Positions 1-64,000 of a DNA stretch of 64,000 nt are shown one piece after another. The position numbers were made by a program, and so were the translations under genes. The notes under the pieces are model-generated. The model was not told the DNA's origin, did no database searches, and saw nothing but the letters and a program-made list of their open reading frames with translations. Numbering within the stretch: the first letter of the stretch is position 1; each line of letters starts with the position of its first letter. The stretch is taken from NCBI GenBank assembly GCA_964187785.1, contig OZ076409.1, positions 65,288,001 to 65,352,000 on the forward strand. Reading direction: 5' to 3'. Origin of the DNA: Amphiscolops sp. MND2022 (taxonomy: Eukaryota).

Positions 1-1005
1 GGTCAGTTAATTTAGACTCAATCGATTCCTCCCAATTATAATCGTTGTTGAACTGTTCTGCTGCTGAACCGGAGCAGAATGTTTTGCAAAAAAGTTTTTG
101 CTGCAGAGTTCTTCAGCTTTTTTCCCAGCTGAAGTGTGCTCGAAAGCTTTCTTCAAAGAGTTTATTGCAGATTTCAGAGCCGCCGCGTTTTGTAAGATCA
201 CCTATAGCTGCACACACATTATCATTACTCTGGCCTTTTATAAACTTTCTAGCGTTGTTCACTCTAGTGTTTCTCCTTGAGATGACTTTTCCCAACATAT
301 TTGTCACAGGGTAAGAAGCAAACTACATGTTTTATTGCAGTATAGCGACATTGCAAAACTGTTTGTCAACTTTTTTCTAACTAATCCAGATAGTGTACAT
401 GCGACTAACGTATTTCCAGCAAATCAATAACCTAAACTGAGCATACAGTTGATTACATACATATCATTCAATAAACGTGACAGTTAATTAAAAGTTCGGC
501 ACAGTTTTTCACTCTGACTCACGTTTCGTTGAGTTGCTTTTCCTCAATAAATTTGCTGAGCGTTGCCCTTTATATCATCTTGCTTAAGAACGAGTGGAAG
601 AATTGTCAAAAAGCATAGAGCAATCAACGTGTGATGTGCATTGTCCTGGAGACAAACGTATTGTCGGAAACTGAAAGTGGGAGTAGTTTTGAAAACACAC
701 GTATTGCAATAAAAACACACTAACTGAAGTTACCACTGTCATTTTGGTAAACACTCTATTTTTTTCGGTATAATGTACTGTCAGACGCCTGAGCATAATA
801 TGTCGTGGCTGCGGTATCAACTTGCCTAGTTACTTCACCATTCTGTTATATCAACTTCTCCATCAACGATTTGAGAACAGAGATTTCGCTCTGTAATTTC
901 CCAAGCCTCTCTTCAATTTCACGCTGTGTTTGGTGCGTGATCGAAGGAGAAGAAGAGTTTTGTTGTCCTTGTTGATTTTCAATAATATCGGTGCTATCTA
1001 TGTTG

Positions 1006-1778
1006 TGTAACGGCAAGCTGTTATCGGTCGCTTAACACGTTAACAGAGGTGGAGGAACCTGCAGAAATGGGTGAATCGCTCGGGACAGGCGCCCATCGCC
1101 ACAGATCCATTTTGCCTCCAGGGGTGAAATACGTCCCGGGGCCGCGGGTGCTTCGACGAATACTGTCCAACCGGTCCTAGTCTTTGATTGCTAATAGTAA
1201 CGGGCATCTTTCTGGCTCTCTAAAGACCACCGCTTAACTAGCATATAAAAACAATGCCAAGAATAAGGTAAATTTCCAGTTCCAGGGTGACATGTGAATA
1301 AGATCTAAAATTGGGGAATAAGATCTAAACTAGCGCTAGCGCTACTGAATACAGCCAAAATCACTGAAAATACATGAAAACAGGCACGAATATGGCAAAC
1401 CACACAGCTAAAAAGCTGGGGCGCAGGGGCTCCAAGCACCAAACAAGGATCTTTAGGCGAAAAGACTCATTTTTACGGTTTCCGCTACATAGGGTAGCAT
1501 AATGCTGAAAATCGATAAAACCGGTGTTAGCACCTCAAAAAGAGTCTATTTTCGGATGTTCTTGCCGTCTCTGGCTTCTGTCATGGCGGCGCGCCCGTAT
1601 TTTTGCTCGTTCTTGCTCTTTGTTGTCGAAGTACCTGCCAATTTCGTGGAAACAGCGAAAAGAGCAATCACATGCTCAGTGCCACGTCACACATCGGATT
1701 AGAATTTTTGACAAAATTTCTGAACATGTCAAAGTTGCAAAATCGGTTGATATTGCTGTACCAGAGCTTGCCGTTACA
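1006..1778 (-). repeat. 3' LTR of element A
   Basis: Direct repeat of 15767-16539 (offset 14761); 14-bp terminal inverted repeat TGTAACGGCAAGCT/AGCTTGCCGTTACA. Confidence 0.96.
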
Positions 1779-1787
1779 TCACTCCCC
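1779..1787 (-). promoter_or_regulatory. Polypurine tract of element A
   Basis: GGGGAGTGA on the minus strand directly before the TG of the 3' LTR. Confidence 0.65.
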
Positions 1788-2893
1788 GGGCTTTATGCAT
1801 GACGTCCCTGTCATGCGGAGAGGCTGGCATTGAATACATCGCCACATCATGAGTGCAATCCACGGGGGTCTCAAACTGGTGATGTTGCAACGGTTCAGTG
1901 GCACTGTCATCTTTCGCTGATTGGGCAACCATGAGGTCTTGCTTCTTGCCATCCAGAGAACCTGCATGGTCCACAAACTGTTGAAACAGAGCTAGCTCGA
2001 GAGCTAGAAAACCAGTACTCAAAAATGCACCTTGAAATTAATCAAATCCAAGATTCCAGACATCAATCAAAAAAGCACCACTTTTTTAGCACGAGTTTCT
2101 GCAAAAGTCTGAATAGGATACTGCTAGCACTTTGGTTTTTGGACGTCTAAAATTTCCTTTACGGAGCGCTCACGCTCCAAAGCGCACGTGGTTCTCAGCA
2201 AAACATCTTTTCCACGGCAATAAAATTTCAGTTTGCAGCACAGTTAAAAGTTCTTTTCGCTAAAACTTCTTTTCAGCAGTAAAACCACTGTTTAAAAGGA
2301 AGACAAGCTGTTTCTTTGATACTTTTTTTTACAGTTCGGCTTGGTTTGGGCAACACGCACTGATATGCAGCTCCATACCTGTATAGAGTTCAGTAGCATC
2401 TGTCAAGGGGCGCATCAGAAGCAAACTACGAACTGCTCGTAAGAGTAAGCGCTGGAGTAAAGCAGACAAAGATAGATCAAATCTTGCCATTTGCAGATCA
2501 GGAGCGCGCGCGCTCCTTATTTTTCCGGATATCACGTTGGAATCTGGAGGAAACTTCTGGAAATCTTGGAAAAACAAAAACAAAAATAGCACCTTTCGGG
2601 CGTAGCAACACATGTAGAGTTTTTGGGTTATTTATTGCACTGGGGCTCCCCGGGCTTTAATCGTTGAGCACCTTCATTAAGATAAAGATAGCAATGACTA
2701 ACAAAAAATGCGAAGAAAATGCAAGAGGATGGATTGGGCGTTGAAGACACCCCTTCCCCCCTTGAAAAACAGTGGAGTGTGGTTCTGGCAATGGATTTCA
2801 ACGCATGCTACCAGAAGGTAACAAGCAACGCGTATTAAGCATGAGAAATCAAGATAGCAAATAGAAACTTAACAAAAAAAATTTACGTTGAGG

Positions 2894-4702
2894 CTAAGTG
2901 ATGCCAGGAAATTTTTCAATACTGGCAATGGAGACATAGACGCGATCATGCAGAAATACAGTGATTACAGTTCCTGCAAAAACGTCCATGACACTATGAT
3001 GAAAATTGTCCAAACTGCGAAGTGGGCGTTCAGGGTCCACTATGGGGAAATGAATATCAGGGGTTTCGTTGGACAATAATGAAGCTTTCAAGTGCTCCAA
3101 GCATAAGACAAAGTCATCGGTGACTTGTGGTGAACGCTGGGAGGGGCGTGTTATCATTAGGTGAATAACTTGACTATCCAATAAAGACAATGAGGATGGG
3201 AGAGTTAGGACTTCACCAACTGTTGGGCGAAGTTGGAATATTTTGTCGCTGCCACACTCGCGAAGAATGTAGCGCAAGGCAGCAGAATTGGTATTAAGGT
3301 CTGCAGGGCAGCAATTTGCTACGTGGCCCTGCACCTGCAAGAGATCAGTTTGGTCGTAAACAATGTAGTCGACGAAATTTGGTCGTAGGGCACCAAGAAA
3401 CACAATCTGACGTCCGGGGCCTTTTTCATCAGCTGGGTGTATATGGTTCTGTCCACGAATAGCAGATAGATCCTGCCATACGGACCTCGACAGAGACTGA
3501 TTATCCACATTTGCTGTTGACCATGAATCCAGGGTACCAAGTGCAGTGTGGATCGTTACAGGCTCGGTGAAGGAATGGGTCCAATCATCCAAAAGGCGGA
3601 TACGCGGGAAGCTGGCGAACAAAGTGATAATCAGCTCTAGCCACCATCGGAACCGTAGTTTTCCACGATAAAGATCAACGATGTGGAAGCACAAAATGAG
3701 TTCCTCAGTGACAACAGTCCGCAAACTCTCTAGACAGCTCCGGAAGCTGTCAGGCTGGACCAAAGAGTGAGCATGTGGGGCAGTTACAAGCAACCACCAA
3801 TATTGGGCTGGGCGATACACTTCACCAGCCTGACAGGTTATGCCGTATTTGTCAGATAGGAGGTCAGCGGTGATACAGCGGACCATTTGGATGGGTTCCC
3901 TCTCATAATTGAAAGGTCCAAATACAATGTTAGGAGTGACAGGAGGCACTGTGACGGCAAGCGTGAATTCCAATCCGCGGAGATCGCTTGTCCACTCTTT
4001 GAAGCGAGGACAAGGTTCCTCAGCAATCTTGGATTTAGATAATTCTTCCAGCACGACGTCTACAGGGAAGATACGTTCTCGTTCTAGACCGGTGTATGTC
4101 TTCTCTGCGCAGATGACAACGCGACTGACAAGAAGCTTACCATTGTGGATAAAGGGTTGAGGCTTTGGATCCACCGGAGCTTTCACAGGTCCAAGTGGGA
4201 TAGTGGGTGATTTGTTCAGAGCCATGACACAAGTGCAATCGCGAAGCCCACAGGTTCCACATCGATATCGAGGTACTCGATTCCGGCGTAAGCCATAGTG
4301 TGGGTTAACCTGAGTTGCGCCTTGGTCAACATCGGATGTAAGCTGCGCGGTGGGCGCAGCAGAGTCAGAATCCGATGTAATTGATGGCTGTGTGTCAATT
4401 TCACGAGCTGTTTGCCGTGAAGAAATAGTGTGTCCTCGTGGCCTTCGAGGAGGTCGTCCTCGAGGACATCCTCTGCGACTGGGAGTCCTTTGAGCGCGCA
4501 CGCTCACGTTCTGCGGCCAGGAATTTGTTGCTCGTGTCGAACAACGAGATAGAGCAGCTCGCGATCTGCCCCTGCCACGCGTGCTAGGGACATTGTTCCG
4601 AGCAGTTGGCTCGTTGGTGTTGGATAACTCGGTGTCACGGGTTTCAGTGTTTTGGAGGTTGGAGGTACCATTCGGCAATTGGGGAATACTAATAGGCCAC
4701 AT
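2894..4702 (-). CDS. Post-integrase 602-aa ORF (probably a frameshifted Pol C-terminus): Arg-rich region, Cys cluster and two degenerate TARG1/OARD1-like macrodomains
   Basis: Overlaps the integrase ORF end; RCGTCGLRDCTC; two segments with the pattern (H/C)C.SAD...GEV...L.T...F..CL..L...I.FP.. at about 3585-3931 and 2945-3375. Confidence 0.7.
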   Translation of the reverse strand: MWPISIPQLPNGTSNLQNTETRDTELSNTNEPTARNNVPSTRGRGRSRAALSRCSTRATNSWPQNVSVRAQRTPSRRGCPRGRPPRRPRGHTISSRQTAREIDTQPSITSDSDSAAPTAQLTSDVDQGATQVNPHYGLRRNRVPRYRCGTCGLRDCTCVMALNKSPTIPLGPVKAPVDPKPQPFIHNGKLLVSRVVICAEKTYTGLERERIFPVDVVLEELSKSKIAEEPCPRFKEWTSDLRGLEFTLAVTVPPVTPNIVFGPFNYEREPIQMVRCITADLLSDKYGITCQAGEVYRPAQYWWLLVTAPHAHSLVQPDSFRSCLESLRTVVTEELILCFHIVDLYRGKLRFRWWLELIITLFASFPRIRLLDDWTHSFTEPVTIHTALGTLDSWSTANVDNQSLSRSVWQDLSAIRGQNHIHPADEKGPGRQIVFLGALRPNFVDYIVYDQTDLLQVQGHVANCCPADLNTNSAALRYILRECGSDKIFQLRPTVGEVLTLPSSLSLLDSQVIHLMITRPSQRSPQVTDDFVLCLEHLKASLLSNETPDIHFPIVDPERPLRSLDNFHHSVMDVFAGTVITVFLHDRVYVSIASIEKFPGIT

Positions 4703-6440
4703 CCGTCAATGTAGGATTCGTCAACAGAGGAGCAGATGTACCAGCTAGTGATACTTCGGCTTCTCCAGTTGCAACGGGAATACCTTGCAATTGAGGTACT
4801 TCAGGAATAACTTCAGATTCGGATAAAAATGGAAGCTCGTAGTCATTGGCAGGTTCAAATGACCGAGGTTGTTCATCGGGAGGCATTGAAGCTTCGCTTA
4901 GCGCCGGAGGTTCTTCCTGGGAATGATCTTGGGCATCTGACGGCAAGTTGTCAGAGCGCGAACGCTCTGGATCGGAACTGGAATAGTCAAATTGCTGATA
5001 GTGGAGACGACTGCCTCCAGCTCGCATTCTAGTACGCAACCTGGTGTCCATCCAGTGGCGTCTCCTTGATGGTAGCGATACATCTGATGCTTCAGAGAGC
5101 GGTTCTTCCTCGCGATATGAGGGTTGTGAGCAGTCATCTCGGATTTTCTCAGCAGAGTGCTCAGGCTCAGGATCCATGACAACGACCACTTCGCCACTCC
5201 CCGAGGGAAGCGCAACAAACTCCGTAGGGCCACCATGATGAGGTTTTAGCCGCTCAAAGTGCACTTTTTGTCCTGAGTCCAGGATATAGACGCGGCCATC
5301 TTGTAGTACATGGACAACCTTGTGCGGACCACGCCAAGCTCTCATCAACTTCGGTGATCCTTTTTGAGGTACATAGCGGCAGAATACCCAAACGGGGTCT
5401 CTCACATTGTATGCGTTTGCACGAATAGCTCGATCGTACTTTAGCTTTTGACGTTGTTGCGCCTGATGCGTGTTTCTACGCACCAAGTCATGAATCTCTT
5501 GCTGGCGAGCAAGAATATTCTCCACATAAGCTCCGTGTGATTCAAAGGGTCTGGCTGCAAACTCCGGATACAGATAGGTGAGAGGAATAGCCTTTTCGGT
5601 CCCTCGGGTCAGCATGTAGGGTGAAAACCCAGTCGTGGCGTGGCGCGTTGAGTTATACGCTCCCATGACTTCATCCAAATGCTGGTCCCAATCTCTCATG
5701 CGACGCGAGCAAAATACCCGCAACAAAGTCAGCAAAGTCCGGTTTTGTCGTTCAACCAGGCCTTGGGTGCGCGGATGACCCGCCGTAGAGGTAACTTTTG
5801 TGACCTGAGATGCCCTCATGAACTCATTGGATACCTCTGCAGTCAAGGTGGGGGCATTGTCTGATTGCATCCGCGTAGGCGTGCCGTGTCTGGCAAACCA
5901 TTTCTGCAAAAGCAACCTAGACGTGGTCACGGCATCGTAGTCTTCATGGCTGCAAGGTACAGCCTCCGCAAACTTGGAGAAATGGTCAATTATCACCAAT
6001 ATGCCGGTGTTATTGTTATCGGAGGGGCATATTTTCAGATGGTCATACTGGACCAACTCATTGAAGTACCCACTTTGGATATTTTTCAAGTGAAACCGAA
6101 CGTCACCCGGCCTGTCACGTACTTGCTGGCACGTGAGGCACTGACTCACGTACTGACCAACACTGCGGCGAATACCTGGCCAGGTGTGGCGTTCTTGGAT
6201 TCGCGAAACCACCTTTGCAATGCCTTGGTGGCCCATGGCATCATGAGCACGAAACAAAATTTCATGCTGGTACAATTGTGGCATTACAATCATGCACGGA
6301 CGTTCGTGCAATGGACGTTGCTGAGGTGGATACTTAACACAAAGAATTCCATTTTTGTTTACAAACAGAAGATCTTTTTTTCTGCTTGTAATAGTTACGT
6401 GCGAACGCACGCACGTCGTCAGGAAAAATGTCATGATCAA
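4689..6440 (-). pseudogene. pol: Pol part 2: integrase (HHCC zinc finger, DDE core, GPY/F module) plus low-complexity tail
   Basis: AHDAMGH...CLTC; VQYDHL, IIDHFSK, MQSDNA, QGLVERQN; WRGPHKV. Confidence 0.93.
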
Positions 6441-6635
6441 TAGTCTCTTGTGCTACCAACTTCTTTATGGCTAGAACATGCACATCACGATTCTGCGCCA
6501 AAACAGATCCTTGATGCCATGCACCGTGTTGGCATGTTCATGAAGTTCCGTTTCTATGTCTTTGATGGCTAGGGCAGCTTGCCTAACCACCGTTGGAGCG
6601 GAAGCCATGGCTTGCTCCACTGTTTCGTCAAGGGC

Positions 6636-9600
6636 TTATGTCATGCGTGAGGGGACATTTGCCACATGTGTAGGCAGCAAGTAATCTTGCCTAGCCTCTT
6701 CAGTGACGTCAATCCAGTCCTCAGGATAATCTGGATAGAAGTCTTCGTGAGTTTGCAATGTAGGCACTGGTGCCTCAGGTAGAGGAGCGCGTAGCGCCTT
6801 CTCCCTTTTCTCAGCGGCCTGACGGCGCTTACGCCGTCGTGCAACACGACAAACTGCATTTGTGGGGTCTGTATTAGTGTTCCGCAAGTGAGCGGTCAAT
6901 TGGGGGTGATTGGGTATCACCCGACCATGCAAATCGAACCAAGGTGCAACGGGCAGCTGGTCAAACTCCTCCTGTGAGAGGAAATTCCATTTGTCCGTTA
7001 CAGCTGGCAGCTTCTCGAGCTGCTTCTCTCGCCACCGATAATCATTGGTTCGTTTACTGAGGCCATCGGCATTCCTATGCTGTGTCCTGGGACGATGCTC
7101 CACTTTGAAATGGTACTTCTTGAGTGCCATTACCCATTGACCAATCAAGGCCTGATCAGTGGAATACGTTTTGAGCCAAGAGAGAGCTTGATTGTCAACC
7201 CGAAGGATGAACTTTCTGGAGCAGAGATAACTGTGATTCTTCAAGATGAAATAATAAGCTGCGTACATTTCAAGCTTAGGAGCGCCATACTTCGCTTGAG
7301 TGGCATTCAACTTCTTGCTACCATACACAATTGGTCTTAGGCGCCTTTCGCCCGGAGGACCCTGCCACTGATGCAAAATGCCGGAAATTGCAACAGCACT
7401 GGCATCAGTGTCCAGCACAAATTCGCCCTCCGAGTCCGGTTGCGCCAAGGCAGTTGCCTCGATCAAAGCCAATTTGACGGCGTTGAAAGCCTGTTGCTGC
7501 TCATCCCCCCAGGCGAAAGTCGCGCCCAGGCCGGTAATAGCATGCAAGGGGGCCACAAGCTTGGCGTGCCAAGGAATAAACTCTCGATAATAGTTGGCGA
7601 AGCTCAAAAAGCTTTGCATCTCCGTTTTGTTCCTCGGTACTTCCCAATCGCGTAGTTTTGCCACTGCTTTAGGATCAGGTTTGATACCTTCGGCAGAGAC
7701 CACACGTCCCAGGTACTTGATTTCCGACTTCATAAAGTCGCACTTAGCGACTCTCATTTTGAAGCCAGCTTCGCGCAGACATTCAAATACCTCGCGTAAG
7801 CGTACCATGTGGTCCTCGACTGTCTCGGTAGCAATGACGATGTCGTCAATGTACGCTATCACCATGCTTCCTTCACGGTTCACAATTTTCCGTAGCGCTC
7901 GCGCTATGGCTCGCTGGAAAGTAGCTGAAGCATTACACATCCCAAAGGGCATACGTCTCCATTCAAACAAACCCAGCTCGCAAGCAAAGGCCGTTTTCTG
8001 CCTATCTGCTTTGCGGACTGGTATCTGCCAGAAAGCCCAGGCCAAATCAATACTGGTGTAAATCTTGGCCTTACCCAAGCGTGAAAGGCTTTCATCGATG
8101 CGTGGGAGGGGATACGCAACCTTTATTGTTACAGCGTTGAGGGGGCGAAAGTCGCAGCAGAACCGCAACTCCCCATTTTTCTTTTTTACCATCACAATTC
8201 CACTCGCCCAAAGTGATAGCGAAGGTTGGATCATGCCCAAAGCCAGGAGATTGCGTACCTCCTGATTGGCACGCTCAGCCTTTTCAGGGGACATCCTACG
8301 AGCACCTTCACGATGCGGTACAGCCCCAGGCTCCAACTCAACAGGATGCTTGGCTATTGTGCAGCGACCAATGTCTGCTTTGTGCTTCATGAATAGGTCA
8401 TCAAATTCCGTTAGGATGTTGTTCAGCAAGTCGCGGGCAGTCTTCCCCCACAACTTTTGTACCTCCTCTAACTGAGATTCGGGTCCAGGAATAGGGGCCA
8501 TGAGATCAGGGTCAGTGCGCTTTCTGATCTCGCGCTCTGACAACCCCTCCTCCGATGGGTCTGTAGAGGAGAGAAACTCGAACTCCGACGACGACGAACA
8601 TTTTGAATGCGAGTTCAGGTCCATTTCAGAATAGACCCTGTTGACGAACTCATTTGGGGAGTCCGATTTTTCGTCACTCTCGCCTTTGTGCGCTAGCGCA
8701 CATTGGGGGACTGCTTGGTAGACAAGGCGTACTGGCGCAGCAGTACCAAGCATGGTGCCGCACTTCACTTTCTGGGCATTGCTTGTCAGATTGCCAACAG
8801 AGACATAGAACGAACCTGTCTCTCCAACAGTGGCTATAGTGTCTTCCACGAATATAGTGTTCTTCAGCAATCGGTTCGGTGTTGCAAAGTTCATCACAAC
8901 ATTACTGAAAGCAAAAGCTTCCAAGTTCGAAGTGACCAACTTAGCTCGTAAAACAGCACGTTCAAATGGCTGGAGGACTATGTCTTGATCCAAGACTACT
9001 GTGCTGGATAAAGCTTCGTCACTCGTCTGGGCGTGTGCGTGATGCCACACAGGCTTAGCCGGTGCTCGCACCACAATTTTCATGGAGGTCAGATCTACCA
9101 GCACGTTGTATGTTCGCAGAAAATTCCTACCCCGCAAGAAATCTTCCAAGCCATGCGCGTCATCAACGACCACGAAATTTGTTTCGAGTTCATATCCACC
9201 AAGTTGGAAGCGCACACGCTCCGCTATTCCAAACGTTTTTATCGTCTTCCCATTAGCAGCATACAAGTCGATTCGATAAGGTTGTAGCGCTACACCTGTC
9301 CGCAAGGCTACACGATTGAAGGCTGAGAAACTCCTGATTGATACGCCTGACCCCGTGTCGACCATTCCTCTCAGTGGAATAGGGTTGGCATCTGGCACTG
9401 CAAAAGATACTACGAGCGACGCATGCTCATCTATGCGGGCCTCACCTGTGGGCTCTTGCTTGCTGATGCTATAGCAGCGGAGTTCATGTGGCCCTAGACA
9501 CACTCCCTGAGGGAACACATCTACTACCACGCTAGCATCAAATTTCATGTCCACGCCATCTATGTTAGCGTGCACCGGAACAGGCGAGTATGCCGTGCAT

Positions 9601-9830
9601 GTGCTAGCTTCGCCTTCAGTGTACCATTCCTTTGGCAGTGGCAAGGAGATCCTCTTGACAGCTGGATTGCTAGCTAACTCCAGCTTCAGTTTTTCCAAAG
9701 TCAAATCCGGGCGTATTTGTTGCTCCGAGGCCAGCACTAGGTGTACAGACAATAAAGTCCGGCCACTACTGTCAAACGTTGTGGACTCCAAACCTGTCTG
9801 CACCTGCTTTGTGCCACAGGTGACAGTCAA
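6636..9830 (-). pseudogene. pol: Pol part 1: aspartic protease, reverse transcriptase, RNase H
   Basis: MVDTGSG (PR); FCCDFRPLN, IDLAWAFWQIP, MPFG, YIDD (RT); LDTDASA, KLEMYA, VDNQAL, NADGLS (RNase H); in-frame stops at 9849-9851 and 6636-6638. Confidence 0.95.
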
Positions 9831-10319
9831 TGGAGCATTTACGGTGGCTTAGTCAGCTGGACGTAGCATTAATACCCTGCCAGAGGCAGTAGACAGGGTT
9901 TGCGTTGCATCCGTTTTCTTCTTTTCTTCAGCCCTAGGGCTGGAAGTTTCTGACTGGATTGATAATGTTGGACAACCTGCAGACACCTCAGTTGTGCACG
10001 ATTTCACTGGAACAGCAGGCGCTGGAACCGCTGCTGCAGCACCTTGCTGGGGCTCACTATGTGGGTCAAGAATATGCTCCGGGCGATGCACCACCAGCTT
10101 GCGTCTCGCGCAAGCACTCTGCAAGCAGCGCGCGGATTGCTCTAAGGTTGCGGTCTGTCTGTATTCAGGGGTTGTGTGTACTGACGCAGTCGGCATCGGC
10201 AATCGCGCCGACCGGCGTTCAAGGGGTGGCAGCGATTCATACTGCGGAGCCAATGGTGACCCCGGCACTTGGTCGCTCTGTAGGCACTGGTAAGGTACAG
10301 TCTCGGTGCACCCTGGGTC

Positions 10320-11198
10320 ACGAGGCTGTTGTTGGTGACGACTCCTTTGGAGTTCCTGTACAGTGAACCGAAGTGACTCCAGTCAGGCTAGATACGCCTC
10401 AGTCGCAAACACTACCGTCAGTTCTCGTTGCAACACGGGTTAGCTGACCCCATCCATGAACCGATGCAAGATTTCATAGCGTCGGGTTGTGATAGGCTCA
10501 TCAGGAAAACCCTGACTCCTCAGACCCTCTAATGCATCTAGATACTGCATCAGGCCCTCTTTCTCAAGCTGATTCCGCAACCTGAAAGCCTGCCTCACTG
10601 GCCAGCGGCTTTTCCCAGTCCCAAATCTGCTGGAGAGCAAGGTAGTCACCTTCTCGTGAGAATCCCGTTCGGACTCCGGTTTGTTGATTATAAATTTCCG
10701 AGCTTCATCACCTAAGTGATCGATTATCGCCCAGGCCTTGTCGACAGGTGAAGCATTGGAATAAACTCGCTCCAAATTCCGTTTCATCACGAGCAACCAC
10801 TCTTCAACAGTCCCGTCTTTCGAACCTCTGTATAAGGTTGGTCGAACAGCGGTTTGATCACGATTGGCAATCAAGGGAGCTAACGCTTTAGCTATAGTTT
10901 TGGATATCGCCTTCGTGAATTTCAACTGTTCGGGAGATATCAATTCATCTTTTGGGTCATCAGTACCATGATTGTCCTCGAGCAACCCGCCTCGATCCCT
11001 AGGCGACGTGTGAGCCATGCCCATGGTTGCGTTGTTCAAAGATATCGAGGCCGGTTCATCGATTGGTTGTGCTGCGCTGGTGCCCTCTCCCCCCTTCAAA
11101 AGGAAGCAGAGGCGTTGGAATTCTTCCGAAGGTTTCATTCCAGTGTTAGATGTAGCAGAATGTGGCTCAAAGGAGTCTTTCAGCAAACTCGGTAGCAA
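10320..11198 (-). pseudogene. gag: Gag (capsid-like) of element A, with stops
   Basis: ORF 10440-11198 has retrotransposon capsid-like patterns (TLYRGSKDGTVEEWL, LLSSRFG, FRLRNQ...YLDALEGL, HRFMDGV) and continues past a stop (PVLQRELT...ESLRFTVQELQR). Confidence 0.8.
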
Positions 11199-11749
11199 CC
11201 TCGCCTCTCAACCTCAAGAGATTTGGGTATTTTGCAATTGCCCAAAAGAGTTCTCTGCAAATTTGGCGTAATATTCGGCGTTGGTGCTACTCAATACAGC
11301 GGAATAACACCAAAATGAGGCACCAGAGTGTTCAAAAAGGTGTCACACTTGGGCAATCCGGTCAAACTTTTCGTCACTAGGAAGTTGCTCCTCTCAAAAT
11401 CTCGTGATTTTGGCTAAGTCGGAACACTCAGGGTATCTTTTGGATATCGAAAACCCTGGTCAAGGTAACTCCTAGAGATTTTCGTTTGGAAAAATGTAGT
11501 CCAGAGCGCCTCGCAGGCACTTAAAACTGCTGCCTTGAACTGTTCAGGATCAAATTTCAAAGTTCCAGAGGAGTCCAAAATTTATGCCCCTGCCGGCAAT
11601 TTTTTTGAACCGTGGGATTTGCCTCGTTTGCACCCAGGAAGGTCTACTGGGTTCGTTCCGTTGGAAAATGAAGGCTTTTTAGGTCTGCCTCCTGTACAGC
11701 GGAAGTATTGAGGATTTACAATGATAGTTTTTTTGATGGATTCTTGGGA

Positions 11750-13900
11750 TTTTCGTTCAAAACGTGTGTCTGAACAGAATCAAAGTCAGTTTTATGAATC
11801 GTACTGGGTACAAAATGACACAGCACAATTTGTCAGCCACACAAGTCAGAAAAGTAACCTTCCGTAGCTGATAATTGCTTCCAGCTCCAAGCTAGAGCCT
11901 TTTTCAACTATTTTTGGATTTTTCAACTTTTTTCGAAAATCACTCAGATGGCTTTTACAAGTGCTGAAAACGTGGTATCGGGCTCAAAATTGGTCACGCG
12001 ATCACACGTATAGCCAGCTACACTACAGTAACAATCAATGAGATTTCAGACCACTGGGCGAGATTTAGATCTGGTACGGACGTTCCGTATCACCGTGTTT
12101 CGATTGACACTATTTTTCACATGCAATCAAAGACTCTCGTCCACAGTGCTGAGCTCTCGAGCTCACTTTTTCAGCATGGGTGCACCAAATGACACTAATA
12201 GGAATAGTCTAGGGCAATGTAATCCCAACTTCCCAACAAGGTGCGCCGACAATTCCGAAAAAATGATCCAATTCGTTACAATACACAGGGTATCACAACT
12301 TCAAGTAACAAAATGCTATGATTCAGCAAGGCAGCCCACTCGATACTGATCAAATATTACACGCACAGCAATGAACGAACTACTGGAAGTTCAAACTAGG
12401 GGTTTGCACAGGTTTCCAACACGTAGAAATGACTTTTTTCTCACTTTCCCAGTTTTCGTCTCGGTGAGACCTCCAACTGACACAATGAATATGCACGTCC
12501 AAGAAGCGTCGAAATAAGTTCCAAGGGTCGCAGTGTGCTGAAACGTATACAGCATTTCAGGATTGATGTACTGACTTAAAAAATGAGTCCAGAATCGGGG
12601 TATTAGGATCCAGTCACAGGTCCTAGGTTTTCCAGATGTTTGTTGGGTTTTTCAGCTTTACTTGAAAAAAACTCCAGAGGCTAGCGCTAACGCTGGAAAC
12701 GCAGGATCGACTTCAAAATCAACCACACAAGCCCACGTAAGTTGAGGTACAAGGGAGTAATAGCTGATTTGTGCTGAGGTGACTAGGTGAAGGTTCAACA
12801 CAGTACAGACGTTCGGTATCACCGTGTTCCAATATGCAGTGTTCTTCACGTGTCAACTCAGATTCCGGCAAACAGCAAAGAGCTCTCAAGCTCGTTTTTT
12901 CGGCAACAATACGATAAACTTGCACTGGTTACGATAGTGGGCAGCAATTTGGCCCCACTCTTTGAATAAGGTGTTAAGGCAATCCCACAAGACTTCGTAG
13001 AATTCGCCTTCTTGTGCAGTTTGTTTTAGTCAATTTCTCAACAGATATAGTAGCAATTGACACCAAACTTGGCAGACGCTGTTAGTAGGCACCAATCACG
13101 CTGTTAGAGTAGTGAAATAGACGGTGGTAGACTTGCAGGGGGTCTTCTCAAGGATTTGGGCCTCTGCTCGTCTCGGTGAGGACTTAAGAAAATTGATGTT
13201 TTTTCAACGTCCAAGATTTTTCAAAACACGTTCTAAGGCTCGTAGGCTGTTCAAATTTGCACAGCGCTTTCCCACAAGCACGCTGGGCCAGAAAATTAAC
13301 CTGGTTTGGGGCAAGAAGTCTCCAGTCACCCACAGGAAGAATTTCACAGAATTTTTGGATTTTCCAAAAATCGCACAACAACTCTCCAGAGGCTCGTGTG
13401 TGCTCTGGAATCGCCGTATCCAGCCCAAAATTGACCAGCAGATCTTAGGTACACGTAGGTTTACGAAAATGAACACAGTTTTGAGCTGCGCCCCTTCTAC
13501 ACAGTTTCACCTAGGTACAGACGTGCGGTATCACTATGTACCGAAATGCACAGTTTCTAACGTCTTTTTCAAGATTGCGGTCCACTGGCAAGAGCTAGCA
13601 AGCTCAAATTCTCTGCAGCAACGTAGGGACTAGCACAAATTACAATGGTGGGCTGCAATATAGCCCCACCCTTCGGCTGGGGTACCCGGGTTACTTGGAA
13701 AAATTAAGAAAAAACTGCCTTTTTGCGCACTTTTTTGGGCGCCGCGTTTTTCCTATTTTCTCAACAAGTGTCACACAGATCGGCACCAAACTTGGTAGTT
13801 TATGCCAGTGGGCACCTACAATGCCACCGATTTGGTTGAATTGAAGCGCGAGCGCCTATTTGAGGTTTCGACCCACTATGTTCGTTGTACACGAAAAAAC
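11750..13900. repeat. Three diverged repeats of about 715-730 bp in the 5' leader of element A (boundaries approximate)
   Basis: Anchor gtac(g/a)gacgt..(c/g)gtatcac at about 12074, 12803 and 13516; tcgtctcggtgag at about 12456 and 13168. Confidence 0.6.
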
Positions 13901-14286
13901 ACTGTTTGTGACTACTTTTTTCACAAATTGACCAAGAGGATCACCTCAGAAAGTGATACGGCGGGCAAAATGGGACCAACGTGTTGCCCCACTATCCGTA
14001 GCACTGGGATAAACCCTCAAGTGGTTGTGCCCGTTTGGTATAAGGCACTGACAGTCCTGCAGTTTTGGATTTTTTTGGTCCTTTTACGCTTCTCTGAAGT
14101 CGAAACGTCAGAGAACTTTTCTCGACTTTGGTGACCGTTACGCTCACCAAATTTTCGGCACTAACGTTAATTTTTGTGGTGGTTACGAAAATGCAACCAC
14201 TTTTGAGCTAGGGTTCAGGAATCGATGACCCGACCCTAGCTCAGAGACAGTCCGGTTTAGTGGAAAATTGATCAAATTCAGTGCGT

Positions 14287-14655
14287 TTTTCCACTTTTCT
14301 CAGCACTGAATGGGAGTTTTTACACGCGGTTTTCACCACCACGCGTTATTTTTATGATAAAAACAGAAAATTAGAGCGCGGAAGCTCCTAGCTAACAAAA
14401 TGACAGAGTGCCCATGGGGTTTTAATTGTGTACTCAGACACTCCTGAAACTGACTAAAAATCAAGGTTTTTCAACTTTTCTCAGCACTGAAAAGGAAATT
14501 TTGCACGCGGTTTTCACCACAATGCGTTATTTTTACTACAAAAACAGAAAATGAGAGCGCGCGGGCTCCCAGGTCTCGAAAACACTGAGTGCCCCAGAGG
14601 TTTTAATGATGCACTCTGGCACTCCTGAAACTGGCCAAAAATCAAGGTTTTTCGA
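14287..14655. repeat. Tandem duplication of about 180 bp in the 5' leader of element A
   Basis: cttttctcagcactgaa...cacgcggttttcaccac...aaaaacagaaaat.agagcgcg...gagtgccc occurs twice, about 180 bp apart. Confidence 0.85.
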
Positions 14656-15734
14656 CCTGTTCTCACCAAGAAAACGATACAAACTCTCTTAAATCCTATT
14701 TTCAGTACTGTGGAGTGTGCCCCACACTAATAGCAGCACGGAAGAGGCAATTACATCACAATCCAGCTATCTCCCAGTGGCATTTCATAGTGGTTTTTTG
14801 CCAATTTCGCCAAAAACCGGGTTTTTTCATGCAAAATGTGTCTCAAAAAGGTCTCCAACGGCCTTTCTGGTTGTCGTTACATTATGTAGCATAACCCTCA
14901 AGGTTTTGGGCTGCTTTCTATTCATTTTTGCAACTGCTGTGGAAAAATACTTCGAGCGCTCGCGCTCGTACTAAGAAAAGTACTCAAAAATGCCAAAAAT
15001 CACGTTTTTGCGACTTTTGCACTAAAAATCGCACTTTTTTCACTGAAAATAGGTGCAAAAGCACACACTCAGTTGCAACAGGGTAAAACTAGCATGCACA
15101 AATGATTCCCCGTCAAAAATACACAATCTAAAAATTTTTTCATACCATACTCCAAAAAACCGATTCTTGCGGAATGAGGGGTGGTACCTTCGCCGTCTTT
15201 TTTCTCAAGAACCAGACCAGCCAGAGAGAAACGGTTTGGACCGTCGGCAACGTCAGTGTTTGGTCTAGCTTTCCACCAAAAACCATGCTTCTAGCACGTC
15301 TCCACGGGAAATGGGAAAGGAGAGTCGGGAACACTCGTTTCAGCTCATCTATCGGTCAGATGGAACATGGCGCATCCATCAACTGAATACCTCGTACATT
15401 GCCAAAAACGCTGAAATGAGCTGTAAAACACCTGTTACAACATGCGTAACGGCTTTCTAGCGGTTCGCTAAGCCATTACAAAGGTACCCGCTGATGGGAA
15501 CGTGCAATTTTAGACGATACCTGTCAACAAATACCTGTTATCAAAACATACCATAGGTATTCGGAAAAATCCCCCGAAATACAGGAAAAATACCAAAATA
15601 TAACGTCATATCATCTAAAAAATTTGGAAAAACTCTGGGTAAACGTCTCCTTCCAGAGTCCAATCGTTCTTGGCGTCCAATACCAGGGGGTCGGAAATTT
15701 CAAAACCATATAATAGGGCAGTAATCGGAAGCGA

Positions 15735-15751
15735 TCCCTCTGTGGTCGCCA
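15735..15751 (-). promoter_or_regulatory. Primer binding site, probably tRNA-Arg
   Basis: Minus strand TGGCGACCACAGAGGGA, 15 nt downstream of the 5' LTR; its complement ...GTGGTCG-CCA resembles the 3' end of eukaryotic tRNA-Arg(TCG). Confidence 0.8.
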
Positions 15752-15766
15752 AAAAATGACGTCTCA

Positions 15767-16539
15767 TAAAACGGCAAGCTGTTATCGGTCGCTTAACACG
15801 TTAACAGAGGTGGAGGAACCTGCAGAAATGGGTGAATCGCTCGGGACAGGCGCCCATCGCCACAGATCCATTTTGCCTCCAGGGGTGAAATACGTCCCGG
15901 GGCCGCGGGTGCTTCGACGAATACTGTCCAACCGGTCCTAGTCTTTGATTGCTAATAGTAACGGGCATCTTTCTGGCTCTCTAAAGATCACCGCTTAACT
16001 AGCATATAAAAACAATGCCAAGAATAAGGTAAATTTCCAGTTCCAGGGTGACATGTGAATAAGATCTAAAATTGGGGAATAAGATCTAAACTAGCGCTAG
16101 CGCTACTGAATACAGCCAAAATCACTGAAAATACATGAAAACAGGCACGAATATGGCAAACCACACAGCTAAAAAGCTGGGGCGCAGGGGCTCCAAGCAC
16201 CAAACAAGGATCTTTAGGCGAAAAGACTCATTTTTACGGTTTCCGCTACATAGGGTAGCATAATGCTGAAAATCGATAAAACCGGTGTTAGCACCTCAAA
16301 AAGAGTCTATTTTCGGATGTTCTTGCCGTCTCTGGCTTCTGTCATGGCGGCGCGCCCGTATTTTTGCTCGTTCTTGCTCTTTGTTGTCGAAGTACCTGCC
16401 AATTTCGTGGAAACAGCGAAAAGAGCAATCACATGCTCAGTGCCACGTCACACATCGGATTAGAATTTTTGACAAAATTCCTGAACATGTCAAAGTTGCA
16501 AAATCGGTTGATATTGCTGTACCAGAGCTTGCCGTTACA
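15767..16539 (-). repeat. 5' LTR of element A
   Basis: Copy of 1006-1778 with about 2 internal substitutions seen; inner end reads TAAAAC instead of TGTAAC. Confidence 0.95.
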
Positions 16540-19347
16540 TTGTAAGTAATGTTGACTTCAGGTTGTAATGTTGTAATACTGGTTGTCTGACTTCAGTTTT
16601 CATCACCATTTCAGATTGACTTTTGTTTTCCTTTTATCGTGACTTCCTTTTCTGTGTGAAAATTATATCTCAAACTCAGTGGTAGGTGATTAGAATAGTA
16701 ACGTTGAGCTGCGCACAACCATGAGTTTTATTTAATTGCTCCATATTGCTCATAGATAAATAAGTATGACATAAAATGTACAATAGTATAATAGCAGAAA
16801 CTAAATTTCCATCATGCTGGCATGCCAAATATCTTCGAGTATTAGTATAAAACAACCCAGTTTGAAAAAAAAACGCAGTGAAGATCACTTCAGTCAAGAA
16901 AGAATGAACTTTCCACAATAAAAATATCTCACTCAGATTACCATTGAAGTGTGAAAACTCAAAGGTTTTCTCATATTTAATCACCGTCAATCGAAAACAC
17001 GAGTGGTAACATGCTGTCATGTCAGTAAACCATTCTGTCGAACCGAATGCTGTGCGTGCTTTAAAACACATTTTTTGATAGAAAAAAAGCTATTGATACC
17101 TTTTCAATTTTGCCTCAGATATAAGTCTGGTGCCGGAGTGGTTGTGGTTTGTTCTTTGATACGTATACCAAGTCAGTCTTTGTTATAACTCACATGCTAT
17201 GGCAGATAATAACCATCGCACTGTTCTTTGAAAGTTTAATCGCTGCTATAGGAACTGTGAGTACAACGGTCTCCCGATCTGCTCATGATTTAGAGTAACC
17301 GAGAATTGGCGCTTAGTTACCCTTTTTGTTGAAGAGGTCGATAATTCACTGTATTGCAAATTCAAGTTTTCAAACAGTATCTAGGAAGGAAGGTGATAGA
17401 CAGAAAAACACTGAAAAGGAACTGAAGATGTATATAATCATCCAACTAACATTTTCATGTGCACAAATCATTTATAACTTGAGACAGCTTGTGTGAAAAT
17501 CACAAAAATTTGGTTTTTCTGGAAAACGGTTCATCTGAGAACACTGACTCGTCACTTCAATCCTGTAAACATCTAAAACACGGACATCTTCAGAACATTT
17601 GCGAAATTGTTTCTCGTCGTTGTTTGCTGAATTTTTTGAAAAAAATCCAAAAGTGTTCCAAGAACACTATGGAGAGTTGTTAAGCCTGTTATATTTTTTC
17701 TCGCATTAGCTTAAATCTCAAGAGTTGTAATCTTCATCACATCGACCATCAAGAAGTGTAAAAACAGAATTGAAGAATCAGAATTTTGTAAAGAATGTAA
17801 TCTTCACGTGCTCATAAACGGAAACAAATTGTGAAGAAAAAAAGTAAAAGTTGATTTAGGATTTTTCCAGTTGGTCTACACATATACAGAACCCCAATCG
17901 TTTCTACTTTTTTAAAATCAACTCAGAAGAATTGGAAGTCTTTATAAAGTTGAAACATTTACTTTAAACTTTGAACCCGAATAACCTAAACATGGAAACA
18001 TGGACGTTTTCGAACCAACTGGAAGTCTAGTAAGTGTTTGCTTTCATGAATACAAATTATATTCAATCTCGCAAAGAATTGTTGCTCCCTGAGAATCACT
18101 TTTATCCAACACGGTAAAGAAAACTTTGAGAAAATTTGACTCACATATGAAGTTTGTTTGTGAGAGATGTTCGACAGCTTTCAGTTCCCATTCCCGAAGA
18201 TCCTTTAGAAAGTTTCTTAAACAAGATTCTACAAAAATCTGCTTTAGTGGGAAAAAGCAACTACAGATCAAAGATTACTGACGGAAAAATTCTTGATGCA
18301 ATAGCAAATAGGTGGTAGTTGACCCAGCGGTTAGCAGTGCTAACTTAGCACAACGATAGTAACAAAGGAAAAACAAGAAGTTTGTCAAAACAGTGTCCCA
18401 TTTGTCATGAACTGGAAAATTCGACAATGCTGTATAGATTCTTGTTTGATGCAGTTTCCTGAAAGTTCCGCCAATAGCTACTAGATGTAGCTGGAAAACT
18501 AAAAAGTGCTTTCCACTATATCACTATACTAGGCGGGCGCTTATTCAAGCCGTTCCCAGGTTGTTTTCTGTTAGGAAGTTGCGTTATTTCAGTTTTATTT
18601 TTTATGCTTTTTCGTCAATCCGCAACCTCTTCATTTTTTGTATGGTTTGCAAGTGTGAAGTTGGGGAAAGTCCCATTTTTGAGTTAGCCCAAGTTGCCGA
18701 AAGAGGCTCCAAATGCCTTTTTAGATTTGTTTATTCCCCGGAAATATTATTGGAACTGAAAATTCTCCCTTTAGGGTTCTATCGGCACAACCGCTACTTT
18801 TTCGAAAGTGTTTTCAGCTAGATGGTCCTCTTTTTGCTTTTAACGCTTTCAAAGGAAAAATTGCATGCCTGAAGTTCTTCGTATCTGAAAGGTTATCTTT
18901 TTGAGTGAATTTTGAAATGGGAAGTTATCAGGAAAAGAGTTCACAATCTTGAAGTGTCTTGCTTCGGATTTTTAGAGCTTCATGTCTGAAAATGGTCATT
19001 TTTAACCTGAAATGATATTCTATAGATTTATCCAGCCTCGTAAGCTTTTTACACGATGTTTCTGCTCAGTAACAAAATTCTCTTTCTCTCAACATAAGTT
19101 TTTACACTATGGTATCAAAAAGCTACGTACACCAACATTTTTTAAAAAAACACAGATCAGAGTAAAATTTGAAACAACTGTTGAAACAAATAATAAATCA
19201 ATATCCCGTCAAACTCCCATGGCTTTTGATTACCTTCACCAAACGATTCTCATACGATGAGTACAAGTTGCGAACAACATCAGGGTTTATGTTGTTCCAC
19301 ACTTCCATAACCTTTTCTTCTAAAATTTCCCAGGTAACAATCTGAAC

Positions 19348-20713
19348 TCAGAAGCTTTTTTCAAAAATGGCCCAATTATTTCCAATAGGATTCAGGTCAG
19401 GACTGTAAATTGGCCAATCCAGCACCTCCCATTGCTTTTGGGCCAGAAAATTGCGAACAACTTCACTTTCGGGTACTGGGGCGTTGTCTTGCTGGAACAC
19501 CAAATCCGGTATATTCAAATGTTGATCGTATTGCTTTAAAATCTCCAAATATCCGTAACTGTTAAGTGTTGCCGGACATTTAATTAGCATTTTCCTACCA
19601 TCTGATCTGATGGACCCCAAAACATCATAGATCTTTTGTCCGTGCGTATTCCTTGGGTGTTTTTGGGGCAAAAGCGACGACCAGTTTCTCTGAACACCCG
19701 CACAACGCCATCACTATTCAAGCGCACAAGGGTTTTGTCTGAGAATACGACATTTTCCCAGAAGCCTAGTATCGATCCAGCTAAAATTCAGAACAAAAAT
19801 GCAAAAGTTCGAGTGAAACAAAAACAACCTTCTTCAAGCTTACAATACCACCCAATCTGGCCAATGAAAATGCATCTAAGGTAGTGCAGAAGGTCCCCCC
19901 TCTCATTTTCTCTGTTTTTAAACCTAACATACGAAACCGAACGAGACTAAAAGGTCCCCTTTCAAACTTTATGATCTTTTGGTGTTTTGAGGTTTTTTGT
20001 CGTTCCAAAAAAGTCCTGAGCAGAGTTTCTATACTTTGCGCTTTTTGAGCCTTAGGTTTAGCGCCGACTTTAGATGTTCTCGTCTTGTATCATTGAGAGC
20101 ACCATCAAAAGCGCTATTAGTTCACTCTACGAAAGTGATTGATTTGATAAATTTTTTAAAATTCGTTTTGGTTTTTTCTACGCTTTGAGATTTTACTCAA
20201 ATATTTTTTGTTTCAAAAAATTCCAAAACTTTTTCCGATTTTCAGTGGAAAATTGACGCTGGATAAAAACCAAGGGGCTTTTTCAACATTCTCGAGCACC
20301 AGCGTTTTCTGATCAGTCTTTGTTTTTTGTTCAAGTTGAACTTTTTTGCGGGTTTTCTAGAAACAATTCCGTACTTCTTCAGGATTCTTCGAATAGTACA
20401 TTTAGAAACTGTCTTTGACGTTGAAAAAGAGTTTGGCAGTACTGTTACTTGTTCTAATGTTGTTTTTGGGTCTTTTTCCACTCTTCGAACTATTAGTCTT
20501 TGCTCTTTTTCGCTGAGCTTTTCTGGCCGGCCTGGAGGTTTTTTCGCCACAAAAGAGTTCGTTCTCAAAAAAACGCTGATAAGCTGTTTGAGCTGTCGAT
20601 CGAGATTTAAGACCCAACTTTTCTTTAATTTCTTTGTATGATAAACCCATTTCGCGAAATGTAACGATTTTGCAAACAACGTATGAATCCAAAGGTTTGA
20701 CCATTTTCAACAA
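19348..20713 (-). pseudogene. Tc1-like DD34E transposase fragments
   Basis: PPGRPEKLSEKEQRLIVR (paired-like HTH), VVFSD, FQQDNAP, DWPIYSPDLNPI; frameshifts and an insertion at about 19775-20260. Confidence 0.9.
19860..20087 (+). mobile_element. HINE (Helentron-type non-autonomous element), 3' fragment inside the Tc1
   Basis: 3' end GCGCCGACT-TT-AGATGTTCTCGTCT-TG matches the other copies. Confidence 0.65.
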
Positions 20714-21241
20714 TGTTTAATCCAAGAGTGATTGATTTCACTTCCGGTTGAGAATGAAAATGAAAAGTTCTTCACAAACTGAATAAGATTTAATTTTCAG
20801 CTGTACGTCGCTTTTGGCTACCATAGTGTATATTTCGATTTCTGATCTAGGCTTTTTTCTATTCAAAATATGCTATAAACTGTTACATTCGGTTTCATTC
20901 CGGTTCATGACCTTACCGAGATTCGGCTCTAGAACTACAAACTTTTAGTTATATGTCTAAAGTACCTGCTAGTGTTGATAAATACATATTGCATCAATAC
21001 TAAATTAGATATTTCATTTACAATACATTGATATCTACAGCTTAGACCTATACCAAAGAGATTCTCTTTTAGTAACCTTTCTTTTCTTAACTACTGAATT
21101 TGTTAGAACAGAACATAAACTATATTCTGTCTTTCATTTTGCCAAAATAAGGGGGTGTTGACTCTGACGATCGCCCAAATTTGTCCTTTCATTTTGAAGA
21201 ACAATTTAACCGTTTGCATAACTTATAAATAAAACTATTAA

Positions 21242-21800
21242 CAAGCCGGGAACGGCCAAAGTCGGCTCAATATTTAAGGCTCAAAAAGCGAGAAGTTTTT
21301 AAAACTGTAAAAAAATACCCTTTGGGCTTTTTGAAACTCCACTTTTTTGGAAAATAAGAAAAAAATGAAGAGGGACCATTTGAAGACTTTCAAAAAATTT
21401 CGAAAAAAATAATGAAAACGAGAATTTTGAACTGTGTCACAGTACCGAAAAATGTTAAAGGGGTACCCTTTGGTATTTTTTAGCATACATTCTGTTGCAA
21501 AATATCGATATAAATGAAGAGGGCACCCTTTGGTGCAATCCAAAAATTTTCAAAAAAAAGTCTCACCAACATAGTCTCACCAACAAAAAAAGTGAAAAAC
21601 ACCAACATACCCAAAGGGGTTCTTAGTATGTTTTCGAGCTACTGGACGTCGGTTTTGTTTTCTTTTCGTTTCGGACAAGCTTCTGAGGTTCGAGTGTTTT
21701 GAACCTCTGTAGTTGAAGTTGAACAATTAAGTGGACCTTACGCGTCTAAAAACTACCCACTATAATATTCGGGCTCATTTTCTATTGAAACGCGCTGATT
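21242..21800 (-). mobile_element. HINE copy
   Basis: Terminal hairpin GCCG-GGAA-CGGC and AGTCGG subTIR; shared core aaggctcaaaaagcg, ggggaccc. Confidence 0.7.
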
Positions 21801-22389
21801 CCAAAACTTTGACCCGATTTTCGTATGACTCTACGTTTTGCCATGGTGAGCGTGCGTAGGGTTTGACTGTGAACGGTTGGAACTTTTGTCGTTTACCAAC
21901 TTGCTGTTTGTTATAACCGTTTTCTGTTTTGACATTCAACGATGAAAGTGCCCGGTAGCAAAATTATTCCGAAATATTTTGGATCTTCTTGATTCGAAGT
22001 CCTAGCGACCATTTTCTTCCGAACTGCTTTTCAAAATTTCATAAAAATAATTGCATCAACTAGTTTTCAATTCAATACAGATTTTTTGGAATTGATTATT
22101 CTTTATCCGTAACTTTTTTCAATCAATTAAGGTCGGAAGGTGTGTGGTTTTCTGCTAAGTGCGTGTTAGTAGAAAAAATATCTTAGTGCCATTACGCCTC
22201 TTTTTTGTGAATTGTTCTAAGGAAACTCGTTCTTGGCAATAAAATGGGCAAAAAGAGTCAATATCAAATTCAAGGATTCGAAAAAAGGCATTTTCTAAAT
22301 TCGATTTCAGACCACCGTAGCTCTTCTGAGTCTCAGAGAGCGGGGAAACTTGAGAGCGGGTGTCTTGAAGATCGCTCCCATTCATTTTT

Positions 22390-23218
22390 AGTCGGCGTTC
22401 TCGAAGAAAATGCACGACTCTTACAGTGGCTTGTTTTTTCATCAGTTCAACGCGTTCGGTCCATTTTTTGTGCACTTTGCACTTTTCCCATTAGTGCAAC
22501 TTAGTACTTAATTCTGAACGCATCCGAAGCCTCAAACATGAAATACAAAACCATTCCATAGCAGAAGGGTCCCCCTTTTCTACTTTTTTGGCACTATGAG
22601 ACCCCCCTCCCCCTTTTGGCTTTGTGAGATTTTTTTGAAAATTTTCCCATGTCTCCAAATGATCCCTTTTTTTGAGATTTTGCAAGAGAATGGATGGTAA
22701 AAATCTCAAAGGTTCCCCCTTTTACTTTTTTCGGCACTATGAGACGGCTCAAAATTCTAAATTTTCGTTTGATATTAGATTTTCTCAATACATATCCACC
22801 AAGAATTTTTTTCGATACTATCGATTTTTTTAAGACCAAGCGTTTTTTCGATACTATGCGACAATTTTCTGATTTGTTTTCATCGAGCCCCCTCCATTTC
22901 TCTAGAAACCAAAGTTTTTGCTAGTATAGAGGACTCCTCAGTGTTTTCGGCACTATGCGACTTACCGGAGACATTTGTTGAAAGATTTCGTATTTTTTTC
23001 TCAATTTTTCATTTTTTGAGAGGTTTCCTTTGAGCAAGATGGTTTTTTTTGCTGTTTCCAGTTGCGGAAAAAGTGGTTTTAGAGTCTTATTCGTATTCTT
23101 TCGGATATTGTTTGGAACTGCAAACTTGATGAAGTTTTACCAATAGTGTCCTTTTGCATTTAAAAAAACTTTACTCTTTTGAAGCTTGAGCATTCGGATT
23201 TGGGCCATTCCCGGCTTG
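22390..23218 (+). mobile_element. HINE copy
   Basis: Starts TT|AGTCGGCG, ends GGCCATTCCCGGCTTG|TT. Confidence 0.7.
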
Positions 23219-23505
23219 TTGCTTTGAACCCTCTGATTTTATGGTTTGCATTGAATCTAAAATCTGGTAGCCAATCTTCTCTGACACAGCTCGTTCACTC
23301 AAAGGTTCTAAAACCTGTTCGTTCTCTATACATCCCACAATCGGAAATTTCACAATAAGGTATATTGTCTGTGACTGAAAAATTGAGTTATTGAGCAATT
23401 GGTTTACTAATATCGATGTAATTTTGAGAAAACATATTTCTGGTCACCTATAAAGAAGCTGAAGATTTTCCACTGATCGATTGACTTCTCTATCCTAAAA
23501 GTAAC

Positions 23506-24225
23506 TGTAACGTCACCCTGTGATCAACGAAATTTTTGGAAAATTTTGAAAAATTCGTTCAAAAGTGACGTGGCACTTGAACATGGCTTTACGAAGTACC
23601 TGCCCGCAAAAAAATCATAGAGGGACGGCAGGAGCAGGGCCCCGCGAGGCAAAAAGAGCAGAGAACGTGTAAGAGCTCGTGTAGTGTCACGAATTGTTGA
23701 AACTTGACAGCACAGGCGCTGAAACTCTCGATGTCCGCCCGAGTTTATCCAAAGAACAGCATGACGGTGAGATTTCGATATCCATGCCCGGGGTTGTGCC
23801 CAGCTCGAGCGCTGGTGCCATGCCATCCAGAAACCCACCCAACTCGCCAAACTGGACTTTAGTACCTTATTGCAGTGTTTACCATATTTGTTTGATGAAA
23901 TATTAGCTCGAGGGCTACCCATGTAGATGCTATTTACATCAGATTCCCATCTGGAGAAATTCAGTTCTATGCAACCTTGTCATTTGTCATAGGCTATTTA
24001 CGCAGTGGTTACGAGAGGAAAAGCGTAATTCCTGTGACTCTTAGCAATTACAGACTGGAATCAGGTCAGAAAGTATCCCTAGAAGACGATTCCCCTCCTC
24101 GGGACCGGCTATCCTTAGGAGGACAAAATGGGCTTGCGTTATGGTGGTTTGTCCCGGACCACAGCCATGGCGCTAGTTCCTCCAATCCATTGTCTCGTTC
24201 AAAACGCTTTGCGCTTTCCGTTACA
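23506..24225 (+). mobile_element. Solo LTR related to element A LTRs
   Basis: TGTAACG...CGTTACA termini, AAC duplicated on both sides, shared motif GTGACGTGGCACT-GA-CATG at a similar position to the element A LTR (sense strand). Confidence 0.8.
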
Positions 24226-25302
24226 AACACTTTGGAATTGAAAACTTTCTAAATCTGAACTTAGCTCACAAGGAATCAAGTGCTACGCAAGTTCGTACAA
24301 AAAATTAACTTGTTTCTTCAAGAAAAGTCGTTTCTGAAACGAAATATTGTGTGAAAAGCTTGGAGAGAAGCTGGCTTTCATGTGAACGGAAATGATAACC
24401 GAGCTGTGATATAAATTAAGATAACGTAATCCGGCACAGCATGACTTTAATGAATGTCTGAGTTAATTTTAACTAAATTCTATCAGATTATTTTGCCAGA
24501 CGCCTAATACTGTTCATATGGTTCTTTGGGATTGCCCCAAGCGCTCATTTCATCATTGCCTTTTATGATTAGCCAATTCGCTCAACTCACTTTGCAACAA
24601 CTGTTTCTTGTCCACCGCTCAAATTCTTCTAGCAAGTCGCAACTAACAGCTACCACTAAAACATTACCACTGAATCCCCTAAATATGGCACACCTAAACT
24701 TGTTCAACCAGCCAACTGATTGATCCCCCACCTTTTTCTGTTTATCGTGATTGTAATGACGTCACAATTTACTTCCGTGTTTCGCGTTTTCGATAAAAAT
24801 CTTCATTTAGATACAAAATTGATTTCCATCTCATCTACAGGTTTAAAACTTCTGTCTTTCTCATTTTAATAAAAAACCGTTTTTCAGTTTCGACGCTCCT
24901 GAAACAATACTGAGTGTTTTAGCCGATTCTCGTGACTGAAGTTTTCTACGACTCAAAACCGTCTGTCTGATTGCTGCCTTTTTGTTTTCAGAGAGCATCT
25001 TTTAATTCTTTTTTACATCATTGTTGCATACGGTATTTTAACCAAAACAGCTTTTAATTCAATTTACGCTACCATATGATCATTTTTGCTTAAAAATCTT
25101 TCTTTTCCGATCTCCCAACAACAATATTTAGAATGAAAAAATTGTACCCAACACACTAACTGTTTGTTTATGAGATGCTTGAATTGCCAAGAAGTTATTG
25201 TGGAGCGCGGTTAATAGACAAAAGAAACGCAAAAATTTCCGAAAATGAAGGAATCATCGATGTGTATGGTTTTATTACAAGCCGTTGTTTTATTGCTTCA
25301 AG

Positions 25303-25360
25303 AATCCTTGTGGGGATTACCAGTGAATGATCATGATGATCAACTGCCATACAGTTTCAG
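25303..25360 (+). CDS. Putative exon of the host ADAMTS-like gene (5' boundary uncertain)
   Basis: Donor CAG|GTAAAG in phase 2 joins the 28180 exon to give ...LPYSFR-WQAL, a typical lead-in to a TSP1 repeat. Confidence 0.4.
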
Positions 25361-27506
25361 GTAAAGAAAACTCACTTTTCAGCTCACTCTCACACTCAGT
25401 TTTCCAAGAACTTCTTTACATGAGATAGAAAAAATATTCTCAGCTTCGTTTACCATACTCACATATTGTTAGGATCCTTGATCTTACGATTGAAAACACT
25501 ATTGGACTTTAATAATATCAAACTAAATTCTCGTAATGTCAAAAGTATATGATCTTGCAACGTAAACATAGATTGAGGGTATACTCTTTAAAATTTGTTA
25601 GTAAACAACTCTGTCGTCTATACAGTAAACTATAGTTTATTCATTATTTATCTCTTCATTCGGTTGAAGGTCAAGTGGTGTCTGCATCCCACACATATTT
25701 TGTAGAGATATAGCTCCTTCCACAGAATTCAACGACGAAAAAACTGGTTTCGGTTTTCTATTTTATTTATGGAGACATGTAGGGTTGTGAAAGAATTGCT
25801 TAAAATGAAAAGGGGTCTAAATGAAAATTACTTTAATTTTCGAACTTCCGGGCAGCTTTTGAACGATATTTCAAACTTTTGCGTTAGCATAAATTTATTG
25901 ACTTCTCCGTTTCCGCTTCTCTTGCTTAAACATTTCAGGGAATCATCTTGATTTTAGTCTGCGCTATATCAACTATAACGCGACTATTATTGCGGCTTGT
26001 CGTACGTTTTTTAAAAACCAGTTGAAGTTCTACGAAAAGTTCCAAAGCAAACCAAAATCTTAAGTGTGCCAAAAGTGTCCAAACGGTCCTCGTTTTGGTT
26101 TTGAGATTTTTATTGAACGTACAGAGCTGTATGAGGATTTATTCGACGGTGTGTGACTTTTTTTGAAAGACACAGTCTGAATTTTTTTTTCGATTAGGTT
26201 ATTTCACTTTGGTAAATTGCCTTCAGAAGAGATATTGTGTTAGATATTGAAAAGATATTGTGCCAAATAAGAGATATTGTGCTAGTTGTTTGTTCCGATA
26301 AAAAATTTAAGTCATATCAGAAGGTTTCCGATACAACTGGAAGTTAAAAAGCCTCTAAATTTTCAGGCCATTTTCTTTAGCAGTTCAGTGTTGTATGCGG
26401 TTGTTAATACCATAGTAAACTGCTGGATGCAAGGTTGGTCAAAATGTGTTTTTTTGCAAAAAAAAACGTTTAAAACGTTTTAAACGTTTAAACATCATTT
26501 TTTTCGTGTTAGGAAAATGGTACAAAAACTCTGATTTTATGCCTAAAATTTAGCATTTTGAGCAGTTTTTCTACAGTTTTTGGATGTTTTTGTTGTTGAA
26601 ATTCAACAAATTTCAGCATCGAAAGAGTTCAGCATCTTTCAACAGTTGATAACAAAAAATAAGACGCCCGCTGACAAGTGAGGTATTTTCCGCCCCCAAC
26701 TGCTCTACGACGACATAATGTTGAGGCGCAAAAATAGTCAATGAAGAATGAGAAAAATATTCCAAACATTGAGAAAACCATTAGAAAAAAACATAAAAAA
26801 CAAGTGTTTAATACAGTGTTTTAAACACCCCTGTTTAAAACATGCCAACTCTGACTGGATGTATGAATTTTCATTTTTTGAGAACCCCCGAAATACTCTG
26901 AAAATAAATGAGATGTTACTATTCTATTTTTGCTCAAGTTTTTAATGGAGCATTCAAAAGCAGCTGTTATTTGCTGTTATTTATATCATCTCGAGAATCT
27001 GGAAGAAGAATTCGAGGTGAATTGATAAGCACAATTTACGATCTTCACTTCCACTTTGAATATTTGAAGTAGAACTTATATTTAGACGCAAAACTAAAAA
27101 TAGCTCAATCAAAGATTTATTCGATAATGTTCACGTAGCATGGAGCAGATATGAAATGCAGAGAAAAAAGGAACGACTGCTTTCAATTTTTCATGTCGAC
27201 TTTAAAGTTCATTTTGGGAATTTTCCTATTCCAGTTCTTTGATGGAATATTTTAATCGTAGTGTTTGATGACCTTTTTACGATCAATTGCGGTGATCTGG
27301 ATACATCAAGAAAATCAACAAAAGCAGCCAATTTTTTTCCAATTTTTCAAAGACGTGTCACCAATTTTATTGATCACACATTAAAAAAATGTTTCATGTA
27401 ACTGGCAAACAAACTCTGATTCATCCAATATGTCTTTGTTGTCTAAACATATTTTTTTGATGCTTCAAAAGGCTAAATGACATACGGGAAATGTTATGAC
27501 ATTTTT

Positions 27507-27867
27507 AGTCGGTGCGTTTTCCTTTAAGGAAAAAAGCCCGACTATTACACTGACTAGGTTTTTTCGTCAGACAACAGAATGTATGAGAAGTGGACACTTT
27601 TAACAGAACTAATAAACGACTGGACCGGCAACCGGAAACGCATCTAAGGTATTGCAAAGGGTCCCCCCTTTCATTTACTCCAATTTCAACGTAAGATACA
27701 AAAACGGACGAGACTATAGGGTCCCCCATTTGAATTTTTTGTCTCCAAAGGGTTCCCTTCATTTTTTTGATATTTTGCAACAAACTTGATTTTCAGAAAG
27801 CCCCTTTTACAATTCAAAAAACTTTTGAGCCTTAGATGTAGCGCCGACTTTAGACGTTCCCGTCTCG
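27507..27867 (+). mobile_element. HINE copy
   Basis: TT|AGTCGGTGCG ... GCGCCGACTTT-AGACG-TTCC-CGTCT-CG|TT. Confidence 0.8.
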
Positions 27868-28179
27868 TTTCATCCTGCAAGGAAAATGTTATGAGTCAAT
27901 TTTTTCCCAGATTATTTTTCCAATTCTCGGCTTGTCTTCTTGTATCTCACTACTCAAAGTATTTGAAACACTAAGATTAGTTTACAGAATCGAATTATCG
28001 TGTTTTATACTTCAAGAAACAAAATTGACAAAAAAATATTGAATGTTTGAATTTTGTTTATGAAAAACGACATTTTCGAATCAAAAATGGCGGAAAAATT
28101 AGTTTTTTTCTGCGCTGTAACTTCATTTTATTCGAATATAAACTGAAATGAATAATCAAGTGAGGTTTTTCTTTTTCAG

Positions 28180-28432
28180 GTGGCAGGCACTGAGTCACTC
28201 GTTCGAAACATGTGACTGCAAAACAGCCAGCAAGCAGCCAAAGTTTGCATGCATGCAGATAAGGAAGCAGAGAGACTCAAAGAGAAGCAATGATGCTTTA
28301 TTGGAAGCAGATTCACAGAGAGAGACGATAGTTCCGGACATGCACTGTGGTAATATCACCAGACCTTTCACCATGGGCCGCCCTTGTCCGGAACAGTGTC
28401 CACATGAATGGGTCATCGAACAGTTCAGCGCC
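28180..28432 (+). CDS. Host exon: ADAMTS-type thrombospondin type 1 repeat
   Basis: ttttcag acceptor, GTTAGT donor; WQAL...CDC...C...VPDMHCGNITRP...CPEQCPHEW...FS. Confidence 0.8.
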
Positions 28433-29583
28433 GTTAGTTACATTCCTCTTCTGAAATAAATAGTACAGAAAATAATATCTATTCTATACCCGGACCCAAC
28501 ATTCATGATCGTTCATACAATCCCCGTCGATTCCATTTATGGAACCAAACTATCTTCTATTGCAAGAAATGGCTTTGGGTGGAGGTATATAGTTCCATTA
28601 TGAAACCTTATAATTTTTTTAAAAAATTACAGATCAAAGTTTCTATAGGAGTGAAATATGGAGCTTTTCCTAGAATCACATTTTTTCTTGGCAGTTTTTT
28701 GCATCTCAAGACACTGGTTTCTAAATATGCAGCCTAAAAGTCTGTAGTCAAAGTTGCTTAGGTGAAGTGAATACAAGCAGGTTTTCATAACTAGAATTGT
28801 CTGCAGCTGGAGCGTTTAGCAAATTTTTAGCAAAGCTTTGCCAAAACATGCCGAAATAACAAAGAGCAGCTTTGGTTTTTAGCCCTGGAAAATACACAAA
28901 TCATTGCACATCCTGCACACCATTGAACGTTTCAGATCGAAGCCAAGCGCGACATGCCGTCACGCCTATGTTTTTAAATTAAATTGTCAATTTCACTTAT
29001 TTGTTGTTCACCGATTTTTTACATTTAGAGCAAGAATTGACGCTTTAGTAATATGCATAGAAAATAGTGTATTGAGAGCAGCTTGCTCGCTCGGAGATAA
29101 CGTGTTCAGTTGGGCGGATGCATCGTTGGAATTCCGTCTTTTCCCAAACATTACTGTAAAGGCCTATTCTAGTTGCCAAATCGTTCTATCCGGCGGCCTG
29201 TCCTGAAACTATACTTACACTTGATAAAAACTGAAGATTTCAACTTCCAAAAATACTCACAACTTGGGTTAAAGAAATCAATTTTCCGTTCTAACATGGG
29301 TATACAATATGTCAGGTACATAGAGTAATAGAGCAAACAATATAAAAACCTGTATTTATGCGTAAACAAACTTATGAGAACTTCCATCTTGTCATCTTGT
29401 CATTGAATTTGTTTTTTTGTTTTCCCAAATAGCATTTCGTATTTTCCCCAATCCGAGGAGTTGAATGAATCCGTCAAGGCATCCGAAAACAACAACACCT
29501 GAGTTGTTTCGTGTCTCTTCACTGTCATTACTTTTGGGTCGGTTAGGTGAAATATCGACATCTTCTGCTAAATTGCCTGATTT

Positions 29584-30158
29584 ACCAAATCACAGAGAAC
29601 ATGATTCGCTGCCCGTCGGGTTGACTGAATTACTAGTAGTCTACCCGACTGGCAGAGAATCATGTTCTCTGTGCGTGTCCGTTTAAGTTCGCCACTTTTA
29701 AGTTCGCCACATATAAGTTAGCCCGTAAATCTTAGCCATATTTAATTTAGCCACCATATATGTTCGCCACATACAAGTTCGCCACATTTTCGACCAATCA
29801 AATTCGAGCATTCAAAATTACGATAACGTAGTCAGATATGTTCACATACCCCTAGTGCCCTAAATGCAGGAGCGAAGCGAAGCGGAGCGACGTGCCATAT
29901 GGCCATGCCTCAATGTTGCTACTTGGCGAAGGGAGCGAAGCGACCGAGCCATACAACAAGTATGCTAATCGCCACTAAATATAACCAAATGAAAATAATC
30001 GCTGATATGGAATTCTTTCATTAGCTGAAATGTGGCGAAAATAAACGTGGCGATCTTATATGGTGGCTAACTTGAACGTGGCTAAGTTTTACGGGCTAAC
30101 TTATACGTGGCGAACTTAAATATGGCGAACTTACAACGGCACCTCTCTGTGATTTGGT
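29584..30158. repeat. Palindrome of about 100 bp (hairpin MITE) split by an insertion
   Basis: accaaatcacagagaacatgattc...gtcggg / cccgac...gaatcatgttctctgtg[insert]atttggt. Confidence 0.7.
29674..30143. mobile_element. Foldback-type MITE with sub-repeated TIRs and an 8-bp TSD
   Basis: Arms built from aagttcgccac / gtggcgaactt units; TCTCTGTG duplicated (29666-29673, 30144-30151). Confidence 0.85.
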
Positions 30159-32209
30159 TCAATTTTGAATGTCAGTTTTCACGCCTTTTCAACCATGCAA
30201 TCAGAGTGCAGTACTTTTGCTATTATTCAGTTCTTTGATTGACTTGTTCATTTGACCAGTTTGCCATCAATCGACTTATGTTAATGCCGTACCTCCTCAA
30301 AAAGAACTTATAGTGCTACAATAAACAAATAGGTGTCTACCTCTTTAATGTGAATCATAAGAGGTGCTTGTAAAGGAAACAAAGGAAACGATCTATCAAA
30401 GCACTAAAACACAGAGAATGGGAAGGTCATGTGAGACTGATATGTCAGATGTAGAATTCATGATGATCAGAAACTCTGATGCAAATCAGGTTGAAAGAAA
30501 ATTAGCACTTGACCGAAACACTGAGGAGGAAGCCTTGACGGCAAATGGGGAATTTAAAGAAACGGAAACTAGAGAAAGGAGAGACATCAAGTCACTAGAA
30601 CCAGGTCAATTGGGCTCCCAATTGTGCTATATACGAGGGAATTATTTCCCATTTCCAAGTGGCCGCGAGGGCGGCTTTCGGTAGCACAACTTTGAAACAT
30701 GGAACGTGTATGTCATGTAAACCTTACCAAAAACCCGAGAATCCCTACACTCCCAAAGAGCTGAGGAAAATTCTAATGCGGAACAGAACGATCAAACGCA
30801 CACAGGCAGTGATAGAAGACGTGCAGTGAGTTCTCACAAAAACGTTCTTCATAAAAGATCTTTGAGAAGTTTTTTCTTGAAATAAAAGATAATGAAGTTA
30901 TATTTGCCACGACAAGTTACTTTCCAAGTTATTGAACAGTTTTAGTGCATTTTTTGAGAAATATTGTCGTTATCTTGAGATTGGTTTTCAGAACAATAGC
31001 CACTACGCAATGCAGCGGAAATCTGCAAAAATTTTTTGGTGACCCATTTGTTCTTGATTAATGGTTCAAAACGGAATAACGTTACCGAGTTTCATGCACC
31101 ATTCTGAAAAAACTGAAACCTGTCAAACTGTTGATAAACACTATAATCTTCCGTATAGCTTCAAGGTAAACATACGATCCTTTTACGTTGTTGTTGCAAT
31201 TGATTACATAAGAAAAAAATTCTTACAAAACCAAAATCTCTTTCCAACATTAGATTGCAGAGATTCAATTGTTTGTTGTAATGGTAGCTCAAATAAGAAC
31301 CTCGTGTTTTCAAAACAGATCAAAAGGAGTTTGATAATTATACTTTATCATCTAAAATTACTCATCTTTTTCTGTCGGGAAGTACTCTGAAAGTTTCTCC
31401 CTATTGATGTTTCTGTTTGGGTCTGAAAGATTTATTTTTGACTTTCTTTTTAATGTGATAAAAACACAGATTTGAATCACCAAAAAGCCTCACTACACTA
31501 ACTACATGTAGATTATGAAAAGTCAACCTTTAGCGATGAAACAACAAAATAATGAACTAACTAAATCTTGAAGATGATTCAAATTTTGCATTACTCTTAT
31601 AGCGCTTGGGGAAACACGGGTTAACTACCTGTACATGCGTCGTTTGTTTAGTGTAGCAAGGAGTGTGGGAAGGGAGTTCAAACACGGAAGGTCAAGTGTG
31701 GCAATCGACTGCATAGGGGGTACACTGCCCCCAATGAGTTCCTGTGTCACACTTCCTTGTTGCCTAAGCCCATCTCTACCCGCACTTGTGCCCACGTTGA
31801 CTGTCCACCCCATTTCGTCACTTCTGATTGGTCACAGGTTGGCAAACATTTCTCTAGCATTTGTGTAGTATTGTTCCTGCAGGTTGGTGGAAATGTTTGC
31901 TTATGGTCTGTCAGTGTCGAAACAGAAATTATATATAATTTCTATAGGTTTGAAATTGGCACTTGATAAAATTACTAGAAAAAAATGAGCGAAATTCGCA
32001 GATGCACAAAAATACACGAGTTCAAAATTGGTTGATTTAAGTTGCTTGTTAGCTGACCTATTTTTTCTGACCGAACACATTCCAACGCAAGGCTGACGTA
32101 TTATCATTTTTGCATGATAAAAACTTTGCAGATTGCCTTTCTGGGGTGTGAATAATGTAATAAAGAAACGTGTATGACTTCCAATCCTAGAATAGCAAGA
32201 TGATTTCAG

Positions 32210-32378
32210 GAGTGTCACGCATTGAGCACAAACACGTATTGTGGCATTGGATACAATGTGAGAAGCCTGGGGTGTGAACAGGTCCTGGCCAACTCCATCA
32301 CAGTGCAGTCATCGGGGTGCAGCGAAGAGCACAAACCAGACATGTTCAGAGACTGCTACAAACCATGTCCCGGACTTG
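32210..32378 (+). CDS. Host exon: ADAMTS-type TSP1 repeat
   Basis: atttcag acceptor (phase 0, matching the previous exon), GTCAGT donor; ECH...CGIGYNVRSLGC...CSEEHKP...CYKPCP. Confidence 0.85.
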
Positions 32379-33398
32379 GTCAGTTAGTTATTCATCAAAA
32401 GATCAGTGCTTCTTTTCTTAACGGGGCCATGCTATCCTGATTAAGGAATGAACCGCTTCAGTTTTTGAGTTACAAAAAACATCTCATTCGAGCGTGATTC
32501 AGTTGACGATTCCAATTGAAGTTAAATGGTTTAATGGAAAAAGGTTTCACCATTAGGAAGTTAGTGAGACCAGTTCGAAAAAGCTTTTGAAACTAGTTTG
32601 AAATGGAATCAGCATAGTTACATGTATCAGCATCAAACTTTGCAAAGGGAACACGACTTTATTTCTTTTGCAAACTCAAACCTGGTTCAATATTTACTTT
32701 TAGTTCTGTCATGATGATTTTCGCCTTTTTAACACACTCGGATTTTCAGCTTCTTAGTTATGGAAAAACTAAAAGAAAATCAAAATTCTTGATGAAAAAA
32801 TTCACTTTTACATGTATAGTGATGAAGATAAAATTCGTCTTACACAAAATGTTGCTTTTATATTTAAAATAAACATTAACTTTATTCATGAAATTTGTTT
32901 ACCAGATAGCATACATGGGTTGACTTCCATAGAAAAAACATCTAGATCAATAAAAGTCATATTTGGTGATGTAAAATTTTGTTACTGTTCAAACGCGTCA
33001 AGCTCTAGTCATTAATGATTGTCGAATATTGTTACCGAAGTAATTTCCACTGGGAACATCTGGAATCGAAAATTTTTTAAGAGGGTATTACTATTGATAG
33101 CTTGTCATTGTTTAAAATTACATTCTGATGTGGTTTTAGAATTTTTTTCGGAGCGTAAATCAATTTATGACATCAAGTTCCCGACGACATGGTCACATCA
33201 AGATGTTTTCAGCTCAGTCATATTATAAGAATATTAACGAATCATTTTCTGATCCTTTTGTAGCAATTTATATGACAGCATTTGATTGATATCGTAGTTT
33301 GCCGTGTTCGGTCATCTAATGCAAGCAGTTTTAGGCTGATAATTACAGAAACAGACAACATTCTTTAGTTTGAAGTGGTATAATTTTTTTGTTTTTAG

Positions 33399-33523
33399 CG
33401 TTTGATGCCACTTTGATGACGACGCACACGAAGTTGAATGAATCCGGACAATACTTTCTTCAATCCAGACAAAAAATTATCTTGGATTGTAGTTCTGCGG
33501 TTTCAACTTGTCAGCAAAAATTG
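33399..33523 (+). CDS. Host exon: N-terminal half of an Ig-like domain
   Basis: tttttag acceptor in phase 1 (matches 32378), GTCAGC donor in phase 0; QKIILDC resembles an Ig B-strand. Confidence 0.65.
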
Positions 33524-33627
33524 GTCAGCACTTCATCTAGCAACCAAATTTTGGTTTGTTATTACATATTTAACAAATTTCATTCACATCAAAAGCCAGT
33601 ATAGCGTAAACTTCAATTGTTTTTCAG

Positions 33628-33862
33628 ACTCCAACGATAACATGGAAGTTCAACGGCGAGATGGTTGATGCAAAGAGTAAAAAAGAAACATCACATCACT
33701 TCAAGAATCTTAACGATGATGATTCAAAAGAAACTGAGAACAATTTTCAATTTGAAATTGACGACTTTCAGCCAGAAGATCACATGGGCAGATACGAGTG
33801 CATCCCCAGTGCCAACATTCCCCACCAATGTCACAAAACTATGCAGTTCAATTTGATCCACA
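33628..33862 (+). CDS. Host exon: C-terminal half of an Ig-like domain (gene is ADAMTS-like/papilin/MADD-4 type)
   Basis: ttttcag acceptor in phase 0; TPTITWKFNG...FEIDDFQPEDHMGRYEC; GTTAGT donor. Confidence 0.8.
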
Positions 33863-34122
33863 GTTAGTTTGATGAGAATAAAGTATTTTGAATTTTCTGT
33901 AGATGATGTAGATGAAAACAAAACGGGAACGTCTAAAGTTGGCGCTATATCTAAGGCTCAAAAAGCGCTGTTTCTAAAATTGTAAAAGGGAGACCCTTTC
34001 GGGTTTTTGAAAATCCAGTTTGTTGCATAATACCAAAAAAAATTGAAGAGGGCACCCTTTGGCGACAAAAAAATTCGAAAAAAAGTCGCACAGCGCCGAA
34101 AAAATTCAAAGGGGGACCCTAT

Positions 34123-34690
34123 TGTAAGGACTAAGGTCCCTGTTGTTTCTAAGATCACAGGCGGGCCGTGAGTCCTTTTTTGTAATTTTAGATTTGAACC
34201 CATTGTTCCTTTCAGTGTTCTCCTGACTATTAGGGGACAAACTGGCTTCAGTGTCCTGATTTCCTGAAGATGACATTGAACTTACAATGTTCTGAATCTC
34301 TGGAAGTACCTTTTCAGCTATTGCCGCACCGATTGCTCTACTTATTTGGCTATGCATCATGGACATTTTTGAGTCCATTTCTTAAAAGAGACTCATATTA
34401 AATTCACTAGTGAAAGTTTCCATTGTCTCTTGAAACCTATCTTGTCTAGGGATCATGTTTTCATGGACGTAGTGTCCAAAGTCATTTTCGTGAGAATCAT
34501 TCTCTCTAGATTGTAGGTTACACTCATTGTCACAGTGACTTCCTGAATTTCCTATTATATTTGAAAGCTCTCGTTCAATTGGATTGACATTGTCATTCCC
34601 GAGTATAACGTCCATATTTTCAAAATCGGACATCATGTCGATCTCCCTTGACTTTCTAGCTTTTGCTTTTTGTCTTCTTGTGGAAGGCAT
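34123..34690 (-). pseudogene. LTR-encoded ORF (MPSTRRQKAKARKSRE...), one frameshift, runs off the LTR end
   Basis: ORFs 34382-34705 and 34106-34378 join across a frameshift; no stop before the terminal CA. Confidence 0.6.
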
Positions 34691-35599
34691 AAGAGACTGT
34701 TGCAAGAGGTAAAAATTGAAATTACTTAGGCTTGCGAATCAAATTTTGTAGTTTTCGTCCCCGGACTACGAGTCCTGTGTATTTATAGTAAAAGTCAAAC
34801 ATGACTCGCGAAATATTTCCAATCACGTTTCTAAAAATAGATTATATCAGCGCTAAAAGTAGCTCCGTCTATTTTTAAATAAGATGACATCATGTCTTCA
34901 AAGGCAATATTTGCCGACAATGGCTGGTAAAGCGTCAAACTTCAAGGATTAAATAGATCCTCATAGGACAAGCAACATTACATGCATATTGATTTTAAAT
35001 GACATTTATATGCATCCATGCGTTTGTATAAATTGGAAAATAGTGGGGGGACAGCATGTCCATTTACATATTCAAAAATATGCTCATCATCATCAGTTCG
35101 CTTTTATTACAAACTTTGGCCAATCATACTACGCTTGTATAGGTGCGTGATAGTGGTCGGTTTTTAATTGAACAAGCGCTGCTGTAGCAAATGAGCGCTT
35201 CTGATTGGTCAATAAACTAATTGCATCGGCTGTCCAAGGCGACAGGCAAAGAAACATTTGAAAACGTTTCCTTTGCCTGTACGCCTTGGTGGCCAATTAC
35301 TAATAAAGCATTGTTATTTTACATGTATAAAAGTAGACTAGCAACGTTGTAATGTTTTAATTTCATCAACTTGAACCAAATGAGATCAAATTTGACTTCA
35401 GGTCCGAGTATTAATTTTAACCTAGGGAACGGTACACAATGTTACCATCCGATAAGAAATGAGTTAATCAATTTCATTACAGTTCCTTTTGGACGGCATA
35501 TCCATTTTCCTCAGTCTAGCGGGATCGTCCCAGGGAGAGTGTTGTTGTTTTTACAAGAGGTTGAAAACTAGTTCCCATCGCATGCGGCAGCCTGCGACA
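34123..35599 (-). mobile_element. Solo LTR of 1.48 kb containing a promoter and the start of an ORF
   Basis: TG...CA termini, perfect 5-bp TSD CCTAT (34118-34122, 35600-35604), TATAAATA on the minus strand at about 34780. Confidence 0.85.
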
Positions 35600-36745
35600 C
35601 CTATATTCTCCTCCGGTTTTGTATCTTACGTTAAAAATGGAGGAAATGAAAGGGGACCCTTTGCACCAACTTAGATGCGTTTCCGTTTGCCGGTACAGTA
35701 GTTTAGTAGTTCTGTAAAAAGTGTCCACTACGCATGCATTCTGTTATCTGACGAAAAAAAAAGAGAAAAACTTGCCACTGTAATAGTCGGGGTCTTTTTG
35801 TTAAAATGTGCTGCTTAAAAACAGGTTTTGCTGACTAAAACCCAACTTTCTGCTTTCACCTGGTTCGAAGAGACATCAAAGATAAATTAGTGTACTAATT
35901 TTAAGCCAAAAACACCCAGGGAAATACGCCTGAGACTCGGAAACCACTTTTTTTCTCAACTGACAAAACAAAAAAACATATTTCTAAGAAAGGTTTTTTC
36001 CGGTAAAGCTCCATCGTTGCAAAAAACGTTTCAGCTTGCAAAACTACTTTTTCTCAAACCGAAGGTAACAACGTGGGGGTACCCTGGGACCAAATGAAAG
36101 TTTCAGCCAGACCCACAGAGCCGAAAGAAAAATTGAGAAGAGGGGTTTTTTCCATAATCGATAAGTAAACTTATTGGTTCCACAGGATCGAAAAGAAACA
36201 AAAAGGTCACCCTGAAGACTCGTGAAACACATTGTCTTCACAGAAAGCCTCGCAATTTTCCGGTAATCAAGAAATGCGCGTTAATCACTAGGCCAAGAGA
36301 AGTATGGAGTTACCTGAACGGTTGAAGAAGTCTTCGTAGAACTATTCTAGACAGAAGAGGTGTATCGAAAAAAACTGAAAAAAAGCTATGACTGTAGTCG
36401 CTCTTTTCCAACGAAAACACCGACTAAAATTTCGACATTTTATGTATTGGTACCACATAGTTCAATGACAAAAACCATTAGGCACTAAACGTCTGTATAA
36501 ATTAGGTGTTTTCAAAATAGGATAAGTTAAGTTGAATCAAAACTTTCCTTCCTTCGAACTTTTTTGCATTTTCAAAGTGCATTGGTTTCTCTTGAGTCTC
36601 AAATTTATGTCGTTGTAGAACAGTTTGGAGCAGAAAATATCTCGGTGGTCAGCGGTCTTCTGTTTATCCAGTAGCAGATCGTCTTCATTTTTAGTCGGGA
36701 CTTTTTTCTTTTTTATAATCAGTCACTCGTTTTTTTTCTCTTTAA

Positions 36746-37218
36746 CTCTAAATGGACCATTGGGCCGTATACGTCCCAGTTAGGTTCTGCAAAAAACTGG
36801 GACTAAGAAGAAAACGGGACCAAAAAATCAAAAGAAAATCAGCGCAGATTTTCCGTTTTTTCAGTTTTCGTTTATGCCAACTTTATCCCACTGGCATCAA
36901 GATTGTGTCAAAGTGGCCATAGCATGTTTTGAAACATGCTGAAATGCAGTCAGAAACACGAGGCGTGCAAAATTTTGGCGCAAAGTCTGGAGCCACTGCG
37001 GCGAAGCCGCACGCCAGCTGAGGACTTCGCGAAAAAAACTTTGCGCACATGGGGCCCCCATCCCAGCTGTTCAAAAATTAAATTGAAAGCCCTGATTGTC
37101 TTCTTTCGAACGCGGTATAAATCGTTTCTCGGACTTAAATAATTTAGGAGATATCGCGGTTTAAAGTTTAAGGACCAGATTTTTGGATGAATCCGAAAAT
37201 TTTTTGGACCATTTAGGG
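36746..37218. mobile_element. piggyBac-type MITE nested in a HINE
   Basis: TTAA duplications (36742-36745, 37219-37222); TIR C(T/C)CTAAATGG(A/T)CC. Confidence 0.75.
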
Positions 37219-38426
37219 TTAAGACAGACTCGAATGCGACGGAATTTTTGTTCAGTTTATTCAACTAAACGAATACCTGGGAAACGCATTTAAGTCATTG
37301 CAAAGGCCCCCATTCATTTCTTTACTTTTCAAACGTAACATACAAAACCGGACGAGACTAAAGGTCCTCCTGTCAATTTTTTTCGGCGCTGTGAGATTTT
37401 TTCGAAAGAAGTTTTTTAGTGTTTCCAAAAGCTGTTCCGTCGAATTTCGAATTTTTTTAAAGCTAATATTGCGTTAAATATTATTTCACAAAAAGATACA
37501 AAGTCATCTTCCAAAAAAGTTCACTTCTTGCTCTTTATAAAAACCTAGTTTTATTTTTTTTCAAGTTTATAAATTCCACTATAGTGCTACTTTCACTATC
37601 CTCAGTTCATTTTTGTTGGCAATTGAACACTCAGCCAATTGCAAAGTTGGACTATTGATCTAGCACCTGGATATATTGCCTAGATATATAGTTGGAAACA
37701 TTCGTATTGTTTTGCCATTTTAGTTTCGGAAACTATCCTGAAAACGACCGACTATTGGTCCACGAGAAGTGACTCAACATCGGAGCAGACGACATCAGCG
37801 GATGCTTCTCTTATGTTCTCCTATACTGCGAGCCAAGACAGCAGAGGCTGCTCTCCCGGAATTCCGGGCCAACTTTGCTCACTCTACAAATGGCGGGCCA
37901 CCGACTGGTCCGAAGATGTTAGTGAGGGTATTTCCAGATTATAAACAAGTAAAAATTGACTCGAGTTCCCACATGGGGATCCCCAGTTAGCGGCAAAACC
38001 ACTTCCTCGTTTGTAAATTGAATGCTTAAATTACATCTGTTACAAAATGAAGTGTAACATCAATGTTACCGCTGACAGGGGAAGCAAATTTCGGAATAGC
38101 AGAAGAGACCCGTTAGTTATACAGTACCTAGATTCCGATCTAGGCAACAGATGCACGGAATGTCGAAAAAGCTGAAGAATTTGCGAGCAATTGCCAGCAT
38201 CGCAACAGAAAAAAGTCAAGATAAATTAAATTTATTGATAAAATTCTGATAAAATCTGTGTGATGAAAACTCTTAGGTGCCTATTTCATCAACGAAAACA
38301 TCTTCGAATTGCGTTTTTACCTGAATTGTAGACGCCTAATTGATACAATATTGACCGCTTACAAAATATGCAAAATTGAGAGGTGAAAAGGATACCTGTG
38401 TTGACGAACCATGAGCTTGTATGCAT

Positions 38427-38803
38427 GGGTGCAACTTCAATTCGTCGAACATTCAAATCGTCGAAAAATGCAAAGCTATTCAATTCGTCGAAAGAATTCC
38501 ATATCAGCGATTATTTTCATTTGGTTATATTTTGTGGCGAATAACATATTTGTTGTATGGCTCGGTCGCTTCGCTCCCTTCGCCAAGTAGCAACATTGAG
38601 GCATGGCCATATGGCACGTCGCTCCGCTTCGCTTCGCTCCTGCATTTAGGGCACTTGGGGTATGTGAACATATCTGACGTTATCGTAATTTTGAATGCTC
38701 GAATTTGATTGGCCGAAATCTATTCATTCCATTACGTCATACCATGGTCGCTAAATTAATACGTGTTCGACGAATTGAATGTTCGACGAATTGGAGAGTC
38801 CCC
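38427..38803. mobile_element. Foldback-type MITE with GG...CC ends and an 8-bp TSD
   Basis: Arms of aattcgtcgaa / ttcgacgaatt units; TSD GTATGCAT/GTATGCGT. Confidence 0.75.
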
Positions 38804-38935
38804 GTATGCGTTGTCTACGCTTGGTACATGTGAATTCCATGCATGGTATATGTACATCGGCATGCTGTTTTTTAGCATGAAATCGCATGGTCCATGCATG
38901 ATCTTTGTATGAAATCAAAATCTGAAAAAAAACTC

Positions 38936-38961
38936 AATAATAATAATAATAATAATAATAA
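38936..38961. repeat. (AAT)n microsatellite
   Basis: Directly visible. Confidence 0.9.
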
Positions 38962-40572
38962 TTGAATTTATCTGGTGATACATAATTGACATACAAATAT
39001 CAAATCAAGTTACAATAAAAACTCAATTCACTTAGAAAAAGTCTCACGGACACAAATGTAAGAAAAACAGTCCTTCTGTTGAAGGAGTTCAGTCGTGGAG
39101 ACATTAGTGGAGTCTCGAAACTAATATTTCTGACCTGCGCCTGTTGAAAATCTTATCTCTTTCAGCTGGTCATGCCTTTTTTCACTTCATATGTTGCTTC
39201 TGATTACAAAAAGAATCAAAATTGACGAAAGACATCTGGAAAAAACTGAATTAAGATCCAATTACACTTGGAACATGATGTGAGACCACTTTAATAGCAC
39301 CTAAGACCACTTGAATATAATCAAAAACCACTGGGAGTAATTTTGAAATCATTGAACATGACAAAAAAATTGCTGGGAAAAATATCCGAAAATTTGCAAA
39401 AATGCCCATGCTAATTAGGGTTATTGATAACATTTCCTTCTGAAACAAGAAAAACTATCTGAGTATGTGACCAATTGCAAAAAACTTTCTCTATTATTAT
39501 TATGGAAAAGTTGTTCCATCCAATATCTTATGCCACAGTTTTTGCTGCTTCAGTGTTACCCTTTACTACAAGACCTGCGCCCTTCTTCTGAGGTCAATAT
39601 CTCTGAGACTGAGGTCAACTCTTCCTTTGCAGTGTCATCTCTTTGTATTGGGTCACAAGGTCGTTTTGTATGGTGTGCTCTAGAAAGCGACCCCAGTGAA
39701 CACCTTCCTGCGTCCAAATGTGACTCTGCCTCCAGACCTGCCAGTGTGCGACAATGTGTACTTAAAGTACCGTGCTGAGAACATGCAAGAATTATGGATG
39801 ATCATCGATGACGCATGGATGCAATGTTGAAGGATACATCGATGAATCATGGACTATTTTGAATATTTATCCATATACCTGTGACGGCACCATAGTCGCC
39901 GAAGAAACCCCTGAGCTTCCGTTTATCAAATGCGTACCCCCACAAAATTACAAAAATTTTGACACAATTTACGATAAATCATGAATGTTGTTTATTTTTG
40001 ATCTTCGCCCGCTGTACAAATTTAGCGACAAGGAAATTTGGGAACCCAAGCATGTAATGTAAGCATGCAAATTGAGCATGCTAGCTAATTTAGAGATGTA
40101 GCATATGAATTTGTTTGACAATGCCATTGGTTTTTTGTTCAATTGGTGCTTTCTGATTCATATAAGTGATCAAACTCTGATAATTTTTCCAGTGAATTCT
40201 TTTGTCTTTTGATTGGCAGAGAGTAATTCAGGGAAATTTAAAGAGTTATCTCAAATCTCTCGTTTGATGTTTTTTAAATATAAATGATATGAAAAACTAT
40301 GTAGAATGTAGAAAGCGACCCCGTGAATTAATTACCCCATGAATATGTGGTTTCTAGCTTCAGCAGTATGTATCTCTTTGCACCACCACTTTCAGGGGGT
40401 CACCTAGTGGAAGCCTTTACTTTTTTTGTTTCGAAGAAAAATTGTCGAATGCAATGACTGACAAGCTGGATGCAGGTTTTATATTGTTTGTGTATCTGTT
40501 GACAAACATTTTGAAAGTCAATAAACTCGAAATTTTTCAAACTTTCCGATTTTTGGTTAACTTAGTAGTGCT

Positions 40573-43532
40573 ACAAGGTGAACCAAAAAAACGGAACGCA
40601 CAAGAGTTTCACAGTTCAAAAACTAATATTTGTAAACAATTCGCAAACAAGCATTCACTTTTTCGGATAATGACAGATTTCGTCCCACACAGATTTCGTC
40701 TAGACATCTTTAGCAGTCACTTTGTTCGCACTTCTGACGTTTGAAAGTTCCTTGGCACTCGAATGTGTGAAAGCAATATCAAATTGAATGATTTACAAGC
40801 CCAGTTTCAGCGTTCAAAGTTGTTTCGAAATGTTTGATATCAAGTATTTGACAATTTGCGAGCTCAAAAACTTTTATTTTGGTTCACCTGATTTTTGCGG
40901 TAGTACGAGAGCCGCAAAAAAGGTACATGTATTATTTTTTTCTCAAATCTAAAACTGAATATGAATAAACAAAACGTCAAAAAATGTTTTCAAACTTCTG
41001 TGTTTGAAAAAGTGGATTTTGGATGACGATATCTTGCTTTAAGTTCAAAGTACCTGCAAAAATTGTCTTCTATAAGCACTCGAAACTTTGTTGTTCTAAA
41101 TAGCTGACAGGCAATAATAAAATGAAGCATAGAGATCTTTAGACATTGTTCACAATTGTTTACGTAATCAAGTTTGCGAATTGTTTGCGTGTACAGTTTT
41201 CTTGCGGATCACCAACCTAAGGTGAACCTAGGTGAACCAAAGTAAAACAAAACGCATGAAAACTTCCGAGCTTCGAAATGGTAATATTTGTAAACAAGAC
41301 ACTGACAATCTTTCAATCTTTCTGTGTCAAACATCCTCTTATTACGTAACGCACACTTCAACAAAGAATGCTTCGAACTTTCAGATAAAGTCTAGACGTC
41401 TTTACCAGTCATTTCGTTCACACTTTTGATGTGTGAAAGCTTCTTAGTTTCGAAGAAAAGACTGACAAGTCAAATTACTGACAAGCTGAATCACAATGTT
41501 CGGAGTTGTTTGGAAGCATTTGCTGACAAGTATTTGAAACTTTGACAGCTCAAAATTTTTCAGGCGTTCCGTTTTTTGGTTCATCTAGTACACAATGTCT
41601 GAAGATTCGTACCGTCCTCATTTGCTCATTTGAAGGTTTGATTACGTATTGAAATCTCCATTTTAAACGATTGACGGTAAATATGCAAAATGTTTAGTGC
41701 CTTGTTTACACATTTTATAATTTTGAAGATTCAAAATTATGGGCGTTTTGTTTAAATCACTCAGTAGTACTTGACAATGTTGATGGTTGTTGCTACTGTA
41801 GACAACCCAGTGTTGAAGCCATGCAACCCTTGCTATGATCATGGTAAATCTTGCTAAATCATGGTTAACCGTGGTACCCTTGTCAAGATCATGGCAAATC
41901 ATGATACATGGAACGCTTGTCAAGATCATGGCAAGATCATGGCAAGATAACCATGGGAAGACATGTAAGTTGGCGATAATTGTGCATAATTTATTCTTTT
42001 CGCAAAAATTCCTTGTCTGCAATTTCTGAATTAGCTTCGGACATAGCTTCGAACATTGTAATAACTTCGGACATAACATTTATCGATCGAAAATAGTTTT
42101 TTAATTGAAAATTATCCAAAACTTGCTCAATTTGCTGCACCTATTGACCAAGTTTTGTTACTTGAGAGCACGGCATTGTTACTACTATCATAAATTATCA
42201 TACAAATCAAACTCCGAATCAAGTTATTGCAACTTGCGGGTTTGGGATACCGGTGTGAAAACCAACTTTTCTAGCTATGATGCAAATCATGCTATTACCT
42301 TATCTATTGAGGTAACGGGTTCTAATTACTGAAGTTCCAGGATGCAATAAAAACTTCTAACGGTCTAAGCAAAAACATTCCTTTATGGTCTTGGGTAACA
42401 GTTTTCTAAACATGTCTTTTTTGGTCCGAATAAATTTTTAGATACTAGTTACAATTTGAAAATAAGAGATCTGAATTTTCCAAAAATTCCGCTAGTAATA
42501 CCATGGAACCCTGGCCAAGATCATGGTTAATCATGGTTAGCCTTTGCACGATCTTGCATGGCGATGGTATCCTTGTCAAGATCTTGGCAAGGCTACCAAG
42601 GAACTTGCCATGGATCTTGTGGCCATGGCTTCGAACACTGGGAAACAATTAAACACGGTCCGTTTTGTTCTGGAACATTTGTCAAATTTATCAAAAAGAG
42701 CAAGATGTCGAAAACTCATTTGATAACTTGAACGACAAGCTCATATCCCAAACTTGACAGCTATTTTTTCGGCTTGTTAATAAACGTTGACGAAAACGAC
42801 AGAATTGTTTTACGCGTAGCGTTTTGTAGCATATGAAAATCGGAACGCATGAAACTTTTTTTAGCTTTCAAAGTTTCAAAAATTTGTCAACAAATATTTC
42901 AAAACAAGTTAGATCATTGCTGTTCAGCTTGTCAGTCATTCAAATTGACGTCTTTTGTTTCAAGCAAATGAACATTCACACACCAAAAGTGGGAACGAAA
43001 TGGCTGATACTAGGTGAATAAAAAAACGTAACGCACAAAAATTGTTGTGCTCCCAAACTGTCAAATATTTGTCAACAAAATGTTTCAAAACCACTTTGAA
43101 CGCTGAAATTTAGCTTGTCAATCATTCAATCTGACAACATTGCTTTCACATTTCAGAAGTGCAAGCAAAGTGACTGGTAAAATGTCTGAATTTTCATTGA
43201 GGGTTCAACTCTTCTTTTGTTGAAGCTTTGATTAAGTAATGAGAGCCCCGATTTGAAAGATTGACTGGACAATTTTCTTAGCCTTGCTTAAAAATATTAC
43301 AATTTTGAAGAGCGAAAATTTTTGTGCGTTTCCTTTTTTTGGTTCACCTGGTAAAGGAGTCTAGAAATTTTCTGGAGGTTTGAACCATTCTTTGTTGGAG
43401 ATTTGTTCATGAAATGAGAGTGAGGATGGTTGACAGCCAAAGTGAATGATTGCCAGTGTCTTGTTTACAAATATTACGATTTTGAACGTGAATGTTTTGA
43501 AGCGTTCCATTCCGTTTTTTGTTTACCTAGTA
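40573..43532. mobile_element. Cluster of 3-4 Tc1/mariner-type MITEs of about 320-360 bp (about 40573-40890, 41228-41589, 43010-43352, plus fragments)
   Basis: Recurrent TIR (ct)aggtgaaccaaaaaacggaacgca / tgcgttcc.tttttggttcacct(a/g)g, often next to TA. Confidence 0.65.
41806..42642. mobile_element. Non-autonomous EnSpm/CACTA(CMC)-like element
   Basis: TIR CCCAGTGTT.GAAGCCATG, AA on both flanks, subterminal caagatcatgg repeats in inverted orientation at each end. Confidence 0.7.
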
Positions 43533-45009
43533 GTACAGTGGAATCCCAGTATTAAGTATCTTCACGGGAGGTATGTTCGAGTTACGTTATACTGAGACCT
43601 ACGCTATAAGGTGATTACATAAGTTTTGTACTGGAGAAACTAAAGAGTAAAAACGAAGTGATCGAGACTGTAACGAAGTGGAAATATTGAAAAAATGTCC
43701 CAACAGATTCAACTGAAGAAACAGTTTCTTGGTGCTTTAAAAGAGTTATTCAGGATCAGAAAATAGGTAATTTATATAGAATCAATTTTTTTGGGATCGA
43801 ATTATACAGGATTCGAAATCGATTCAATAAAAATTAAGTTTCTCGAAATTGATGGCATGACTCGGAGCTCCTCGTTCCGGAGTGCTTTGCAATCCTCCTG
43901 GTCGGCATTCGAAAAAAACCTTACCGCTGGTTAAGTAGTGGCACGTTGCTCCGCTTGGCTTCGATCCTGCGTTTAGGGCCCCATAGGTGTATCATTAAGG
44001 AAGTTTTCACTTCTTTCGATCCTAGATAAAACCAAGTCACAATACGATCCTAAATAATGTTGCAAACTTTTTGACCCTACGTAATTTGACCCTACGACTC
44101 TACACAGCAAGCCCCCTCAAAGGAATACACAATTACAGTATTTTCTTACAGCAAACTGTTTATACAACAATCCATTGCAGGGAGTGATTTAAGAGCAGTG
44201 ATAATTGTCTTAGTTTCTTCTCCGTTGAACAGATGAGAATTTGAATTGCTTTTGAGCGTCAGTCCTTCATGGGGCGAGGATACAACTATACGAAAACATA
44301 ATGCGTAAAAAATAAATTATCTTCAATGTCATCAAAAATTGCCAGACAAATGCAATAAAGCAAATAAATTAACGTCGACTCTTTTCTTTACGATATTGAT
44401 AAAGGTTGAAGATGTTTTCCGCAGAACTACTGTTACTTGTGTTGTGTTTAACACATCTTTTTCTTCAGTTAAATAATATTGAAACATTTATATAAAATTA
44501 TTTCATTGGAGTAAGAACAAAATTGTTCATTTTCCGTAAATCATTTTTCGCATTCTTTCAATTTTCAAGGCACGCTTGAAAAAATTATAGAAGTAAACAA
44601 ATTCACAACTGCGCGTTACTTGAAAGAACAAATTCCACTTCACAAAAGAGACGCTTGACACTTGTGCAAATAATTCTCTTTTATTCTCTTTGAAAAAGAC
44701 AATATGCGACGCCACTTGTGCGAGCAAATATCTCTAAGATAACAAAAGGCGCCACTTGTGCGGCCGGAGCTTCTCAATTTGAGAACAAAAGATTATTCAA
44801 GCGAGACCAAAAGTCCCCACTTGAGAGGACTAATTCCCCTGACATAAACAAAAGTTGCGTCAGCCAACTCGGCTAGCTGAGTTAAATGACTAGCTGATGC
44901 AATCTTTGCCGACTTGTACTCGGCTGTGCCTGGTCCCGAAGTCATTCCCGAGTAAAGACCGAGAATGTGACGTTAATTATTCGTGCCCAATAAAATGCAC
45001 CGATTACTG

Positions 45010-45180
45010 TGATTGGTTGCACGTGCTTTCTGATTTATATAAAAGGGCCAACTTTTCTAAAGACGATCATTCGCTTCTCACAGTTTTTCACCTCCCAAAC
45101 AAAAGCAAATCCGTCACTCTCTTCCTCTCAAAAATAAACAAATCTTCAAAACTCCACTCACTTCACTTTTCAGGTAAGTT
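45010..45180 (+). promoter_or_regulatory. Pol II promoter of element B (reverse CCAAT, TATA) and a 5' splice donor
   Basis: ATTGG at 45012, TATATAAAAG at 45036, TCATTC Inr-like about 30 nt later, CAG|GTAAGT at 45174. Confidence 0.7.
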
Positions 45181-45499
45181 ATTTTCTTTAACTTAGAGAA
45201 TAACAACAAAATTCACAAGTCAGAATTTCTTCTCTTTATTTATTCTTGTCTTCGTGACAACAAAATTGCAGTCATTCGACTGAACAAAAAGTTGACCAAC
45301 AAGGTTCTTCTATGCAATCATAGAGAATTCTATCTTGAGCTAAACGCTCCAAATAATCCAGATTCTCGATTGAGACTTATCTTATCTCTAAAGTACGCTA
45401 TCGCGTCAAGACTTAGCAAATGCTAGATAAAGTTAATTTATATCTTAACCTAAATTAAAATTAAAAACTAAAATGCATGTAATCTCTTAACTTATTTTA

Positions 45500-46245
45500 G
45501 CCGGACCTTAAGTTCGAGCTTTCTGACAATTCTGTACAAAAAAGCAACCTAGCTATACGCTGGCTGAATAAGACCTTTACATTACTTAGACTTGCAAGAC
45601 TTCTTCAATGTCTTGGTGTTAGACAATCTTGTCTCCTATTGACTTAGCCACTGCTAGTCACAACATAAGTTAAACTCTCAAAGCCCTGCACCGAACCTTA
45701 TGTTCGAGCAGCCCTTGGCAAACCTGTCGAAACACAAAACCTAGCTAAACGCTGGTTAATAAGACCTTTACTTGACTTAGACTTACAAGACTTCTTCAAA
45801 GTCTTGACGTTAGACAATCTTGTCTCTTTTTTGACTTAGCAAGCCTGCTAGTCCATTGCAATATGTTAAACTCTTAGAATACTGCAACGAACCTTATGTT
45901 CAAGCAGCTATTGGCAAACCTGTCCAAATACAAAACCTAGCTAAACGCTGGTTAATAAGACCTTTACTTGACTTAGACTTACAAGACTTCTTCAAAGTCT
46001 TGTCGTTAGACAATCTTGTCTCATTTTCGACTTAGCAAACCTGCTAGTCCATTGCATTAGGTTAAACTTTTAGAACACTGCAAAGAACCTTATGTTCAAG
46101 CAGCTATTGGCAACGCTGTCCAAACACAAAACCTAGATAAACGCTGGTTAAGCAGACTTTACTTTACCTAGACTTGCAAGACTTCCTCAAAGACTTGACG
46201 TTAGACAATCTTGTCTTTGACTTAGCTATTGCTGGTCATATGATT
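45500..46245 (+). repeat. Four tandem hairpin-rich repeats of about 196 bp inside the 5' LTR
   Basis: Anchor (a/g)acctt at about 45504, 45694, 45890, 46086. Confidence 0.9.
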
Positions 46246-46833
46246 TAAAACTTAACACTTTAAACTTTTCAGCTTTCTATAAGCTAGAACTTTTGACAAA
46301 CCTGTCATACCGTTGTCAACAGACTTAGCTAATCTCACATTCCTGTTGAGAATACTAAGTCATAAAAAGGTCTGAACAGACCAAAAATTTCAATACTTTT
46401 CGTCCTAACAAATTGTTGGATGTTATAGGACTACCAAATTCCAGTTTTTACAGTATTTAAACAACTTACCTGATTATTGCCACCTTAATAAGAGGTAGCA
46501 TGAGGTATTTATTTTTCGTGCATGTTAAACAATTCAGATATTATTGATTGGATATTTGTGTCAATTTGGATGATTATATTGTTCTGTTTGTATTATATTC
46601 TTGCGTATTGTGAAAAAACGAACATTCTGGAATATAATACTCAAACTAATTCAAATTCTTTTCATAAAATTAAACTCTTCTCTCGAAACAAAGTCCTTCC
46701 TGCGAACTCGGAAGACCTAGAGACAACTTTTGTAAAGGCTTAGGAAGGCATAGTCGCAAGCTAACTCCTAAGCAAAACTGAATAAGAATCGCAGAAAACT
46801 AATTTTCCTAAACCCACACGAACCTTTACAAAC

Positions 46834-46850
46834 TGGTGCAACCAGTGAGG
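46834..46850 (+). promoter_or_regulatory. Primer binding site of element B (tRNA identity not assigned)
   Basis: TTTACA-aac-TGGTGCAACCAGTGAGG just upstream of gag. Confidence 0.7.
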
Positions 46851-46872
46851 CATATACAAGGAAAAGAGAAGA

Positions 46873-48267
46873 ACGGCAGATAATACAGTTTCATTTCCCG
46901 ACCTCGCGTTGGACAAATTCTCAGGAAACGATCCTGAACAAGATGTTGGATCATTTCTCACAACTGTTGAGAACAAAATCAAATTCTCGATGGGTCATGA
47001 ACCCGACAATGATGACGAACGAGCAAGATACTTATTTCGCAAGAAGGCATTTTTTTCATCTCTCATAAAAGGACATGCCGCCGAATGGTACACAGACAAC
47101 ATAGAAGATGGACACGATTGGCAGCATATCAGAACACTTTTTTAAACCCGTTTTTCCGATAAAAGAGATAAATACAGATATAGAATAACTGCAGAAAACA
47201 GTTTCAGAGGAAATGAAGAAATAATAAAGAACTATTTTCACCGAGTGAAACGAGCTATCGATAGAGGGTGGCCGGATGTAGAAAATGCGGACAACGCAGC
47301 CAGAGCTGAACTGATCGCCCAAAGAAGAAAAAAGTATATTGAATTTGCAGTCAGAGGACTAACGCCAAATGAACTCAAGAACAAGGCTCACCAATACCTA
47401 ATTGAACACCCCAACGCAACTTGGGAACAATTTCAAGAACACGTCACTAATAAAGACCTTGTTTTTACTATCAGCTCGCAGTTAGCCCCGAATGCCTCAC
47501 AAAACCAAAAAACATTGATAAATGAACTACGAGAAGACATAAATGCAATGAAGAATATGCTAAAAGAACAACAAGTCATTTCCTTAGCTGTAACTAATCC
47601 TTTACCCTACGGATGCTCATCCTCCCACTGTCATGACTATCACGTCTCTGCAGTAGACGTAAATAACACGTCCCGCCAAAATTTCACACGATTTTGTATA
47701 TATTGCCGAAGGAATGGTCACACACTCCAATATTGCCGAAAAACGATCTATGATGACGAAGCCAAGAGAGCACAATCAAGAGCTAATGAAGAGAAGAAGG
47801 TCACCTTCACTAACGACTACAACAAACTGAAGGTACACAAATTTGGATCACAACAAAATTATCAGCCCTCACCAATACCGAACGTCACTAATATTCAGAG
47901 GAATAACCAACAGTCGACCCAAAACTTCAACAGAGGCAGACCTAACGAGGGAAACAATCGAAATGATAACTGGAACCGAAATAATCCTCAGCAGCCGAAC
48001 AACTTCAACAACTTCAATAGCAACAGCAATCACTTTTCAGGTAGTAGACCGACTCCTAGTAATACTAATTTGCGAAACAATACCCCCTATACTGGAAATA
48101 GGCCAAATAGCCCGTGTAACTTCAGTGCACGACCACAAAACACAAATTCTGAGTACAATAGGATTTTCCCAATCAACAATAACAGTTTCCCAAACTCCGT
48201 ACAGTTCATCGACGAAGAAGGACAGGACAGAGTTTGTACAATCTCGTTCAATCCTTTAAACTGCTAA
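46873..48267 (+). pseudogene. gag: Gag of element B with CCHC zinc knuckle and N/Q-rich tail
   Basis: LDKFSGNDPEQDVGSFL, GHAAEWY, CIYCRRNGHTLQYC; start codon appears mutated (ACG), frameshift at about 47140. Confidence 0.88.
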
Positions 48268-48346
48268 AGTCTCCGCGACCTGACGAAGAAAGTAACCTCA
48301 AATCACGATTTCACCTAAATCTCTTCTTTTTTTTCCACCGGAGACT
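48255..48346 (+). promoter_or_regulatory. -1 programmed ribosomal frameshift signal (gag/pol)
   Basis: T TTA AAC in the gag frame at 48255-48261, 6-nt spacer, stem AGTCTCCG (48268-48275) / CGGAGACT (48339-48346). Confidence 0.8.
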
Positions 48347-49139
48347 CCAAAAAAGATAGTGGGTTGGAAATAGAATTCATGTTAGACACAGGAGCAGCCT
48401 GCTTGATTATTAATTATAGAGCTTTTGAGGAAATTGCACAATTTGGACAACTCATCACGGTAGTCAGAAGCAAGCAACTGACTAAAACCTTTACTGGTGA
48501 AGTTATACCGATGCTCGGATCAAGAACAAGCACATTTAGTTTCGACTCGGATGGACTCCATCCCGTAGAACTGAAGTTTTGGATAAAAGAAGCGAAGACA
48601 CCCAATTTGCTGGGAATAGATTTCTGCCGTGAACTTGTTTCTAAATTCCATTTTGATTTGCCTGCAATCGAATTCAAAGAAAGTCCTAACACAATTTGCT
48701 ACGGTAACCTTTGTGCTACCAAACTTTTCCCGTACGTTTCAAAAGTCGAAACAATACGAACAGATAACCCAATTTGTATCGATACCAAAACCACCCGTCC
48801 ACACAAAAACTCTCGCGAGAACAACAGACATTTTGCACCCGGAACATCATTTACACCCCACAAAAATGAAGTCAAAACAGAGGACTTACCTTTGTGAATG
48901 TTTTATGTACAAAATCGGAATCCCACCTGCAAATTTTGATTGAAAATATTCGAAATCACTAAATAACCCTTAATAGAGGGATAATTGGTCATGCTATCAT
49001 AAATCTACAGGAAAGGGAACAACCGAAGTTCCAGATAAAGGATTGTGTCACGATCGTCAAGACATTTTTGAAGGAGAACCCAGACTACAACTATTGTTTC
49101 TTACTGCACTCAACAGTTCCTTTCGAGCACGAAGGAGAT

Positions 49140-49500
49140 CAACAAGTTTTTCTAAGCCACGGCTCCGGCGAGACCCTTCGAGCATCAAATGCAAATCTAG
49201 CTTTTTGCGTCTCAGCAGATGGAAAAATGACAACCACGTTTGCAAGAAAGTTGTGCGAACAGAAGAAGGATTCCCAGAAGTCCGTAAACCAATCGAAACC
49301 TTTCATTGGATCGGTTTTACCCTTTTGGGATAACGAAGCCCACCGCTTTTACTATGGACTAGTTGCAAAGAAAAGATGCTACGAAAAAATTAAACCCGGG
49401 GGTTTTCGTAGCTGCATCGAAAATCTGTTTGGACACTCACAGCCTAACAATATACCTGCAATTTCAATACCCAAAATTGAAGACGGCCTAGACAACCATA
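49140..49500 (+). CDS. TARG1/OARD1(Poa1p)-like macrodomain within pol
   Basis: LAFCVSADGKM...RFYYGLVAKKR...K...FRSCIENL...NNIPAISIPKIEDGLD matches the TARG1-family pattern LAHCISxD..M...IYYLITK...MPRIGCGLD. Confidence 0.8.
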
Positions 49501-52500
49501 ATAATAAACTATAATAATAAACTAAACCATAATATTAAACTATAATAATAATAATAAGGATGCTAAATCTTGTCAGCCACCCTGTACAGAACAATTTGTC
49601 GAACTTAGAACAAAAGAAGACAACGACGCATTGACAGAATACTACTTCTAATATCAGCCTGAAGAAATCAAGGCATATGTAAAAAAAATTCGATTTCCGA
49701 TATACTGACCTCCTAGATGAAGAATTGGTTGTCTTGACAGACATGCTTATTGACGCAGCGGACGTGTATTCACAACACAAATTTGACGTGGGAAAAGTAC
49801 GTCAAAAATTTCACGTAACCCGAAAGTTCGGAACTCAAAAAACAACGACCAAGCAAAGCACCCCTCCACTTGAAAGACAAACTTGAGAAACTACTTGGAC
49901 AACTCCAAGAAGCCGATATCATTAGCGAAATGGGAGACAATGACGAATTGGGTTCCCTTTTGGTCAATCCGATCATTCTAATGCCCAAACCAGACTACGT
50001 AAAGTTAGTAATCGACGCCCGCTACTTAAACTCTATAACGGATCTAACGAATTATTCGTGGCCATTAGAGCCCATACAGACGATCATGACTCGAATTAAC
50101 GGAAAATACTTCACAGTCAGCAACTTATCTTGCGCATATCACCAAGTTCCATTGAGCGACGAGACCCAAAAGCTCACTAGTTTCATCATCGGCGGAAAAC
50201 AGTATACGTATGTACGCGGTTTTTACGGACTCAGTGGACTTCCAAACTTTTTTTAGCCGTCTCATGGCTATACATTTTGAGTCCCTTATCAAACGAAAAC
50301 AAGCAATCACCTACCTTGATGACAGCCTAATGCAGGCTCAGACTAAACAAAAAATGTTCACAGTAATTCACGAGTACCATCAACTCCTAAGGAAAGCTGG
50401 ACTTGAAGCTGCACCTGAGAAGACAAACTTCTTCATCAGAAAAGTCCAATTCCTGGGTCATGTTATTTCTGAAAAAGGAATACAGCCCTTAGCAAAACGA
50501 GTACAGGATCTCAAAAACTTGAAATCACCCGAAAGTAAAAGGGAGGTGATGAAAGTACTTGGCTGTCTTGGGTTTTATAGTTGCTATATCAAAAACTTAC
50601 ATGTGGACAGTCAACCCTTCTACGATTTGATCAAAGCTACAACACCTTTCAAGTGGACGAAAGAACATGAAGAACTTTTCACCGATATAAAAAATCGAAT
50701 ATGTGAGGACACTATCCTTGCCGTTCCATCAACTGAGTACCCCTTCCACATACACGTCGATTCTTCAAATGTTGGTACCGGTTGTATTTTAGTACAACAA
50801 TTTCCAGAAGGGAAAAGGATAGTTTCTTTCAAGTCCCTTCACCGTGAATTGTGTGGTATAGTATCAGCACTTCAAACATACGAACACTACATTATTGGAT
50901 CTCCATTCCCAATATACCTCTACTGCGATCACAAACCCATCCTAAACCTTTGGGGAAGGAAAAGACAGCTCTCCCACCGCTTTTTCAAATACCAGGTGAT
51001 CATCACCAAAATCCAAAATCTCAAAATTATCTGGACTAAAGGATCCAATCTCGCATTTCCAGATATACTTAGTCGGAACATCACATTGGAGGAAACCAAA
51101 AACTTGCAAAAACTACACAAAGAAGTACCGCTAGATCTCAGTTTCTATGATGAATTTGGATCGAAAGTACATTATACAGTCAGTACATTATGACGACGGT
51201 CAGTGTGGAAGCAATGATTTTTTCCCTATCCTTTGCCGAAAGGGCAAAGATCAAAGACTACTCCATCTCAAGAATGACAGAGAGGAACATGAAGTAGAGC
51301 ACTACGAGAACTAACAAACAGTAATGGCGACTCACCAAGACATCGCCGATTGTTTCAAATTGGGAAAGTCAATCAACCAATACAAAAACCTCTGTCTTCC
51401 CTCATACAAAATACAGTGCGAACCCGAATATAGTAGAATAGACGAAATTGAAACAAATTCTAGTGATGACGAAGAGGATGTCGCCGAACTCCACCTTTCT
51501 AGCGTAGATCACGAGTTCTATCGTGATAAATCAACGGCAAAAAAAGTCCCACACGTTGACACTAAAGACCTCCTACAAAAACTGATTGTTCTAAAATCGC
51601 TGATCTAGATATCACGACTCTAGTTGCAGAGCAAATCAACGACCCCGTATTACAAGTAGTACGATCCTGGGTTAGAAACAATAACAAGCCAACCACCAAA
51701 AAACCTGAAATACAACAATCGAAGACCTTACTATCGTATTTCAACAATTTTAACCAACTTTTTCCCGATAAAGAAAGCAATCTACTCTGCTATAACGAAC
51801 CTGTTCATGGAACGGACATATTCGAAATGAAAATTTGTTTCTCCTTATCATTATTCCTGCCCCTCTTTAACATAGCTCACGCTCACACTCACAGCGGTCA
51901 CCCAGGCATATTCAAAACATTCGAAAACATCAGACAGAATTTCTTTTGGCCTGGACGATAAAAGTGGATAGTATCCCTCGTAGAAGATTGTTTACAGTGC
52001 CAGACTAATAAGTCTAAACGATACGATTTACAAGAAGCACATCTTGAACAGTGGGGTGAATTCGAAACAACCCCTTTCAAAACGATTCATATCGACCATA
52101 GAGGTCCCATCAGACCAAGCAGTAATTTGAAGACATATTGTCTAGTTGTAGTAGATGCATTTTCAACATTTCTTGGAGTCTACCCTGTTCGAGATACAGG
52201 AGCTCAGATTACAATCAATGCACTCGAAAAATGGATTAAATCCTACGACATCCCTCAAAAGATTGTCCACGATAATGGCTCAGCTTTCATCAGCCGTGAT
52301 TTTGTAAATTGGACAAAAGAATTTGGGATAACGCTGGCACCACGCACTGCATACTCGCCTTGGACGAACGGCAAAGTCGAAATCCAAAACGAACATCTCA
52401 TGACATACTGGACAAGTTTCACCAACGAGTCAGGAAACAATTGGTCGTCATTTGCGTCCAAATTTGCCTTTGCCCATAATACAAGCGTAAATTATACAAC

Positions 52501-54125
52501 GGTATGACTCCTTACGAAATTGTTTTTGGCGTTAAACCACAAATACCTATGACGCTGAGACTCGCACTTTTTCGCGACAAAAACAAACAATGCAAATCTG
52601 AGTTTTGTGCGGATCTACAACCTCACACCCATAGTGAAAATAACCTCTGAAACAATTCCCTTGATCGACTTCTTAAACCACAGTTATCTTCCGAGCTACT
52701 CACAAGAGAAAACGAATTCAAGTCAATCAACTCATCCACCCTCAAAAGAGAAATCACATCAAAGGCTCATGAGTATCGGAACCGTTTCAAACTGGGAAAA
52801 CCGCTCGAAGTCGGTCAAAAGGTTCTATTAGAAAATGACAAACCCGACCTATTCAAATACCAGAAATTGAAACATTTACGAGTTGGACCCTTCACGGTGA
52901 TAAAACAGAAAGCTATTACCACATACGAGATAAAAGAAGACGAAAACCCCGAGAACGTTAAAGTCACTCATCGAAACCAGTTACTAGAATATTTCCTCAA
53001 AGAGGAGACCTTGCCCCCATTGCTATCAAATTACGCTCCCAGAGAACAAGACGATAATTTTTACAAGCACTTGATCCAGAGTCAAATTGACAAACACAAT
53101 TCAGGACAATCTGAGCATAAACTAGATTTTATGCCACTCATCATAACCCCCCTTTCAGGGCCCAACAACAACAACACTACCAAAGGTTCTGAGTTTTCCC
53201 CCAGCACCGATTCTGGATTCCGTTCTCCGAAAACCCCACAATTTCACACCCCGATACCATCTACGTCTAACAACACCGTTCCAAGGGCACGTTCCCATCA
53301 CAGCTGTAGAACAAATCCACTTCCACAAACTGCATTGCCACTCGCTTTCTCTTCCAACACTCCTACCCAACTACCCAAGAGAACACCGGTTCTCCCGTCC
53401 GTACACCCTATCCACACAATGTCTCCCCCCGATGAAACTTCCCCAAAAACAGGAAAGTTATCTAACTTCAAGAAGAAAGTAACTACACGGTTTTCCGAAA
53501 AACCCAAAATTCCTAAATACGAACGAAGCACCCCCGGTAGCTCTCTCAGGGATATAGAACGAAAAGGCTATAAAGATTAGAAAGTAAATGATAACTCTAG
53601 CATTCACCACAACAACAAAATTTTAGCTGCGCTAAAATCCTGAACTATCTTTTTATTTCACAAAAAAATCTATGTAAATCGGACACTACACATCACTCTC
53701 TGTGTCATGAGACCCAGGGACAGAATAACTTATCGAAGAAAAACCCATGAAAGCGTGCATAATTGTGCCAACCCCTCTTTCCTGAATCTCGAACTCTTCG
53801 ATTGTCTTCAGGTCCTGAATGACATTGGACAATTTCTCAGCCTTACTGATAACTGCCATCAACGTACATGTTCGTTGACCACAACTTTTTGGATCGGGAA
53901 TTTCGATCTTTTCAAAAAAAACTTCAATTTTTTTATCACCTAGTCACAAAAAAAGTGGCTGCCCAGTGACCTCTTGGATACAACAACCACAAATTTATTA
54001 CCAGACAATTAGCAATAGCCTACGCTTACTGGTATACCCTTTTAGAACCCCTTACTCAATCAAAAGATTTTTGCCAAAAATCTTTACTTGGATCAATAAT
54101 TCCTGTATCAGAGAAAATTCGTGGC

Positions 54126-54325
54126 ATGGCGGTTCACCTTAAATGGTTGAACTGCATGGAATAGATACCACTGTGACTGTTGACGGTTTTCTTCAACAAG
54201 TCTTCCCAAGAGGCAAAACCACAAACAAAATTGTGCTATGGCGGTTCACCGTAAATGGTCGAACTGTCTGGAATAGGTAGCACTGTGACTGTTGATTTTT
54301 TAATCAACAAGCCTCCATAGAGGCG
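54126..54325 (+). repeat. Duplicated structured motif of about 90 nt (period 112 bp)
   Basis: atggcggttcacc.taaatggt.gaactg...ggaatag.ta.cactgtgactgttga...tcaacaag.ct.c..agaggc occurs twice. Confidence 0.8.
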
Positions 54326-56055
54326 ACTGCTCGAAACTTTTGGCCAACTTCCCTCATCTTTGGCTAAATGTTTGGATAATTATTATCAAAACGTTCTCTT
54401 ATTTCTCAACTTACAACGTAAAGTTGAAACAAAGTTATTACAAAAAATAATATTGAAATAAGAGACATCACAAACACAATTATTTACAAAAAATACAAAG
54501 ATTTACAAAATATCTTCCCTCTCAGCGGGGATAATAGCTGCCCCATTAGGAGGCGGATTGGGGTGCCCAGAACACAGACACACCATATATCTCCCCAACT
54601 CCGCTAGGTCCTGCAGCACTTGAAAAAACTGGCTCCGATCCAGCCGTCGAGCTATGTCTGGTCGATCTTGTGGAGCAGTCATCTCTCACCCCCGTACAAT
54701 AGCTTTGAGTTTAAAAACCCATGCGTCCTTGGTTCCGGACTGTACCGTCTCCCTCAACTAAAACAAACTGCAATCAATACACAAAACACAAAATCTCACA
54801 AACGTTTCCGTCTCTGCTCATCTTATCGCACTTAGAAACTACAGTTACAGAACTTACAGAATCGATACTAAGGACGATACTTTCCGTTTCCTTCTTACTC
54901 TTCGTGCTAAGAACTATATTAAAACCTCTTCCTTACAATGTTTCGGCATCACAAGTTAAACCACTCAACAACTTACGTGGTCGCCTAACGTCAACCTCAC
55001 TGCTCTCCAGAGTGGTTCTGGGCGTCGCAGAACTTCACCCACCGCAGTTGTCCCCGCCATCATTGGAAGCTCCTGATCGGTCACCAATGATCGCATATCA
55101 GCGAAGAGATCTGGTGCGAGATAAGCGTCATCAGCGGTAGAGAATGGCAAACGGTTCATCATGTAAAAGAAAAATCTAAATCACAACAACTAACTTGCAA
55201 TTTCAAATTTCATTTTCACCACCCCCCTTATGCCAATAAAAAATTTCCCTTCATTTTACACTCTGTTGTTCAACACTGTTTTTGTTTTCCCTCCAAGATT
55301 TACCACCATATGCTTCAACAATTTTTCTACTTCTTTTTCGGCGGTCGAGCGTGTCATATACACGATGACAAAAACTCAAAAAAACGAATATTGAAAACGA
55401 ACTTACTTGTGAATATGAAGAAATCAGACTAACATCCGAGAACGTATTCAACACAAACAAAACTTAAGCCACCATTTCAAAAACACACATGGCGTCCATA
55501 GAACTGAACCATTACAAAAGCACACTGTGAACAAACAATTTTTCAAACCACTCAAAACCACAAGGCAGCCAAAAGAACTAAACCATAACAAAAACGCATT
55601 CACTACAAGGCAAACTTCAAAACACAACTTCAAAAACACACATGGCACCCACAGTTCTCCAACAACAACAGCGCGTTTTTAATAAAAGGAACAGATGAAA
55701 ACCAGTGATGCAAGTCAAAGAAAACAGAAAAGAGGAGTCAACAACTAAAAGAAATTAACAAAAGAAGTCACTGCATGTTTTAACAAAAGCATGTAGAAAA
55801 CAAAAGAACACAAAATTTATATTACAAAGACTACAAAAAGAAGCAGATAAGTAGGAGAACAAAAAAATTAAGACAAAGCTCTGCTAAAGGAGAACCTTGT
55901 GAAAAGAACAAAAACACAATCGTATAAAATTTTGTCTCTTGAAAAGTCAAGCTCTTGCAACCGTAAAATTTGTTTAAATTTTACAAAATATGTCAAGTAG
56001 CATTTTCGAACATTGTATTTCATTTTAGTCAACTTTCAGCCAAATTCAACCAAAG

Positions 56056-56483
56056 ATGAAGCCCGTCTTATCCCAATCATCGTTATCAATAAAATCAATT
56101 TCAACTGCACATGGAATGTGATGCCCGAAGTCGAAGAGACTTCCATGATTGTACAAGAGTTTAACTGGAGCTGGCATCCAGCGGCAGATGTGGAAATTCG
56201 ATTCCACAATTACAGGTCAAAGCGAACGTACCATAAATGGTTAAAACCGGGATCATTTCTCTACATGTCTCTCACAGCAGCTCTAGTCACTTACAAAAGG
56301 GAACATGAACCGCAACTCTCTAAACAGGATATTGATGCCTTGAGCGCCATAACGGACCAAACGGACGCTACCTGCCGAAGTTCGAACTATAAAGACATGT
56401 ATATAGATATATTAGAAACCCTGATGCTCGGGCAAAAGATGGACAATTTTTTACATGTAAATAAAAGTCTTCTTCTTACATAA
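56056..56483 (+). pseudogene. Accessory ORF A (consensus about 144 aa, unknown function), unit 1
   Basis: ATG 17 nt after TTTCAG; a 7-nt deletion near the start relative to unit 2; rest open. Confidence 0.6.
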
Positions 56484-56554
56484 TTCATTTCTCTTCTCTT
56501 CGTTGTCATTTTAACTTAAACTGATAGCTCATCTGTAATCATTCATTTCAGCTT

Positions 56555-57054
56555 AGCACGGTAACGATCATAGTATCAATCTCTGCCGTGGTTGAAAAAC
56601 TTTTCAGCACGGTAACTATCAGAGTATCAATCTCTGCCGTGGGTAAATAACTTTTCAAAAAATCGATCACAGTAACGATCCTAGTATCAATCTCTGCAGT
56701 GGGTAAATAACTTTTCAAAGTCGAGCACGGTAACGATCACAGTATCAATCTCTGCCGTGGGTAAATAACTTTTCAAAGAATCAAGCACGGTAACGATTAT
56801 AGTGTCAATCTCTGCCGTGGGTAAACAAATTTTTCAAAAGCAAGCACGGTAACGATCCTAGTTATCAATCTCTGCCGTGGGTAATAAATTTGTTTCACTA
56901 AGCACGGTAACGATCTTAGTTATCAATCTCTGCCGTGGGTAAAAAAGCATTTCAGCACGGTAATGATCACAGTATCAATCTCTGCCGTGGGTAAAAAACT
57001 TTTTAGCACGGTAACGATTATAGTATCAATCTCTGCCGTGGGTAAAAAACTTTT
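56555..57054 (+). repeat. Array of 9 hairpin repeats (about 40-bp core plus 10-20-bp A/T linker), unit 1
   Basis: AGCACGGTAACGATNNNAGTATCAATCTCTGCCGTGGGTAAA x9, period 51-60 bp. Confidence 0.92.
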
Positions 57055-57073
57055 GATTATTTCAGTTCATCGT

Positions 57074-57292
57074 ATGACTTACATCAAAATTGAAAACAAA
57101 TTCTACCGGATCTATCAGACTGAGCTGGACCAAGATAGAATTTATATCTATCTAAAACACGACATCACTTCAAAAAAAGACATTGTGTTTGAATATCGAC
57201 AATCAGTCTACTGGGACTATTTTCTACACCTTATGACATTTGTGGGAGACATACCTACAGATTTGTTTAGAGGAGAAAGCAACCGCCTCTAA
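57074..57292 (+). CDS. Accessory ORF B (72 aa, unknown), unit 1
   Basis: ATG 9 nt after TTTCAG; intact in both units; MTYIKIENKFYRIYQTELDQDRIYIYLKH... Confidence 0.6.
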   Translation: MTYIKIENKFYRIYQTELDQDRIYIYLKHDITSKKDIVFEYRQSVYWDYFLHLMTFVGDIPTDLFRGESNRL

Positions 57293-57710
57293 TGAACCCA
57301 AAGTCTGTTCTCAAAAAAGACTCCCGCAAAAGAGCAAAACCGAGAATTACACAAAACTATCATTTTCCTACTATCTACTGGGACACCCTTTGGGAGAAAA
57401 AATACGAAGAACGTAGTTTCAACTGCCCATGGATAATTTTCGTTAGTGAAAACAACACAAAATTTTTGATTACCTATATTCGGTGAACTTGGACTTACGG
57501 AAGCAAGATTTGCATTCATTTCGAACGTTATGACCTGCCCAATAAAAAATACCAGAGGCAATTCTACAAAGACACTTTCCTATATGCATCACTAGCCGCT
57601 TCCGTCATTTTGTAAGAACACAAACCCGAAAGACACATCACAAAATTTTATTTAGATGTGCTGGGAGAATTAACCAGTGTTATGGACATCGAATGCGTCA
57701 CCTCCCCTAA
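57292..57710 (+). pseudogene. Accessory ORF C (consensus 138 aa, basic, Cys/His/Trp-rich), unit 1
   Basis: Starts in a TAATG overlap with ORF B; TGA at 57484 and a 2-nt insertion, both absent from unit 2. Confidence 0.55.
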
Positions 57711-59857
57711 ATAAAACCAGTTGTACACGGATCTTATCCAATTTTATGACTTGTAAGTTTCATAAACTAAAATCTTGTATTTTGTGTTGAATAAACTCTT
57801 ATAATCTCATTTCACTATCTTTTATTTCAAATTCAAAACCCATAATTTCACTTCTGTTAACAGAGTGTGGTTTCAGTGCTTATAATAACGGCTATCAACT
57901 GAGCCAGATACTGAAACTCTCAATCTATAGAATCGTGCACCAAATATAAAACTAAAACAGTGGTCACAACAAGCTACCAAACATCTATTTACTTTCGCTT
58001 TAGTTGAAGTCATTAGACAACATTTACCTCATTTCAGCCCCTGGAAGCATTTCCACGCCTGATTCAATTTTGATTCGCATCTGGTGGTCAACTAGACTCC
58101 GTCGACTCCTGGTTAGCAAGCTACCAAATTTATATCCAAATTTTGATTTGGTTGAAGACAGTAGACAAAACTTGTCCACTTTCAGTCATCCCGAAAAGCA
58201 GTCTTCATCAGTCAAATCAACCTTGATTGCAACTGGATTGTCAAATTCGACTCCACCAACTCTCGGTTAGCAAGCTACCGTTTAAATTTTCCCCTTCCTA
58301 AACTAATTTTAACATTTTGCCCTTCACAAAAAAGAAGTTTTGGCAATACCTAAGGTTCCTCCCATTAGATCCAAAATGTGCAGTGAATTCTTTATTATAC
58401 TCATTACGTGCTACACCCTCATCAATGGCCTTTCCAAACCCCAATCTGGACGACATTGCATAGAGACTCAGCAAGTCACATTATGAATGTGGAGAGATGA
58501 CTGAAAACAAATTATAGAACACAGACACACCATATATCTCCCCAACTCCGCTAAGTCGTGTAGCACTTGAAAAAACTGTCTCCGATCCAGTCGTCGAGCT
58601 ATGTCCGGTCGATCTTGTGAAGCAGTCATCTCCCACCCCCGTACAATAGCTTTGAGTTTAAAAACCCATACGTCCTTGGTTCCGGACTGTAGCGTCTCCC
58701 TCCACTAAAACAAACTGCAATCAATACACAAAACACAAACTCTCACAAACGTTTCCGTCTCTGCTTACCTTATCGCACTTAGAAACTACAGTTACAGAAC
58801 TTACAGAATCGATACTAAGGACGATATTTTCCGTTTCCTTCTTACTCTTCGTTCTAAGAACTATATTAAAACCTCTTCCTTACATTGTTTCGGCATCACA
58901 AGTTACACCACTCAACAACTTACGTGGTCGCCTAACGCCAATCTCACTGCTCTGCGGAGTGGTTCTGGGCGTAGTAGAACATCACCCACCGCAGTTGTCC
59001 CCGCCATCATTGGAAGCTCCTGATCGGTCACCAATGATCGCATATCAGCGAAGAGATCTGGTGCCAGATAAGCGTCATCAGCGGTAGAGAATGGCAAACG
59101 GTTCATCATGTAAGGGAAAAGTCTAAATCACAACAACTAACTTGCAATCTCAAATTTCTTTTTCACCACCCCCCTTATGCCAAAAAAAATTTCCCTTCAT
59201 TTTACACTCTGTTGTTCAACACTGTTTTTGTTTTCCCTCCAAGATTTACCACCATATGCTTCAACAATTTTTCTACTTCTTTTTCGGCGGTCGAGCGTGT
59301 CATATACACGATGACAAAAACTCAAGAAAAACGAATATTGAAAACGAACTTACTTGTGAATATGAAGAAATCAGACTAACATCCGAGAACGTATTCAACA
59401 CAAACAAAACTTAAGCCACCATTTCAAAAACACACATGGCGTCCATAGAACTGAACCATTACAAAAGCACACTGTGAACAAACAATTTTTCAAACCACTC
59501 AAAACCACAAGGCAGCCAAAAGAACTAAACCATAACAAAAACGCATTCACTACAAGGCAAACTTCAAAACACAACTTCAAAAACACACATGGCACCCACA
59601 GTTCTCCAACAACAACAGCGCGTTTTTAATAAAAGGAACAGATGAAAACCAGTGATGCAAGTCAAAGAAAACAGAAAAGAGGAGTCAACAACTAAAAGAA
59701 ATTAACAAAAGAAGTCACTGCATGTTTTAACAAAAGCATGTAGAAAACAAAAGAACTCAAAATTTATATTACAAAGACTACAAAAAGAAGCAAAGAAGTA
59801 TGAGAACAAAAAACTAAGACAAAGCTCTGCTAAAGGAGAACCTTGTGAAAAGAACAA

Positions 59858-60343
59858 CAAGACGAGAACGTCTAAAGTCGGCGCCATATCTAAGGCTCAA
59901 AAAGCGTAAAACACTTTTTTTGAAAAAAAATTGAAATTTTTGAAAAAAATTTTTCTTTCAAAAGAAGTCGCATAGTGCCGAAAAATGTAAAAGGGGGGAC
60001 CCTTCTTTATTTATTAACAAACATTCCGTTGCAAAATATCAAAAAACTCAAAGGGGGGACCCTTTGGGGACATTAAAAAATTTTCGAAAAAAAGTCGCAC
60101 AGTTCCAAAAAAAATCCAAAGGGGGGACCCTTTGGGCACGCCCGGTTTTGTATGTTTCCTTGAAAAAGTAAAAAATGAAAGGGGGGACCCTTTGGAGTAA
60201 AGTTTGCCTTGGGCGGACTTGGCCAGGTGCTCTGCGCAGAATTGTAAAAAGTGGACCGATCAGAGTGAGGATTGTAGTCTGAAGAAAAAAAAAGGTCACT
60301 GCTATAGTCGGACATATTTCCTTAAAAGGAAAACGCGCCGACT
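59858..60343 (-). mobile_element. Complete HINE inserted in cassette unit 2
   Basis: Absent from unit 1 (gaaaagaac|aaaaacac); minus strand TT|AGTCGGCGC...GCGCCGACT-TT-AGACG-TTCT-CGTCT-TG|TT. Confidence 0.88.
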
Positions 60344-60489
60344 AAAAACACAATAGTATAAAATTTTGTCTCTTGAAAAGTCAAGCTCTTGCAACCGTAA
60401 AATTTGTTTAAATTTTACAAACTATGTCAAGTAGCATTTTCGAACATTGTATTTCAATTTAGTCAACTTTCAGCCAAATTCAACCAAAG

Positions 60490-60923
60490 ATGAAGCCCGT
60501 CTTTGATGATATTCCAATCATCGTTATCAATAAAATCAATTTCAACTGCACTGGAATGTGATGCCCGAAGTCGAAGAGACTTCCATGATTGTACAAGAGT
60601 TTAACTGGAGCTGGCATCCAGCGGCAGTTGTGGAAATTCGATTCCACAATTACAGGTCAAAGCAAACGTACCATAAATGGTTAAAACCGGGATCATTTCT
60701 CTACATGTCTCTCACAGCAGCTCTAGTCACTTACAAAAGGAAACCTGAACCGCAAATTTCTAAACAGGACATTGATGCCTTGAGCGCCATTACGGACCAA
60801 ATGGACGCTACCTGCCGAAATTCGAACTATAAAGACATGTATATAGATATATTAGAAACCCTGAAGCTCTGGCAAGAGATGGACGATTTTTTACTTGTAA
60901 ATAAAAGTCTTCTTCTTACCTAA
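60490..60923 (+). pseudogene. Accessory ORF A, unit 2
   Basis: Intact start MKPVFDDIPII, 1-nt deletion at about 60551 where unit 1 is intact. Confidence 0.6.
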
Positions 60924-60994
60924 TTCTTTTCTCTTCTCTTTGTTGTCACTTCAACTTAAACTGATAGCTCATCTGTAATCATTCATTTCAGCTT

Positions 60995-61498
60995 AGCACG
61001 GTAACGATCATAGTATCAATCTCTGCAGTGGGTGAAAAACTTTTCAGCAAGGTAACGATCAAAGTATCAATCTCTGCCGTGGGTAAATAACTTTTCAAAA
61101 AATCGATCACGGTAACGATCCTAGTATCAATCTCTGCAGTGGGTAAATAACATGTCAAAGTCGAGCACGGTAACGATCACAGTATCAATCTCTGCCGTGG
61201 GTAAATAACTTTTCAAAGAATCAAGCACGGTAACGATCATAGTGTCAATCTCTGCCGTGGGTAAACAACTTTTCAAAAGCAAGCACGGTAACGATCCTAG
61301 TTATCAATCTCTGCCGTGGGTAAAAAAAAATTTGTTTCACTAAGCACGGTAACGATCTTAGTTATCAATCTCGGCCGTGGGTAAAAAAACTTTTCAGCAC
61401 GGTAACGATCACAGTATCAATCTCTGCCGTGGGTGAAAAAACTTTTTAGCACGGTAACGATCATAGTATCAATCTCTGCCGTGGGTAAAAATCTTTTG
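60995..61498 (+). repeat. Array of 9 hairpin repeats, unit 2
   Basis: Same units in the same order as 56555-57054. Confidence 0.92.
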
Positions 61499-61516
61499 AT
61501 TGTTTCAGTTCATCGA

Positions 61517-61735
61517 ATGACTTACATCAAAATTGAAAACGAATTCTACCGGATCTATAAGACTGAGCTGGACCAAGATAGAATTTATATCTATCTAAAA
61601 CACGACATCACTTCAAAAAAAAACATTGTTTTTGCAGATCGACAATCAGTCTACTGGGACAATTTTCTACACCTTATGACATTTGTGGGAGACATACCTA
61701 CAGATTTGTTTAGAGGAGAAAGCAACCGCCTCTAA
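61517..61735 (+). CDS. Accessory ORF B (72 aa), unit 2
   Basis: Intact copy. Confidence 0.6.
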   Translation: MTYIKIENEFYRIYKTELDQDRIYIYLKHDITSKKNIVFADRQSVYWDNFLHLMTFVGDIPTDLFRGESNRL

Positions 61736-62151
61736 TGAACCCACAGTCTGTTCTCAAAAAAGACTCCCGCAAAAGAGCAGAACCGAGAATTACACAAAAC
61801 TATCATTTTCCTACTATCTACTGGGACACCCTTTGAGAGAAGAAATACGAAGAACGTAGTTTCAACTGCCCCTGGATAATTTTCGTTAGTGAAAACAACG
61901 CAAAATTTTTGATTACCTTTATTCGGTGGACTTGGACTTACGGATGCAAGATTTGCATTCATTTCGAACGCTACGACCTGCCCAATAAAAAGTACGAGGC
62001 AAATCTACAAAGACACTTTCCTATATGCATCACTAGCCGCTTCCGTCATTTTGTAAGAACACAAACCCGAAAGACACATCACAAAATTTTATTTAGATGT
62101 GCTGGGAGAATTAACCAGTGTTATGGACATCGAATGCGTCACCTCCCCTAA
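61735..62151 (+). pseudogene. Accessory ORF C, unit 2
   Basis: 417 nt in one frame with a single TGA at about 61834 where unit 1 has TGG. Confidence 0.55.
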
Positions 62152-62978
62152 GTATAACCAGTTGTACACGGATCTTATCCAATTTTATGATTTGTAAGTT
62201 TCATAAACTAAAATCTTGTATTTTGTGTTGAATAAACTCTTATAATCTCATTTCACTATCTTTTATTTCAAATTCAAAACCCATCATTTCACTTCTGTTA
62301 ACAGAGTGTACTTTCAGTGCTTATAATAACGACTATCAACTGCGCCAGATACTGAAACTCTCAATTTATAGAATCGTGCACCAATCTTAAAACTAAAGCA
62401 GTGGTCACTGTGACTACACCCTCTTTTGGTTAGCAAGCTACCAAACATCTATTTACTTTTGCTTTAGTTGAAGTCATTAGACAACATTTACCTCATTTCA
62501 GCCCCTGGAAGCATATTCACGCCTGATTCAATTTTGATTCGCATCTGGTCGTCAACTAGACTCCGTCGACTCCTGGTTAGCAAGCTACCAAATTTATATC
62601 CAAATTTTGATTTGAATGAAGACAGTAGACAAAACTTGTCCACTTTCAGTCATCCCAAAAAGCAGTCTTCATCAATCAAATCAACCTTGATTGCAACTGG
62701 ATTGTCAAAATCGACTCCACCAACTCTCGGTTAGCAAGCTACCGTTTAAATTTTCCCCTTCCTAAACTAATTTTAACATTTTGCCCTTCACAAAAAAGAA
62801 AGTTTGGCAATACCTAAGGTTCCTCTCATTAGATCCAAATTGTGCACTGAATTCTTTTTAATACTCATTACGTGCTACACCCTCATCAATGGCCTTCCGA
62901 ACCCCAATCTGGACGACATTGCACAGAGACTCAGCAAGTCACATTATGATTGTGGAGAGATGACTGAAAACAAATTAT

Positions 62979-64000
62979 AGAACACAGACACACCATTCAT
63001 CCCCCCAACTCCGCTAGGTCCTGCAGCACTTGAAAAAACTGGCTCCGATCCAGCCGTCGAGCTATGTCCATTCGATCTTGTGGAGCAGTCATCTCTCACC
63101 ACCGTACAATAGCTTTGAGTTTAAAAACTCATACGTCCTTGGTTCCGGGCTATAACGTCTCCCTCCACTAAAACAAACTGCAATCAATACACAAAACACA
63201 AAATCTCACAAACGTTTCCCTCTCCGCTTACCTTATCGCACTTAGAAACTACAGTTACAGAACTTACAGAATCGATACTAAGGACGATACTTTCCGTTTC
63301 CTTCTTACTCTTCGTGCTAAGAACTATATTAAAACCTCTCCCTTACAATGTTTCGGCATCACAAGTTACACCACTCAACAACTTACGTGGCCGCCTAACG
63401 CCAACCTCACTGCTCTCCGGAGTGGTTCTGGGCGTCGCAGAACTTCACCCACCGCAGTTGTCCCCACCATCATTGGAAACTCCTGATCGGTCACCAATGA
63501 TCGCAAATCAGCGAAGAGATCTGGTGCCACATAAGCGTCATCAGCGGTAGAGAATGGCAAACGGTTCATCATGTAAAGGAAAAGTCTAAATCACAACAAC
63601 TAACTTGCAATCTCAAATTTCATTTTCACCACCCCCCTTATGCCAATAAAAAATTTCCCTTCATTTTTCACTCTGTTGTTCAACACTGTTTTTGTTTTCC
63701 CTCCAAGATTTACCACCATATGCTTCAAAATTTTTCTACTCCTTTTTCGGCGGTCGAGCGTGTCATATACACGATTACAAAAACTCAAGAAAAACGAATA
63801 TTGAAAACGAACTTACTTGTGAATGTGAAGAAATCAGACTAACATCCGAGAACGTATTCAACACAAACAAAACTTAAGCCACCACTTCAAAAACACACAT
63901 GGCGTCCAAAGAACTGAACCATTACAAAAGCACACTGTGAACAAACAATTTCTCAAACCACTCAAAACCACATGGCAGCCAAAAGAACTGAACCATAACA
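62979..64000 (+). repeat. Tandem cassette, unit 3 (cut by the window end)
   Basis: Colinear with the first 1 kb of units 1 and 2. Confidence 0.95.

Follow-up and report, generated by a model that had tools for sequence, protein, structure and literature searches.

A TARG1-type macrodomain with an altered ADP-ribose pocket in the Pol of a Ty3/gypsy retrotransposon family

Overview

A macrodomain of the TARG1/OARD1 type is encoded between the aspartyl protease and the reverse transcriptase of a Ty3/gypsy-like retrotransposon, here termed element B. The explanation that we lean towards is that the family of this element (family B) carries a folded pseudo-macrodomain that descends from an ancestral Pol-borne eraser of ADP-ribose. 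To judge from sequence, the domain is one that works, or worked, like TARG1, and family B itself falls outside the pattern of TARG1-like enzymes. For the sister families an eraser is a plausible reading, which fits them better than element B.

Genomic setting and layout of element B

The window (the whole 64-kb stretch of DNA that was analyzed) was AT-rich and contained two Ty3/gypsy-like elements and many repeats, which would suit a eukaryotic and probably invertebrate host; no tRNA genes were found within it. Element B, on the forward strand, is a Ty3/gypsy LTR retrotransposon that has decayed; its Pol has the Ty3/gypsy order of protease (PR), reverse transcriptase (RT), RNase H and integrase (IN), as recovered by Pfam and tblastn. 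Relative to an intact relative, it was recovered in nine tblastn pieces with eight frame changes and eight stops inside the pieces (piece ends overlap). The copy is dead, and is truncated at the end of the macrodomain.

All features of the element were located on the forward strand. A fragment of a gag-like ORF that includes a zinc-knuckle-like Cys/His motif (47146..48267) was identified by tblastn of the gag-pol fragment P0088, and had no Pfam gag match. At the gag stop, the heptamer at 48255..48261, which we take to be slippery by the heptamer rule, is a candidate −1 site into the pol frame. It is followed by the aspartyl protease (48379..48680; tblastn, with PF13650 at E 0.001 and PF13975 at E 0.0013, both below the gathering cut-off), a conserved, frameshift-broken spacer domain of ~150 aa (48680..49130; tblastn and family comparison) and the TARG1/OARD1-type macrodomain of Pol, which has an altered pocket and is without its last helix and strand (49143..49496). 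An AAT-rich low-complexity stretch with a stop (49497..49558) replaces ~68 codons, namely the macrodomain end and the acidic linker. RT and RNase H (49683..51256) and then integrase (H2C2, rve and C-terminal SH3-like) with a low-complexity tail (51581..53580) were each spread over several frames, as determined by Pfam and tblastn.

The spacer between PR and the macrodomain was 48-61% identical across families, had no match in Pfam, PDB or the atlas, and was modeled with low confidence. A dUTPase identity was considered, given the dUTPase-like domain between PR and RT of gypsy Pol (PMC6431247, partial text); the position fits, but Pfam, PDB, the atlas and the low-confidence model lent it no support.

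No LTR pair was detected for element B when 43001-46900 was compared to 53401-64000 (no match at E 0.01), and tandem repeats fill the 3' side. A ~196-nt unit is present in about four tandem copies at 45501-46226, within the 5' UTR of element B, and TATA- and CCAAT-like motifs upstream of these repeats (near 45010-45055) may mark its 5' LTR. Directly behind the element, at 54569-64000, lie at least three head-to-tail copies, 95-97% alike, of a 3.9-4.5 kb unit with internal subrepeats of 58-60 nt and 51 nt and short ORFs without Pfam match at cut-off.

Identity and fold of the macrodomain

A sequence-only reading had proposed a TARG1/OARD1-like macrodomain between protease and RT on the basis of three motifs, and the proposal held. 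All three motifs were found in a single forward-strand open frame (48963-49514), at 49203-49220, 49356-49373 and 49467-49493, with the Lys84-equivalent codon starting at 49368 and the Asp125-equivalent codon at 49491 (residue numbering follows human TARG1). This ORF sits between the aspartyl-protease and RT Pfam matches. Pfam itself assigned 0 families to the ORF, and the Pfam Macro profile performed weakly (no match for P0001, E 0.027 for P0007). A phmmer search of the ORF against PDB placed human TARG1/C6orf130 at the top (5 sequences, E about 2e-4), with the next match at E 0.37. A macrodomain profile built from 41 of 50 macrodomain matches scored the window ORF at E 4.6e-29 in a six-frame window scan, and a 14-sequence clade profile searched against PDB matched TARG1 at E 8e-26 and DarG at 0.003.

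The fold was modeled on P0007, a natural family-B member, using AlphaFold2. The model was confident over the macrodomain only (block pLDDT 81-97), and its input alignment was rich in canonical homologues, which biases it toward this fold. The best Foldseek matches of this relative's model were TARG1 (E 1e-11). VIA-align to TARG1 gave Z 21.6 and rmsd 1.9 over 146 residues, as compared to Z 20.3 for DarG, 17.2 for SCO6735, 16.6 for Poa1p and about 14 for viral macrodomains. A chance motif match was ruled out by the profile score and the fold match.

Family B and its sister families

The relative P0002 (1821 aa) was 89% identical over the query and carries PR, spacer, macrodomain, RT, RNase H and IN within a single frame; its cluster, family B, comprised 168 ORF pieces. 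Among the 15 members listed, P0002, P0009 and P0014 each encode a single-frame Pol of 1821 aa and are 99% alike, and such near-identical full-length copies suggest that family B was recently active. These three have a complete macrodomain, unlike the window copy, in which similarity ends 3 residues past the Asp and residues 373-440 of the intact relative are without counterpart. The natural 1821-aa copies bear the macrodomain in the same frame as the rest of Pol, in agreement with the original suggestion that the domain is Pol-borne.

The Pol layout of family B recurred in three sister families, S1 (P0079; cluster of 415), S2 (P0074, P0080 and others) and S3 (P0092, 1827 aa; cluster of 617). 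Cluster sizes (168, 415, 617) count ORF pieces and not elements, and further family members were singletons. The relatives of family B and its sisters are ENA records and may come from different hosts. Two pattern scans for relatives in JGI metagenome contigs returned 135 and 472 matches, none of which was confirmed. Insertion of a host gene into a single copy was ruled out by the intact family copies and sisters that share the domain at the same place. The comparison indicates that the TARG1-type domain was inherited from an ancestor shared by four or more related gypsy families.

A macrodomain tree was built from 55 rows, with partial sequences left out. Family B branched within the domains of its sister gypsy families (97/93). 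Its stem length was 0.88, as compared to 0.14-0.16 for S1 and S2; the S3-type group had a stem of 0.59. The B clade was not grouped with P0064, a TARG1-orthologue-like sequence, in a part of the tree where deep nodes are weak. The RT tree, rooted on S3, was (S3,(B,(S1,S2))), so the canonical site would be ancestral, a rooting that depends on S3 as outgroup.

Pocket residues

In TARG1-like sites, adenosine is contacted by Asp20/Leu21/Phe22, Ile44 and Pro118, the diphosphate by the GxG loop and the distal ribose by His32, Cys33, Ser35, Thr83 and Asp125, with Lys84 as nucleophile, and the enzymes are described by the pattern TKx(30,35)Px[IL]GxGxD (PMC6397177, partial text). Family B keeps Lys84 (12/12) and Asp125 (10/10), as the sequence-only reading had stated, together with Cys33 (10/10), Ser35 (9/10), Gly123 (9/10), Asp37 and Lys90. 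In the window copy, alignment of the loop-1 region (49203..49244, +) showed Cys33, Ser35 and Asp37 kept and His32 and Gly43 replaced; the loop-2 motif (49356..49373, +) has the catalytic Lys84 (codon 49368) preceded by Ala in place of Thr83; and the diphosphate loop (49467..49493, +) has Glu-Asp in place of Gly121-Cys122, with Gly123, Leu124 and Asp125 (codon 49491) kept.

These replacements run through the family. His32 is Phe in 10/10, Thr83 is Ala in 12/12, Gly121-Cys122 is Glu-Asp in 10/10, and Gly43 is Thr in 11 of 12 sequences and Lys in the other (1/12). Pro91 is absent in 12/12, and Pro118 is Ala in a subfamily (5/10). In the adenine pocket (Asp20/Leu21/Phe22), Phe is Arg relative to the sisters, at a place where alignments differ in their register against human TARG1. 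Since the sequences are close kin, counts such as 12/12 represent one evolutionary event. Post-insertion decay was ruled out as the source of the pocket changes, which are also present in intact copies. The TARG1-like pattern matched 0/10 family-B sequences versus 30/39 sequences of the three sister families; the nine sister misses were mostly one position off, as expected of decayed copies. The sisters keep the whole canonical site across macrodomain identities of 45-68%.

Human TARG1 loses both catalysis and the ability to bind ADP-ribose when mutated to G43E, I44E or G123E (PMC5928194, partial text); these published mutants go to Glu, whereas residue 43 of family B is Thr or Lys. Gly121 has 0 occurrences in the main text of PMC5928194. 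In family B, ADP-ribose should be hindered by the Glu-Asp pair of the diphosphate loop and by any side chain at position 43. The further idea that the domain of family B is a working eraser found no support, given that His32, Gly43, Thr83 and Gly121 are all replaced and that both catalytic residues would be retained by chance at family B's divergence with a probability of about 0.15.

Rates and constraint

Identity between family B and S1 was 86% in RT, 91% in RNase H, 73% in PR, 61% in the spacer, 55% in the acidic linker and 42% in the macrodomain; between S1 and S2 it was 85% in RT and 68% in the macrodomain. Relative-rate tests were conducted on protein sequences with S3 as outgroup, and their results are compatible with relaxed or positive selection on family B. 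Changes on B versus S1 numbered 33:5 in the macrodomain (p 4e-6), 4:7 in PR, 17:11 in the spacer, 8:4 in the linker, 10:19 in RT and 5:7 in RNase H. The macrodomain ratio differed from that of PR, spacer, RT and RNase H combined (36:44; Fisher p 1.8e-5; the linker was not pooled). Only the macrodomain is accelerated on the B lineage, as far as these protein comparisons go. When P0080 or P0074 served as the third sequence instead, RT also looked faster in B (26:9 and 26:7), which the RT tree explains by these S2 members being the wrong outgroup. The lineage-wide acceleration that this suggested was superseded by the test with the more distant S3.

Within family B, the macrodomain differed more than the spacer (15-21/142 versus 3/150, p 0.003-6e-5) in 3/3 pairs, which are non-independent, and the sister pairs had no such macrodomain-over-spacer excess (4/4). 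The excess within B may reflect recombination.

Expected retention was calculated analytically, from a codon model of neutral change matched to the identity that was observed. In the hydrophobic core of family B, 41/44 sites stay hydrophobic versus 31.4 expected (p 3e-4), and 14 of the 20 conserved sites outside the pocket were kept versus 8.4 expected (p 0.01). For the pocket, 7/12 sites were kept versus 4.9 expected (p 0.17), in what is a low-power test. By direct count, pocket losses were no commoner than losses at other conserved sites (7/12 versus 13/18).

Alternative explanations and preferred scheme

A wider account, which we consider somewhat unlikely, holds that animal Ty3/gypsy elements repeatedly captured TARG1-type erasers, at several places in Gag and Pol, under restriction by host ADP-ribosylation of their proteins, RNA or cDNA, and that the family-B domain is a positively selected enzyme of new specificity or a decoy. 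In another account, an amended form of the sequence-only reading, family B would encode an active eraser with a remodeled pocket, in which hydrolysis by Lys84/Asp125 persists and an arms race has shifted specificity or evaded host recognition. This account is unlikely in our judgment. Lys84, Asp125, Cys33, Ser35, Asp37, Lys90 and Gly123 are all kept, acceleration confined to the macrodomain is of a kind often seen in conflict genes, near-identical intact copies point to recent activity of the family, and SCO6735, a hydrolase of related type, is functional with an altered set of catalytic residues (PMC9967889, partial text). However, the diphosphate-loop Glu-Asp and the side chain in place of Gly43 should hinder ADP-ribose, and G43E is a dead enzyme (PMC5928194, partial text). 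The TARG1 pattern fits 0/10 family-B members, Pro118 is also gone in 5/10, and retention of pocket sites was not above neutral expectation (p 0.17).

Purifying selection on the fold of family B would also agree with a new, non-catalytic role, in which the domain, its pocket dead, would serve to bind nucleic acid or a protein of the host, as a chaperone for genomic RNA or cDNA, a tether or a sensor decoy. Pocket-dead TARG1 G43E and G123E still bind RNA (PMC5928194, partial text), and Arg86 of the RNA patch is present in 11/12 family-B sequences. This role is nonetheless distinctly unlikely, given that of the patch residues K50, R86 and R126 (bioRxiv 10.64898/2026.03.31.715305, partial text) family B keeps 86 only, with Glu at 50 and Asn at 126, and that its domain has a net charge of +2 to +3 versus +11 for the TARG1-orthologue-like P0064. 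It is very unlikely that the domain was never a counter-defence eraser in this clade and was captured as a metabolic module (clearing O-acetyl-ADP-ribose or similar) or as near-neutral cargo, so that one lineage could lose the site. Family B did spread despite its altered pocket (168 ORF pieces in the cluster), ADP-ribosylation of gypsy components was not found in the literature searched, and the second element in the window, element A, also seems to carry degenerate TARG1-like copies. Yet the whole site was kept in three sister families across macrodomain identities of 45-68%, and TARG1-like domains recur elsewhere in gypsy-like proteins, which suggests repeated selection for capture.

Under the pseudo-macrodomain explanation that we prefer, Pol would be made through a −1 frameshift at the candidate heptamer 48255-48261, and the macrodomain would thereby be packaged alongside RT and IN. 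In the sister families, the domain would strip ADP-ribose from element proteins, RNA or cDNA via Lys84/Asp125. On the B branch, the ADP-ribose pocket would have been lost as both phosphate-binding loops gained side chains and acidic residues and as His32 and Thr83, at the distal ribose, were substituted. The domain would still have been held in frame and folded by selection, probably since Pol would suffer from a module that misfolds or breaks. Family B would have gone on transposing with its pseudo-macrodomain, and the window copy would be a dead truncated member.

Comparison with known systems

Macrodomains occur in some non-LTR elements, and the Mac1 macrodomains of viruses, which offer an analogy here, have a counter-PARP role. 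Alphavirus and coronavirus Mac1 resemble the family-B domain in being a macro fold within a polyprotein (Z about 14), but belong to the MacroD class with another mechanism and are structurally farther from it than TARG1. Human TARG1/OARD1/C6orf130 (4J5Q, 4J5R, 4J5S, 2L8R) was the top match by both sequence and structure, at about 23-26% identity in structure alignments. The two have Lys84, Asp125, Cys33, Ser35 and Gly123 in common, whereas the family-B domain is embedded in Pol and has His32, Gly43, Thr83, Pro91, Gly121 and Cys122 replaced. DarG (5M31, 5M3E, 5M3I), SCO6735 (5E3B) and Poa1p (6LFR) likewise belong to the ALC1-like macro class, but share only 10-15% identity with it and are a bacterial antitoxin or stand-alone enzymes; in structural rank, DarG fell just below TARG1, and SCO6735 and Poa1p well below.

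The sequence-only reading had allowed for macrodomains in other retroelements, and a precedent exists in the macro-domain ORFs of teleost epsilon-like endogenous retroviruses (PMC4977317, partial text, citing Basta et al. 2009). As in family B, a macrodomain was captured by a reverse-transcribing element; in the teleost case, however, it forms additional ORFs in Retroviridae, whereas that of B lies inside Ty3/gypsy Pol. The AlkB m6A demethylase of orchid Ty3/gypsy elements (PMC9289625, partial text) is likewise a gypsy-captured enzyme that erases a modification, but has another fold and mark, a separate ORF and activity demonstrated in vitro. TARG1 itself removes ADP-ribose from protein and from DarT-modified thymidine in DNA (PMC8501950, partial text) and acts on RNA bases (bioRxiv 10.64898/2026.03.31.715305, partial text), and TARG1-like domains of viral genomes are often without key residues (PMC4245714, partial text). 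A search by title and abstract start, with subscription journals and Repbase reports outside its scope, turned up no report of gypsy Pol with a TARG1-type domain, and the available portions of PMC4695847, bioRxiv 10.1101/2021.11.30.470311, PMC12440569, PMC6431247 and PMC9967889 contained nothing on one.

The presence of the domain in Pol of at least four gypsy families, and its other placements, raise the prospect that ADP-ribosylation may act against invertebrate LTR retrotransposons. We infer by analogy that B or sister domains could counter host ADP-ribosylation, and together the families hint at a little-studied conflict between ADP-ribose and retrotransposons. Because the clade offers a natural matched pair, canonical sisters versus pocket-altered B, the eraser question is directly testable with purified domains.

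Other TARG1-like domains in elements

TARG1-like domains were also observed after RNase H in P0073, after a gag zinc knuckle in P0034, directly after the protease in P0071 from phylloxera (PR-macro-RT, with a fusion-glycoprotein domain of viral type in addition) and ahead of a gag domain in the mayfly gene model P0089; the P0071 and P0089 records are automatic models and may join pieces. In the macrodomain tree these four fell apart from the B clade, with weak deep support, and their different positions in gypsy proteins suggest repeated capture. The Logan sequence P0090 (1537 aa) is mostly low-complexity and has a TARG1-like domain followed by NPGP, presumably a 2A-like motif; it is possibly an RNA virus or retroelement polyprotein.

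Element A is a second, unrelated gypsy element in the window, with about 27% identity to B in RT/RNase H. Behind its integrase, in the stretch at 2894-4705 (−), it appears to terminate with one degenerate TARG1-like macrodomain or two. The macrodomain profile gave E 4.7e-6 over both of two stretches (about 3605-3877 and 2945-3373), the second of which had an hhalign probability of 80% (E 1.4e-5). The C-terminal ORF scored 0.84 to a Macro cluster in the atlas (a match below 0.9), and a single-sequence fold had a mean pLDDT of 35. Direct repeats of 771 nt (1009-1779 and 15770-16540) are 99.7% identical and probably represent the LTRs of element A (15.5 kb); their identity suggests a young insertion, yet the coding region is in several pieces.

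Follow-up and report, generated by a model that had tools for sequence, protein, structure and literature searches.

A 19.5-kb env-bearing Ty3/Gypsy element of Amphiscolops with a tripled accessory region and a candidate RNA hairpin array

An LTR element with a tripled cassette

We analyzed a 64,000-nucleotide stretch of contig OZ076409.1 from Amphiscolops sp. MND2022 (the window), which holds an LTR element that runs past its end. The features are, in window coordinates:

44440..46830, +, 5' LTR, 2.4 kb, TG...CA, holding a 196-bp tandem repeat, a TATA-like box near 45039 and a splice-donor-like site near 45175
46849..48267, +, gag, broken in this copy, preceded at about 46833 by a TGG-starting primer-binding site
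48319..53580, +, pol, several broken frames: protease, macrodomain, reverse transcriptase (RT), RNase H, integrase
54118..54335, +, post-pol repeats, two of 113 bp, structured RNA-like
54503..55162, −, gene X, antisense: exon 1 about 55162-54977, exon 2 54757-54503
54569..58515, +, repeat unit 1, 3947 bp: 3' part of X, spacer, A, array, B, C, pre-env repeats, env 5' end
56056..56483, +, ORF A, broken here
56555..57054, +, hairpin array, 9 units of 51-61 nt
57074..57292, +, ORF B, acceptor-like TTTCAG 8 nt upstream
57292..57756, +, ORF C, 3 stops here, AATAAA at about 57790
57880..58300, +, pre-env conserved repeats, 15-nt motif at 58111 and 58265
58346..58515, +, env 5' end, 56 codons, broken
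58516..62978, +, repeat unit 2, with a 480-bp insertion; array 60995-61497, ORF B 61517-61735
59864..60343, no strand, unrelated dispersed repeat, 480 bp, inserted in unit 2 only
from 62979, +, repeat unit 3, past the window end (64000) by about 2910 bases
6633-8817 bases beyond the window, 3' LTR of this copy, target-site duplication CTTG (4 bp)

Extension of the window located the 3' LTR, which pairs with the 5' LTR and completes a 4-bp target-site duplication; the 5' LTR starts at 44440 and not, as first proposed, at about 44.7 kb. Its splice-donor-like site was seen in this copy and in one of two other copies scanned. Protease, RT, RNase H and integrase follow one another as in Ty3/Gypsy elements, and assignment to that class rests here on this order and on weak matches to SH3_Tf2-1 and Integrase_p58_C, the tree having no named references. 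The C-terminal part of the integrase is SH3-like, and pol carries a TARG1/OARD1-like macrodomain at about 49190-49500 (E 2e-4 here, E 3e-9 in another copy). Paired LTRs, target-site duplication and primer-binding site are all present, and the locus very probably holds a 19.5-kb env-bearing Ty3/Gypsy element with an accessory region that is tripled in the window.

The repetition 3' of the integrase is real and head-to-tail, beginning at 54569 with neither LTR nor PPT between pol and the repeat, as the original prediction had it, but there are three units of 3.95 kb, not 2.3. Also borne out were the nine hairpins per unit (in units 1 and 2), the 72-aa ORF B, its TAATG link to C and the AATAAA after C. 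In unbroken natural copies ORF A has 134-136 aa instead of about 144 and ORF C 154 instead of 138, and the two-exon gene X had been overlooked. The junctions of units 2 and 3 are the same. The cassette had been taken to stand in place of env, whose 5' end (58346-58515) in fact lies within each unit, the unit's 3' end being env codon 56; beyond the window, unit 3 is followed by the remainder of env, ORF E, ORF F and the 3' LTR. A fourth, partial ORF A was observed inside this env remainder.

Nor is tandem amplification the element's design, as had been supposed. All 29 other copies fetched, chosen as best matches, carry a single cassette followed by env, E and F, and the family-1 layout is LTR-gag-pol-X(antisense, spliced)-A-hairpin array-B-TAATG-C-env-E-F(TRAF MATH)-LTR over about 19.5 kb (19.4-19.6 kb). 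Among 85 family-1 ORF-B matches, more than one ORF B occurs at only 2 of 80 places, and parts of the cassette are duplicated in a few old copies. The window's copy is itself old. Since its units differ from each other by 0.028-0.050 and its LTRs by 0.055-0.074, the tripling seems younger than the insertion, although LTRs may evolve faster than internal DNA, and it is likely a rearrangement of the decaying copy. Judged by LTR identity, family 1 as such inserted recently: the pairs are 99.8-100% identical, with 4-bp target-site duplications, in four of four dated copies.

Accessory genes, env and sister families

The intron of X (GTAAGT...TTTTAG) measures 210-219 nt in other copies; exon 2 has an in-frame stop in unit 1 and, in units 2 and 3, is truncated at 54569. 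ORF A has an acceptor-like TTTCAG 16 nt upstream and an AATAAA at about 56460. A and C are paralogues of one family, for which no known fold or named homologue was found. ORF B is modelled as four strands and a helix (pLDDT 86). The B and A/C models both start with four strands and a helix; a profile comparison of B with A/C as possible paralogues was negative. Foldseek against viral models gave no match at E 0.001 or better, an ESM Atlas search with B and C gave no usable match, and PDB-wide alignment of the models reached at best Z 5.2 for B, to EF-P domain I and OB folds, and Z 4.3 for C; these levels are those of common arrangements, and no clear RNA-binding match emerged. Homologues number 3 for B, 7 for C and 51 for the A/C profile, all unnamed proteins from one source type. 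The charge of B and C is balanced and not notably basic. Both B and the A/C family may represent new folds.

The complete env of other copies has 712 aa, 16 cysteines and one C-terminal hydrophobic segment, and lacks an R-x-K/R-R site. It matches PF24664 Monjiviricetes_fusion (E 7e-38) and is, by this profile match, a class III (gB-type) env located after pol. Neither env nor the hairpin motif had a match in the viral contigs searched. ORF F combines a coiled coil with a TRAF MATH domain (Pfam E 5e-22; PDB TRAF1 E 2e-13).

Between subfamilies 1a and 1b, dN/dS, computed on unbroken ORFs only, is 0.04 for X exon 1, 0.17 for B, 0.13 for C, 0.02 for env, 0.13 for E and 0.05 for F, values for B and C that are not near 1; for ORF A, dN is 0.16 and dS is saturated. 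By this measure purifying selection acts on the six accessory ORFs in the comparison of subfamilies, A with saturated dS. The proposal of a complex-retrovirus-like accessory module has thus held up, on purifying selection, on a cassette found in 29 of 29 other copies fetched rather than missing elsewhere, and on compensatory hairpin changes in a sister family.

Three related families, each multi-copy, were distinguished; they have conserved RNA modules and six or seven accessory genes, and in two sister families the same gene set is in shuffled order. Families 1 and 2 differ at synonymous sites by 0.64-0.73 in B/B' and E/E' (saturated), and the hairpin motif occurs 2-5 times in 20 of 20 family-2 loci. 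Family 3 has A/C-like and X-like genes and the array motif is absent from it, so protein and motif are not strictly tied. Its B-like ORF matches B at E 0.084 only, its antisense ORF gave no alignment with X exon 1, and just before env it carries an unrelated pseudoknot-like module 1-4 times (pairing judged by eye). A covariance-model search for the motif was negative both for 7 metagenome loci and for 20 stretches of families 3 and 4. E-like genes are weak at loci L063 and L067 (tblastn E 0.008-0.04; missing from the HMM list) and firmer at L062 (E 6e-6). The element is best read as belonging to a complex, accessory-gene-rich errantivirus clade.

The hairpin array and its possible role

Arrays in other copies hold 5-14 units. 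The hairpin has an outer stem of 7-8 bp with an invariant U-G pair, an asymmetric internal loop, a 3-bp inner stem and a conserved A-rich tail. Two stem pairs covary among 37 distinct units (C-G in 21 and G-C in 16; U-A in 25 and C-G in 11; 0 of 500 shuffles), although both may reflect just two historical events. The stem is invariant within family 1, and compensatory changes also occur within one array. Family-2 modules (93-149 nt) have two further covarying stems, and their helices stay paired under several different sequences. A lone hairpin folds no better than shuffles (−10 kcal/mol, z −0.84); support for the hairpin rests on covariation, not on single-unit folding energy. We regard it as a putative conserved base-paired RNA element, and its loop and tail letters, unpaired yet conserved, fit recognition by a protein. 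Rfam searches of the window region and a family-2 region returned nothing credible. The two subfamilies share about 93% of the post-pol repeat sequence (140/148 and 131/141 columns) at a divergence that nearly saturates coding third positions, and these repeats fold with z −1.9 and −4.1; the pre-env repeats fold with z +0.19, and their 15-nt motif has three copies in unit 2.

We also considered whether slippage produced the array as a satellite, with the cassette as inert cargo, or whether the cassette is an amplified module replacing env. The range of unit number (5-14) and the duplicated cassette parts of a few old copies would fit this reading, but purifying selection, a motif kept across families and env in 29 of 29 copies make it very improbable. 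Of 884 genome-wide motif matches, the first 100 form small clusters, most at known element places; the reversed motif gave 0.

The array could act as DNA: clustered sites for a host transcription factor or an element-encoded anti-silencing protein would make it an enhancer or promoter, internal to the element, that serves B-C or env. Its tail may resemble a forkhead site and is TATA-box-like in family 2. Internal env promoters do exist in Oikopleura Tor elements (PMC4402516). Compensatory changes within one array, family-2 helices that stay paired despite differing sequences and the invariant U-G pair nevertheless argue that this is improbable. Somewhat more so is the idea that each unit is a small non-coding RNA, H/ACA-like or of another kind, that is released to stabilise the transcript or divert host factors. 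The H/ACA hinge is ANANNA, which the single-stranded tail, mostly AAANAA with a variable fourth letter, would fit, and family-2 modules contain another long hairpin with ACA, ATA or GCA after it. Set against this, a covarying stem contains the ACA-like triplet, a second hairpin is lacking in family 1, Rfam gave no match and there is no pocket target in host U2 or the element. Mimicry of U2 was not significant (25-229 of 300 shuffles equally good).

The signals around the genes bear on the two remaining readings. AATAAA or ATTAAA follows A in 26/26 and C in 31/35 cases, and env and E in 0/28 each (background 513/4972). Acceptor-like sites precede A (29/29), B (31/32) and F (26/26; background 1737/9102); at a distance of up to 45 nt there is none for env in family 1 (0/19, 0/16) or for family-2 B and G (0/21, 0/17). 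TAATG is kept at 30/30 family-1 and 9/20 listed family-2 B-C junctions. Separate mRNAs for A, B-C and env/E/F would arise by splicing from the LTR leader and internal polyadenylation, and C would be translated from the B-C mRNA by TAATG reinitiation. Because the array lies past A's poly(A) signal but ahead of B's acceptor, it would survive chiefly in RNA that is read through and left unspliced. Our main reading, to which we give a probability of roughly 55%, is that the array is a multivalent protein-binding tag licensing the unspliced genome RNA for nuclear export, in the manner of an RRE or CTE, on an env-bearing element tripled here. That it acts at the RNA level as a protein-binding array is probable; export or packaging as its specific job we propose tentatively. 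The protein it binds might be the element's own, either E or one of the A/B/C group, which tends to occur along with such arrays, or else an export factor of the host, and F and the macrodomain might blunt host TRAF and ADP-ribose signalling.

The other reading places the array in 3'-end processing, where it would suppress cleavage at the internal poly(A) site or block a 5'-3' exonuclease, so that downstream genes survive operon-like (xrRNA-like or trans-splicing-like). The first hairpin lies 103-111 nt past A's stop in 26/26 family-1 cases and 87-100 nt past G's stop in 12/14 family-2 cases, G and A both having poly(A) signals. This fixed spacing fits such a role in processing at least as well as it fits an export tag, but could be passive inheritance. 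Each of the three internal poly(A) signals of family 1 (pol, A, C) precedes a repeated conserved non-coding module, family 3 has its pseudoknot-like module just before env, and xrRNAs upstream of genes are known from plant viruses (PMC6299227). On the other hand, the family-1 unit is a weak simple hairpin, no covarying pseudoknot was found in the family-1/2 motif, 5-14 units are more than a block should require, and family-3 C-like ORFs are not followed by AATAAA (0/6). We consider this role unlikely, and prefer the export tag. A U1A-type poly(A) inhibition element is also unlikely, the array loop differing from the loop of host U1 stem-loop II.

Comparison with known systems

Env-bearing Gypsy elements outside insects have been catalogued only recently, as simple gag-pol-env units. 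The 'ancient errantiviruses' of HSV/gB type, described by Chary and Hayashi (PMC13524379), have a Ty3/Gypsy gag-pol followed by a chuvirus/gB-like fusion glycoprotein; the element described here shares their gag-pol-then-gB-type env, LTRs, primer-binding site and many near-identical copies. It differs in that pol and env are about 5 kb apart, a distance filled by four genes and three RNA modules, and in having two genes after env. Their screen took in regions of at most 10 kb and allowed no more than 1 kb between pol and env (3-5 kb in manual extensions), size limits that would likely miss this clade, and the words 'Accessory' and 'TRAF' occur 0 times in the paper's text and seven supplements. 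We found no description of the clade in the literature covered, which lay mostly outside subscription papers and bioRxiv supplements.

Burro of planarians (PMC6431247) is a large Gypsy-like element with env homology and a MATH_TRAF_C domain, which in one species forms a separate accessory ORF. Env and a MATH_TRAF_C domain recur here; Burro, however, exceeds 30 kb and encodes a polyprotein of about 4,900 aa with BIR, BCL2, Smc and ankyrin domains, whereas the present element has 19.5 kb, RNA arrays and separate genes of small size, as well as one that is antisense and spliced. In bdelloid LTR elements with extra ORF3s (PMC5408684) and in Oikopleura Tor elements (PMC4402516), an additional ORF or env is expressed by splicing or from an internal promoter. 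They too are invertebrate and Gypsy-like with extra ORFs, typically one of known type (GDSL, DEDDy, env), in contrast to six here and an expanded orphan paralogue family. The UAAUG stop-start coupling of SART1, influenza B and CHV1 (PMC2699510) uses the same pentamer as the B-C junction, a candidate for such coupling.

The complexity of the element is of a level usually associated with retroviruses such as HIV. It is possible, if doubtful as a whole, that an invertebrate Ty3/Gypsy provirus clade independently reached complex-retrovirus organisation, combining its own RNA-tag/protein pair for genome-RNA control, operon-like blocks of accessory genes that internal poly(A) sites divide behind structured RNA arrays, an antisense regulator with an intron, a paralogue family of new fold that grows and is reordered through tandem duplication, and immune antagonists of TRAF and TARG1-like type acquired by capture. 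The capture of TRAF and macrodomain sequences points to the pathways with which hosts restrict elements of this kind. In Cer1/CERV of C. elegans, Rev/RRE and the MPMV CTE (PMC10309623), unspliced RNA is exported via an own protein or a structured RNA. The present element would be alike in being an LTR element whose presumed spliced mRNAs require export of unspliced RNA; it differs in that no accessory protein has a CERV- or Rev-like match in the databases (Pfam) and its RNA has no Rfam match. If the array does control the genome RNA, it would be a new class of structured RNA and an independent solution to the Rev/RRE problem.

The accessory cassette and its amplification in one copy

Self-comparison of the window revealed a head-to-tail repeat beginning at 54569, in agreement with the original prediction, and this resolved into three units once neighbouring DNA was added:

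54569-58515, repeat unit 1
58516-62978, repeat unit 2, containing a 480-bp insertion
62979 to 2910 bases past the window end, repeat unit 3

The predicted hairpins, ORF B, TAATG and AATAAA were all present. Beyond unit 3, a further 3.7 kb leads to the 3' LTR, which the prediction had proposed to seek by extension; it matches 44440-46830 and is accompanied by a 4-bp TSD. The two internal unit junctions are identical, with microhomology of at most 1 base. The element had also been read as lacking env behind pol, which proved incorrect: env follows the cassette (antisense gene X, A, the hairpin array, B and C) and was overlooked because each unit begins within X and stops just 56 codons into env. 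Divergence among the window units (0.028-0.050, nine comparisons) is lower than that of the LTRs (K2P 0.055 and 0.074), so the tripling probably arose after the insertion and belongs to one broken copy. The tandem amplification is incidental to the element. A partial fourth ORF A with its upstream sequence is inserted within env of the window copy (L001:3385-3783, in the DNA directly past the window's 3' end), at a distance of 0.044-0.047 from the other three A copies, and duplicated cassette parts are also found in other old copies (L043, L045 and L088-L089).

A DNA search of the species' own genome (1.07 Gb) for the window element's family (family 1) yielded 229 candidates; 40 of them were scored and 29 of these fetched besides the window. 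The cassette, whose absence from other copies would have refuted the accessory-module reading, was found once in each of the 29 copies (best 40 of 229 scored), arranged as X (antisense)-A-array-B-C-env-E-F. Of the 150 ORF-B matches scored, 85 were at least 61% identical, spread over 80 places, and several B copies occurred at two of these 80. All four copies dated were 19.4-19.6 kb in size with LTRs 99.8-100% identical. One copy (L007-L008; LTR distance 0.014) has lost gag and most of pol while retaining both LTRs and the whole accessory-env region, and pol matches are also missing from a family-2 locus (L059); these are possibly non-autonomous forms. The LTR contains a 196-bp tandem repeat (window 45546-46216), and repeats of 86 bp and 47-49 bp lie at or near the LTRs of families 2 and 3, respectively. 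A separate element in the window (1009-16540) is flanked by 771-bp direct repeats, 99.7% identical, and includes a 181-bp double repeat at 14285-14665.

Accessory genes in family 1 and its relatives

Pairwise Nei-Gojobori comparisons between subfamilies 1a and 1b, restricted to unbroken natural ORFs, gave dN/dS values of 0.04 for X exon 1, 0.17 for B, 0.13 for C, 0.02 for env, 0.13 for E and 0.05 for F; for A, dN was 0.16 and synonymous sites were saturated. Family-2 genes ranged from 0.11 to 0.35. An X intron running from a GTAAGT donor to a TTTTAG acceptor, with 210-219 nt between the two sites, was present in 18 of 30 sequences scanned, and the 84-codon exon 2 was open in 16 of those 18; the profile of this exon matches a family-3 antisense ORF that has no intron (best E 8e-5; pairwise E 3e-4). 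The 712-aa Env protein gives a PF24664 match (E 7e-38) and carries a single hydrophobic segment, near its C-terminal end; a search of 50%-identity representatives found 637 relatives at E 1e-10. F combines a coiled coil with a TRAF MATH domain. A and C are paralogous to each other (about 29%) and share a core to which C', G and the family-3 ORFs can also be aligned. The B model (pLDDT 86) has four strands and one helix, and the C model (pLDDT 76) has four strands, three helices and a disordered stretch over its first 35 residues; no known fold stood out for either in structure comparisons. Inside pol, between protease and RT, lies a TARG1/OARD1-like macrodomain (window 48963-49514; PDB match E 2e-4 in the window copy and E 3e-9 in another).

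Family 2 comprises 20 loci chosen from distant B matches, with integrase 77-79% identical and the order B'-C'a-C'b-G-array-env-E-F, one C' being absent in some loci; several loci among L041-L060 carry a 124-bp double repeat between pol and B'. Ten loci were chosen from env matches, seven forming family 3 and three family 4. Family 3 (integrase 62%) encodes an A-like ORF, an antisense X-like ORF, a B-like ORF, TAATG, two C-like ORFs, an RNA module, env, E and TRAF. No cassette is present in family 4 or in L063, a metagenome element of 13 kb; in these, env lies 0.1-0.7 kb from pol. In a midpoint-rooted integrase tree of 13 rows, from which the window integrase and three other inputs dropped out for want of a long segment, the branch that splits families 1-3 from family 4 and L063 had support of 99/98, and that uniting families 1 and 2 had 96/96. 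Order varies by family (A-array-B-C versus B-C-C-G-array), the pattern that duplication followed by loss would produce. The family-3 RNA module differs from the hairpin motif, being about 154 bp, with pseudoknot-like pairing, in 1-4 copies directly 5' of env:

L074:6093-6500, family-3 RNA module, also in five other family-3 loci

At the start of the family-3 TRAF-like protein (L074:9340-9999), a PAM2-like motif that falls short of the Pfam cut-off (E 0.036) hints at contact with poly(A)-binding protein.

The hairpin array and its possible role

Family-1 copies contain 5-14 hairpin units, and variation among 299 such units sits mostly in the loop. Each of the 20 family-2 loci also carries this motif, in 2-5 copies between G and env. 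An exact pattern of the motif had 884 genome matches and its reversed control none. In 40 hand-picked units (11 from family 1 and 29 from family 2, 37 distinct, long-loop units omitted), 97% of the cells are paired and double-sided changes affect two pairs, exceeding every one of 500 shuffles and every slid control; relatedness inflates this signal, which may stem from just two events. Behind each family-2 hairpin lies a second stem, whose pairing is maintained under three common sequences, and then a third, the centre of which was fixed by the search pattern used. A single unit was not unusually stable on folding, Rfam gave no match to the array, and the hairpin covariance model found no motif in families 3 and 4 or in metagenome loci.

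Signals read from sequence place the array between predicted transcripts. Poly(A) hexamers lie downstream of A in 26 of 26 cases and of C in 31 of 35 (background 513/4972 windows); those after pol (22/24) mostly overlap the stop and are hence weak, and none was found after env or E (0/28 each). Acceptor-like sites lie upstream of A (29/29), B (31/32), F (26/26) and E (9/25), none was found within 45 nt of env, and about 135 nt past the TATA box of the LTR there is a donor-like site. Full-length RNA would have to traverse several splice sites and two or more internal poly(A) signals. The first hairpin begins 103-111 nt after the A stop (mostly 87-100 nt after that of G). Lying past the end of the predicted A mRNA and before the start of the spliced B mRNA, the array would mark read-through RNA, and its many weak copies with conserved unpaired letters are more in keeping with a multivalent site for protein binding than with a lone nuclease block. 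Together these points favour an RRE/CTE-like tag for export or packaging, to which we assign a probability of roughly 0.4; the main rival reading, that the array acts in 3'-end processing, is about half as likely. Judging from their families, the pol macrodomain and TRAF-C-like F would act on host defence.

Comparison with known elements

Several components have precedents: gB-type env in Ty3/Gypsy elements (PMC13524379), MATH domains in Burro (PMC6431247), extra ORFs in rotifer elements (PMC5408684), internal env promoters (PMC4402516), a Rev-like protein in Cer1 (PMC10309623), UAAUG coupling (PMC2699510) and xrRNAs upstream of genes (PMC6299227). None of the papers listed by a weak literature search on macrodomains in gypsy elements contained the word. 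No element with the same gene set or RNA motif was listed in literature searches, although subscription papers, repeat libraries or preprint supplements could contain one. Set against these systems, the window element is a new, complex variant among env-bearing Gypsy elements.

What the first reader, a model, noticed from the sequence alone, without database searches (positions are those of the whole stretch)
56555..57054. CRISPR-looking array of nine hairpins with a variable loop
Seen: a conserved core CACGGTA-AC-GAT-(loop of about 10 nt)-ATC-TC-TGCCGTG can fold with a G-U pair, which works best on the sense RNA. Linkers vary in length (period 51-60), and 2-3 loop positions vary (CAT, CAG, CCT, CAC, TAT, CTT), while the 3' arm TCAATCTCTGCCGTGG is nearly invariant. 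The same order recurs at 60995-61498. Conserved cores with drifting linkers suggest selection rather than plain minisatellite slippage (inference). It could be a multivalent protein-binding RNA platform or a source of processed small RNAs.
Basis: partly seen in the sequence, partly recalled or inferred. Interest (0 to 1): 0.75.

Follow-up and report, generated by a model that had tools for sequence, protein, structure and literature searches.

The report
Hairpin array in retrotransposon gene cassette
This is not CRISPR but a row of nine near-identical palindromic units on loose A/T-rich linkers, sitting between small genes of no known family in the tail of a worn animal jumping gene, where it likely served as a repeated protein-docking site, probably on the element's RNA, that would help control how that RNA is cut and spliced.

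Summary
The array is real: nine 34-35 bp imperfect palindromes, period 51-60. It is not CRISPR; the linkers are related to each other. It lies in the 3' accessory cassette of a decayed animal Ty3/Gypsy retrotransposon, between ORF A (followed by AATAAA) and ORF B/C, bracketed by TTTCAG acceptor-like sites. The copy at 60995 belongs to a 3.95-kb tandem duplication, so it is not independent evidence. The two copies give an internal control. Since the duplication, arms (6/216) changed about like loops plus linkers (12/292). Before it, arms differ at 1 of 24 columns while linkers differ by about 37 edits. That points to past constraint (selection, or conversion). There is no covariation, the antisense strand folds as well, and no RNA run was listed. 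ORFs A and C are paralogs, found in dozens of family copies, with no fold match. Best reading: a multivalent protein-binding element, likely on RNA (0.4); DNA enhancer 0.3. The architecture resembles Sirevirus palindromic repeats and Xist Repeat A. The scan noted hairpin arrays in other retrotransposons before, but not this sequence.

The parts
56555..57065 (+). Array of nine units: AG + 34-35 bp imperfect dyad core (12-bp arms, 10-11 nt centre) + 17-26 nt A/T-rich linker
60995..61508 (+). Second copy of the array, inside the duplicated 3.95-kb unit; same nine units in the same order
56056..56483 (+). ORF A, worn copy of a 110/136-aa family of unknown function; paralog of ORF C; upstream ATG out of frame in this copy
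56460..56465 (+). AATAAA just after the point where ORF A family members end; 91 nt before the acceptor-like site
   Evidence: function inferred
56546..56551 (+). TTTCAG acceptor-like site 5 nt before the first core
   Evidence: use inferred
57060..57065 (+). TTTCAG acceptor-like site closing the array, 8 nt before the ORF B ATG
   Evidence: use inferred
57074..57292 (+). ORF B, 72 aa, open in both copies; its stop overlaps the ORF C start (TAATG)
   Evidence: no Pfam family
57292..57756 (+). ORF C, broken copy (internal stop) of a 154-aa family; paralog of ORF A
57790..57876 (+). AATAAA followed 86 nt later by TTTCAG, repeating the junction seen after ORF A
54569..58515 (+). 3.95-kb accessory unit, copy 1; copy 2 at 58516-62978 (with a 480-bp insert at 59864-60343), copy 3 from 62979 to the window end
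46849..48267 (+). Gag-like frames with a CCHC-type motif, broken
   Evidence: assignment from position and motif (own knowledge); no significant Pfam hit
48379..53580 (+). Broken Pol: protease, macro-like insert, RT, RNase H, integrase (Ty3/Gypsy order)
45036..45179 (+). TATA-like box, initiator-like TCATTC and a CAG/GTAAGT donor-like site in the presumed 5' end of the element
   Evidence: seen in the sequence; function inferred; LTR not delimited

Best explanation
The array is a non-coding row of nine palindromic units in the accessory-gene cassette of a decayed animal Ty3/Gypsy retrotransposon, and it likely worked as a multivalent protein-binding platform on the element's RNA that would set the choice between full-length genomic RNA and short accessory-gene messages. 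Shown: the position between ORF A's AATAAA and ORF B's acceptor-like site, constraint on the cores before the duplication, and background-rate decay since. Inferred: (1) the cassette is read as one transcript and cut into messages at AATAAA/TTTCAG junctions, by cis-splicing from the 5' donor or by spliced-leader trans-splicing; (2) units fold as they are made into 34-nt stem-loops with a 2x2 internal loop and a partly fixed 10-11 nt loop, and can re-pair between units; (3) a host RNA-binding protein or the element's own ORF A/C product binds them, damping cleavage at the upstream AATAAA or splicing at the flanking acceptors.
For: Position: AATAAA 56460, TTTCAG 56551, array, TTTCAG 57065, ATG 57074; the same AATAAA-to-TTTCAG step (86 nt) follows ORF C, in both copies. 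TTTCAG outside the array in one unit: 6 on + against 1.7 expected (1 of 200 shuffles), 2 on - against 2.0. A host-like Ig exon in the window also follows TTTTCAG. Constraint: arms vary at 1 of 24 columns among units where both copies agree, whereas linkers need about 37 edits to connect; between copies arms 6/216 vs loop+linker 12/292, p 0.48. Favouring RNA over DNA (all weak): the centre is 11 nt in 2 of 9 units in both copies; periods are 4.9-5.8 helical turns, unphased; conservation is one-sided, covering the 3' part of the loop and 5 nt beyond the stem; no half-site near the presumed promoter. The cassette is a fixed part of a family: 10 of 15 listed ORF C members and 8 of 15 listed members of the closest Pol cluster share an exact contig length with ORF A (or A/C) members, against 0 of 90 for six other Pol clusters. 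Architectural precedent: Xist Repeat A, eight ~50-nt monomers of conserved core plus degenerate spacer that suppress local splicing (bioRxiv 10.1101/2025.05.21.655143, passages).
Against: 0 of 10 pairs covary, and all 6 departing cells break pairs. The antisense strand folds as well or slightly better. The stem is weak (about -9 kcal/mol) and the intra-unit fold is not dominant at equilibrium. AATAAA is not significantly enriched (7 vs 3.6, 13 of 200). Unpaired positions in the arms are as fixed as paired ones, so sequence, not pairing, is what is seen to be conserved. The same change recurs in separate units (C>A in three, C>T in two), which hints at conversion between units. Only two related copies of the array were available.
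Confidence: 0.4

Rival explanations
1. A DNA-level array of dyad sites acting as internal enhancer, promoter or anti-silencing target for ORF B/C, bound by a dimeric host factor or by an element-encoded protein (like Sirevirus repeated motifs, baculovirus hrs, the gypsy insulator or VANC targets).
For: Dyad with a CGG...CCG signature, nine copies, directly upstream of a 3' extra ORF, as described for Sirevirus RMs (PMC2829016 section 9). A/T-tract linkers of variable length as in the gypsy insulator (PMC2374998 passages). No strand preference in folding. CpG-rich: 26 in 522 bp vs 97 in 3425 bp.
Against: No half-site copies in the presumed promoter region, whereas Sirevirus RMs are abundant in LTRs. 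Centre length varies 10/11 and units are unphased. About 40 conserved bp per unit is long for one factor (own judgement).
Confidence: 0.3
2. A neutral minisatellite: a chance palindrome amplified in tandem, with cores homogenised by unit-to-unit conversion or template switching and A/T-tract linkers scrambled by reverse-transcriptase slippage.
For: The array now decays at the background rate (18/508 vs 2-6% for flanks). Identical changes recur in separate units. Tandem repeats are common in such elements (this one also has 196-bp and 112-bp repeats).
Against: Linker differences include 7-9-nt mixed-sequence inserts, not only run-length changes. The arm-to-linker contrast is about 40-fold before duplication but about 2.5-fold after. 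Caveat: the later changes were probably made by host replication, not by reverse transcriptase.
Confidence: 0.15
3. An array of splice signals: 35-36-nt mini-exons separated by 16-25-nt GT...AG tiny introns, or mutually exclusive 5'-leader exons for ORF B.
For: 17 of 18 linkers begin G-GT and 16 of 18 end in AG; the array is bounded by TTTCAG at both ends.
Against: Only 8 of 18 linkers end in TTT[CT]AG and 0 of 18 have +5 G, while the element's leader donor is a full GTAAGT. Exon lengths of 35 and 36 nt keep no frame, and all three frames of the unspliced array have 6-14 stops.
Confidence: 0.07
4. A cluster of small-RNA precursors: in the shifted register, the invariant 3' arm, the linker (as loop) and the next 5' arm form 54-64-nt hairpins that release one ~22-nt RNA.
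For: The invariant block is about 24 nt, and the shifted hairpins have pre-miRNA length with the variable part in the loop.
Against: Only about 10-15 pairs and -5 to -15 kcal/mol; long linkers make a large unpaired loop. The array starts and ends in the unshifted register. No Rfam match at E<=1. The miRNA criteria used are recalled.
Confidence: 0.07
5. A CRISPR-like repeat-spacer memory array.
For: Palindromic 34-bp repeats with variable intervening sequence.
Against: Linkers are homologous to each other (edit distance 2-12) and unchanged in order between copies. The flanks are retrotransposon genes with no cas family. No Rfam CRISPR repeat match. Animal context.
Confidence: 0.01

Closest known systems
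Sirevirus repeated motifs (RMs) of plant Ty1/copia elements (PMC2829016 section 9; PMC4728375 passages)
   Same: High-copy (8 or more) palindromic motif with a CGG-CCG signature, clustered upstream of a 3' extra ORF of an LTR retrotransposon; arms more conserved than the centre; can form hairpins; function not shown experimentally in the text read.
   Different: RMs are 10-20 bp and also fill the LTR. Here the dyad is 34-35 bp in a strict head-to-tail array, absent from the presumed 5' end, in an animal Gypsy element with a multi-ORF cassette.
Xist Repeat A (PMC10870365 and bioRxiv 10.1101/2025.05.21.655143, passages)
   Same: About 450-500 nt of 8-9 monomers of ~50-60 nt, each a conserved core plus a degenerate spacer; both intra- and inter-repeat pairing; spacers resemble polypyrimidine tracts.
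   Different: No sequence relation (no Rfam hit); mammalian lncRNA versus a retroelement; linkers here are A-tract plus T-tract; no binding data here.
gypsy insulator of Drosophila (PMC2374998 passages)
   Same: [quoted passage not shown]
   Different: That has 12 non-palindromic 12-bp Su(Hw) sites in the 5' UTR; this unit lacks the TGCATA core and lies 3' of pol.
Baculovirus homologous regions (PMC4535591 passages)
   Same: Several ~60-bp repeats, each with a 24-28-bp imperfect palindrome, in A/T-rich surroundings.
   Different: hrs are dispersed origins and enhancers of a circular DNA virus; here there is one array per cassette in a retroelement.
VANC/VANDAL anti-silencing systems (PMC5735166 passages)
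   Same: A transposon with accessory proteins and a tandem-repeat-borne motif in its non-coding DNA.
   Different: Plant DNA transposons with a 9-bp non-dyad motif and demonstrated binding. ORF A/C show no known family or fold, and CpG decay in the cores is low (2 transitions among 18 units).
LTR retrotransposons with extra 3' ORFs (rotifer Vesta/Juno, Ogre, Burro; PMC5408684, PMC6431247 passages)
   Same: Family-specific additional ORFs after pol, typically expressed from spliced messages.
   Different: Here there are at least three small ORFs, two of them paralogs without known relatives, with repeated AATAAA-to-TTTCAG junctions and a TAATG overlap.

Membership tests
CRISPR array | Unrelated (unique) spacers between repeats | tested here: not met
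   Linkers share the start (17 of 18 G-GT) and a T-run (14 of 18), edit distance 2-12
CRISPR array | cas genes or a known direct-repeat family nearby | tested here: not met
   18 flanking ORFs give only retroelement Pfam families above cut-off; Rfam 0 matches in 44000-64000
Ty3/Gypsy LTR retrotransposon (host element) | Pol order protease-RT-RNase H-integrase | tested here: met
Ty3/Gypsy LTR retrotransposon (host element) | Pair of LTRs, PBS, PPT | tested here: inconclusive
   No match between 44300-46800 and 53580-64000; the 3' end probably lies beyond the window
Sirevirus repeated motif | Palindrome with CGG-CCG signature, 8 or more copies, upstream of a 3' extra ORF | tested here: met
   against the description
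Sirevirus repeated motif | Further copies in the LTR upstream of the TATA box | tested here: inconclusive
   No half-site within 1 mismatch in the presumed 5' end, but the LTR is not delimited
Sirevirus repeated motif | Plant Ty1/copia element | tested here: not met
   Gypsy domain order; Ig-domain exon in the window
gypsy insulator | 12-bp Su(Hw) consensus sites in the 5' UTR | tested here: not met
   The unit lacks TGCATA and lies 3' of pol
Xist Repeat A | 8-9 monomers of ~50 nt, conserved core plus degenerate spacer, inter-repeat pairing | tested here: met
   Architecture only
Xist Repeat A | Sequence homology to the Xist repeat | tested here: not met
   No Rfam match at E<=1
Xist Repeat A | Binding of SR proteins/SPEN and local suppression of splicing | not testable with these tools
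   No RNA or binding data
Conserved structured RNA motif | Compensatory base changes | tested here: inconclusive
   0 of 10 pairs covary, but 6 of 10 never vary and the 18 units are closely related
pre-miRNA cluster | Stable 55-70-nt hairpin with most of a 22-nt arm paired (criterion recalled) | tested here: not met
   About 10-15 pairs, -5 to -15 kcal/mol
pre-miRNA cluster | Discrete small-RNA reads | not testable with these tools
   No RNA holder listed
VANC-type protein/motif system | Accessory protein binds the repeated motif | not testable with these tools
   Fold searches of ORF A and C gave no clear match
Baculovirus hr | Enhancer and origin activity at several dispersed loci of a DNA virus | tested here: not met
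   One array per cassette of a retroelement; activity itself untested

The most novel reading that the evidence does not exclude
An animal Gypsy family runs its tail as a eukaryotic operon. Several small genes are cut out of one transcript at AATAAA/TTTCAG junctions by the host's spliced-leader machinery, and a Repeat-A-like nine-unit RNA array, read by the element's own pair of paralogous new-fold proteins (ORF A/C), acts as a Rev/RRE-like switch between genomic RNA and accessory messages.
Probability: 0.12. Interest if true: 0.8.

Novelty: new variant of a known kind. Interest (0 to 1): 0.42.

Why it matters
Retrotransposons with extra genes must keep a full-length RNA while making short messages, and how simple LTR elements of invertebrates do this is little studied (own knowledge). 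A family with dozens of copies carrying two paralogous proteins without known relatives beside a constrained nine-unit array gives a compact, testable protein-plus-site candidate. The duplicated cassette also gives a clean before/after control on constraint. If the array proves to be a plain enhancer or minisatellite, it is one more case of a known pattern.

Tried and rejected
No genome is held for this window. No RNA holder was listed, so no reads were laid; this is no evidence on expression. No related locus was found: DNA patterns in viral, genome and metagenome contigs gave 0 matches, and protein or alignment queries gave no confirmed locus, so covariation across the family could not be tested. 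Rfam gave 0 matches and no tRNA was found. ORF A, B and C have no Pfam family above cut-off and ORF A and C no ESM Atlas hit. Fold models (ORF A pLDDT 65, ORF C 73; beta-meander plus three helices) had no clear match: best VIA Z 5.4 and 4.8, no Foldseek hit at E<=0.001; this does not prove a new fold. The A:C complex prediction gave no verdict. One search used a structure string that was one column off and is disregarded; one search is the valid count. The tblastn part printed nothing and was rerun. Considered and dropped: coding repeat (stops in all frames); lox-like 13+8+13 recombination site (geometry recalled; no recombinase among flanking ORFs, centre length varies); Pol III mini-genes (a T4 run in 14 of 18 linkers, but no convincing A/B box by eye); assembly artefact (copies differ by ~4% and one carries an insert). 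Ten paper searches were run. Searches looked for this kind of element, and their listings showed no description of it; subscription papers and Repbase-type libraries are not covered. The host was not identified: an acoel is a recalled guess from the look of the Pol sequence, untested.

Full report
Observation. The array is there as described: nine units from 56557 to 57054 with periods 51, 60, 58, 60, 59, 58, 53, 51, and nine more from 60997. Each unit is AG, a 12-bp left arm, a 10-nt centre (11 in units 6 and 7), a 12-bp right arm and a 17-26-nt linker. The arms form an imperfect dyad with 10 possible pairs (one G-U on the sense strand) and a 2x2 mismatch. The dyad pattern matches 11 of 18 units exactly and never occurs in 100 shuffles. 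The antisense strand folds as well as the sense strand (cores -9.2 vs -8.8; whole array -124.4 vs -123.4). At equilibrium only about 2 of 9 left arms pair with their own right arm on the sense RNA, the rest pairing with neighbours or distant units; folding during transcription would favour the intra-unit hairpins (inference). And no pair covaries (0 of 10; 6 never vary, and 6 cells break pairs).

Context. Upstream lie broken Gag-like frames and a broken Pol in the order protease, macro-like insert, RT, RNase H, integrase: a decayed Ty3/Gypsy element, with relatives in clusters of hundreds of members. An Ig-domain exon-like stretch elsewhere in the window points to an animal host. I did not identify the host. 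An acoel is a recalled guess. It matters only because Symsagittifera roscoffensis is reported to have 52% LTR elements and spliced-leader trans-splicing of 30% of genes (PMC9911081, passages and supplement text; the SL figure was not seen). After pol comes a 3.95-kb unit (54569-58515) repeated in tandem at 58516-62978 and again from 62979, at 95-97% identity, copy 2 carrying a 480-bp insert. The second array is therefore a duplicate. No partner LTR was found in the window.

The cassette. Within the unit the order is: ORF A, AATAAA (56460), TTTCAG (56551), array, TTTCAG (57065), ORF B (57074-57292), TAATG overlap, ORF C (57292-57756), AATAAA (57790), TTTCAG (57876); copy 2 has the same layout. 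TTTCAG outside the array occurs 6 times on the sense strand of one unit against 1.7 expected (1 of 200 shuffles), and at chance level on the other strand; AATAAA is not significantly enriched (13 of 200). ORF A has 11 clusters of relatives at 62-92% identity, some with many identical full-length members. ORF C (154 aa; clusters of 25 and 32 members) is its paralog (E 2e-10). Using exact contig length as a proxy, 10 of 15 listed ORF C members share a contig with an ORF A member, and 8 of 15 listed members of the closest Pol cluster share one with ORF A or C, against 0 of 90 listed for six other Pol clusters. The cassette is thus a regular part of one dispersed family. That the array sits in those other copies too is inferred; I could not see their DNA. 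Models of A and C show a beta-meander followed by three helices with no clear structural match.

Constraint. The two copies give an internal control. Between copies, arms differ at 6 of 216 positions, centres at 3 of 92, and linkers at 9 of 200 plus 3 gaps; the array as a whole (3.5%) matches its flanks (2-6%) (arms vs rest p 0.48). So it now decays at the background rate. Among units, counting only cells where both copies agree, arms vary at 1 of 24 columns, the centre at 3 of 10 columns plus one insertion, and the linkers need about 37 edits to connect. The arm-to-linker contrast is roughly 40-fold before the duplication and 2.5-fold after. This is best read as purifying selection in the active lineage. 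Two caveats: reverse transcriptase slips in A/T runs more than host replication does, and identical changes recur in separate units (C>A three times, C>T twice), so conversion between units may homogenise cores. Unpaired arm positions, most of the centre and five bases beyond the stem are as fixed as the paired ones, so what is conserved is about 40 nt of sequence per unit, with a one-sided distribution.

Mechanism. CRISPR is excluded: linkers are homologous, there are no cas families and no Rfam match. A coding repeat is excluded by stops in all frames. Mini-exons are tempting, since 17 of 18 linkers start G-GT and 16 of 18 end in AG, but only 8 keep TTT[CT]AG, none has +5 G, and the exon lengths keep no frame. 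Small-RNA precursors are weak on pairing and energy. What remains is a repeated binding site. I put RNA (0.4) ahead of DNA (0.3) for these reasons: the array fills exactly the space between two acceptor-like sites just downstream of a poly(A)-like signal that a genomic RNA must read through; the centre tolerates an extra base; units are not helically phased; and the motif is absent from the presumed promoter region. None of these is decisive. The proposed job, damping cleavage or splicing so that full-length RNA survives, and the proposed binder (host protein or ORF A/C) are inferred, not shown.

Comparison. The nearest retroelement precedent is the Sirevirus repeated motif: palindromic, CGG-CCG signature, 8-32 copies, clustered before the extra 3' ORF and in the LTR, function unproven in the text read (PMC2829016, passages and section 9; PMC4728375, passages). 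The gypsy insulator (PMC2374998, passages), baculovirus hrs (PMC4535591, passages) and VANC target arrays (PMC5735166, passages) are DNA-level analogues. Xist Repeat A is the RNA-level analogue in size and layout, and is reported to suppress local splicing (PMC10870365 and bioRxiv 10.1101/2025.05.21.655143, passages; bioRxiv supplements not seen). Extra 3' ORFs expressed from spliced messages are known (PMC5408684 and PMC6431247, passages). The array is a member of none of these families; it works like them at best. The listings of searches showed no description of this element or array. Earlier scan notes report hairpin arrays in other retrotransposons (unchecked) but nothing with this sequence.

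Verdict. This is a real, formerly constrained cis-element array in an unusual, operon-like accessory cassette of a Gypsy family. It is a new variant of a known kind, interest 0.42. The bold reading, a self-regulating retrotransposon operon, has about 12% and would merit 0.8.

Noticed in passing
window 45645, 45837, 46033, 46223 and 58114, 58268, 62431, 62578, 62732: A second, small hairpin family with a bulged T and a shared TAGC..GCT[AG] core occurs both in the 196-bp leader repeats and in the 3' unit, on different outer stems (GAC/GTC vs GG/CC) that both pair. Only two independent origins, so weak, but a candidate packaging or docking motif.
   Followed up: partly
window 48963-49514: Pol carries a macro-like domain between protease and RT (PF01661 E 0.09 on relative P0049; precomputed on P0092 and P0128). 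One paper search listed nothing on it.
   Followed up: partly
window 57290-57294 and 61733-61737: ORF B stop overlaps ORF C start as TAATG, a layout recalled from termination-reinitiation in viruses and some retroelements.
   Followed up: no
window 54569-64000: The accessory unit is tandemly triplicated (95-97% identity); copy 2 carries a 480-bp dispersed repeat with relatives near 21440, 22620, 27500, 33980 and 37300.
   Followed up: partly
window 54721-55140 and 55310-55432: Further small ORFs (139 aa; 40-52 aa) with AATAAA at 55235 and an acceptor-like site at 55297 between them, extending the operon-like layout.
   Followed up: partly
window 54115-54295: Two 112-bp repeats, each with a stable hairpin (z about -3), in a hairpin-rich stretch between pol and the accessory unit.
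   Followed up: no
window 33631-33837: Isolated Ig-domain exon-like stretch after TTTTCAG (PF13927 E 3e-5, below cut-off), suggesting that the window lies within a long animal gene.
   Followed up: partly
window 1009-16540: A second, unrelated Gypsy-type element on the minus strand with 771-bp repeats at 99.7% identity, so a young insertion.
   Followed up: no
window 19348-20706: Broken Tc1/mariner transposase on the minus strand.
   Followed up: no
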